Translations under genes and position numbers: made by a program | Source of the DNA: Octopus bimaculoides | Lineage: Eukaryota | Length of the DNA stretch: 57,883 bases | Assembly: GCF_001194135.2 (NCBI RefSeq) | Contig: NC_069000.1 | Location: 14,848,298 to 14,906,180, forward strand | Direction: 5' to 3' | Part shown: positions 1-57,883 of the stretch, piece after piece | How the letters are laid out: each line of letters begins with the position of its first letter | Numbering within the stretch: position 1 is the first letter of the stretch | Notes under the pieces: generated by a model | Databases searched by the model: none | The model's input: the letters and a program-made list of their open reading frames with translations, nothing else | What the model was told of the DNA's origin: nothing

Positions 1-48
1 CTGTGCGCGCGCGCAACTATATTACATTATCTATGCGATCTATCGCCG

Positions 49-210
49 ATGCTGGTGTGTTTACGTCCCCGTAACTTCGCGGTTCGGCAAAAAGAGACCG
101 ATGGAATAAGCACCAGGCTTACAAAGAATAAGTCCTGGGGTCGATTTGCTCGACTAAAGGCGGTGCTCCAGCATGGCCGCAGTCAAATGCCTGAAACAAG
201 TAAAAGAGTA
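49..210 (+). mobile_element. SINE family A, 3' half
   Basis: The tail GTGTTTACGTCCCCGTAACTT...GGTGCTCCAGCATGGCCGCAGTCAAATG...GAAACAAGTAAAAGAG recurs in many copies (12879, 17225, 19290, 23850, 26075, 31830, 34720, 37850, 49060). Confidence 0.9.
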
Positions 211-1129
211 ATAAAAAAGTAAGCACTGCTGGCACATCAGTAATTCATGAAACAGAACTTAATTGCCAAGTATATGTCAAAAATTCAAATCATTCTACCT
301 GACTGCATTGTAAACGTAACATCACTAGCTACGAATACAATTTCGCAGGGACTTTTTAAAAGGTTAGGTATTTGCTTGTTAATGGAAATCTAATAAAATA
401 GAAAACTCCAGCCGATTCCTCTTATATTAACCACGTAAAGGTTTGTCATGTTTATTATATACAACCAACATCCTTGCGGACAGTAAAAGAAGGATTGACT
501 GGTTAACGTAATTTTCTAGTTTATGATGAACATGACAGACGTTTACGACTGTCTCATTCATGTATCGAGTACAAGGCTGTGACGGCTAAAATCTTTGGTT
601 ATAGTTAAGCCTTAATGTGTGTATGTGTCTGTTTGTGTGCAATATATACATATGCATACATGCATATGTATGTATGTATATATGTGTGTGTGTATATATG
701 CGTATATATATTTGGTAATTTTTCAGATTAATACGCACACGATCTTCACTAGGGTGTTAGGCCTATTTTTGGTGACAGGTTCCGGAAGCTGGGCCTTGCT
801 TAACCATTGCTCATGCACGTTCAGATAGCGGAAAAATATCTCTCTTCGGATAACTTGGTTCACTTCTTGCGCCCACAACGCTTCATTAACCAAGAGGAGG
901 TGGAAGTTTCAGCGACGGAGTTCTTCATCCCTCTCTCATCTTTTTTTTTTTTTTTGCGATGACAGGAGACAGAATTTGAACTCACCACACACAGAACCAA
1001 AACAGATACTGAAAGGCATCCCACTGGTCGCTCTAGCATTTCATCAAAGCAACCGCCCTGAAGTTTTACTTTATTGACAGTAGCGAAGTCGTAGCGAGTG
1101 TCAAATAGAATGAATACCTACTATATTTG

Positions 1130-1267
1130 TTACGGTGATATGAGTTCAAATCCTCGCCGAAGCCCAGTTTGCTTTTCCTCTTTTCGGGATCGATGAAATA
1201 AATACCAGTTGAGTACTGAGGTCGATGTAATCAACTAGACCCCACTTCATAAAATTTCAGGCCTTGT
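1130..1267 (+). mobile_element. SINE family B, partial
   Basis: TGAGTTCAAAT...TTTGC(C)TTT(C)ATCCTTTCGGGGTCGAT...AGTACCAG core shared with more than 15 copies in the window; truncated by the gap. Confidence 0.8.
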
Positions 1268-2244
1268 NNNNNNNNNNNNNNNNNNNNNNNNNNNNNNNNN
1301 NNNNNNNNNNNNNNNNNNNNNNNNNNNNNNNNNNNNNNNNNNNNNNNNNNNNNNNNNNNNNNNNNNNNNNNNNNNNNNNNNNNNNNNNNNNNNNNNNNNN
1401 NNNNNNNNNNNNNNNNNNNNNNNNNNNNNNNNNNNNNNNNNNNNNNNNNNNNNNNNNNNNNNNNNNNNNNNNNNNNNNNNNNNNNNNNNNNNNNNNNNNN
1501 NNNNNNNNNNNNNNNNNNNNNNNNNNNNNNNNNNNNNNNNNNNNNNNNNNNNNNNNNNNNNNNNNNNNNNNNNNNNNNNNNNNNNNNNNNNNNNNNNNNN
1601 NNNNNNNNNNNNNNNNNNNNNNNNNNNNNNNNNNNNNNNNNNNNNNNNNNNNNNNNNNNNNNNNNNNNNNNNNNNNNNNNNNNNNNNNNNNNNNNNNNNN
1701 NNNNNNNNNNNNNNNNNNNNNNNNNNNNNNNNNNNNNNNNNNNNNNNNNNNNNNNNNNNNNNNNNNNNNNNNNNNNNNNNNNNNNNNNNNNNNNNNNNNN
1801 NNNNNNNNNNNNNNNNNNNNNNNNNNNNNNNNNNNNNNNNNNNNNNNNNNNNNNNNNNNNNNNNNNNNNNNNNNNNNNNNNNNNNNNNNNNNNNNNNNNN
1901 NNNNNNNNNNNNNNNNNNNNNNNNNNNNNNNNNNNNNNNNNNNNNNNNNNNNNNNNNNNNNNNNNNNNNNNNNNNNNNNNNNNNNNNNNNNNNNNNNNNN
2001 NNNNNNNNNNNNNNNNNNNNNNNNNNNNNNNNNNNNNNNNNNNNNNNNNNNNNNNNNNNNNNNNNNNNNNNNNNNNNNNNNNNNNNNNNNNNNNNNNNNN
2101 NNNNNNNNNNNNNNNNNNNNNNNNNNNNNNNNNNNNNNNNNNNNNNNNNNNNNNNNNNNNNNNNNNNNNNNNNNNNNNNNNNNNNNNNNNNNNNNNNNNN
2201 NNNNNNNNNNNNNNNNNNNNNNNNNNNNNNNNNNNNNNNNNNNN
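1268..2244. other. Assembly gap (N run)
   Basis: N run. Other gaps: 13124-13151, 13991-14490, 22409-22822, 26783-27160, 30142-30288, 33754-33763, 36058-36351, 37384-37630, 44714-45127, 47416-47760. Most abut microsatellites or poly-A. Confidence 1.
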
Positions 2245-2375
2245 TATATATATGCGCATGTATGATTTAGTATTTATAAGCGCATGCAAGCCTGAGTGAG
2301 CGTACAAGATGTATACATACATAGATACTGCGCTGCTCCCAGCTCTTGATGTGTTATTTTATCTTCTTCACTTAC

Positions 2376-2602
2376 CAATCGGAGCTTTATTTGTTTTGTT
2401 TTGTTTTATTTTTTTTTTCCTTATTTTCTTTTTAACAAACACACACTAAAAAACCTGCTTGTCTACTTAATTGTTATGTGTGTGTAGCACAATGGATCAA
2501 GTAGCCACTACTAGCAAATATAGAAAGAAACATGTTGAAAATTGAAAAAAAACAAACAAACAAATGTTATCCAGAGCGACATAGCGTAAATATGTCTCTC
2601 AC
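2376..2602 (-). other. Candidate 227-nt non-coding exon / recursive-splice-like exon
   Basis: Minus strand: TTATTTCTTTTTATCTTTACAG|GTGAGA acceptor at 2603/2602 and TTG|GTAAGT donor at 2376/2375; stops in all frames. Confidence 0.3.
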
Positions 2603-3757
2603 CTGTAAAGATAAAAAGAAATAACTGAAGTTATTAGGTCAGGTGATAGCATGAGAAGTTAAAGTGGCGGTGGTATACAGACAGGTTAGTTTAGTTTAGT
2701 TTTGTTAGCTAGCTCGCTAGTTGTGTGTAAAGAACGACGATATTATAGGATGTTTGATCGAATTTTGTTTCCTTATAATTTTCCCTCTCTCTGTTTCTGT
2801 AACGGGAAATGACCGAGAAAATATGTTATAATTTTTTTTATTCATTAATGAACATTACACTTATAGTAGGAGCAGGAAATATGAACATTACGATTATAGT
2901 AAAGAGCAGGATATTGACCGAGCGGTATAAGGACATATCTAAAATATTTGAAATAGTCACCTACTAAGGTAACATTCATCCACAGGTGGTTTTGAAGGCA
3001 CATATACTTGAAAGGGATAGCTTGAACTTCCGCTGGTGACTACATCGAGGAGACTAAATTTTGACAACTTTTAATGTGTTATTACATTTAATTATCATCA
3101 AAAACGGTAACAATAAAAACAAATTATCGAGAAGAACAAAACACTCCGGAAATACGCAGCATTAAATAGGATCTTAAGATTTTAAATCGTAAAATTTTTC
3201 CAAAGAAATTTTTAAAATCTTGTAAATAAAAACATGTAAATATATATATATATACCCGAACGTATTAATTTGGATTTACAGCGTCGTTTTCCGAAGGTAA
3301 GAAACAGTTGATTATCCATATATATTTATATGCATGTGTATATGTTTATAAAGATGATAGGATATGAAAGTGGCAGGTACTAACAACTTAGGTGTCACGT
3401 GTAATGTTGAATGGGTTTGCTTGACAACTTAGAAAACACTTCTCTTGTTTGTTATTATCTTTATTGATTGTACTTTTAGTTTAAAAATGGGTGGCTTTGT
3501 GCCAAAATACAATAAAATATATTCGGATATCTATGTACAAAGTGTGGGCTGTTTCTTTTTGCACGATTTGACTTGAGAAAACATTTATCTTAAAATTAAC
3601 TATCGGTGCAGTTATTTAATTATAAGGTAATTATTTACTTTCGTCTTTCTTTGGAGAATAATTAGTTATCTCTGTCTATTTAGCAATATCTATCTGTCTA
3701 TCTATCTATCTATCTATCTATCTATTTATACACATACACACGCACCCCCAAATAAAC

Positions 3758-3797
<40 letters not shown>

Positions 3798-3800
3798 TAT

Positions 3801-3845
3801 CATCATCGTTTAACGTCCGCCTTCCATGCCGGCATAGGTAGGACT
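3801..3845 (-). mobile_element. RTE-type retroposon 3' tip with (GAT)n tail
   Basis: Reverse complement of ...GCATGGAAGGCGGACGTTAAACGATGATG; same tip at 11161-11250, 32930-33025, 36570-36750 and 52630-52690. Confidence 0.7.
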
Positions 3846-4567
3846 ATAGATATGTGTGTGTGTGTGTGTATGTATGTACATGTGTGTGTATATATATATA
3901 TATATATATCTCTATATATATATATATATATGGAGAGAGAGAAAGACACAGACGTATAAGTATAAAGTACATACATACATATGCATTTGGTATTAGTGTG
4001 TGTGTGCTAGCGCGTACACACACACACACGCATGGTTGAATAAACTGTTAATATCGAAACTTGAAAACCCAGTCAATCCAATATTATCAATAAAATCGAC
4101 TCTGAATGCATAGAATTCCCATCAGCAGTAAATGTCTCTCACCGAAGTCGATCAACAATACCAAATGCGTGTATGTATACATGTATATATATTTACACAT
4201 ACATATTTGTTATGTGTGTTTGTATGTATGTACATAGATATGTAATCTACTCAGATATACATGTATGTGCGTGTGAGAGGAAATATAGTGATTTATATTT
4301 AAATGATTTCCTCAATGAAGGAACATTTCATGTTAAGGTTCTGACGAAAGTAGATATCACACTGTGGCATTCATCTCTGGGTGCACTGTTCAATAAAGCA
4401 GAAACAGTGGTAAGGCAATGAATGTCATTACGTAACTCCTGTTTCTTTGCGTGCAGGACGATGTTTTCTTACTTCCTACTTTGCAGCTCCCAGAAAGTCA
4501 TAGCTTACCGATCGCAACCTCTTTGACATTGGCTTGCTCTAGTACCTAATACCCATTTCTATCATTT

Positions 4568-4618
<51 letters not shown>

Positions 4619-4977
4619 TTTGGTAAAAGGATGTGACATCACGAGTTATTGACAGTGCTTTATTAGTTCGACAGAGCTGAACTGTCAAACACACACACAC
4701 TCACCCATGAGACTGACATCATATACTAATACCAAAACATTGGCTCTGTGTTTGTGTGTGCGCGCGCGTGTGTATGTAAGGTACGAACATGCTCGTGCCT
4801 GTACAACTCTTAAATCCACAAAATGTTTCACTAGAGAAGAATAACTTAATTGTTAAGTGAATATTGTCATGTTTATATTTTCTTATTCAGTATTTCCTGG
4901 TAACTTCACTTCTAAATTAAACTCTTAAAATTCCACCTACACCGAGAGATAGAGATAGACAGATAGATAGATAGGGT

Positions 4978-5184
4978 ACTACTAAAGCAGCGCGGACCCG
5001 AACGCGCAGTCGCGCGTCCGCGCTAGCTAGTCTTGAGTGGTCGATCCTAACCCTAACCCTGTCCCTAACCCTAACCCGCGTGTGCAAATGAATACGTGTT
5101 TAGGGTTAGGGTTAGGATCGACCACTCACGACTAGCTAGCGCGGACGCGCGACTGCGCGTTCGGGTCCGCGCTGCTTTAGTAGT
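4978..5184. mobile_element. Palindromic (foldback) element with internal telomeric repeats
   Basis: Arms 4978-5060 and 5102-5184 are 83-bp inverted repeats with one mismatch (5033/5129). 41-bp spacer; CCCTAA repeats on the left and TTAGGG repeats on the right; embedded in a (GATA)n tract. Confidence 0.85.
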
Positions 5185-5188
5185 TCCG

Positions 5189-5222
<34 letters not shown>

Positions 5223-6060
5223 AATGAAATAGGAAAGCAAGAAGAGATAAAAGATTATATATATAGATTTACATACACGTGTATATATGTTTAAGTAACG
5301 ATGAAGTACGCGAATACACATTTGTGTACTTGGCTTCCGGCAGTTTCTTCTATTAATGTCCAATTTCTATATCAGTGAAGATATTTAATTTATTTAATTA
5401 TTAATTAGTTACTAAATGTTGTAACATCGTTTCCACTTTTTAGCCTTCCTTCTGACATTAGTTTCAGGTTGATTAATTACATGCTTAACGTTTGCCTATT
5501 GTATCTGACATGTTTTATCATTGTACATTCACATACACAACCTTCCAAATGGAAAGACAAGACAAAACAAAGGAAATAAACAAAAACAAAACAACCTCCT
5601 CCTGTTAATATTGTCTACTTTTTCTTCTTTTAATTTTATGTTGTGCGTATTGGCTTCATTCACTCTTCCAATTCCACGTTATATAAAAGTAATAAAGAAC
5701 TGAGAAAGGTTCCACTTAGTCATTTACACTATACTCATGAATTAAGAAAAAAAAAAAAAAATTCGCAGCCAAACTTCATTCCTAATTATAGCCTTAATGT
5801 GTGTGTGTGTGTGTGTGTGTGCATATGGCATACTTACACAAGTGTGCCTCTCTCTGACTTTGTTTTCTTAAAGCCTAGAAAAATGGATATTCTTTTGAGG
5901 AAATTTTCTACAAAATACCTTTCAGATGGTCTAGATCAGTGGTTCCTAAAGTGCACAGTACTTCTCCTTTCGGGGCGGTGAAAAGTGGGATGATAATGGG
6001 GTGGCCAAAATGGGGTAATAGATGTAAAAAAAATATATATTATTAGCTTTAAGTTTTATT

Positions 6061-6620
6061 GGATCTTTTTTAAAACGGGGGCCACATTTTTCATTAACGA
6101 AACACTTTGAAACTTGGAACACTGGTAGAATGTGTCATATAAAACATCTTTTTCTCTTAGTCTTCTTAAAAAAAAAAAGAAATCCCTAAGTTATTCCATG
6201 TTAAAGTTGTCGTATTTCTGTAATTTCAACCATTCACTGACGTCCATTCAGCCGATATACATTAAGTGCTGACTACATAAACAAACGATTCTGAAACAAT
6301 TCTATCGGTGATAGGGTTAGGGTTAGGGTAAAACAGCAAATTTAAAAAGAAAAATGCAAAACGAAGCTATGGAAATTAAATACGCTTTACACCGCTTAAT
6401 CAGCCAAAGGAGTAAATGTAAACAACTGATTACTTGTCAGTGATTGGTTGAAATTATCGAAATAAGACAATTTTTTACATGAAATAAATTCGAATACAAA
6501 AATATTTTTCTGTTCTATAACACAAAATAGATAAGTATACGAAGTTTGAAAGTCTTTCGGTACCAAAAACACTACGTAAAACATTAATGAAAAATGTGGC
6601 CCCCGTTTTAAAAAAGATCC
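6061..6620. mobile_element. Nested non-autonomous DNA transposon, Merlin-like (MULE as alternative)
   Basis: Perfect 37-bp TIRs GGATCTTTTTTAAAACGGGGGCCACATTTTTCATTAA (6061-6097, 6584-6620); 8-bp TSD GTTTTATT at 6053-6060 and 6621-6628; GG termini. Boundaries are solid; the superfamily is inferred. Confidence 0.8.
6312..6328 (+). repeat. Short interstitial telomeric repeat
   Basis: TAGGG-TTAGGG-TTAGGG near the middle of the nested element. Confidence 0.8.
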
Positions 6621-6861
6621 GTTTTATTTGTGAGATACAGTCGTTTTGAATTTTCTGCAGAAAATGGTCTATATTTGTGGTGAAGAAGGGTTAGGGGGTG
6701 CTAGGAATGTGGCCTGGGTGCCAAAAGGGGCGGTAAACTGAAAAGTTTTGGGAACTACTGGTCTAGATTACGATGGTAAAGTCATTGTTAGCCGATCACA
6801 ACAAACACTGTTTTCTATTTGTAGTTTTAAGAGATACAACAGCTGTAACTGAAAAGATTTG

Positions 6862-7405
6862 TTAGTCCGCCTTTATGGTCCTGGAGAACAAAATGGAAAG
6901 GACCATAAGGCTTATGGTCCTGGAGAACAAAATGGAAAGGACCATAAGGCTTATGGTCCTGGAGAACAAAATGGAAAGGGCGTTTTCTAGGAGGATGGCG
7001 AGGAGATGCGCTGTAACAGCAACTCCAATAGCAGAGGGCAGGGATGAAGTCCGGCCATGAACACCGGAGGTCTTCACAATTTCGGGCTCGACCACGAATC
7101 TGTCAGCGACCGATACTTTGACAATTTGCTCTTCTCGGCCTGACGAGTAGCGAAGTCTGGGCTGCACCTGAATACACCAAGTTGCCGTTGGAGAAGGTAT
7201 AGCAATATGTGACAACCGAGATGAGGGGCCCTACCACCGCGGTGCGGGAAAACTGTCATGCAGTCTGGCTCGAGCTGGGAAGGAAGTCTACGGCATCTAG
7301 ACCACATGCTTTATGATCCCGTTGAGAGCAGCCAGTACTATAATGGCAGGACAATGGGGTGGTCCGAAAGAATTCACAGTGGATCTGCAGTGGCATTTGT
7401 GAATA
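6862..7405 (-). pseudogene. Decayed 3' end of a restriction-like-endonuclease (CRE-like) non-LTR retrotransposon ORF
   Basis: Frameshifted minus-strand mosaic: HKCHCRSTVNSFG-HPLSC (CCHC knuckle), AALNGIIKH, LEPDCMTVFPHRGGR, PLISVVTYCYTFS, AEKSKLSKYRSLTD, VKTSGVHG, LLAILLENALSIL. These follow, in order, the recalled RHxxLNDII..RPDGxTLxPW..GxxLxWDATCxDT..AExxKxxKY..PxAVETxGxxG..QRGNA motif series of CRE-like elements. Confidence 0.75.
6873..6979. repeat. 39-bp tandem repeat (2.7 identical copies) with internal hairpin
   Basis: Unit TTATGGTCCTGGAGAACAAAATGGAAAGGACCATAAGGC at 6873, 6912 and 6951 (partial); stem (C)TTATGGTCCT / AGGACCATAA(G) around a 16-nt loop. Confidence 0.95.
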
Positions 7406-7548
7406 TATGAAATCCCTTCTTAAATTGAAATGTTTTAGACTTACTTCTGTACTACTCTCCCCCTCCAGTGAGGGGGGGGGGCATATACCCGACAGGTACC
7501 ATTCGGTCTATAGTGTCTTAGCATTTTTTTTTCTTATCGGGTGAAGCC

Positions 7549-7980
7549 ATGGCACTGTGGACGATAGAGCATTGCGTGTTTGCCTACGATAATTACGTGA
7601 AAAATAACGGGTCTGTCACAGCAGTTCAACGTGAGTTTCGGCGCCACTTCAACATTCACCGAAATTAGGCTGTACCAACCCGCAACACAATCTTACGTTG
7701 GGTGAATGCACTTCGTACACGAGGTACACTAAGGAATAGGAGACTGGTAGGGGCGCCACGAACAGTACGGACCCCGGAAAATGTGGAACGCCTCAGACAA
7801 GCTTTCAGAAATGCATCAATGAAAATGGATACCACATGATGGATGTTGTTTTCCACACTTGATTCTGACAAATGCTAATGCAATACGAACACATTGATGT
7901 TGATAAAATTTGTTTGCGGCCAAAATTAAGGATTTTGTGAATTTTTCAAAAAACGTCCGTCCTCTCTGCCCCACCCAGTA
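7549..7980 (+). mobile_element. Internally deleted Tc1/mariner-superfamily element (DUF4817-type HTH transposase remnant)
   Basis: ATG at 7549: MALWTIEHCVFAYDNYVKNNGSVTAVQREFRRHFNIHRN*AVPTRNTILRWVNALRTRGTLRNRRLVGAPRTVRTPENVERLRQA, with one stop at 7666. It jumps to the C-terminal-like QKCINENGYHMMDVVFHT* (ends 7862). The right end ...CCCCACCCAG|TA resembles a Tc1/mariner TIR plus TA; the left TIR was not found. Confidence 0.85.
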
Positions 7981-10055
7981 CACACACACACACACACACA
8001 TACATACATACACGCACATTCATACGCACACGCCTACACACACGCACAGTTTTGCAACAACAGATAGGATATCTTCAATTTAACTTTGGGCAATTTTTGA
8101 TTTTTAAGCACAATTAATTACTTTAATTTATTCTTGATTTATTGTTTTCTTTTTTTTTCTTTTTACTTTTTTCCCCTTTCCGATCTTTATTTACAGAAAC
8201 ATCTCAAAATGACTTGTTTTAAATTTCAAAGCACAAATTATTTAAAATTAATTCTAAAAATTTAAATTGCTGTTGTTCGTTTCCTACAGTCTACATATCT
8301 ATCCAACTACTTTTAATTGTTACCCAAATTTCACACCTCTCATTACTTTTAATTGAAGAAAGAAAAGGGGTAGGGAGAAAGAGAGAGGGGGATGGAGAAA
8401 TTGTTTTGTGTTTGTGTATATTTTTGTTTTCATTTTCTTTAACATTGATCCTTCTCCAATGTTTAATCATTAGACATTATATAATGCATATAGCTTCGTT
8501 TATCACGGGTTCGTTCATCACTGGTCCAGGATAACACGGTATGCTAATTGTGAACGCTTATTGTGATAAACAAAAGGCAAGAGGATCACGGCTGGAGTGG
8601 TGAGTTTTCTCGGTCAGGGTCGACTTAAGATGAAATAACACGTGTCCTCTGGAAACATCCAGAAAAAGAAACAAAAACTCAAGAACTTATCAGTTTTCTT
8701 CCTTTATCTTTTTTTAATGTTGTTTTGAATTCTTTATCTTTGATTACCTTCATTTACTTCTCATTATGTTTCACTTAATTGCAAACATTTAATGAGCTGT
8801 AATCATACATTCCATTCACAACGAGGAAGTCTGTGTGGACGCTCGAGCTCTTAATCAAACATCTTGCATATCACGGTTTCTACTGTCTTAGAAAGAAAAT
8901 AAAAGAACACATTTAAATAGTGTTGTCCTAGAACTTTTAATAAGACGGAACAGTTACGATTGAAATGTTGGATCACAGATGACCTGTGGTTATACAACAG
9001 CAACACACTGCGGTTTTCTAATTGATAAAAACAAAACTTCATAGTCGTATATTATTGTTGTCTATTCTTTTTTCCTCTTCTGTGTGTGTATTTTCTTGTG
9101 TAGGGCCTGTGTGTTTTGATCCCTTCTTTAGTCGCCTTTCATTAGGTATTTCGCAACAGAAAGAAACAACTGACTAAATAAATAATAATTCTTTATGTGC
9201 TGCACCTGATTAATTAACGATATATCAGACTCAATTGAACATAATCCTTCAATAAAACCTGGATAAGAATGGATTTAGATAAATCACAGGTTTTAAGCTT
9301 GAATAAAAACAAAACAAAAAACAAAACAAAAAATCCTTCATATTGTATAACTGATTTGATTGTTTTTTATATCGTAATTGAACAATATCGTCCTAGATTA
9401 CTGCAGGTTTCCTGCAGATCAATCACGAGTTCACTGAATTTCTGATGTGAGTGACAAGGGTTTGTCTTTAAGGATCAGTCGAGGAGCACTTTGTGCAAAA
9501 GTTTCTGTACATATATCTTCGTTAGTTTATAAACAACATTACTGCCACAACGTCACATCCCAAGACCTAACTACTTAATAGATTACTTTACTTCTATGGG
9601 CCTTCTTCCCTGATCTACATCGTTTCCTGGTCTTCTTTGTCGTATTGATAAACGTTTATCAAATATTTTCTTATCTGTTCAGGATATTTAAGAAATATTA
9701 CATTTGTTTCACTGTTCCAAGCCCTTTGGGTCAAACGGAATATAAAATTCTATTTTACGTGGTCGCTGTCGCCCTTTGTTTTTCTCTTTTTACTTTTAAA
9801 ACTATTCTGTGAAACAACTTATCTCAATGGGTGTTATGAAATAGGAAAAAAAAAACCCTGAGCAGCAATCAATCAATCTGTACACTACAAATGATTAATT
9901 AACGAAATACCTGACTTAGTTTCACATAATAAATAATTCAAATAAGTCTGGGAAAGTATAGATTCAGTAGAATGGAATTCTGCCGCTGCTGTACCAATTC
10001 TTGAAAATAAAAATAAAGCTAATGTAATAGAGATTTGGTTGCTGGCCAGGAGGCG

Positions 10056-10549
10056 AAATTTTTTTTCTCACAAGAGTTCCGAACCCCAGCAATGAACTCA
10101 TTTGTATACAGCCAATCAGAGCTCACGTTGACCTTGTTGTAAGTCGACCGATCGCCAAATTATGCCTGATTTTAGGAGACAAGTAATTAGATAGATTTGC
10201 ATCTATACCTATGATCGGATATTGTTAGGGGCCCCATTTAGTAAAGATGTGAATGGGAAAATGTGAGTAGAGGGTGATGTGCTAGCAACCGTCTCCCTTT
10301 ACTGTTTTAGAAAGTAAACAACAACACAAATAACTACGCAGAGGCAACCATGGTTGAGACAAGAACAAGATCAACAAGCATTATTAAAAGAGAAAAGAAG
10401 CATGGTCATTCCTTACCCAAGTGATCTTATCTTATCGCCCATCACTTGTTATGCGCTCATAAATTATTTTGATAGTTGAGCTCTGATTGGCTGTATGCAA
10501 ATGAATTCATAACTGGGGTCTGGAACTCTCATGGGAGAAAAAAAAATTT
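10056..10549. repeat. About 70-bp inverted repeat pair carrying CCAAT and octamer motifs
   Basis: 10056-10125 versus the reverse complement of 10477-10549, roughly 85% identical by eye. Both arms contain AGCCAATCAGAGCTCA next to ATTTG(C/T)AT. Confidence 0.8.
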
Positions 10550-10596
10550 GCGGCCGAGAGCTGTTGGAGTTAGCCATTTGTTATTTTACCAAAAGC

Positions 10597-10909
10597 TGTT
10601 ACACCGAATAGCAGTAGCTAGTGTGTGGAAATGTTATGTTTTTGTGCTTGGTGAGATGGGAGAATGTGTCTTCGTCATTGGTGAACGGGGAGAATTGTTA
10701 TATGTGTTCGTGATTGGTAGGAGATATTTTTACATGAGGTCAGAACAGCATGGCTGCTGGCAGACCAAGAAAGTCTCTACGAGCCCTCTCGAATCTCTCT
10801 GTCTTGTATTTCCAGCGCATATCAATTGTGGTTTGAAGGCACGTAAATAAAGTCGTTCTTACCTCGACTTGCAATCGGGTACCGCCGGCAGATTGTTCAA
10901 TTCGTAACA
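10597..10909 (+). mobile_element. Possible solo LTR
   Basis: Starts TGTTAC and ends GTAACA, with AATAAA at 10846. The flanks (AAAGC / CATGT) do not form a TSD. Confidence 0.3.
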
Positions 10910-10927
10910 CATGTTGTCACGACCTCT

Positions 10928-11009
10928 CTGTCGCCATGTCTAACTTCTATCGCCACGTCTAACTTCTGTCGCCACGTCTAACTTCTGTCGCCACGTCTAA
11001 CTTCTGTCG
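10928..11009. repeat. 19-bp minisatellite, 4.3 copies
   Basis: Unit CTGTCGCCACGTCTAACTT at 10928, 10947, 10966 and 10985, plus a partial copy; two single-base variants. Confidence 0.95.
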
Positions 11010-11149
11010 TAGATATCATAAAAAAGGGAAACTTTTCTTCTCACTCGCCAACGTGACGTCATTTCTTCCCCTTCCAGTCTCCCTTCCACCACACGCACCT
11101 CTGATCCAAAGATCACTGCTCCCCTGTTCTGTCTCGTAATCGTCCATCC

Positions 11150-11250
11150 AGCTCCTATCAAACCGTCCAACCCATACCAGCATGGAAAACGGACGTTAAA
11201 TGATGATGATGATGATGATGATGATGATAATGATGATGATGATGATAATG
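11150..11250 (+). mobile_element. RTE-type retroposon 3' end with (GAT)n tail
   Basis: AAACCGTCCAACCCATACCAGCATGGAAAACGGACGTTAAATGATGATG... Confidence 0.75.
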
Positions 11251-12878
11251 ATCTGAAGCGAAACTGCATGGAATTTTCCATTTATCTTAACATCACACAA
11301 ATGTACCAGAACAACGTTTGGCTGAAATATGGGTCAACATCCTCTGCTGATAAGGACCATCGCTGCCAAATATAGGAACTGATATGCTGTGGCCTTTTCT
11401 CGTTCCTGAAACGACAGGGTTTCGAATGCTGACTACTGCTACACCAGTAACTCTGATAGCCTTCTGACCTATCTCAATTATCTGAAACATTGGCAAATTG
11501 TTTAGCGCATTTAGTCGATTACAAAATTTTGGATTTCTTATGTTCTAATATTATAATTTCATCTACTCAGCTACAGACTGCTTCAGGCTAATTATTTTCG
11601 AAACTTAGTCTGACCTTGAAAATTAAAAAAAATTACTCCTGCAATTTTTTTTTTTTTTCTTGGTTTAGCTGTAGCTTTTAATATTTATACCCAACGAAGC
11701 TATCATACAAATGCTTCCTCTGTTTACGGAATACATAATCGTCTTTTTAGATAAATAGTGAAGCCACATTCTTCATTGAAGAATTCAAATGGTTAAAGTT
11801 TGTGATCCATTCTGCGATGGAAGCATGATAGCTCCAATCTCATTTCTTTTTATTTAATAATGACATTACTGATACTTATTTTGGTCCAAATACGTTGGTT
11901 TCTAACAACCATGGAAACATGTTTATCTATGCCAACAACACTATACTTATTACTACACGTTCTTTACTATATTGATGCTATCGTACAATAAAAGAAAACA
12001 TGACTTACATCCTACTGTAGATAGGACATGTAAGTGGGACATGTACTTTAGCAGGAAAAAACAAAACAAAAATAAAGGGTAAAAATGCTGGTTTATTCTT
12101 TTGTGAACCACATGGAATGCTATCAACCACAACACACACACACACACACACACACATTGTGTGACTTATTATTTTTACAAGCATACATAAATATCGGGGA
12201 TTTTGGCGTACTGCTGCTGTCAAATTTAACCGCCAAATTCATCATGTATACAAAATGATTTCACCTCACCTATTTCTACTTCGTAGACCTATTGTATTAC
12301 CTGTCTGATGAAGCTATGTTTCCACAAATATATAAAAGCAACAACATTCTTCCCCTAATTTGACTCTGTCTTACCTACTTGGGTTGCACAAAATTTATTT
12401 CAGGAAGATTTTTTTCGAGAAACTTCATAGGCAAACTATAAAGGTTGTCCTAAAATATCTACCACATCTACTGATCGTAACACACAACACTTACCTAATC
12501 TTTGTGATGGAAGGAATTTTGGCTTAATTTACTGTACATTATATTAGCTATTTACTGAACATTATATTACCTATTTTTTCACCTAGGATGTATCAATCTT
12601 ATCTCTTTTTACTCCATCCAAAATTTAAGCTACTTGACACCAAACTCTGCTCTTCCTATTCCATGGACGATCATAAAGGTAGTTGTCGTTACTTTTTTTT
12701 TTTTTTTACCACTTAACTACTCAATTCCATGCCTGCTCTACGGAATACAAACACACGCCTGGTGAAACTTTCAAGAATAATTTATGATACACATCGAACG
12801 CAACAATATTTATAGTGAAATTCTAGCATCTCAATCTTCTTCTTCTTGTGTGTGTGTGTGTGTCTATCTATCTATTAT

Positions 12879-13074
12879 TCTTTTACTTGTTTCAGTCATT
12901 TGACCGTGGCCATGCTAAAGCACCACCTTTAGTCGAACAAATCGACCCCACTACTTATTCTTTGTAAGCCTAGTACTTATCCTATTGCTGTCTTTTGCCG
13001 AACCGCTAAGTTATGCGGATTTAAACACACCAACATCAGTTGTCAAGTGATGGTGGGAGGACAAACAGACACAC

Positions 13075-13123
<49 letters not shown>

Positions 13124-13270
13124 NNNNNNNNNNNNNNNNNNNNNNNNNNNNGGGCTTCTTTCAGTTTCTGTCGACCAGATCCACTCACAAGGCTTTGGTC
13201 AGCCCGAGGTGTCACGCGGTTGAACTGAACCCGGAACCATATGGTTGGGAAGCAAGCTTCTTACCACACT
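12879..13270 (-). mobile_element. SINE family A, near full length, with an internal (TA)n spanning a gap
   Basis: Reverse-complement tail at 12879-13075, (TA)n plus N gap, and reverse-complement tRNA-like head at 13152-13270. Confidence 0.85.
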
Positions 13271-13275
13271 CTCAA

Positions 13276-13621
13276 AGACAGAAAATGGAATTAATGAGAT
13301 CTTTTAATTTCAAAAACGCTACAATTATTGCGGCGCATTCTTGCATCTGTAATACACAGGTGAGATGTTGTGCAATCAGTTATCTTATAGTACAGGTGTA
13401 GAACGCATCTCCTCAGTTGACTGTTTCAACTAGTTCCTCGCTACATCCATAGCGAGAAACGTGTTTATATTATAGCGAGGAACTTGTTTAATTGTTTAAT
13501 CTACCTGTACTGTAGATAATTGACTGCACAACATCTCACCTGTGTTTTACAGGTGCAAGAATGCATTGAAACAATTGCGGTAATTTTGAATAAAGAATTT
13601 CGTTAATTGCATTTTCTGTCT
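13276..13621. mobile_element. Foldback non-autonomous element, Kolobok-like
   Basis: Imperfect inverted arms of about 150 bp (e.g. AAAGACAGAAAATG, GCATTCTTGCA.CTGTAA.ACACAGGTGAGATGTTGTGCA, AGTTCCTCGCTA). AG...CT termini flanked by TCAA (13272-13275) and TTAA (13622-13625). Confidence 0.7.
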
Positions 13622-15600
13622 TTAATCTATTTATATAAAATCTAAGGAAACTATGGAATTTCTGAAGTATACCCAGTAACACGTGCATCTCAACTGTATG
13701 ATGACATCTGGTAGCCAATAACTGTGGACGAACTTTGCACAGCATTCTACAAGTTTTTTTTGTTGTTTTTTTTAAATCCGAATCTCACTTGTCCAAATAC
13801 TTAAAAATATATAGCTGGATGCTATATTGGTATGTTGAATGATTTTCTAAACCCGTATGTTCGCAAATGGTTGATTTCTGTAGTTATTGTCAGTGTTTTA
13901 TTTCGGCGATTTAAATAAGAGTTTTGGCTGTTATTTCCCGCAGGTAGACATACTCAGTATGCCCTTTGATTATGTATATGTATATATATANNNNNNNNNN
14001 NNNNNNNNNNNNNNNNNNNNNNNNNNNNNNNNNNNNNNNNNNNNNNNNNNNNNNNNNNNNNNNNNNNNNNNNNNNNNNNNNNNNNNNNNNNNNNNNNNNN
14101 NNNNNNNNNNNNNNNNNNNNNNNNNNNNNNNNNNNNNNNNNNNNNNNNNNNNNNNNNNNNNNNNNNNNNNNNNNNNNNNNNNNNNNNNNNNNNNNNNNNN
14201 NNNNNNNNNNNNNNNNNNNNNNNNNNNNNNNNNNNNNNNNNNNNNNNNNNNNNNNNNNNNNNNNNNNNNNNNNNNNNNNNNNNNNNNNNNNNNNNNNNNN
14301 NNNNNNNNNNNNNNNNNNNNNNNNNNNNNNNNNNNNNNNNNNNNNNNNNNNNNNNNNNNNNNNNNNNNNNNNNNNNNNNNNNNNNNNNNNNNNNNNNNNN
14401 NNNNNNNNNNNNNNNNNNNNNNNNNNNNNNNNNNNNNNNNNNNNNNNNNNNNNNNNNNNNNNNNNNNNNNNNNNNNNNNNNNNNNNNNNNNATATATATA
14501 TATATATATATATATAATACAAATAATATATGAGTATATGCATATATACGTACATATATGTACATACCTACATCTACATGTATATATAGATGCATATCTG
14601 GGTACAGGACGCTGCAAAAAAAAAACGTGGACAAAATGATAAACGGAGTACAGAAAATACACAGGCCACATAGAGAACATCTCCTTCATCAGCTGCCACC
14701 ATTCTAAAACTAAGCGTTTCGAAGAGTTATAGATTCTTTTGCTCTCCGTCTGCTAACATGTTTAGTATATTTGAAAACCCAATCGTTTGCTTACTTTATG
14801 TTGATTACCTGAACGAAGCTGTGAGTGCTACACTAGTGTGTATGTATTCATTCTTTTTTTTTCTTTTTTTTCTTTCTATTGAATAAACGTTTGACAAACA
14901 CACAAAATAAAAACCTTTATTACTTATTTATGTTCGTAACATAATTACTTTTACAACTCATTTGACCAATTTCTATCTAAATAAAGTAATTATTTATTTT
15001 AAATCTCTTTTGTGCAAATTTTATTGTTAGAGTGACAGCTTATAAAAAAATCTTCGTTGTATTTTTCACTCTCGTTCTGTATTTTATTTCTCATCCTTCG
15101 TTGTATTTTTCATTTCTCCTTTTTTTATTTCCAATATTTTTTGTCTTTTTGTTTCTCTACTCTTCCACTTCCATCTTTATCTATATCCTTTATCTATTTG
15201 GCGATCTTTCGAACGTTGCACATTTAAAATGGCTGGCAAATCGCAACACACTACAGCAAATTAAAAATGAAACGTAAACAGTAAATCGTTAAAAATCGGC
15301 AATAAAGGCAAAAGTTAATTACCAGGTGTTCATCACACAATGTTCTCACGCCATTCATCAAATACGTCGCATTACTATCCTGTTTAATTATTGTATTTCA
15401 GTTTCCAAATTTAAAAAAAAAAGAAGAAAGAAATGAAATCAAATGCATTTTACACAAAATAAGATTTTACAATAATTGTCGATGATTTATCTATCTCTTA
15501 GTTGTTTTGATCAGTGAACTGCGGTCATACTAGGGCACCACCTTGAAGGGTTGAATCAAACAAATCAACCCTAGTTCTTATTTCTTTTAAAAACTTAGTA

Positions 15601-15858
15601 GTTAGGCTGTTGCACTCACGATCGCTAGATCGTGGGTTCGATTCCCAGACCGGGTGGTACGTTATGTTCTTGAACTCCATTTCACACTTCCCATTTCATG
15701 TTGTTCCAGTCCCTCTTTCGATCAATGGAGAATGTTGGCCTGCTTGCCTAGCCAGCGGGGTAGCGTCATTCGAAGGCGAAAAAACGACGCAAAGCGCATT
15801 GTGACCGGCGATGTGTAACAGCATTTGATAGTCTGGTCGGTCACGTGATCACGTGACT
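15601..15858 (+). mobile_element. SINE family C (tRNA-like head)
   Basis: B-box GGTTCGATTCC followed by TGTTCTTGA...TTTCA..TTGTTCCAGTC; related copies at 32465-32760 and 46925-47160. Confidence 0.75.
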
Positions 15859-16139
15859 TATTCTATACTTTCCTTTTGTCTAACTGCACAGCTACGAAGA
15901 CGTAAACAAACCAACACCGGTTGTCAAGCTGTGGTGTGGAACTACACGCGCGCGCGCGCACACACATATCCACTTCCTAGCTATTGCTGGAAATCGTTTA
16001 TAGCTGAATGGACTGAAACAACATAAAATGAAATATTTTGCTCAAGAACACTATGCACCTCCCTTTCTGAGAATTGAAACCATAGTCTTATGATTGCAAG
16101 TGCAACAATCTTAACCACCAGACCACATGCCTTCACAGC

Positions 16140-17350
16140 ATTTTATTTATTGGTTTCAAATTTTGGCAGAAGGCCAGGGGGTTTTAGGGGAGGGGCTAAG
16201 TCGATTAAATCCCCAGTGTTCAACTGGTACTTATTATTTTATCAACTCCAAAAGGATGAAAGCCAAAGACAACCCCCAGTCGAATTTGAACTTAGAACAC
16301 AAAGACTGATGAAATGCCACCAAGCATTTCTCCCAGCATGCAAATGGTTCTGCCAGCTCGCTGCCTGATGGTATCTTATTTATTGACCTCAAAAAGATGA
16401 ATGACAAAATCGACAATGTGGAACTCAGAAGCATCGAAAACCAGAAGAAATTCTACAAGAAATTCTATCCAATGCTTTAACGACTTAGTTAACTTGCCTT
16501 CTCGTCATTGATTAATTTAAACACTGGCAAGGCAGCCTCTCCATCCTGTAATGGAATGCATTATGGCTGTTATTTTACTGTTTTTTTTCTTTTTGCTTGA
16601 TACTACTACGAATAATATTTTCTTCTTCTTCGTTATAGAGTTTCATTTGTATGTATCTTTACATTTAGGCTAATAAAGATTTCTTCTACTTCTTAATATA
16701 CAGTCTGAGTTCTTTCTTTTCTCATTTTTTTCTTCACTTTCTTTTCTATTTCCTTCTTTCTTCCACTCTGTCTTTTCTTTTATTTAAGAGATTGCCTTCT
16801 TGTGTCAATATTTGTACATACCAAGGTGGTGAGCTGGTAGAAACGTTAGCACACCGGGCGAAATGCTTAGCGGTATTTCGTCTGTCTTTACGTTCTGAGT
16901 TCAAATTCCGCCAAGGTCGCCTTTGCTTTTCATCCTTTCGGGGTCGATAAATTAAATACCAGTTGCTTACTGGGGTCAATCTAATCGACTGCCCCCCCCC
17001 CGCCCCAAAATTTCGGGCCTTGTGCCTAGAGTAGAAAAGAAAATTTGTACATACTCTCTAAGGTAGCGAGCTGGCAGAATCATTAGCATGCTAGGTAAAA
17101 TTCTTAGCAGCATTTCACCTGTCTTAAAGTTCTGAGTTCAAATTCTGCTGAGTCGACTTTACCTTTCATCCTTTCAAGGTAGATAAGATAGGTACCAGTT
17201 GGTAGATAAGATAGGTACCAGTTGGAGACCGATAGAATAAGCACTAGGCTTAAGAAATAAGTCTTGGGGTCGGTTTTATTTGACTAAAAACCCTTCCAGG
17301 CAGTGCTCCAGCAAGGCCATAGTCAAAATGACTGAAACAAGTAAAAGGAG
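16140..17350. mobile_element. SINE cluster: family B minus copies 16140-16420, plus copies 16826-17040 and 17060-17223, and a family A tail 17225-17350
   Basis: Direct similarity to the other family A and B copies. Confidence 0.85.
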
Positions 17351-17645
17351 ACATGATAATATCCTTTCCTTGATAATAAAGAGGCTAAGTAATTCTGTTG
17401 GAGTGCTTTAGTATTAGAGAAATGGAAATAAGGAAATTACTTAAAGACAGACAAATCACCATTGATGATGTACATCTTGGATTTCTTAAAGAAATAGCAG
17501 AGAATATTGCAAAGCCATGAACAATTCTTTATCAATAATTTCTATAATTAGAACAATTACCCAATAAGAGCGTTGTGGTTGACTTGAAGAATTGTAATAT
17601 TGAAGAAGGTAAAAAGAGAGAAAACAGGAAAGCTTCTGACAATGC

Positions 17646-17843
17646 GGGTAGTTTTATAAAACCTTTATATTTCAGGTGCAAAGGCCCATTTTCAGGAAAA
17701 AAAAAACAAAAAAAAACATAATCTAGGAAATGTCCAGTTATGCAGATTTTGTTAATGGAACCTGCATAACCGGACATATCCCAGATTGTTTTTCTTCTGA
17801 AGATGGGCCTTTGTGCCTGAAATATAAAGGTTTCTAATTACCC
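17646..17843. mobile_element. Foldback MITE-like element
   Basis: AAACCTTTATATTTCAGG..CAAAGGCCCAT.TTCAG (17658 onward) is inverted at 17790-17833. A second inner stem ATCT.GGA.ATGTCC.GTTATGCAG surrounds a loop of about 10 nt; GGGTA/TACCC outer ends; no TSD found. Confidence 0.7.
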
Positions 17844-18109
17844 AAGGTTGAGAAAAACAAGGGTTTATGTTTATACTCAAGGAAAAAAAAAAAAAACCAG
17901 AGCAAAGCAGAAAATTACAAACCTGTAACTTGAATGGTGATGTTATGTAAAATCTGGAAAAGAGTGGAAGGAAACTAATAAAGGGATTTTATGAATAAAT
18001 ATATTTTTTGTACCAAGAAACAGTGCATTTTTTTTTTTTGCGTGTGTGTGAAGAAGACTTGTAGTTATCCTTCTCGATGACTTGCTCAGAACAAAGCCTG
18101 ATACAGCAC

Positions 18110-18320
18110 GCTCGTAGAACTGGTAGCACACTGGATGAAATGCTTAGTGGTATTTTGCACATCACTACATTCTGAGTTCAAATTCTGCTGAGATTGACTT
18201 TGCCTTTTAATCTTTCAGGGTCGATAAATTAAGCACCAGTGAAACACTGGGGGTCGATGTAATCGACTAGTTCCCTCCCCTCAAATTTCAGGCCTTGTGC
18301 CTTTAGTAGAAATAATAATT

Positions 18321-18354
<34 letters not shown>

Positions 18355-18379
18355 CCACCACCACCACCATCACCATCAC

Positions 18380-18415
<36 letters not shown>

Positions 18416-18710
18416 TATTATTATTATTATTATTATTATTAAAAGAAGGTGGTGAGCTGGCAGAATCATTAGCATGCTAGGTAAAATGTTTAGCAGCACT
18501 TCGTCCATCCCTACATTCAGAGTTCAAATTCCACTGAGGTCAACTTTACCTTTCATCTTTTTTTTTTGCGGGGGTGGGGGTCAATGAAATAAGTACCAGT
18601 TGCACACTGGTGTCAAAGTAATCGGCTGATCCTCTTCTCCAAAATTTCAGGCCTTGTGCCTGTAGTAGAAAGAATTCTTCTTCTTCTTCTTCTTCTTATT
18701 ATTATTATGA

Positions 18711-18741
<31 letters not shown>

Positions 18742-18966
18742 TAATAATAATAGTTTCGAATTTTGCTACAAGGGCAGCTGTTTTGGGGGGAGGGGATGTG
18801 TTGATTACATGAACCCTCAGTGTTCAACTGGTACTTTATTTATCAACCCTGAAAGGATGAAAAGCAAAGTCAACCTCGGCGGAATTCGAACTCAGAACGT
18901 AGTGACAGGTGAAATACCGCTAAGCATTTTGTCCAGCATGCCAACAACTCTGCCGGCTCGCCGCCT
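18110..18966. mobile_element. Three family B SINEs (18110-18316 +, 18448-18676 +, 18753-18966 -) separated by trinucleotide tails
   Basis: Similarity to the family B consensus; (CAT)n(CAC)n(TAT)n at 18317-18440 and (CTT)n(AAT)n at 18677-18752. Confidence 0.85.
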
Positions 18967-19246
18967 TAATAATGATGATAATAATAATAATAGTAATAAA
19001 AGCAAAAGCTTCAATCAATATCTTACTGCAATCCAATTAAAAGCCACTTTGGTACCTTCATTTATATCCCACTGCATATTCATTGAGCTTCTACACAGTT
19101 GTTATTGTAAATGAATGTTGAGACATTGTCACTAAGGAAACAGCAGTTGCCGATAATAGTAGTGGCGATAGTAAAGCGATATGTAGGTGAATAAAGTACC
19201 TGGAAGTTGATTATTGACTTATAATAATCAGTCTGAAACTTTGACG

Positions 19247-19284
<38 letters not shown>

Positions 19285-19593
19285 ATGCATCTTATATCTT
19301 TTATTTGTTTCAGGTTTTGGAATGTGGCCATGCTGGGGCATTGCCTTGCAGGGTGTAGTCAAACAAATCAATCCTAGTTCATATTTTCAAGCCTGGTACT
19401 TATTCTATCGGTTTCTTTTTTTTGTTGAACTGTTAAGCTATGGGGACATAAACGAACCAACACCTGTTGTCAAGTGGTGATGGAAGACAAACACAAATAC
19501 AAACACAAACACACATGCACATAAGAGGCATCAGATGTGGTGTGCAAGAAAGAAGATTGCACTAGTATGGTCATGTGATGTGGATGGATGAGG

Positions 19594-19982
19594 TTGTTGT
19601 TGTTGGCACTCCGTCGCTTACGACGTCAAGGGTTCCAGTTGATCCGATCAACGGAACAGCCTGCTCGTGAAGTTAACGTGCAAGTGGCTGAGCACTCCAC
19701 AGACACGTGTACCCTTAACGTAGTTCTCGGGGATATTCAGCGTGACACAGTGTGACAAGGCTGACCCTTTGAATTACAGGCACAACAGAAACAGGAAGAA
19801 AGAGTGAGAGAAAGTTGTGGTGGAAGAGTACAGCAGGGTTCGCCACCACCCCCTGCCGGAGCCTTGTGGAGCTTTAGGTGTTTTCGCTCAATAAACGCTC
19901 ACAATGCCCGGTCTGGGAATCGAAACCGTGATCCTATGACCGCGAGTCCGCTGCCCTAACCACTGGGCCATTGCTCCTCCAC
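19594..19982 (-). mobile_element. Full-length young tRNA-derived SINE with (CAA)n tail and 13-bp TSD
   Basis: Minus-strand A box TGGCCCAGTGG and B box GGTTTCGATTCCC; tail GCCAACAACAAC; TSD TGGATGGATGAGG at 19581-19593 and 19983-19995; 3' fragment of the same family at 55401-55483. Confidence 0.92.
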
Positions 19983-21365
19983 TGGATGGATGAGGAAACC
20001 TGTATAAAGAAGTGCCATTTGCTAAATGGCCTAGAAAGACATGGAATAAAGTGGTGCAGACTGCACTCAATATGTTGAGCCTCACAGAAGAGATTATGGG
20101 GGCCTGAGATGAATGGCAATAGGTATAATCACATAGGTATAATCAATAGGTATAATCACATAGAACTGACAGTGAAATAATACAACATCGTAGACATCAA
20201 ATGCTGATAAGATACTGTAATTATATGAATACCAAATCCAATTAATAATGAATGATCTGACATTCACTGGTGGATTCTTGGTGTGGCATAAATATAAAAT
20301 AATAATACATGAATGATATTTAAATTTGTGACAGCTCTTCCGGTAGAACTTTATTCAATGTAGTCATAAAAGATTACATCATTTGCATTCAATCATCTTC
20401 AGGCATAATTTAAATGATCAACCTGGATATAGCTACTTCTTGTAATATAAATATGCATATGTACAGCTCATATAAATGAATTACTGCCATAGATGTCTGT
20501 ACACAGAGTGTTGGCTAAAATCTGTAGATATATTCTGTAGTACAGATTAGCATTTAAACAAAACAATTAGCATTGTTGTTGTTAACCTTTAGCATGCTGG
20601 AGGAGCATCATGTCACCATTTGAGTTTTCTCCCTTCTCAATATTACAATGTGCCAATAGCTACAGGTGAGAAAACTCTATAGTGCCATAATGTGTCTAAG
20701 CATACCAAAGATTAATATGAGACTAGTCACGATGAACCAAATCTATAACCAGAGGCATTCCAATTCAATCATGCCCATTCCATCTATTTTCCCCCAGAAA
20801 TAAACACATCACGGAATACATTATCCATTGTTTCCTTGTGTCCCCTTTTAGGATGTTAAGGTATGATTCAAGGGAGATTTGGCTGCTAGTTTCAGTAAGT
20901 TGTATGAGTAAGTTAGGAACTTCCTCATTGACTCAAAATTAATTTATTAATTTTTTTTCAAGTAAATATGAAATCTAGATTGAAAGTGTTGTCACAGAAT
21001 AATAAGATTTGTGTGGGTTGGTCTGGCTGAAAATACATTTGGCTACAAGGAAAATAAATATTATGAAACCAATATTAAATGTTGAATCGTTGAGATGTTA
21101 GACATCTAAATTAGGAATAGTTGAACAGTATACATATGATACTGTAAAGGAAAACAGATACTACCAAGAAATGAAATAGCCGTAACTGATATTAGATCTG
21201 ATTGAACAGATCTATGAACAAAGATGTTTGTAAGAATCATGTTTTAGTTATGCATACTCAGGATCACATCACTGGTTCTGATTACACTGTGCTCCTGGCA
21301 AAAAGACACCTAGCTATCAATGGTCCTTTTTAAACTGGTAGCAAAAACAAAACAATCAACAATTC

Positions 21366-21679
21366 AAACAGTGGGAGCACTTTCAAGTGAAGGATGTTAT
21401 TAATTTAGAGTGTTGAATCCATCCATGAGAAAAACCTATCAAAGATAAGTTCAAAAATTTATAGCATAAATGCCAGAGAAGGGTGTTGTCCCTTCTCTGG
21501 ACTTCATGACTTCATAGCATCAAACCAAACTGTAGGAGTGCTTTCAAGTGAGGTATGTTATTAGTTTGGAGTGTTAAATCCATCCATGAAAAAAGTCTAT
21601 TACAAATAAGTTCTAAAATCTATAGCTTGAAAGTCAGAGAAGGGTTCTTGTCCCTTTTTTGGTTTTCATAGCATCAAAC
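21366..21679. repeat. Diverged tandem duplication (about 160 + 153 bp)
   Basis: AAAC.GT.GGAG..CTTTCAAGTGA...ATCCATCCATGA.AAAA...CAGAGAAGGG...TTCATAGCATCAAAC occurs twice, at 21366-21525 and 21527-21679. Confidence 0.85.
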
Positions 21680-23849
21680 ATAGAATAGCAGAGAAATCAG
21701 AGAAGAGAGTTGTCAGCAAGCTATTTCAATGATGTAACAAACTGATGATCCAAGATATTATATGTTCTGGTAATGGAAGTCATTGTAAAGGCAAACAAAC
21801 ACACATTTGGTATTGTATAATCATATAATTTATGAGAAAAGGAGGAGTCTTGAAGTGGTCGTTTGATCTGCTAGAAATATTCAACTCAAAGTGGGTGGGA
21901 TGCAATGAATAATGTAGTCCTAGATATATTACGTCTGAAAATATTGAGCTCAAATTTTGGCATAAGGTTAGTAATTTCAGGGAGGGGATGAGTGATTACA
22001 CTGACCCCAGTACTCAACTGGGATGAAAAGATGAAAGGCAAAGTTTACCTCAGCAGCATATTTATGTCTGAAAATAGTAAGACAAGATAGTCACTGCTGG
22101 AATGCCTTTGGTTGTGATTCATCTGAATTAAAGTAGAGCTAGGGTTGAACAACATCATCTATCAGAGAGAGAGAGAGAGAGAGAGAAAGGAAGGAAAGAA
22201 GGAAGAATGAAAGAAAGAAAGAAAGGAAGAAAAAGAGAATATAGTGCCAATGAAATATTAAATATCTGACACAAGTTATTCTCTCTAATCTTAATGTTTC
22301 TTTGAAACAAACCAAATCTCAAATCTCAAAATTATGTTCCACTTCAAGACTTCATATTTTTCTTCAATCATATCTTTAACAAAAAAAAAAAAAAAAAAAA
22401 AAAAAAAANNNNNNNNNNNNNNNNNNNNNNNNNNNNNNNNNNNNNNNNNNNNNNNNNNNNNNNNNNNNNNNNNNNNNNNNNNNNNNNNNNNNNNNNNNNN
22501 NNNNNNNNNNNNNNNNNNNNNNNNNNNNNNNNNNNNNNNNNNNNNNNNNNNNNNNNNNNNNNNNNNNNNNNNNNNNNNNNNNNNNNNNNNNNNNNNNNNN
22601 NNNNNNNNNNNNNNNNNNNNNNNNNNNNNNNNNNNNNNNNNNNNNNNNNNNNNNNNNNNNNNNNNNNNNNNNNNNNNNNNNNNNNNNNNNNNNNNNNNNN
22701 NNNNNNNNNNNNNNNNNNNNNNNNNNNNNNNNNNNNNNNNNNNNNNNNNNNNNNNNNNNNNNNNNNNNNNNNNNNNNNNNNNNNNNNNNNNNNNNNNNNN
22801 NNNNNNNNNNNNNNNNNNNNNNGTGTGTGTGTGTGTGTGGTCAATGTCCTTAAGAGAAGTATTCTTTTATTCTTTTACTTGTTTCAGTTGTCTGACTACG
22901 GCCATGCTGGAGCACCGCTTTAAGGTTTTTTTTTAGTTGAAGAAATTGACAAAGATGATGAGGATGATGATGATCACAATGATGATGATGGAAAATGCAT
23001 TCAATAATGTTGTCTTAGATACTATGACCGAGGAAAGAGTTGATAATCAAGGTGGAAGTACCATTGATCATAGATAAATTTACTTACTTAAGCAGGACTT
23101 ACCTGGGGCTAAACAACAACAACTACTACTGCTACTACTACCACTACTATAAAGAACATGAGAAAAAGAAATCCCCACTAAACCTAACTTTGGGCTAACG
23201 TAAATCATACAGAATCGTACTCCATTCCATGTAATTCAGGATAAATCTTACCAAGGTCAACTCAACCTTTTTCGTTTTTCTTCTCATAATGATCAATAAA
23301 ATAAATATGAAACCAACCAGAATTTGAATGAATGAGTTGTAATGTCAGCTGAGAAAGTCACTAGATGTTTGCTGTAGCAGTCTGATAGCTCACAGTTTCT
23401 ATGCTGTATCTTGCTGCTGCAGCAAATCTCTAAGAAACAAAGAAACTTGCCATTGACTAGCATCCTATCCTATGTCAAGATGTGCTTCTCACCTTGCTTG
23501 ATTCTATTTTAAAAGAACAGATCGGGAAATAGAGTTTATATAGCTTTGTCAGCTGGTGTGATTTTGTGAAATTAAACAATGAAGTATTTCTTTGGTTTAG
23601 AGGCACGGTATAACAGAGAGGGACATAAGCTGAATGAAGGGATTGGGGGATCAATAAAATAAATGTATCGACCCCTTACCTAGGGATGAAAGACTAAACC
23701 AGTCTGCTTTAATGGTTGTATGTATATGATGTGTGTGTGTGTGTGTGCATGTGTATGTGAGTGTGTGTGAGTGTGTCTGTGTGTGCTTGTACTTATGTGT
23801 TCCATGTATGTATGTATGTATGTAGTTATGTATCTATGTCTTTCTGTCT

Positions 23850-24040
23850 GTGTTTGTCTTCCACCACTGCTTGACAACTGGTGTTGGTGTATTTACATCC
23901 TTGTAACTTAGCAGTTTGGTTAAAGAGATTGATAGAATAAGTATCAGAGTTAAAAAGAAAATATATACTGGGGTTGATACATTTGACTAAAATTCCTCAA
24001 GGCAGTGCCCCAGCATGGCCACAGTCTAACAACTGAAAGA
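23850..24040 (+). mobile_element. SINE family A 3' half (CpG-decayed)
   Basis: Similar to 49-210, with CpGs converted to TG/CA. Confidence 0.8.
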
Positions 24041-24049
24041 GAGATGATC

Positions 24050-24235
24050 CGTTGACTGAACACTATTCAATTTTTTTTCTCCGTGTTTTTCTCCTTGTCT
24101 CTGTATTCTTTCTGTTGAAGAGCGTAGCTTGAAACGTCAAAGACTTTCCGTATTCCCGAGCGTCATACTAATATATACTTTTGTTATTTACACCACCTGT
24201 CCTCGTCTGTTGTTATTATTTGTATATTCTCCCAT
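24050..24235 (+). mobile_element. Possible Penelope-like element terminal fragment
   Basis: TTGAAGAGCGTAGCTTGAAACGT resembles the recalled CTGAAGA...CGAAACG motif of Penelope-like pseudo-LTRs; motif-level evidence only. Confidence 0.4.
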
Positions 24236-24834
24236 ATATATATATATGCATATCTTTATGGCCCAGAAGAAATACTTTTAAGCATTTTTCTGATACCCTA
24301 ATGGTTCTGCCAACTCGTTGTTGTTATATATATATACATGGCAGACTTCCATAGAATTTCTCTGTCTACCAATTCCACTTACAAGACATTAGTTGGCTCA
24401 AGGTACAGTGGAAGGCATTTGCGCAAGATGCCATGCAGTACCTGGCTGTATTTAATCAAGCTGTTTATAGTCTTAGTTTCATATTTTTAACACAAACACA
24501 AATCATAAACTTTAAAGAATGGGTGTATAGATGATTAAATACCTGGCTGAAATACCCAATTAAATGCCAGTACTTGGTTGGTATTTAATTTTCTAATTTC
24601 TGGAAGTGCAAAATGCAAAAACACTTTAAATAGAATATGAATTTAGAGCATGAAGAGGTTCAATTAAAAAATAAAGTTGTGATTAATTTATTACATTGCT
24701 ACAAGCCTACAAATTAGTAGAAAAGTGCTGTTCTTAGAGGTATACTTCATTGGAAGTTATTGCAGTATAATGTGGTTGTAAAATTTATTACTCCAGAATG
24801 ACATAAGTGTATGTCAACGCAAGGTTGAATAATA

Positions 24835-25125
24835 ATCTCACCATTTGAGCATGATTGTTACCAACGTCGCCTTCCTGGCACTTGTGCCAGTGGCTTGTGA
24901 AAAGACATTTGAGCGAGATCGTTGCCAGTACCGCTGGACTGGCTCTTGTGCAGGTGGCACGTAAAATACACCATTTCGAGCGTGGCTGTTGCCAGTACCA
25001 CCTGACTGGCCTTCGTGCAGGTGGCACGTAAAAGCACCCACTACACTCTCGGAGTGGTTGCCGTTAGGAAGGGCATCCAGCTGTAGAAACTCTTCCAAAT
25101 CAGATTGGAGCCTGGTCTAGCCATA
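24835..25125 (+). mobile_element. RTE-related retroposon body with an internal repeat of about 67 bp
   Basis: GTTGCCAGTACC...GTGCAGGTGGCACGTAAAA at 24921 and 24988, then GTTAGGAAGGGCATCCAGCTGTAGAAAC; a related copy at 52400-52690 ends in the (GAT)n tip. Confidence 0.65.
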
Positions 25126-25199
25126 TTGTGTACCGTTCAGTGATGGTTAGATCAACAAAAAAAAAATACTCCATCTGGTGAGAGATAAGTAGTATTTAA

Positions 25200-25510
25200 T
25201 AGACATAATACATGTTTTTATGTGCTAGTAATAGATTCTTGTGCTGAGAACATGCCAAAATAATGCATACCCGGTGTGCACATAAATTCTCTTGCAAAAA
25301 ATCTGCATGGTCAACACATTTTGATTCACCTGTCCGCCAGTTTTGAGGATAATCAAACCAAAATTTAATGAGTTCGAGCCATTCACCCAATGACTATTTC
25401 TGCTAAATTTAGTGAAAATCCATTCAGCTGTTTTCCAGTAATTTTGCAAACACACAAACAAACAGACAGTGACTACAATACCCTGCTTTCGCTTACACAT
25501 GCAGGATAAC
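25200..25510 (-). mobile_element. Helentron-associated (HINE / DINE-1-like) non-autonomous element fragment
   Basis: Minus strand GCAGGGTATTG...TCTGTTTGTTTGTGTG...GAATGGATTTTCAC.AAATTT: the (GTTT)n plus GGATTTT..TGAAA layout also seen at 30939 and 49932. Confidence 0.55.
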
Positions 25511-26595
25511 AACAACAACAACAATAGTAATTGTTTCTTTTCTTATTTAGGCAGAAGGCCAGTAATATTGAGGGAAGTGGGGTAGTCAGTTACATCAATC
25601 CAGCATTTGAATACAATACTAATGCCATGACTAAATGTTTTCACTCATGCTTAATTTAGTTCAATATAATTCAGTGACATGATTACTGTTGCCAGTATAA
25701 AATAAACTTCAGCAAGCTAAGTCTATAATGTCATTTTTTTCCGCTCTGATGACTAATTAAAAAAAAAAAAAAAAAAAGCATGATTATCTTTATAATGTAA
25801 TTTTCCATTACATTTGTATTTAATGTAAGCAATCATTTCTTGTATTCATATGTGTAATTCTATTTGACATGACAGATTGTTCATGTAAAACCATTATTAC
25901 TATTTGCATCTAAAGTATGTAATTTCGCACAGATGGCACAAAATTAAACTGGATATTTTATTTTAGATTCTGAGGCTTTGCATTAGCAGTGCTTTGCGGG
26001 GTTTTAGCTGTGTAATAATGTCCATGTGTAAAAATGGTGTTGTTCAAGACCACTTCTTTGGTATCTTTTATTCTTTATTTTTTACTTGTTTCAGTCATTA
26101 GACTGTAGCCATGCTGGAGCACTGCCTTGAAGAGTTTTAGTTGACTGAATTGACCCCAGTACTTTTTTTTTTTAAAGCCTGGTACTTATTCTTTCAATCT
26201 TTTTTGGTGAACCACTAAGTTATGGGAACGTAAACACACAAATATTGGTTGTCAAGTGGAGGCAGTGGTCAAACACAGACACAAAGACCTCGTCCCTCCC
26301 TAATTCTTCTGTTCCTTTGCCTCTACCTCTCTCCTCCCTCTCCATGTGACCGGTGTTCAGCCAAGCCTAACCTTTCTTTCTTGGTTCAACTACCATCCAT
26401 GCAACATCTATATTCCTTCTCATGCCTGTCATCTCTTATGTCACTGCCTTATAAGGCTTCACTTCCACATATGCCAGCTTAATTTAATTTGTCTTTAGTC
26501 GAAAGACACCTGTTATTGTGTCCTGTTATTTGCATTTGTATTTATGTACCATTTCTCTGTTTTTTTTCTGTCCTTGTTTTGTTATCCATATATAT

Positions 26596-26782
26596 ATGTA
26601 TTGGAATGGCTCCAAAAGATATAGAAGTCCTTGCTTCAGATCGAGTTGGATGGCAAACAAGGGTGTGGAGTGGAGTGAAAGCATTTGAAGAGGCCAGGAT
26701 GATGCAAGCAGGGCTCAAGAGACATTTAAGGAAAAATGTAAAGACTGAGAAGGTGAATGACAAGGACCTTTTTGTGTGCACA
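26596..26782 (+). pseudogene. RTE (BovB-like) LINE ORF C-terminal fragment
   Basis: IGMAPKDIEVLASDRVGWQTRVWSGVKAFEEARMMQAGLKRHLRK...LFVCT matches the recalled WExLAxDRxxWR...GxxxFExxR...KRxxRK...FxC pattern at the end of RTE ORFs; runs into the gap. Confidence 0.75.
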
Positions 26783-27813
26783 NNNNNNNNNNNNNNNNNN
26801 NNNNNNNNNNNNNNNNNNNNNNNNNNNNNNNNNNNNNNNNNNNNNNNNNNNNNNNNNNNNNNNNNNNNNNNNNNNNNNNNNNNNNNNNNNNNNNNNNNNN
26901 NNNNNNNNNNNNNNNNNNNNNNNNNNNNNNNNNNNNNNNNNNNNNNNNNNNNNNNNNNNNNNNNNNNNNNNNNNNNNNNNNNNNNNNNNNNNNNNNNNNN
27001 NNNNNNNNNNNNNNNNNNNNNNNNNNNNNNNNNNNNNNNNNNNNNNNNNNNNNNNNNNNNNNNNNNNNNNNNNNNNNNNNNNNNNNNNNNNNNNNNNNNN
27101 NNNNNNNNNNNNNNNNNNNNNNNNNNNNNNNNNNNNNNNNNNNNNNNNNNNNNNNNNNNNTATATATGTTTGTATTAGAGGTTAATAAACCATCTAAGGG
27201 ATATGAAATATCCAACATACTTCTGGATGTGTATCTACATATTTTTAACCAAGTGCCTACTATTGCATGGCAATATTGCAATTGAATACTAGGTATGGGT
27301 GGGGGTAAACTGGAAGTTTATCCAGGATTTATAAGACAAATAAGAAAATAGAGAGGATATAAAATTGACAAACATCAGCCAGTAAACATTCCATTATATC
27401 TGTTTATTGAATGATAACAAACATGTGTTTAAGTGGTACAAGTAAACGAATGAGATCAGCCAATAGATACATAAACAGATATATATATATAGAGAGAGAG
27501 AAATGAATGAATAATAATAGATGAGTGTACAGGATCCTTGCTTTAAATGATGGAAGATATTGTCATTGTTGAGGGTGGTGATCTTTAGTCAACGAGTGCG
27601 AGATGCAGGAGAGTTGTAATCCGAGTACATTGGACCAAAAGAGTCATGGAGATAGAGCTGTACTAGTGGTAGAATGTGAAGCAGTTATATAACAATTAAT
27701 GTAAACCATAATATTGCCTCAGAGTATCTCTGAGGGCTTTTAAGACATAGCACTTAATTTCGGTATCATGGAAGTAAGGTGATATAAGATAAATTTCTCT
27801 CAGAGCAGAATAC

Positions 27814-27873
27814 CTGTATATCAATGTAAAGTAACATTCTCTGATGAACTCAATATCTTTTCCCCACAGATAA
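27814..27873 (-). CDS. Candidate 60-nt symmetric (phase 2-2) exon, YLWGKDIEFIRECYFTLIY
   Basis: Acceptor ATCCTGTTTAG| and donor CAG|GTATTC; only one open frame; no homology recognised. Confidence 0.15.
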
Positions 27874-28149
27874 CTAAACAGGATATTGCACAAACGCACA
27901 GTTACACTGACAACTTATCAACACAACCTGATGTTATTCTCAAGTTATTTAATCCTACATTTATATCAGTCTGTAGGTTAAGTTGTCCTTTGGATAAAGT
28001 CATAAAACTTCATAAAATTTCTCTATTTTTTTGTCATCTTTTTATTTGTTTTTTTTCTTCCCTTGATTAAATTCTGATGAATAAACCTGTTCCTAAAATG
28101 GTTAAGTTTTTTTTTCTCTTTATTGCATTTAGTGCGTGAGATAAATAAA

Positions 28150-28190
28150 TGTATACACATATGCCCATACATACACACACATGTATGTAT

Positions 28191-28221
<31 letters not shown>

Positions 28222-28379
28222 CATATGTATATATGATGATGATGTATATGAGTTTGTGTGCGTTTACATCATACATAAATGAGTATATATATGTGTGAGT
28301 GTGTGTATTTATATATACACACATACATATGTATACACACACATACACATATATACACACATATATATATACATACATA

Positions 28380-28412
<33 letters not shown>

Positions 28413-28494
28413 GTACGTATGTATGTATAAACATAGATATTTGCATATATGTATATGTTGTATATATGTACATGTGTTTATATATGTAGTGTGT

Positions 28495-28561
<67 letters not shown>

Positions 28562-28600
28562 ATATATATATACATACATACATATACATATTGGTATACA
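28150..28600. repeat. Compound (TA)/(CA)/(TG) microsatellite
   Basis: Low-complexity dinucleotide mosaic; similar tracts at 51800-52075 and 53200-53540. Confidence 0.95.
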
Positions 28601-29468
28601 CAAATACAAATGTACTCAGACACAGTCACTTGATTTATAAGCTAAATTTATCACCAGCCATGCAAGTTTCCATATGCAAAATCTCATTCAACCACACACT
28701 CTCCAGAGATTTGAGACCTTCTCTGTAAACTGGGCTCCATTCAAAATCAAAATAGAATTACTGTTGAGTTAACAGATGGTGGTGGTAGAGGTGGTGGTGG
28801 TGGCAGTGGTGTTCCTTCTTCTCTTCTTCCTTCTTTTTCTTTTTCTTCTTCTTTGCGTGTGAGAAATAATTATATTCAAAACAAGCCACAAAATTACCAA
28901 AACAGTCAGCAAAAGTAAATAATTAAAGTAGAAACAAAGAAATCAATTGAATATTTAGGAATGTGGAATAAGGATAGTGAATGGTGTGTGGTCTCAGGAA
29001 GTACACATGCACACTCACACACACACATACACACACACACTTATATATAAATATACACACGCTGTTACCATCATCATCGTCATTGTCATTATCATCATCA
29101 TCATCATCATCATCACCATCACATGTTCATTGTTTCTTAACATTCATTTTTCCATGCTTGTGTGGGTCAGACAGAATCCTTTGAAGTAGATTTTTCTACA
29201 GCTGAATGCCTTTCCCATCACCAACCATCATCGTTTCTCAAGCAAGGTAATATTACCCCATGGTCAAACATGATTTCATAGAGGATTGTATGGCTACATG
29301 TTGGTTTACACACACACACACATACACACACATGATGGGCTTCTTTCACAAGGGTTTGGTTGGCCCAAGGCTATAGTAGAAGACATTCGCCTAAGGTGCC
29401 ACAGCATGGGACTGAACATTGAACCATGTGGTTGAGAAGCAAACTTCTTACCACACAGCCACACACAC

Positions 29469-29507
<39 letters not shown>

Positions 29508-30721
29508 CGTGTGCGTGCATGTGTGTGTGTGTGCATGTGTGTAAGTGATGGAGGCACACTGTTGACAATTCCCATCAGAATAAAACACGCTACACATGTT
29601 CCTTCCAAGCATTGCTGTAAACAGCAGAAGTGAGCTAGAATGTTAAAACTTTGTGTGCTTGCACAGCGGAGTTTAAGGTCAATCTGAGCCTTGTGGCTTC
29701 ACTCTGGATGTTTTAGCTTCATTACTATGGCAACAATATGAATACTTATTGATCAGACCACATATGTGCTTGTAACATAAACAGTCACAATTAGCGATGA
29801 CTCAATTTTTCCTATATGGTTTATTTTGTACTCAGCTACCCACGTTAACTTTATGTATGTATATATATATATATAATACACACACACACACGATGGGTTG
29901 TTTAGTTCCCATCTACCAAATGCATTCACAAGGCTTCGATCACCTCCGGAGCTATAGCAGAAAACACTTCCCCCCGTATACCATGCAATGGGATTGAACT
30001 AAAAACCATGTAGTTTGAAAGCAAATTGAAAAGCAAACATATTACTGCACAACCACATCTACTCTTGTTTACTTAAGGAGTGAGAAATTTACAGCAATAC
30101 GCACACACACACACACATGCACAGATTTATATATATATATANNNNNNNNNNNNNNNNNNNNNNNNNNNNNNNNNNNNNNNNNNNNNNNNNNNNNNNNNNN
30201 NNNNNNNNNNNNNNNNNNNNNNNNNNNNNNNNNNNNNNNNNNNNNNNNNNNNNNNNNNNNNNNNNNNNNNNNNNNNNNNNNNNNNNNNTATATATATGCA
30301 TACATATAGTTTCCAGGTTTAAATTATGTCAAGGTGTGAGATAAATGAAACTTAATTGGCTTTAAATTCCTCACTCCTTAGATAAATAAGTAAATAGTGT
30401 AAACAAATGGATAAATGACATGAGAATTAGGTTAGTTGAGAAATGGTTGAAAAACAATGTCTATATTTTATTAAGAACTTGCAGCTGGCCAAATCGGCTA
30501 AAATCTCAGTTTTCTGGATTCAAAATTTGATCCTGTGTATTGTATCACTGATGCTGTTCACAAAGGCTAGGCCAAGGCCAATATACTCAATCACGTACTG
30601 GCTCAGTCTGCTTAGTTGTGAATAGATACCATTAAGAGATTCAGCTCATGACTTTAAGCAGCAGAAAGTGTTAAACTGAAGTGTGTGCATTTTTTTTTAC
30701 TTATTATTATTGTTATTATTA

Positions 30722-30937
30722 AGGTGGTGAGCTGGCAGAGTCGTTAGCATGCAAGACGAAATGCTTAGCGGTATTTCACCCATCGCTACGTTCTGAGTTC
30801 AAATTCCGTTGAGGTTGACTTTGCCTTTCATTCTTTTGGAGTTGATAAATTAGGTACAAATGAAGCACTGGGGTTGATGTAATCGACTGGCCCCCATCCT
30901 TCCAAATTTCAGGCCTTGTGTCTATAGCAGAAATGAT
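30722..30937 (+). mobile_element. SINE family B, full length
   Basis: Runs from the GGTGGTGAGCTGGCAGAG head to the GGCCTTGTG.CTATAG.AGAAA tail. Confidence 0.88.
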
Positions 30938-30938
30938 T

Positions 30939-31260
30939 CTTACCTCTGCCTTAGTGAAGGCGGAGGTATTGTTTTCAGTTGTGTTTGTTTGCTTGTCCGG
31001 GGACAAGATATCTCAAGAACCACTGGATGGATTCAGATGAAACTTTAAGGGATGTTTGGCCTCATGACTGGCATGAACTGATTAGATTTTGGGGATCAAT
31101 CCAGTACTGGACAAGGATTCTGGATTATTTGTTATACTTACTCTACTTTGCATGAAGTATTACGATCTTACATTAACTTTGAAGTCTTTCTCTGATTATC
31201 TCCCTTGAAACCACACTCATGGTTTCCATGTAAGTTATGGCGGCATTGCTGTTTCCAAAG
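30939..31260 (+). mobile_element. HINE-like element, 5' part
   Basis: 5' hairpin ACCTCTGCCTT-AGTG-AAGGCGGAGGT, then (GTTT)n and GATGGATT..GATGAAACTTT; strongly similar to 49932-50090; right boundary approximate. Confidence 0.7.
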
Positions 31261-31539
31261 TTTTATTTTTGTTTCTCTATTATTAATTTTACTTGCATTC
31301 AGCATATAATAGCTGGATGGGTGACAGATGGATATTAACCAGCACTTGGGTGGTACCCATCACAGCTGATTAGACTGGAGCAGTATGAAAGGAAGTGCTC
31401 TGCTCAAGGACACATCGTGCTGCCCAATCCAGTAGTTGAACGACAAAGTTATGATTGTAAATCAAGCATCCTGTCTATTAAGTTACATCAGAGTCAGTTT
31501 GCTATACTAAAAATAGATACCATATGAAGATGTTGTTAC

Positions 31540-32005
31540 TGCGTGGTAAGAAGCTTGCTTCCCGACCACATAGTTCTGGGTTCAGTCCAGCTGTGTGGCA
31601 AGTGTCTTCTATTATAGCCTTGGGCCAGCCAAAGCCTTGTGAGTCAATTTTGTAGATGGAAACTGAAAGAAGCCCATTGTATATGTGTGTGTGCATGCAC
31701 ACATGTGTGTGCATGCGCACGTGTGTGTGCATGCGCACGTGTGTGTGCATGCGCACATGTGTGTGTGTGCATGCGCACATGTGTGTGTGTGTGCATGCGC
31801 ACATGTGTGTGTGTGTCTTTGTATCTGTGTTTGTCCCCTACCACTGCTTGACAGTTGGTGTTGGTGTGTTTGCATCCCCATAACTTAGCTGTTTGGTAAA
31901 AGAGACCAATAGAATAAGTACCAAGCTTAACAAAAAAAAAGAAAAAATATTGTTCAAGGTGGTACTCCAGCATGGCCACAAACCTAATGACTGAAACAAG
32001 TAAAA
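31540..32005 (+). mobile_element. SINE family A, full length, with an expanded internal alternating purine-pyrimidine tract (31678-31816)
   Basis: Head at 31540-31677, tract of GTGCATGCGCAC(A/G)TGTGT units, tail at 31817-32005. Confidence 0.85.
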
Positions 32006-34379
32006 GATATTAAAAAAAATATAAAAGGTAGTCTCCTGTTAAAATCTCTGTGTGTGTATAGCATATATAACATAATATATAAGTTTTCTGGCCTGCAGTG
32101 ATACGTCAAAAATTATCCAGTGAATTTAGTTAGATTTATGATATTCACAAGGTTGACTTGTCCTAGATAAACTGTATGAAAATTGATGATTTTTGAGCTG
32201 GTCCATAATAACATGATGAGTTATGAGATTTCTTTCACAGCTGAATTGTTGCTGCATGCATATTTTATTTTTCTCAGCAAGTGAATGCTTTTTTTTTTTT
32301 GTCAAACTATTCAAATGGTTAGTTGTGTAAAAAAAAGGGTGTGGTAATGATTTTTGTCAGGGCTGACAAAAGCAAGCACAGTCATATGTATATATCTTGC
32401 CCTAGAGTATACACTATAACAGTAGAAATACTATATCCAAAAGAATATAATTTTGGATTACCTCTTACAATCATGAGGTTGTGAGTTCGATTCCTGGACC
32501 GAGCTGTATGTTATGTTCTTGAGCAAGAAACTTTATTTCCCATTGCTCTTCTTCATTCAGCTGTAGAAATGAGTCGCAGTGTCACTGGTGCTTAGCTGTA
32601 TCAGCCTTTGCACAACTTGGGCAACTTCAGTGGTGTGGAGAAGCGAGACTGGTCTGCATGGGTGATTGCCTGTTTTCCAGAAACAAACTTACCTGGACTT
32701 GTGCCTCAAAGGGGAACTTTCTAGGAGCGTGCCTCAAAGGGGAACTTTCTAGGAGCAATCTTACAGAGGAGGAGGAGGAGGAAAGAACTTAAATCTGGCC
32801 TGAATGCTTGTATTTGTGTAGGCATGGAACGCAGACGCTTGCTTTGCAACCACATGGTTTTGGGTTCAGTTCCACTTCACTATATTAAAATTGGAATTTT
32901 AAAGAATTTTCATGATAAAATCTCATCATCATCATCATTTAACATCCGCTTTCTATGCTGGCATGTGTTGGACGATTTGACCGAGGAGTGGCGAGTCAAA
33001 TGGCTGCACCAGGCTCCAATCTGAACAGACTTTAATAATTGCATTCTTTTAGTAAGAGTTACTTAATTCCAACCAAATTAATAAGCAGCTTTTCCTATTA
33101 CTTCAAATAATATATACTATCTTTGTATTAGTCACATAGACATTTTGAGGGTACAAAGCAACATTCTTATTATAACCAATGATTTTTTTGAACATCACAA
33201 ACATCAACAGCTTCTCTAACCCTTCACTGAAATATTGGGCCATTATATTTAGTTAAAGCAAACATATTGTATCGTTCATAAGCAAACACACACATACATT
33301 TTTTTCTATGCCTCAGAAATACCTACCCAAACCTTTTCACATAGATACCCCATTCAAATCCATTCACACTACCAGCCAAACCTATTCTGTCACCTATCAC
33401 CTATTCAATTACTCACTCAACCAAACCCAACAGGTCTCTTCCACCCACTCACTCACTCACTCAATCGTTATCCCAAACTTATTAAATAAGAGAGAGCAAA
33501 AGAGAAAGGAAGAGAGAGAGAGGGAAACAAAAGAGGGTTTGTAGAAAAAAAAAATGGAGCTGTGAGAGTTGTGGATTACTATATTGACTAACAATCATGA
33601 AATATTAGAGAACCACTCCACCTCTGCTAAATACATGAGGTGTGGTTTGACCATGAAGGATTGGTGGAAATTTCAGTGCAGAAGATACATTCTGAAACAC
33701 ACACAGCCATTATTTCATTATGAAAACAAAAACTTGGAAACTAGATCTGCCCCNNNNNNNNNNAACCCCGACTCCCTACTCTTCTTACTGTTGGCTATTA
33801 CTGTAATGATTAAATTGCTTGTTGTTCTAATGAAGAAAATGGCTTCACACCATATAAGGTTTGTTAGTAGTAATGCTCACTTTACAAGCCTGTGGACAAG
33901 AGCTTTCTACATAGTCGCTCGACCTGTTTTAAAGTAGCAGCAGATTCTACATCAACAAACTCCCCGATCTCTTAAAATGTACAGCATAAGGTGGCTGTGG
34001 TTAAACAAAAAGGCTGATCATAATTTCAGTCTGAATTAATGTGCTCAACCCCATCTTCCACCCTGGTCGATATTTTGTGCCCCATACAAGGAATTTAAAA
34101 CAAGATGTTTCAGCCCAGACTCAAACGAATTCCAACCATGACAATCTCTACATTTTTTTTTTTTTGGTTTAGTGTACCTGGAATACATTATTCAATATAT
34201 CTTTTCCTTATTTAAGTTGCTAGGGTGTGATATAAAGCTGTGATCCCCAATCTTTTTTTTTTGCATCACAGAGTGGTTTCAAGCAAGACAATTTCTCCAC
34301 AGACAAGGGGATCACACAAACAACAAACACAATAAAGTGCATAAGGTATAATTTAATTATTACATATATAATACATATA

Positions 34380-34405
34380 CAGGGTTGGCCAAAAGTCACT
34401 TGACA
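34380..34405 (+). mobile_element. Solo Tc1/mariner-like TIR
   Basis: TA|CAGGGTTGGCCAAAAGTCACTTGACA; no partner end found. Confidence 0.5.
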
Positions 34406-34478
34406 GTGAATAAAACCCATTTAATTCCAAGATATATTTATGATTAATAATTGAAAGAATTTAATAAAAGCATCTAAA

Positions 34479-34868
34479 GGCGCAGGAGTGACTATGTGGT
34501 AAGTAGCTTGCTTACCAATCACATGGTTCCGGGTTCATTCCTACTGTGTGGCACCTTGGACAAGTGTCTTCTACTATAGCCTTGGGCCAACCAAAGCCTT
34601 GTGAGTGGATTTGGTAGACGGAAACTGAAAGAAGCCCGTCGTATATATGTATATATATATATATGTATGTGTGTTTGTGTGTCTGTGTTTGTCCCCCCAA
34701 CATCACTTGACAACTAATGCTGGTGTGTTTATGTCCCCGTAACTTAGCGGTTCAGCTAAGATAGAATAAGTACTAGGCATCCAAAGAATAAGTCCTGGGG
34801 TCGATTTGCTCGACTAAAGGCAGTGCTCCAGCATGGCTGCAGTCAAATGACTGAAGCAAGTAAAAGAG
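34479..34868 (+). mobile_element. SINE family A, full length (CORE-SINE / OR2-like)
   Basis: tRNA-like head (TGGCTGTGTGG-type A box, GGTTCA.TCC B box), then GGCACCTTGGACAAGTG resembling the CORE domain, an internal (TA)/(TG) tract, and a GTAAAAGAG tail. The OR2 name is recalled from the octopus SINE literature and was not verified here. Confidence 0.85.
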
Positions 34869-36420
34869 TATGAAACATCATGAAAATTGAGGTCGATTTG
34901 CCTTTCATCCTTTCAGGGTCAATAAATTAAGTACCAGTTACACACTGGGGTCGATGTAATCGACTTATTCCCTTTGTCTGTCCTTGTTTGTCCCCTCTAT
35001 GTTTAGCCTCCTGTGGGCAATAAGGAAATAAGAATTGTTAACACATGAGCAAAATACTTAGTGGCATTTTGTCTGTCTTTATGCTCTGAGTTCAAATTCT
35101 GCCGAAGTCGACTTTGCCTTTCATTCTTTCGGGATCGATAAAATAAGTATCAGTCAAGCATATATGGGGTTGATGTGATTGACTAACCCTCACCCCACCA
35201 AAAAAACTCGCTGGCAATGTGCTAAAATTTGAAACCAATATTATGTATTTAGGTGTGCATGTATATATATAGTGTGCGTGCGCGCATGCGTGTGTTGATA
35301 TCTAGGTAAGTGTGTCTGTTCAATTCATGAAAGCATGGAAAACAGATGTTCAAATGATGATAATATGTACACTCACTCACACACACGCACACACACACAA
35401 AGGCACATGCACTCACTCACATACACCTGCATACTCACTCACACTCTCTCATTGTCACTCACTCTCTGAATTTCGCTCTCTTTCACACTCTCTCTCGCAC
35501 ACATACTTTCACCCATTCATTCATATACACACACATACATACACACATACCTACATACATACATGCATACCTACAAGCATACAAACATACATATATATAT
35601 ACATGCAAACATACAGACATAAACATGTGCGTGTTCACAAATTACATGTGGCTGGCTGGTTAATTAATGAATGCTCCAGATTTAATTATTGTTTGTCAGT
35701 CCAATTTATTTGATGGTTTATCTTCGGTGGTGTAAATTGTCAGCCATAAGTAATAAAGTCTCTTCTGGAAAAATAAATAAATAAATAAATAAATAAAATG
35801 TGTTGATTAGTATGTAATATTCAACAAATAGAGTATTTAGTCTTTTTTTATATAGGAAAAACTGAATCAGTTTCACTCTTAATTACCACCACCACCACCT
35901 TCAAACAACATCACCAAATACTACTGTCATCATCATCATCAACAACAGCTACAACACCTTCATCAACAGCACCACCATCATTATCTTTATTGTCGTCATC
36001 ATCATCATAATCACCAGTATTATTTTACCCTTATTATTTATATATATATATATATATNNNNNNNNNNNNNNNNNNNNNNNNNNNNNNNNNNNNNNNNNNN
36101 NNNNNNNNNNNNNNNNNNNNNNNNNNNNNNNNNNNNNNNNNNNNNNNNNNNNNNNNNNNNNNNNNNNNNNNNNNNNNNNNNNNNNNNNNNNNNNNNNNNN
36201 NNNNNNNNNNNNNNNNNNNNNNNNNNNNNNNNNNNNNNNNNNNNNNNNNNNNNNNNNNNNNNNNNNNNNNNNNNNNNNNNNNNNNNNNNNNNNNNNNNNN
36301 NNNNNNNNNNNNNNNNNNNNNNNNNNNNNNNNNNNNNNNNNNNNNNNNNNNATATAATATTAGGGACAAAATCCAAAATTACAGGTAAAAACATATCTTT
36401 ATCTTATGATATTTACTTTG

Positions 36421-36462
36421 TATTATATTATATTATATTATATTATATTATATTATATTATA
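36421..36462. repeat. (TATTA)n pentanucleotide microsatellite
   Basis: About 8 perfect copies. Confidence 0.95.
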
Positions 36463-38364
36463 CTCATTTATTGTGCTTTTAATTATTAATTTTTCTATAC
36501 GTGATAGTGGATTTTCATCGATGAGTCTTGAAACTTGGTTCTTTTCCCTAAAACTATATATATATATATATATTGTTTAACATCTGCCTTCCATGCTAAT
36601 TTAACATCCATTGTCCATGTTGGCATGGGTTGAATGGTTTGACCAGGGCTGGTAAGCTGATTTGGCATGGTTTCCATAGCTGGGTGTGCCCTTCATAAAT
36701 GCCAACCACTTTACAGAGTGTCTTGGGTGCTTTTATGTGGCACTTTCATGAGTGCTTTACATCACCTGAAGGACTAGTCTTAACACACACACATACATAT
36801 AATCCACTTACAAGGCTTTGGTTGCACTGAGGCTATAGTAGAAGACACTTGCCCAAGATGCCATGCAGTGTGACTGAACCCAGAACTATATGGTTGGGAA
36901 GCAAGCTTCTTACCACACAGCCACTCCTGCTCCTATATGTAACGGTTGTAAGATGTTAATGTCGCAGGATTACCAATGGTAACAATAATTGTTATTTACC
37001 AATTGTACTGGTTATAAGATGAACGATGAAGGTGATCAACATTTTTATAGAAATAATTATTTACCGTTACTTTATATGTTGCCATACCACGACGGGTAGG
37101 CCAGTGCAATAGTATAACAGTTTGTATGTAAAGCATACAAGGTAAAGAATTTCGGCCTGTATCTGTATGTACACTTTCTCATAGTAGTATTTATATATAG
37201 AGAGAGATGGTAGTGTTATAGAGAAAAGGAAATGCTAGTGATAGTTATAGCGTGTGCGACGTTGTCTCACAGTGGCTGACAGTAACTTCATTTCTCCCTC
37301 TGGCCAAGGTTGTAGTTGGTCAGCCAGACTTCGTTCTCCTTGAGTCGTCACTGGCTGGTGACTAGCCTGTTGAGGCGTCACCGNNNNNNNNNNNNNNNNN
37401 NNNNNNNNNNNNNNNNNNNNNNNNNNNNNNNNNNNNNNNNNNNNNNNNNNNNNNNNNNNNNNNNNNNNNNNNNNNNNNNNNNNNNNNNNNNNNNNNNNNN
37501 NNNNNNNNNNNNNNNNNNNNNNNNNNNNNNNNNNNNNNNNNNNNNNNNNNNNNNNNNNNNNNNNNNNNNNNNNNNNNNNNNNNNNNNNNNNNNNNNNNNN
37601 NNNNNNNNNNNNNNNNNNNNNNNNNNNNNNATGAAGTAGAAGAGGTCAGCAAGGGTCAAGTGGTGGAGACACCGCTTCGGCCTAGCTAAAGGCGTCTGGG
37701 ACATATCTAACTGCTGCCAGATCAAAACCGTTGTTCCACCGCAGGAAAAGTTCTGACGCAGTGTTAATTCAAATTTGTGTATAGTGGATCGAATCCACTT
37801 CACGCCTGCAAGATTCTTATATATATATATATATATATATATAAATGGCAGTGCCCCAGCATGGCCACAGCTCATGAGCTGAAACTAGATAAAATGAAAA
37901 AATGAATATATATATATATATATGTTTGTGTGTGTGTATTTGTGCTTGTCACCCACCCCCGATTGATAACTGGTGTTGGTTTGTTTACATCCCCATAATT
38001 TAGCAGTTCAATAAAAGAGGCTGATAGAATAGGTAAGTATCAGACTTTAAAAATAGGTACTGCTATTGGTTTCTTTGAATAAACTCATCAAGGTAGTGCC
38101 CCAGCCTGGTTGCAGTCTAATGACTGAAACAAGTAGACAAATAAAATATGTAAATGACTTTCTTACAGGTTCGAATATTCCTCAAGTATATTTGAACTGG
38201 TAACAAGTTTATATTTGATTTCATACTTTAATGAATTTTGATAAGATTAACTCTCACACACAGACACACACACACACATATATAATACACACATATAATA
38301 CACATGCACAACATACATACTATTCAAGGTTTTGTGAGGTTTCTACTCTTTCATTGTTAGTCAG

Positions 38365-38526
38365 GTGAGCGTTAGAAGCGGTTTCCATGACATTTGCAGG
38401 TCCATCCAGAGAGTTGAAAATGAAGCCCCCTATCTTAGTGCATCACTAAAAAAAAGCATGAACAGGGAGCAGCTCGAATGTTCACAACAGAATGAACTAT
38501 CATTAAAAACATCCAAGGACCAAGAG
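38365..38526 (+). CDS. Candidate 162-nt symmetric exon, VSVRSGFHDICRSIQRVENEAPYLSASLKKSMNREQLECSQQNELSLKTSKDQE
   Basis: Pyrimidine tract plus CAG| at 38364, 54 open codons, weak GAG|GTAGTG donor; alternative acceptor TTTGCAG| at 38399; no homology recognised. Confidence 0.2.
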
Positions 38527-39132
38527 GTAGTGGTGTTAAACAGGGCCGTGTGTTGGGACCTCGTTCCCCATATACAACCTCTCTAGATCTTCCTTTTTCG
38601 TCAGTCACATTCCTCATTTTTGTTTTTGGAATGCTCACGCTCTTTCCTACAGAGAGAGAGAATTATTGTATGAGATATTGCTCACAGATTACTCATGACC
38701 ACTCTCTACCGGCTATATGGTAATCTGATACTTCTATCTGTTATAAGAGAGTCTAAATCGATAACGAACGACGAATTCAAAAGCAAAAACAACAAAAGCT
38801 AAAGGGTCGTTCACAGTGTACATTATTTAGTTTGACGCTCAAAGAAAGTTTTAAACGGAAGTACACTATTTGTGCTCTAACTGGTTTGAGTACGGACGTT
38901 CTTCCATAGACAAAACCACTTGTTTAGACAGTTTTCACTTTACCTTCATTCATTCAGTCAGTTGTTTGGCATTCTTATAGAACACGCCTCGCATAACATC
39001 TCTCGTATCTTTTTACAGTCTGACCTCTTCGCAACGCTTCCTCGTTTACTTCCCACTCATAAACATTAAACTTGTCGCTACCAAACACACTAAACTGCTT
39101 TACTCATTTATTTATATTATTATTAAAAAATT

Positions 39133-39652
39133 ATTGGTTTCAAATTTTGGTACAGGGTCTGCAAGTGTGTGACAGTGGGTAAGTCGATTATATCGACGCC
39201 AGTGCTCGACTGGTACTTATTTTAACGACTCCGAAAGGATGAAAAGCAAAGTCGACCTCGGCGGAATTCGAACTCAGAACGTGAAGATGGACGAAATGCC
39301 GCTAAGCATTATGCCCGGTGTGCTAACGCTTCTACCAGTTCGCTACCTTTTTATTAAAAAAATATTGATTTAATATAGAAGGAATCGAGGCGGTAGAATC
39401 GTCAGAGCATCAGAATAAATATCTTTCAATATTTGTTCCGATTAAGGCGGCAACCTGACGGAATCGTTAGCACGACGGGGAAAATGCTTAGCGGCATTTC
39501 ATGCGTCTTTATGTTCTGAGTTCAAATTGTGCCAAGGTCGACTTTGTCTTTCATCCTTTTGGAGTCGATGAAATAAGTACCAGTTGAACATTGGAGTCGA
39601 TTTAATCGACTTGGGTCTTCCCTCAAAACTGCTGGCCTTGTGTCTGTAATAA
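39133..39652. mobile_element. Head-to-head inverted pair of family B SINEs (39133-39348 -, 39445-39652 +)
   Basis: Both match the family B consensus and retain CpGs. Confidence 0.85.
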
Positions 39653-39708
39653 TTCGACTGTGCGAACCAAAGGAGATGGCGACGTAGACGGAAAAGGCTC
39701 CTTTTTAC

Positions 39709-39777
39709 CATGTCGCACGGTCGAACACAAAATAAGATATATAAGATAGAAGGCTCGTCGTGAGAGATACGAGCCAT
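39709..39777 (-). CDS. Candidate first coding exon of a leftward gene (MARISHDEPSILYILFCVRPCDM)
   Basis: ACT-ATG-G Kozak context and ATG|GTAAAA donor at 39708. An alternative frame ends in a signal-peptide-like RRAFYLIYLILCSTVRHG at the same donor (phase 1). Confidence 0.25.
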
Positions 39778-40465
39778 AGTGCCAGTAAAAGAACTTAGGA
39801 CAGACGACCGATATATATATATAGAGAGAGAGTAAGTTTATTAACATAGTGAAACTGCTTGTGTCTGTGTGCGTGCATGCGACATATATAAATAACACAG
39901 TATATAAGTCAGGCCTTCGTGTACAAGAGAATGTATACAACAATGTGAAGTAACGGACAGTCGTATAAGCAATAGTGTGTGTACAATATGTGAGAGTACA
40001 AGTGTGCGTGTGAATGAGAGGAACACAGAACATAGAAAGAGTGTCTGTAACATAGACTAGAAGTCTCAAACACTGAGATAGAGAAATACCAGTTCGTATT
40101 AGAGTTACACAAGGAGTTAGAATGTTCATACGCAGAGTTGTATCACAATATGCGTGTTGAGCGTCGAATACTGTGACCGTTTACCTTATGCGGAATATTC
40201 TCGCTGGTTAGTTCTGACTGTTGCTCGTGGTGGAAACAATTCACTCAAACAGTGTCGATATAAAATCGAGTGTGTTGATATTGGTGTGTACCTGGTGGTG
40301 GGGTTGCTGGCGCACGGCATTGTGGTAGACAGTACATAGGTGGTGAAGACGTCGGCGCTGGAACTGGTTGTAGCTGTGTTCTGTATGTGTGGTCAGCGAC
40401 CAGACCTGTGAGAGATCTGGAATCGAAGACGATTGCTGTCGTTGGATCGGGCGAAACAGGGCTCA

Positions 40466-40580
40466 CCGGAAACCCAGTAAAACTCTCTCACGTGACCTTA
40501 TCCTAAGGCTACGATTGGACGTAATCCACCCTTAGCAAGCAGACCATGGCGACTATTGCCGCGCAAATAAGAACCAATCA
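40466..40580. promoter_or_regulatory. Promoter-like motif cluster in a CpG-rich island
   Basis: CCGGAA (ETS core) at 40466, TCACGTGA E-box at 40488, inverted CCAAT at 40514, CCAAT at 40574, CATGGCG at about 40545, followed by (GA)n at 40637-40675. Confidence 0.55.
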
Positions 40581-40634
40581 GGATGGTGGACAGAAGAGTC
40601 CTAGGCAGCCTCGTTATCATTTATGATTGAATGC

Positions 40635-40677
<43 letters not shown>

Positions 40678-42639
40678 TTCACTACATGTCAAAATTTGAA
40701 ACCAATATTTTTTGCAGTTCTTAACATCCGAGTTCAAATCTAGCTGAGGTAAACTTTGTTTTCCATCCCTCGATAAAATAAACTACCAGCCAAGTAATGA
40801 AGTCGATTGTAGCGATTAACCCGGTCCTCTCAAAATTGCAAGCCTTGTGCTGATGTTAGTAACAATTATTGCAGTGAGAAGCCCACCATTCATCTTCCTT
40901 TTCTTTTCTTCAAACATAGCATAACTTTCAAGTTTCGTTCTTCCGAATAATAAAGCTCAAAACATAAATTTCGCTCTTTAATCGGACCCCTTATTACTTT
41001 ACGTACACTTTAGGCCATTATTTGGAAGGGAATAAATAATTAAAGCATCACTCAACCATTAATTGACCACGAACGTTGTGGAGCTGTAGGGGTAAGCTTT
41101 TCTGACAAACCGAGAGACTTCGCTTCCCAATTGTAATCATTTCACTTTACATATATTAACTCCTTAGAAATACCAATAAAGACTCAGCTATAACAATCCT
41201 CTTCTGCTTAACTCTCAGCTTCTATTCACTCGAACATATTTTATTGTTAACTCTTTGCCTGTCCAGACCATTTCCATAAGTTTCTTTTAAATGTCTATAC
41301 ATGTTTTCAGGCTTTTAGGCCTTGTTTCGTTTGCTCTGAGTAAGATAAAGCTATATGCAGTATGTCGAAATGGTTCATTTTCGACCACATTAAAACCATT
41401 TCTTCTAGATCTATAATATTTGGAAGCTGCAGAGATTATTTGTCTTGAAAATGTCACATCTATTTTTGTCACGTACATCATGCCACGTAAATGAAAATTG
41501 TGATCACGTTGTTCGGGAAACTCATTAGCACTTTTGAAATTTCACGGTCAGTATATATAAACACCATGCTACTCTAGAGAAATCCAGAAGAATTAGCAGT
41601 TAATATCTTCAGGTGAAAAAAGGCGGCGAGCTAGCAGAATTATTAGCACGCTGGGCAAACCGCTTAGCGGTATTTCGTCCGTCTTTACGTTCTGAGTTGA
41701 AATTCCGCCGAGGTCTGATAAAATAACTGCCGTTTGAACAGTTGGGTCGATCAGATTGACTCCCCTCTTCCGAAACTGCAGATCTTGTGCCAAAATTCGA
41801 AACCAATATTCGATCGAAATAATCAAAGCAAGTGGACTTATCCTGGCTTAATATCTGCAAAATTACACGTTCCATACTTAAGTTGGGTACTTGCTTTTTA
41901 CCATTCATTCACTTGCCAGAGCTCCTAAATGATGTTGTTAATGATGATCTAACCATACCTGAAGAGGTAACAGAACTGTGGAAAATGACCTACTTTTTGC
42001 AAGAAATTTCATCAATTGAGCGCAGTATGGATGTGTGCTCGCTTTGAAACCGCACGGTTTTAGGTTCAGTCTGACTGTACCGCACCTTTGGTAAGTGTCT
42101 TCTACTATAACCCCAAGCCGACCAATGCCTTGTGAGTAAATTTGGTAGATGGAACCTGTGTAGAAGCCCGTCGTATGTATATATATATGTGCGTGTGTGT
42201 ATGTAGTTATGTCCGTGTGTGTTTTCTCTCCCCACATCACGTGACATCGGTGTTGGGTTGAAGACGGTCTAGGTAAATCTCACTCAAGAAAGTCCTATAA
42301 AAGAAGCTTCTTATGTGTTGAATGACTGATCATTTGATCAGAGACGAATTGAGGCCCTAAACACTTAAAAGATTTTAGTGTCCCCATAAATGATTATGTA
42401 ATTTAAAATATAAACAATAACAAACCAGAAAATAAATTTTGATTTTTCAAAATGAAATGAAACAGGAAGAGGGGAAAATAATGTTTATTTTTGTATACTT
42501 CCACTTTATATTTGAAAAGTTTCCCCCTACTTCTTTGAATTGCAAAGTCTATGATCAGATCCTCAAAATTAATCTTAGGTAACACATCTGCATCTATACT
42601 TAATAGAGATTTCTTTCGTGCCGTAAACCATTTACCATT

Positions 42640-42711
42640 TCTGTGGTGCCCCCTCCTTCGCTTGATGCCCCAAGCACGTGCTTATTTTGCTTAATGGTTA
42701 ATCCAGCGCTG
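42640..42711 (-). mobile_element. hAT (Tip100-like) terminal fragment
   Basis: Reverse complement CAGCGCTGGATTAACCATTAAGCAAAATAAGCACGTGCTTGGGGC resembles CAGGGCCGGATTAACC-type hAT ends; the other end was not seen. Confidence 0.5.
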
Positions 42712-43716
42712 CATTAGATGTTTATTTTCGAGTAACAATCACAATAAATTGTAATGCAGTGTACGACAAACTGGTTACTGTGAAACGGATGGGACGGCCA
42801 CTTTGTATACGTGTGTTTACTGTAGTCGAAGGTATGTTATGTTTAAAGGATGGGGTGGCCAAAAACCACGCTACGTCACTGACTTGTTTTAATAGTATAA
42901 CACAAATAACATTAACATTGCTAGTTTTGTATCAAAATAGTAAAATCATTTTTCAATTAGAGCTGAATGCGCCAAATTGATGTCATCTTTGGAATCATTA
43001 CCCCAAATACACAAAATAGGCTAATTTTAAAAGCACTAAAATCTCTTTTGGTTGGTGCTATAGGAAAATAAAATAAATTATGGAAGCCACTTATTACGAT
43101 CGCAAATAAGGTTATCAAACGGTTATTTATATCAAAATTAGTGGATCCCAAATACGTTCACGATATAGTTATATTCAATGTTTAATAGAATCAGCCAGTT
43201 ATTGCTATGTAAGAGGCCCCCTTCCAGATTGATCACAATAAGCGACTTTCACTTGTAGTTAAGGTGTTCTGTCTATCTTTATGTTTCGTCTACATCTATC
43301 AGTCTGTTTATTTCACAGTCTATTTCTATCCGCACGTTGTCTGTCTAGCAGTCTCACTATTTCAACTGCTTGCTTGCCCGTCTATCTATCTACAAAACTC
43401 ATTATCTGACTTCTCTTCATATCTGTGTATTTGTTTATAAGAAGTATGTGATTGACGCCGAGTCTGCCTTGCGGCTCGGTTCACGGTTGACAACGGTAGC
43501 AGCAGTAGCAGCGAAGAGAGAGTGAGAGAGATATGTTAGTCGAGTTAGGTGGGGAGAGAGAGAATTATGCACTTGTAGTGTGTCTCTCGTAACCGCCCCG
43601 AAAAAAAGTTAGAAAAAAAAATGAGAGAAACAAAACTCGACGTCAAAAAGTAGAAGACTAACAACAACAATTAACAAACACAATAGTACCCGAGAAACCA
43701 CTAAACTTGTTATCTT

Positions 43717-43744
43717 ATGGGGCTTTCCTTAGGAAAAACAGACG
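43717..43744 (+). CDS. Candidate first coding exon of a rightward gene (MGLSLGKTD, phase 1)
   Basis: ATG GGG ... GAC G|GTAATA, downstream of a CpG-rich, UTR-like leader from about 43450; the Met-Gly start is myristoylation-like. Confidence 0.3.
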
Positions 43745-44132
43745 GTAATATGTATGATATAGCAGCGGAGAGTGTCTGTTCAAACTGGTAGTTGTTGCTG
43801 ATATGAAATTCACTGACCATTTGCTTTACTTTAGTTAAGTTAGAAGTTAAAGCTATCTCATACTAAACGAAGCAAATGACATACATTATAAAGCTCTTTT
43901 TATTTTCATAAGAAAAAAATTACTTTACTTTCTGGACAAAAACCAAGTGATTGATATTAACTTACTCTGACCGAACGAGGCTATTTTCAGTTTTCAAGTT
44001 AGGTGTAAAAACTTTTAACTTTTGAGAGTCGGAAACTTTTCGTTTTATACATGTATGTAATAAATTAATGGAAAAACTAAACTTTTCTGGATGCTGTCAA
44101 ACTATATATTGTGCCTGTTGAATGTATTCTAG

Positions 44133-44167
44133 CTATGGATCAAATGGAAGGACTAGCCGATATGGAA
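44133..44167 (+). CDS. Candidate 35-nt exon ((A)MDQMEGLADME)
   Basis: TATTCTAG| acceptor and consensus GAA|GTAAGT donor; phase 1 to 0, in frame with 43717-43744. Confidence 0.4.
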
Positions 44168-44692
44168 GTAAGTTATTATTATTATTATTATTTATGTTAT
44201 TGTTATCGTGTGGGGGTGCTCTGATTGTTGGCCCCTGAGTGGCTGTTGTTTTTTTATTAGGACCAGTTACATTATAAATATTACATTTCATTATTTTATT
44301 GTTGTTTTTCGCTGATACTTTTCTTTCCTCGATATAAGCTCACTACAGTTTTGTATGTAACGTACTCTCACCCGTTGCTCTTGTGACAATAAAAGAAATA
44401 CTAATAACGATAATTGTAGTAATAGTTATTATTACTAAATAGGCGACGTTGATTTTGGCTTTTTTTTTTCCTGGGTACATGCGGGGGTGGAGGTCGATAA
44501 TTTAAGTATTAAGTACTGGCGTCAATAAAACCAACGTGCACACACACACACACACACACACACACTCTCTCTCTCCCTTAAGGATATGGTTAGAATAATA
44601 ATTAAGAACTATTAACATTTATTGTTATTATTATTAAGGATTTTTATTATTCATGTTAATATGATATCCTCTGCAAATTTTTATTGTGGTAG

Positions 44693-44704
44693 CTTTCACA
44701 AGAG
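44693..44704 (+). CDS. Candidate 12-nt microexon (LSQE)
   Basis: TTTTTATTGTGGTAG|CTTTCACAAGAG|GTAAGT; phase 0-0, in frame with the previous candidate exon. Confidence 0.3.
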
Positions 44705-47700
44705 GTAAGTGTGNNNNNNNNNNNNNNNNNNNNNNNNNNNNNNNNNNNNNNNNNNNNNNNNNNNNNNNNNNNNNNNNNNNNNNNNNNNNNNNNNNNNNNN
44801 NNNNNNNNNNNNNNNNNNNNNNNNNNNNNNNNNNNNNNNNNNNNNNNNNNNNNNNNNNNNNNNNNNNNNNNNNNNNNNNNNNNNNNNNNNNNNNNNNNNN
44901 NNNNNNNNNNNNNNNNNNNNNNNNNNNNNNNNNNNNNNNNNNNNNNNNNNNNNNNNNNNNNNNNNNNNNNNNNNNNNNNNNNNNNNNNNNNNNNNNNNNN
45001 NNNNNNNNNNNNNNNNNNNNNNNNNNNNNNNNNNNNNNNNNNNNNNNNNNNNNNNNNNNNNNNNNNNNNNNNNNNNNNNNNNNNNNNNNNNNNNNNNNNN
45101 NNNNNNNNNNNNNNNNNNNNNNNNNNNAAAAAAAAAAAAAAAAAACGATTCGAGTTTTATGTCTAAGTGTGTACATACACTACATCTGATTGTGTTCGTA
45201 ACGGCGTAACACTGCAAACATGTGCTTGATAATTTTCTCCTTTACATGGAGCTAGGCATGTATTCATATTTATTACATGTAATATATAATATCATGCATG
45301 CATTTACTGAAGATCGTAATTTGGGGTAGCTTCTGCGTGGTCGCTCTCGATCTGCTTGATGAAGTAATGGCCAAATCTCGCCCCGAATCCTACCCTACCG
45401 TCTTAAATAGGACAAGGACAAATTAGATAACGAACTCTTACATATTCCCTAAAAGATGGAATGGTCACGGCTGGAATAGCTCGGAGCTGAGTTGATCCAG
45501 GGCAAAATATAAACGGTAATGATTTGATAAAAATAAATGACATACTTAATTGTAAACAACAATTATAGAAATAATTGACACACCAACACACACGTAAAAA
45601 TCTAAAAGCAAAAAACTAAACAAACTAGACAGATAATTATAAAAAACAAACAAAACAAGAACTAAATAACTTTTAGTAATTTTGAAATGTCAAAACTATT
45701 TCGTTTGCTGAAGTTTTTAACTCGTATATTTCGTTTACTTGTGGAATATTCATGGAATACTTTTCAAAATTGGGAATTGGGACTTTGCTAATGGTTTTTT
45801 TTTTCCCTTTTAAATGTCAGTATTTCTTGAACGTAGCTTAAGGTTTTCTTCATAGAACTTCGTATAATTAATTTTCTGAAGAGATATTTATCTACATGGG
45901 GTGTGGCTATAAAGCCATCTGAAAAAACACAGGGTAACAAAAGCCGACGAAACACCTCGGCAAAAGTGTAGCGTCACGCCTTGCCTTTCATTTGAATAAA
46001 ACTATCGATCTGTATGTGTGTGTAAAACACAAACTTTCAAACACAGTTTACACACTTGGTTATATAACCACCTTTTCTTTTAATCATTCACGTTTTTTTT
46101 TATTTCTGACTTTTATAAGATACATATTCAAGAGAAGTTGGTAGACATGTCACTTCTTTTGGTTTCGGTCATGAAGCGAAATCGAAACGTGACGTGGGAG
46201 AAGCCTTGCCGGTAACGCAAACAAAAGTAAAAGAAACGTCAGGCTGAGGTAATTGACAGTCTCTCGATATACTAGAAACAACAGCCAAATTTCTCTCAAA
46301 GGAAAACAAACGGAAAGGTTGTGATATCTAATAATATAGTTTCTGATATAGGAAAACACGGATTCGATTCGTCGTCAAAGCCGTTTCTCTTTACTTAGGC
46401 GACTACAATGCTTTTGGGGGAGAGAGCCCCCCTCCCCCCACATATAATCTAACGTTAGACAGGTAAAGTGAAGGGATCGATTTTCATGAAAGGATCTGTT
46501 TTCACTTTTTCTCGTTTAGTTATGCTTATATATTCGTAAGTTTGTTTCGTTTCCTTTCGGTTAGACGAATACATATTATTTTACAGCCGGACGCGTTTCC
46601 TGTCACTAACACTTATCTATTTTTTTCAAGTAAGAAAGTGTTCATTCAACTCGTTTTGAAAGTACAGAGCTATCGGATGATTTGTTGTCAACAAATAACA
46701 CCGCCCATAACTTACTTCTGCTGAGAAGGTAAATATGCACACACATCAGTGGCGGCTCGTCTATATGTACTGCATAACTGCAGCACCCTTTATGTTCTGA
46801 GTTCAAATGCTACCAGGGTTGACTATGTCTTTCCTCTTTTCAGAGTCAATAAAATAAGTACCAGTTGAGCACTGGGGATGATGTAATTGACTTACCCACT
46901 TCTTTAGAATCACTGGCCTTGTATGGAAGTGTGTGGTTTCGTGGTTAGGATGTTGGGCTCATGATTGTAAGATTGTGGTTTCGATTCCTGGACCGGGTGA
47001 CACATTGTTTTCTTGAGCAAAAACAATCCATTTCACATTGCTCCAGTCCACTCAGCTGGCAAAAATGAGTAATCCTGTGACGGATCAGCATCCCATCCTG
47101 GTGGAGAATTTATACACCATGGAGACTGAAACCGGCCTTTATGAGTTGGCAACTCTTGAGAAGGCAACGTTATCTTTTTGTTACTGGTCTTGTGCCAAAA
47201 TTTGAAATCATCATTGCAGGCTTTAAAGCACTAAAAACTATTTTTCTCGAATTTGTACTAATAAAATAGGGATGCATCTAATTTGTGTGCATCTTTTATG
47301 CCATCAAATACGGCAAGCTTGTTTGCCAAATGTAAACCCTTTAGTTCAGAGGTCCTCAATTTATGGACAAAGTGCTTAGTGGCATTTCTTCTGACTTTAT
47401 TTTCTGAGTTCAAATNNNNNNNNNNNNNNNNNNNNNNNNNNNNNNNNNNNNNNNNNNNNNNNNNNNNNNNNNNNNNNNNNNNNNNNNNNNNNNNNNNNNN
47501 NNNNNNNNNNNNNNNNNNNNNNNNNNNNNNNNNNNNNNNNNNNNNNNNNNNNNNNNNNNNNNNNNNNNNNNNNNNNNNNNNNNNNNNNNNNNNNNNNNNN
47601 NNNNNNNNNNNNNNNNNNNNNNNNNNNNNNNNNNNNNNNNNNNNNNNNNNNNNNNNNNNNNNNNNNNNNNNNNNNNNNNNNNNNNNNNNNNNNNNNNNNN

Positions 47701-49931
47701 NNNNNNNNNNNNNNNNNNNNNNNNNNNNNNNNNNNNNNNNNNNNNNNNNNNNNNNNNNNNACTTACGGCACCTTATTCACAACCCCTTCCACTGCAAAAG
47801 AAAAAAATAAATGAAAATAAAATAATGAAATAAACCTGTTAATCACTACCTGATAAAGCGAAGATTTTTTTTTTTCATAGAAGTCTGTTTTAATAAAGAT
47901 ATACAATGTATGTCTGCCTCCCATCTTAGGATATCATGTTCTGAGATTTGGCTATTTGATTTTTAAGATAAAGTAATAAAGCAGAATTTGTTTTTTTCTT
48001 TTTTGGCTTCTGGTTTCTTAAACCAGTTGAATGTAGTTGTATTTTCCTCTTTTTTTTTTTTATATTTCAAAGAATTTTTCATTATTATTATTATTTTTTT
48101 TTTGTTTTGCAAATGTAGAAGTGAAATGGCTAAACAGATTTAGGTTTTGGGTTTCTGGTTTGTAATTTGTGAATTTGAGATCACTACAAGTTGCTATATT
48201 GCTAGATTTTTCAGGAAGTACACTGTTATTCCTTTTTACATCAGCTGTCTTCAATTTTGCTGTGAGAAATTGTAGCGAGGTAATCTTTTACTGTTATCCC
48301 AAGAATCTGCAATAATGCTGCTTATTTTAAATTTCCATAGTAATAAGGGAATGAGATAAATCCCCCATCGATAAGTATGTTGAACTATCCCAGGCATTTG
48401 TTGTTGGTATTGTTTATCTCAAGACCAGCCTGAATCAAGCAGACCAATGACTATAGAGATTCCAGCTGTGGCCATCTTATCGCTTAAGTTTATGTTATCA
48501 AATGTGCACTTTGAGGAAGTTTTGGTTGCTATTTCTATCAGGTTGAATGGCCATACATGGACTTCCCTATTGGTTTATTACAGGTAATTTTTTTTGCTCA
48601 CCATATTAATTAACCCTTTTCTTCATCCACATAAAAAAGCACCCAGCATGCTTTGATTGGCATTAGGAAGGGTATCCAGCCATAGAAACCATGACACAAC
48701 AGATAATTGGAGTCTGGACAGCTCCCTGTTAGCCAGTTCCATGTCAAACCGTCCAACCCATTTTGATGATGCAATCATTTATTTTTTTAGAATGACATTG
48801 TAGGGTAGGGATGAGAAGTGAGATCTGGCCAGTTTGAACATAAAACAGGTAGAATAGTTTGGCCGGATATGCCCAGTTTGAATACTGAAGACTTAAGCAA
48901 TAGTTTTCCATATTTTTCTAAATTTTTGTCTTTAAAATATGCAATTTTTAAAAAAATTATTTCCATGTGAAATGCACAAGATGTGGTTGCATGGTAAGAA
49001 GTTTACCTGTTACATATGTGTGTGTGTGTTTGTTCCTGTGTTTGTTCCCCCAACTCCACTCGATAATTGGTGTTGGTGTGTTTATGTCTCCATAACTTAG
49101 TTTGGCAAAGGTGACCAATAAAAGAAGTATCAGGCTTGGAAAAAGAATTAGTCCTAATTAGTCCTGGTGTTGATTCATTTGCCTAAAATTCTTCAAGGCA
49201 GTGCCCCAACATGGCCACAATTTAATGACTGAAATAAGTAAAAGAGAAAAGATTTTTTTTAGATATCTAGTTTGCAACGATGTCGAAAATATTGTGAAAT
49301 ACTGGTGCAGAGGTTTCTATATATTGACTCCACGTTGATCAGTTTGATGTTGATGATGGTCTGTGATGGACTTAAAACAACAAAACAATATCAATGTTAT
49401 ATAATCACATGACATTTGCATATCATTTTGGAAATTAATTATTAATAGATTAATTGATAGTAAATTGTGTGATTTATGTTACCTGTTGTTTTAAAATATG
49501 ACAAAAAGATTGACTGTATGTGATGGGTTGAAGGTTAGCAATCATGGCATCAAAGGTGATGACGATGATCATGATGACAAATCTTGTATGAAATGCAAAA
49601 TGATAAGTGATGAGTTTGTTTTATTTGCTTAGAGATTTTAATGCTACATCTCCAAACAGGATATAGTTCTGTGTATCATTAACTCCCTACCACCACTATC
49701 ATCATCATATGTCATTTTTTTTTTCCATGTTGATATATAATCGGATGGGTCCCAAAGTACTTTGTCAATTGTTGAGGTCCTTCATCGGCTGCCTTATACA
49801 CCAACAGAGAAAATGACTAATTTTTGTTACTGCATTTGGTATAATATAGTTTTTACAACTGGATGCCACTTTCTATAACAGATTTATTCATAGTATGGAC
49901 TGGGTGCATTTTGTTCACTGGTGGTATTCAC

Positions 49932-50232
49932 TGGCAGAGGTATTGTTTTCAGCTGTGTTTGTTTGTTTGTTAGTCCATGGACAAGCTATCTCAAGAACCA
50001 CTGGATGGATTCGGATGAAACTTTCAGGGATGTTTGGCCTCGTGACTGGCATCAACTGATTCTGGATTATTTTTCTGTTTTCTTTTTTAACTTAATTTTT
50101 AGTATTCTCGTTTGTGAGAGCAGTCAAGTTTATTTCAGATATTCTCATTTTAAAAATCATCTCTGGATAATCGTTGAGAGGACGTTGGTGTTGACTTGGC
50201 GGAGGTTTGCGCTCTCTGAGAGCTCTTGTTAT
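49932..50232 (+). mobile_element. HINE-like element with 3' subterminal repeat and stem-loop
   Basis: 5' GGCAGAGGTATTG, (GTTT)n, 3' GGCGGAGGT (50198-50206), then the stem-loop GCTCTC-T-GAGAGC and TTGTT. Confidence 0.75.
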
Positions 50233-51805
50233 TATTTGGTAGAATCGTTAGAATACTGGAAAATGCCTTGTGACTCTTTACATTATGAATTTCAAATCCC
50301 ACCGTTGTCTACCTTGCTTTTCTTTCCTTTGGGGTTTATAGAATATGTACCAGTCAAGTACTGGGGTTTATGTAGTCACTTAACCCCCTACCTCAAATTT
50401 CTAGCTTTGTGCTTATATAAGAAAATTGTTTAGCCTTGATCAAATCAACTAGACTGATGATCAACAGCCTGCTAGTCTTGACCATCCCCTTTTGTTTTTA
50501 AGACAGTTTATCTAGGACTACATTATGCTGTATGTCTATCCTTTTGCTAGATGGTAGGGTGTTATTTGTGGGAAATTCAGGAGTTGTTTCTGGCAGATTG
50601 TGTGACTGTAAAGAGGTCTTTTGGTTCCAAATGTTGGCAGTTGTTCATACTTACCTTCACTGGCCCCTTTCTGTTGTTGATGATGATGATGATGGCGATA
50701 ACGATTGTGTTGTGCAGTTTAATGATAGTCCTTGATGTTAAGTGATATGATAAATATGCAGTAGAAACAGGGCATGTTTAGGAAGATTACACCGTGTGTA
50801 TGAGCTCTTTGTATGCTGTTCTGTGTATTGGGTTAAGACTGGAGAACAGAACAAGTAAACTTCTCAGCAACTGCTTCCTCGCACCTCCTCCCTCACCAAT
50901 TTCCCCCCTCTCATCTCCCACACCAATTGCCCACCTCCCATACCAGTAGCCTTCTCCCACCTATCATTCCAATTATCTCCTCCCATCACCCTCACCAATT
51001 ACCCCCTCCGACTCACAAGTGTTTTATAGTTACAACCTTTTGACTTCCTCACACTTTCAGCTTTTCTGACTGTAGACTTTGTGAAGGTGATGATTGGTCG
51101 GTTGGTTAGTTAGTTAGTTAGTAGTAGTAGTAGTTGTTGTTGTTGTTTTTGGCAGTGGTGGTGGTGGTAAGCTGTGGTAGTGGTGGTGGTGGCTGTAGTG
51201 TTGTTGTTGTTTGTGATGGTGGTGTTGGTGATGGTGATGAACTGTGGTGATGATGGCTGGGGGTTTGGATAATGATGGGTACTACTGCTGGTGGAGGTGG
51301 TGGTGGTGGTGGTTGTGGTGGGCACTATCTATAGGGGGTAACATTTACAGTGGATGGTGTGGATTGTGGTATTTATGATAGTTGTTGTTGGTGGTGATGG
51401 TGATGGTGGTGGTAGTGGCAGCAGAGATGGTGTTAGTGGCCGGGGTGGGGGTGGGGGCTAAGGCCATTAGTGGCAAGAAGTAGTATAATACTGATTATTC
51501 TGAATCAAAGGATCTCCTTTCATTCGGGTGAACCCGTGTATGGGGTGGGTAGGGTGGAGTGATGTGGGAGAAGTGCTTTGTCTTTTCCTTTATCTTTTCT
51601 TATTTTTGCTTTATTATTGTAATTCCATTAGAAACCTGTAAAAGAATGAAAATAATAATTAGCTGCCTCTATTGTCTCCTTCTACTAAATAACCCCCATA
51701 CCCCCCTCCAGTCAGCCACTTTAGACCCACAAGTTTGGTGGTAGGACTATTTATCATTGATATAAATTTTGAATAAGTTCGTGTATAATATTGTATAATA
51801 TTTAA

Positions 51806-51839
<34 letters not shown>

Positions 51840-52017
51840 TATGAGTATGCCTGTGTATGTGTGTGTATGTATGTAAGTTGTGTGTAAGTATGTGTATATG
51901 TATGTGTGTATGTGTATGCCTGTATACTTGTGAGTGAGTGTGTGTATGTATGTATCTATGTATTTATGAATGTGTGGGTGTGTATGTATGCATATGTATG
52001 CTTTTTTGTGTGTATAT

Positions 52018-52075
<58 letters not shown>

Positions 52076-53499
52076 ATGTATTTGTCTTTCTTCTCTGACT
52101 CATAACCACTTCACTGAACTGCGGCAGTCAAATCTTGTTGACTTTCGAGTAGATTCCGCCTTGAATGCTATGATGATGATGGACCGAAGAACTGAAATGA
52201 TTCCCATGTCAGTCTTCTTCAAGTTACCAGAACCTCCAATTCTTTTGTTACCAAATAAGGAGAGTTAAACTGCATGTTACACATGGCCAAAAAGCAGGGT
52301 CATAACTATGTGGCAGGTTTGAGTTAAATTGTAAAGTACAGTATAGTATCTTGAGCAAATGTCTTCTTATCTTCTACTGTAACCTCAAGTTGACCAATGC
52401 AGTAATTCTTGTTGGGGTGAGACTGGCTCTTGTGCAGGTAGCACATGAAAAACACCTTTTGAGCATGGTTGTTGCCAGAACTGCCTGACTGGCCCTCATG
52501 CCAGTGGCACGTAAAAGCACCTACTACATTCTTGGAGTGGTTGGCGTTAGGAAGGGCATCCAGCTGTAGAAACTTTGCCAGATCTGATTGAGCCTGTTGC
52601 AGCCTTCTGGCTTGCCAGTCCTCGGTCAAATTGTCCAACCCTTGCCAGCATGGAAAGCAGATGTTAAACGACGACGATGATGATGATGATATACATATAT
52701 ATATACATAGCAAATGGAATTAAAACAGCATCTAGATATTATTTCCCAAACACAAACTATTAATTACACTTGTAGTGCTGGATGATGATATTGTTGATGG
52801 TGATGATATCTTAATTAAGAATGCAGCATTAGTAGCCATGTTCAAGCAACCAGTTTTTAAATCATAATATTGACATCTAAAGTAATTGAAGTAATTTGTC
52901 AGCTGAAATTGAAGTTAGTCTGAGCAACTACAGTATCATTCCACTACAACAACAACAACAACATTAGTGGCAATTTCTAACCTGGGTTTAAAGCAATAAA
53001 TTCTGTTAAGAGAGGTTAGTCAATTACATGGTTTCTAGTAAGTACTTGACTGGTACTTTGATAAATTTCGAAAGATGAAAGGCTTTCGTTGGCCTGAGGC
53101 TATAGTAGAAGACACTTGCCCAAGGCACCATGCAGTGGGACTGAACCTGGAACCATGTGATTGGGAAACAAGCTTCTTACCACACAACTACATCTGCACC
53201 TAAATACACACACACACACACACACACATAATAATGATATATATATATATATGTGTGTATATGTATGGATATATGTATGTATATGGATATATATGTATGT
53301 ATATATGTATATGTATGGATATATATGTATGTATATATGTATATACATGGATATATACGTATGTATATAAGTATGGATGTATGTGTATGGATATGTTTAT
53401 ATATGTATGTATATATGTGTATATTTGTGTGTATATATATATGTCTGTGTGAGTGTGTGTGTGTATGTATATATATATGTGTATATGTATGTGTGCATA

Positions 53500-53536
<37 letters not shown>

Positions 53537-54522
53537 GACTTGTCAGTGCTTACATTCCCCAACAACCATTGTTATTTTGTTTTATATTAATAGTGCATAG
53601 GCAATCAATAATTCAATTTCTTATTTGTATATAAGTCCAAGTTAAGGTTTATGATAACGATTAAGCTGGTATATTAAAAGGAAAAAAAACAACAACAAAA
53701 ACTACTTTGAAACAAAAACAATAACATCAAACTATAAACAAGCCATATGATTACTAAAGAAGATTAACATAAATATATCTTTAAAATATAATTATAAAGC
53801 TGAGTGTTGTTGTTACACATTGAAAACTGCTTAGCTGATGATAAAATCAATTTATAAATTATAAACTTTTACCATTTTCCATAAAATGCAAATTTTCAAG
53901 AACACAATCATTGGCACATGATAGTTTTGTTGTTGTTGTTGTTGTTCTTCCTCCTCTTAATAATTATCTAGCATACAATATAGTCAGAGTCATTCTATTC
54001 TAGATGAGTGGTTACCAAATTTATTTTGTAGCTGAACCATTAGCACGATTTTCCAAAAATTGCAAATCTTATACCTTTGCTAACACTTAAGTATTCAAAC
54101 CAGCTATATCTGGCCTCTCGCACCTGTCCTACATTATCATTTTAATCATGTCATCAAAATCTCGAGGCTTTATTAAAAATTAAAATTAAATTAATTTTCA
54201 CAGTATATTGAATTTAATTGAGATTTTACCTGTAAATTTGGATTTTTATCCCTAATATTATACATATATATATATCAGTTAAATAAAGTTAAAACATGTT
54301 CTGGTTTTCACGTTTTTTATTATGGTATTTTAACATTAAAAAAAATATTTTGGAGTGCTCATTAAGTTAAATAAGCACTTTCATACATAGTGTAATTATC
54401 AAATTTCAAATGTGTTTAACTGACAGTTGAGTTCCTGATAACTTTAGTACCTCTTAGAACGCACCAACAAGCTGAATTTTTAGAATACCTTTTTGACCAA
54501 TCTGCAAGCATTTTAAACATCA

Positions 54523-54740
54523 CGGTTTGCCAGGTGTACCGATATTCTGTAACTTGTTTATATTTATATGCTAAAGATATTTCTTAATCCACATCATTAA
54601 CTAGTTATATTATTGGTGTTATTTCCGTTCAGAATGGGTTTGAACATTTTAATAAACAGTTTTTCTTTTATCGTTCTTCTTTATAGCTCTAGCATATAAA
54701 TATAAACAAGTTACAGAATATCAGTATGTCTGGCAAACGG
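54523..54740. mobile_element. 218-bp MITE with 51-bp TIRs (Tc1/mariner-pogo-like)
   Basis: 54523-54573 versus the reverse complement of 54690-54740 match at 46/51. The right end reads ACGG|TA; the left flank is CA rather than TA. Confidence 0.75.
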
Positions 54741-54833
54741 TATACATGTATATCCTTTTACTTGTTTCAGTCATTAGATTGTGGCCATGTACATACATAC
54801 ATACATACATACATACATACAAGCTCACACATG

Positions 54834-54866
<33 letters not shown>

Positions 54867-55545
54867 TTTATTGTTCATCTAAGGTTGGTAATAATTCCAC
54901 AAAGAAGCAAAAAAAAAAGAACCCACAAAAACAAAAATACTTATTTGATTAACCCTGAGTGTTTCAAGTCATATATGAAGTCACATCTGTTGCTATATAA
55001 GTAAATTTCAATCATGCTTTGTCATGTTCAGCCTGAATACCAAAACTATGCCATCAATAACATTAAGTATTTAACTAAGAATTAATCACAGATCTAATTT
55101 ATTGATTAGTTCCATATAAGATAGGACAGCATCAATAGAAATACAATTAAGTGAAACGAATTTCTCATTTGTATATTTGCAATAAATTTATGTTATCAAT
55201 AATGTTAGTGTTATGCAACTATCAATTAATTATAGGCGTACCATATTCTACATAGGTAGGTAACCTGATGTTTTTAGTGTGATCAAGTAATCAACAATAA
55301 GTATTATTAGTATTGATGAGTGAAAAAATATTTAATGATAACATTATGAAGAAAGCTCTAGAAATGTTTTGTGAGAGGTTGCATCTAGCTGGTTTGAATA
55401 TTGTTGGCACTCCGTCGCTTACGACGTTGAGGGTTCCAGTTGATCTGATCAACGGAACAGCCTGCTCGTGAAATTAATGTGCATAGACTGGCCACTTCTA
55501 TCTTTATCTATATACTCTACTGCTCTATAACTTAGAGTGTGCTTC

Positions 55546-55588
<43 letters not shown>

Positions 55589-56699
55589 ACAGCTTCGAAA
55601 TTGTGGACTTTTTTTCCCATATGACACCATTGTTAATCCACGAATAAAGTATATGTGTGTGTATTCACAACAAAACAGTAAAGATAATATTAAAAATGCA
55701 TAAAAGCAAGACTAAGAAAATATAAAAAATAAAAAAGAATTTTGTATATTATTTAAATACTAAAGAAACTTCTGAATCACTTTGCGTATAGAATGAATAA
55801 ATAATATGCTTTACACAAGTATAGCTTGCTACCTGTATGTCTCATAAATTTTTCTGTAACTTTTTTTCACTCTGTCAATTTTATTATTCATATATATATT
55901 GGGGGGTATAATTATAATAGTGTCAAAAATTTGTTTGTATGGTGTGTGTGTGTATATGTGTGCGCATGTATTTTTGCATTGTTACTTCATTTTGTCTGTA
56001 CGGACATACCTTGTACTGCAATTTCAAATAATTTTTCTCCTTTTAATTTTATTTTCTTTAACTCAGTAACAAAGTTTGACAACACACCCTGCTCTGTCTG
56101 ACAAACATTACCTCCGTCATCAACTGCTTGAAATTATATGTTTTAGTGTCTCTTTACCAAATACATTTCTTCACTATTCTAAATCTGTTAAAAGTTTCAT
56201 CATACTAACATTTCACAATATATTCAGACTTCATAATATCCTAACATTTATAAACATTAACAAATATTTTATAATTTACTGCAAGCAGCTAGCTGACAGA
56301 ATCATTAGCATGCCAGGCAAAATACTTAGTGGCATTTCATCTGTCCTTATGTTCTGAGTTCAAATTCCACTGAGGTCGACTTTGCCTATCATCCTTCCGA
56401 GGCTGATAAAATATAACCGACTTATCCCCTCCACCAAAATTGCTGACCTTATGCCAAAATTTGAAGTCAACATTTCATAATTTACTAACCTTTATTAATA
56501 TTCTATCATTTCATATATAACAGTCATTGACCCCTTGAATATTGACCCCTTTCATTACTGTTTCATTCTGGTGGACCCTCATAGCCATTTGATTTTTAAA
56601 AATCAGTTTTATAAAAGCTTCTTTTCAAAATTCCTATTCTGTTTTTCACACATTAACTTGTGTAGGTTGAATGATATAAAATGTTAGAGAAAGATACCT

Positions 56700-56842
56700 T
56701 GCTGCTTCTTGCAATACATACCAATATGTACATCTAAAGCAAAATATTTTTGGGAGCCCTTAAAATACTATTGTGGATCCCTGATTTGTTATTTTGTTAT
56801 GTGGACCCTCAGGGGCCATGTGGATCTGGTTGAGAACTGCTG
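56700..56842 (+). mobile_element. hAT-Charlie-type right end
   Basis: GTGGACCC...GGTTGAGAACTGCTG terminus (reverse complement CAGCAGTTCTCAACC); left end not identified. Confidence 0.55.
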
Positions 56843-57883
56843 ATTTATACTAACGTGCAGGTACCTGTATTTCATTTAATTATTTAAGTAAATTTAATAT
56901 TTGCTTAATTTAGAGTGTGTTGACTTAGGCGACCTCCTGTGGTTTGGAAAAATCATTAATCCAGAAAGGCTTTGGAACCTGTGGTTTCCTAAAATCGATG
57001 TTGTACCTGTGTATTAACACTTCATCTGTACTCTTTAACACATTATACTGCAATTTAAACATGTGACATGTAATTTTATTATCTAAATTTTTTTAATAAA
57101 CTTTTTAACTCTGTGATAACATTGAACAACACACTCTGCTCTTTCTAAAAAACCCCACCACCTCCACCTTGAAGTGGCATATGGAGGTTGTTGTCATTAG
57201 GTGTACCACCACAAAATATTCGTAAGATGACGTAAAATGTTCGATAACCTCATTGTACAATTTTGTTACTAATCAGTATATAATCAATGAAAATTAAATT
57301 AAAAGCACATATTTCTGCAACTGTAAAAGCATTTAAGATCAACACTAATTAGATTTTAAATAAAGTGCTTAAGCACACACACAGACAAAATCACAAAATT
57401 CACTGACAAAATATCAACTTAAAACCTTTCACATCGAACTGTTTTCAGTGACTAACGATGAAACTGCTGATGTTGCCCAAACTTGTAGTGTTTGGTGTGC
57501 TAACAGCCCCAGAATTCAACTTGACTTAATTTCTTTTCTGACTTCTAAAAGTGTATTATTAGTTTTGAAAACAAATTAAGATCAAAGTGATATGATAATA
57601 TTGTAAGAAAAAAATTGTCAAAAAAATTAGTTTTGGTTAAGGAATTATAAATTAATTTAAATGTACAACTTCTCACCATGAAAATGAACATGCAACTGTG
57701 CTGTCAAACCTGTTGCATATCCTTTGCCATTGATTTTTTGCCATTGATTTTTTGCCATTCTCCCATTATCCTATGATACACCTGGTACCATATTATGATA
57801 CAATGCACTGTGAGGTATGCAGTGTTATTTCAGTATATCTGCCACCAAATTTCAAAGAGTGGTATAACAAAAGGTTTCCATTA

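Follow-up and report, generated by a model that had tools for sequence, protein, structure and literature searches.

A 213-bp palindrome enclosing telomere-type hexamers within a (GATA)n microsatellite of Octopus bimaculoides, possibly a small foldback-type element

The locus described here raises the question of how a long, nearly perfect palindrome with telomere-type repeats came to lie inside a simple microsatellite of Octopus bimaculoides. The window, which refers to the whole stretch of DNA analysed (57,883 nucleotides, 58 kb in round figures), was searched for repeats. The inverted repeat proved to be real and consists of two arms of 86 nt each (4975-5060 and 5102-5187), which are 98% complementary and lie 41 nt apart. 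The whole palindrome comprises 213 bp (4975-5187), 172 of which are within the arms. An earlier description of the locus, referred to here as the sequence-only reading, had reported a near-perfect palindrome of 207 bp; its inverted repeat stands, while its span does not, since the sub-arms of 83 nt with one mismatch (4978-5060 and 5102-5184, 98.8%) are the inner part of the 86-nt repeat. In a base-by-base check of the latter, the only non-complementary positions were 4977/5185 (T:T) and 5033/5129 (T:C). Folded as single-stranded DNA, the 213 nt form one hairpin of -119.3 kcal/mol, compared with -36.2 +/- 3.5 kcal/mol for 200 dinucleotide shuffles (z = -24). The palindrome is also rich in GC and CpG in AT-rich surroundings, as described before, with 58.7% GC, 26 CpGs and a CpG observed/expected ratio (o/e) of 1.42, as opposed to about 36% GC in the window and a CpG o/e of 0.55-0.89 in the kilobases flanking it.

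The left arm (plus strand) begins with a unique outer domain of 71 nt (4975-5045), in which the terminus GGTACTACTAAAG is followed by a CpG-dense block. This block contains the small palindrome CTAGCTAG and a 9-nt internal inverted pair (AGCGCGGAC at 4989-4997 and GTCCGCGCT at 5016-5024), with mirror positions in the right arm. Next on the plus strand are a C-strand telomere-type array, identified by TRF as (CCTAAC)5.3 with 84% matches (5046-5077), a non-palindromic core or loop of 22 nt with the sequence GCGTGTGCAAATGAATACGTGT (5078-5099), and a G-strand telomere-type array, (TTAGGG)2.8 with 100% matches in TRF (5100-5116), which forms the inner end of the right arm. Apart from positions 5129 and 5185, the unique outer domain of the right arm (5117-5187, minus strand) repeats 4975-5045 as its reverse complement, and it ends in CTTTAGTAGTTCC; the counterpart of the terminus GGTACTACTAAAG is GGAACTACTAAAG here, and the boundary sequences of the element are GGWACTACTAAAG...CTTTAGTAGWCC. 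The two arrays thus face each other at exactly the positions given previously, and telomere-type hexamers fill the last 15 nt of each arm on its inner side. Only the first 15 nt of the left array pair with the right array and belong to the arm, and the remainder is an 18-nt duplication of CCTAACCCTAACCC plus 4 nt. It is this duplication (5046-5063, CCTAACCCTAACCCTGTC; 5064-5081, CCTAACCCTAACCCGCGT) that makes the hexamer arrays unequal. In total, the palindrome holds about 8 hexamers, and 6 telomere-type 12-mers were observed in the window where 0.15 are expected. The 213 bp contain no long ORF, as all six frames are interrupted or of low complexity, and no Pfam domains were found in ORFs of at least 35 residues between 2245 and 6850.

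TTAGGG is the only experimentally determined telomere motif of a cephalopod (Amphioctopus areolatus; PMC13218726), in line with its earlier designation as the molluscan telomere repeat. In the palindrome, the C-rich strand lies on the left and the G-rich strand on the right, so that the G-strand of the hexamers points outward, toward the element termini. The sequence-only reading had taken this polarity to argue against an end-to-end fusion, and the confirmed order of (CCTAAC)n ... (TTAGGG)n supports it: both a telomere-telomere fusion and the healing by telomerase of a cleaved palindrome or of gap-repair ends predict a G-strand array 5' of the C-strand array, i.e. (TTAGGG)n before (CCCTAA)n, and are rejected by the reversed order. 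Interstitial telomeric sequences that originate from fusion or healing, such as the human 2q13-type head-to-head array, consist of (TTAGGG)n followed by (CCCTAA)n. They share with the palindrome short internal hexamer arrays in both orientations; however, the order in the palindrome is reversed, and its arrays are embedded in an inverted repeat with 71 nt of unique sequence. The ciliate elements TBE1 and Tel-1 are inverted-repeat class II elements that contain the host telomere repeat in their inverted repeats, but the telomeric repeats are found there at the extreme termini, whereas in the palindrome they occupy the inner end of each arm and are separated from the element ends by 71 nt. By analogy with foldback elements, we read the hexamers as short tandem repeats that form an inner arm domain, uncommon but minor within the element, and not as a working telomere.

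The palindrome is bordered on both sides by the same microsatellite, so that its reported location inside a (GATA)n tract holds. On the left, TRF identified (AGAT/GATA)5.5 after GA-rich bases (4953-4974), and on the right (GATA)8.5 followed by (GA)n in the same orientation (5188-5221). Together, these flanks make up a single compound microsatellite, which would have been the insertion target, with (GA)(GATA)n to the left of the palindrome and (GATA)n(GA)n to its right. Since the microsatellite is the same, has the same orientation and becomes seamless after deletion of the palindrome, it bears the signature of an insertion and not of a local duplication. Furthermore, no second copy of the arm sequence was found elsewhere in the 58-kb window, which indicates that the palindrome was not made by inverting local sequence. 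Three models of the empty site were considered, namely a 9-nt model (element 4975-5187, target site duplication (TSD) GATAGATAG), an 8-nt model (element 4974-5187, TSD GATAGATA) and a model with no TSD, and all of them give a seamless (GA)(GATA)n(GA)n. The last 8-9 nt of the left flank and the first 8-9 nt of the right flank are accordingly possible TSD copies. The presence of GATAGATAG on both sides is compatible with the 9-bp TSD of FB-like elements, but the 8-nt and zero-TSD models fit equally well. Because each of the three models restores the repeat, any TSD would be masked by (GATA)n, and the previous statement that there is no clear TSD should not be taken to mean that none exists. A TA duplication, as made by Tc1/mariner or Stowaway-like MITEs, was rejected. 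It needs ends at 4979 and 5183, which leaves TA in the left flank but TT in the right one, and it is less parsimonious, as the TT must once have been TA and the microsatellite must have been interrupted by GGG..CC.

The explanation that we favour, and to which we give about an even chance, is that the 213-bp palindrome is a small non-coding class II element of the foldback/MITE type, inserted where a compound (GA)(GATA)n(GA)n microsatellite already existed. The arms, the continuity of the flanks and the absence of a long ORF show a non-coding inverted repeat of the foldback type inserted in (GATA)n, in agreement with the earlier proposal of a foldback element. Its length is below the limit of about 800 bp for MITEs, it is non-coding, and it has terminal inverted repeats (TIRs) of 86 nt with 98% complementarity; as in FB-like elements, the arms make up most of the element and have an inner part of short tandem repeats, with 5.3 versus 2.8 copies; and as in elements of the MuTAnT/SaTar type, the same microsatellite is present on both sides. 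In the proposed mechanism, a transposase supplied in trans would recognise the terminal and subterminal arm sequence, excise the element and reinsert it by a staggered cut, and the 8-9-nt duplication resulting from the insertion would be hidden by the tetranucleotide target. The 18-nt slippage duplication in the left hexamer array and the two base changes would be later events, dating from after the insertion or formation of the element. We infer the mobility of the element, as well as the length of its TSD, its transposase partner and its family status.

Drosophila FB and FB-like elements are composed of two long inverted arms with a unique outer part and inner short tandem repeats, the copy number of which is unequal between the arms. 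The layout of the palindrome, with a unique outer arm, unequal short tandem repeats in the inner arm and a small middle part, is by analogy of the foldback type. In both cases the arms are nearly the whole element, the non-repeated middle is small and the element is non-coding, and the 9-bp TSD of FB-like elements fits one of the allowed models. However, the palindrome is much smaller, and its inner repeats are telomere-type hexamers in 3-5 copies only.

A precedent for the insertion site comes from two reports on plants. MuTAnT elements are non-autonomous Mutator-like elements in (TA)n with a 9-nt TSD and GGGG/CCCC termini, and only the few copies that lie outside microsatellites reveal their TSD (PMC4486113). 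SaTar elements, likewise non-autonomous MULEs of small size, have various microsatellites as flanks, and the TIRs make up most of the element in some families, e.g. up to 180 bp in elements of 380 bp (PMC5907723). Micron and TAFT are cited in these reports as further non-autonomous Mutator-like elements that target microsatellites (PMC4486113; PMC5907723). MuTAnT and SaTar are a published precedent, by analogy, for small non-autonomous elements in microsatellites with a masked TSD. They resemble the palindrome in their small size, the same microsatellite on both sides, a location in which the repeat hides or would hide a TSD, termini that start with a G-run and end with a C-run and, in some SaTar families, the large share of the element taken by the TIRs. 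In contrast, they are found in plants and mostly in (TA)n, whereas the palindrome was found in an animal, in (GATA)n and with no mudrA-like partner seen, and the parts of their descriptions that were consulted make no mention of telomere-type repeats (PMC4486113; PMC5907723).

The element termini match the terminal motif of none of the superfamilies considered, nor was a transposase whose termini match them seen in the window. The closest coding remnant that could be recognised is a mariner-like transposase with a DUF4817 (HTH) domain at 7549-7980, which is internally deleted and interrupted by stops and has nothing in common with the element. At the DNA level, it is 86-89% identical to a contig of an ENA assembly (L002, ERZ25072293) that has no other repeat in common with the window, which suggests, on the basis of sequence likeness, that this transposon may have spread across distant hosts. 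Just upstream of it, at 6870-6975, there are about three tandem copies of a unit of about 39 nt (GGTCCTGGAGAACAAAATGGAAAGGACCATAAGGCTTAT) within a GC-richer stretch (48% GC in 7001-8000). The window as a whole is rich in (TA)n, (CA)n and copies of short interspersed repeats. One interspersed repeat occurs in several copies (11000-11281, 24841-25116, 32725-33021, 52327-52719 and others), and its translation ..SDLAKFLQLDALPNANHS..VVGAFTCH.. matches the C-terminal end of A0A0L8I061, an Octopus bimaculoides protein, with 85% identity; the repeat is probably exonised in the gene model of this protein. SINE-like copies of about 75-84% identity are dense (16078-16365, 16749-17057, 18593-19111, 30779-31012, 39181-39612 and 41596-41908) and partly arranged in inverted pairs, e.g. 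39181-39349 and 39444-39612 with 82% identity. The other long inverted pairs of the window are copies of interspersed repeats with 70-84% identity.

When the neighbourhood was compared with itself, a second inverted-repeat element of 560 bp (6061-6620) emerged at a distance of 0.9 kb from the palindrome. It has perfect TIRs of 37 nt (GGATCTTTTTTAAAACGGGGGCCACATTTTTCATTAA), an inner inverted pair of 39 nt with 87% identity, and an 8-bp direct repeat (GTTTTATT) on both sides (6053-6628 including the flanks), which is a clean TSD in unique DNA. When inverted pairs with an identity of 90% or more and a distance of up to 1.5 kb were sought, its pair was the only one returned. The palindrome itself is missing from this result, probably because BLAST reports a palindrome as a single self-overlapping alignment. 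Near its centre, the second element encloses (TAGGGT)3 at 6311-6329, the only other telomere-type array in the window, so that both telomere-type loci of the window sit inside inverted-repeat elements. Like the palindrome, it is a near-intact inverted-repeat element with a telomere-type array, in this case of three perfect units; unlike the palindrome, it is AT-rich and longer, at 560 bp, and has a single asymmetric array and a clear 8-bp TSD. Apart from the hexamers, no similarity between the two elements was found beyond the terminus (GGAACT/GGTACT versus GGATCT), where the likeness is weak (alignment with shuffle test, p ~0.01). The TIRs and TSD of this element indicate that recently intact short TIR elements are present in the genome and that hexamer arrays inside such elements are not unique to the palindrome.

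Further copies were sought in several sequence collections. Patterns of the arm terminus, the CpG block and the junction between arm and hexamers, scanned both as exact patterns and as patterns tolerant of CpG decay (Y/R), gave 0 matches in IMG/VR, the JGI metagenomes and the GTDB genomes. A blastn search in the 'distant' mode against plasmids and phages matched the hexamer part only, which makes an origin from a cloning vector or phage unlikely. Peptides from the open frames through the arm, as would be found in spurious ORFs of other copies, had no match among 5.8 billion proteins, nor did 14-15-mers of the arm, searched as text, across 8.3 million papers. The two ENA contigs with the DUF4817 transposon fragment (L001 and L002) contain no copy of the element and have nothing else in common with the window. 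The viral, metagenome, prokaryotic, plasmid and phage collections searched are without cephalopod genomes, and the missing copies are thus weak evidence that says nothing about the octopus genome. A literature search on telomere-repeat MITEs in molluscs and octopus found nothing specific.

Among the alternatives, the one that survives best, although we regard it as rather unlikely, is a one-off palindromic insertion that belongs to no transposon family and was acquired during repair of a break in a fragile microsatellite, by capture of snap-back (self-primed) DNA or cDNA. One possible variant is that cDNA was primed from a TTAGGG 3' end on an RNA ending in CCUAACCC and then copied itself after folding back. 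In its favour, both arms stop at exactly the same base beside the flanks, which would follow from the copying of one arm off the other. Within the 58-kb window, no more than one copy is known, and microsatellites are plausible break sites. In addition, priming of a template by a G-strand 3' end would yield the half-unit seen here, in which non-telomeric sequence comes after (TTAGGG)n. Such a layout is known for endonuclease-deficient Penelope-like elements and for endonuclease-independent insertion of LINE-1. The former (Athena and Coprina) carry C-strand telomere repeats after non-telomeric sequence on the sense strand and tend towards inverted arrangements, and the palindrome resembles them in both respects, but it has no reverse transcriptase, hammerhead ribozyme or telomeric location. 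A Penelope-like retroelement was rejected, as no hammerhead was found with Rfam at the gathering threshold or at E<=10 and no RVT domain in the ORFs of 2245-6850. The capture of snap-back DNA meets the same difficulty: neither the element nor its surroundings show a reverse transcriptase, a hammerhead ribozyme or any other mark of a retroelement, there is no poly(A) or one-sided tail, and no source was found for the 71-nt arm sequence. Moreover, with a TSD-flanked TIR element at a distance of 0.9 kb, it is simpler to assume ordinary class II activity.

It is improbable that the palindrome is an artefact of assembly or library construction, in which a chimeric foldback was made or the short-read scaffold was threaded wrongly across (GATA)n. 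The window is indeed gapped, with 11 N runs and 3,755 N bases in total (1268-2244, 13124-13151, 13991-14491, 22409-22822, 26783-27160, 30142-30288, 33754-33763, 36058-36351, 37384-37630, 44714-45127 and 47416-47760), and the position of these runs, mostly beside (TA)n or (CA)n tracts, marks it as a short-read scaffold. Inverted repeats collapse in de Bruijn graphs, and the palindrome is known here as a single copy in an assembled sequence. However, it lies inside a contig, with the nearest gaps (2244 and 13124) at distances of 2.7 kb and 7.9 kb, and microsatellite tracts of no more than 22 and 34 nt connect it to flanks of different unique sequence. Since an ordinary short read is longer than either of these tracts or an 86-nt arm, a mis-join in the graph appears unlikely. 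The asymmetric 18-nt duplication and the two mismatches are not produced by a simple one-strand foldback chimera, and plasmid and phage sequences gave no matches beyond the hexamers.

We consider it very improbable that the locus is a functional hairpin, such as a source of miRNA, hairpin RNA or siRNA, an ADAR substrate or a platform for telomere-repeat proteins, although an exapted insertion of this kind would be compatible with the foldback/MITE-type element. The long hairpin is very stable, and a sub-threshold Rfam match to the mir-1258 precursor (RF03863) was obtained, with 36 bits and E = 2.5e-5 over 261 nt, in which the layout 'GUGG..CCUAAyCCUAAC loop GUUAGGrUUAGG..CCAC' is common to both. 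However, 36 bits is far below the gathering score of 74 for mir-1258, a perfect stem of 86 bp is unlike animal pre-miRNAs, and there are about 8 hexamers in all. Judged by sequence, the match reflects a telomere-like hairpin layout in common and not family membership. The Rfam matches to mir-1258, mir-1303 and the Leu leader were set aside as generic hairpin matches below threshold; no family was found at gathering or permissive thresholds, and a literature search on a transposon origin of mir-1258 found nothing specific. The roles suggested in the sequence-only reading, namely recruitment of telomere-binding proteins, seeding of telomeres and formation or editing of dsRNA, find no evidence in the sequence, with about 8 hexamers and no Rfam family at threshold.

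The least probable origin is the remnant of a viral or linear-plasmid hairpin or inverted terminal repeat, e.g. of a parvovirus-like type, integrated at a break, since the GC-rich palindrome with a small internal hairpin in each arm, which would give a branched fold, is set against empty pattern scans of IMG/VR, a phage BLAST with nothing beyond the hexamers, no viral ORF nearby (ORFs of 2245-6850), no repeated short binding motif or recognisable nick site, and an internal hairpin that is only marginally better than shuffles when a single arm is folded by itself (-19.3 kcal/mol, z = -2.8).

The age of the element has also been addressed before, when it was called young. This statement was based on the arm identity only, and the retained CpGs say little about age. 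The CpG o/e is 0.76-0.89 across 2-13 kb, compared with 0.36 across 16-36 kb, so that the palindrome lies in a compartment without CpG depletion and its intact CpGs are no proof of youth. Across the window, the CpG o/e is bimodal, with about 0.2-0.5 in 16000-36000 and 48000-57883 and 0.8-1.6 in 1-13000 and 38000-47000. This pattern is consistent with mosaic (gene-body) methylation of the germline, with the palindrome in the non-depleted compartment.

A more far-reaching possibility, which we consider a long shot, is that a family of foldback elements exists in cephalopods, of which the palindrome is one copy, and that this family targets microsatellites and has host telomere repeats as its inner arms, in a fixed polarity with the G-strand outward. 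What backs it is the coincidence of two adjacent hexamer-bearing TIR elements and nothing further. If true, such a family would provide a mechanistic tie between transposon ends and telomere biology, for example if the arms were built or maintained by telomerase or by reverse transcriptase priming on an RNA ending in CCUAACCC, or if telomere-repeat-binding proteins served as host factors of transposition, and a second case of the same habit would be the TIR element next to it, with its (TAGGGT)3.

The palindrome alone leaves the known understanding of telomeres or transposons unchanged either way, and if no other copy exists, it represents a well-preserved case of palindromic insertion where a microsatellite broke. 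Long near-perfect hairpins of this kind are candidate fragile sites and sources of small RNA and, in coleoids, possible ADAR substrates. If copies exist genome-wide, the foldback/MITE-type element would be, to our knowledge, the first microsatellite-associated foldback MITE of an animal and an inverted-repeat element with the host telomere repeat inside its arms, which would be useful for the annotation of repeats in cephalopods.
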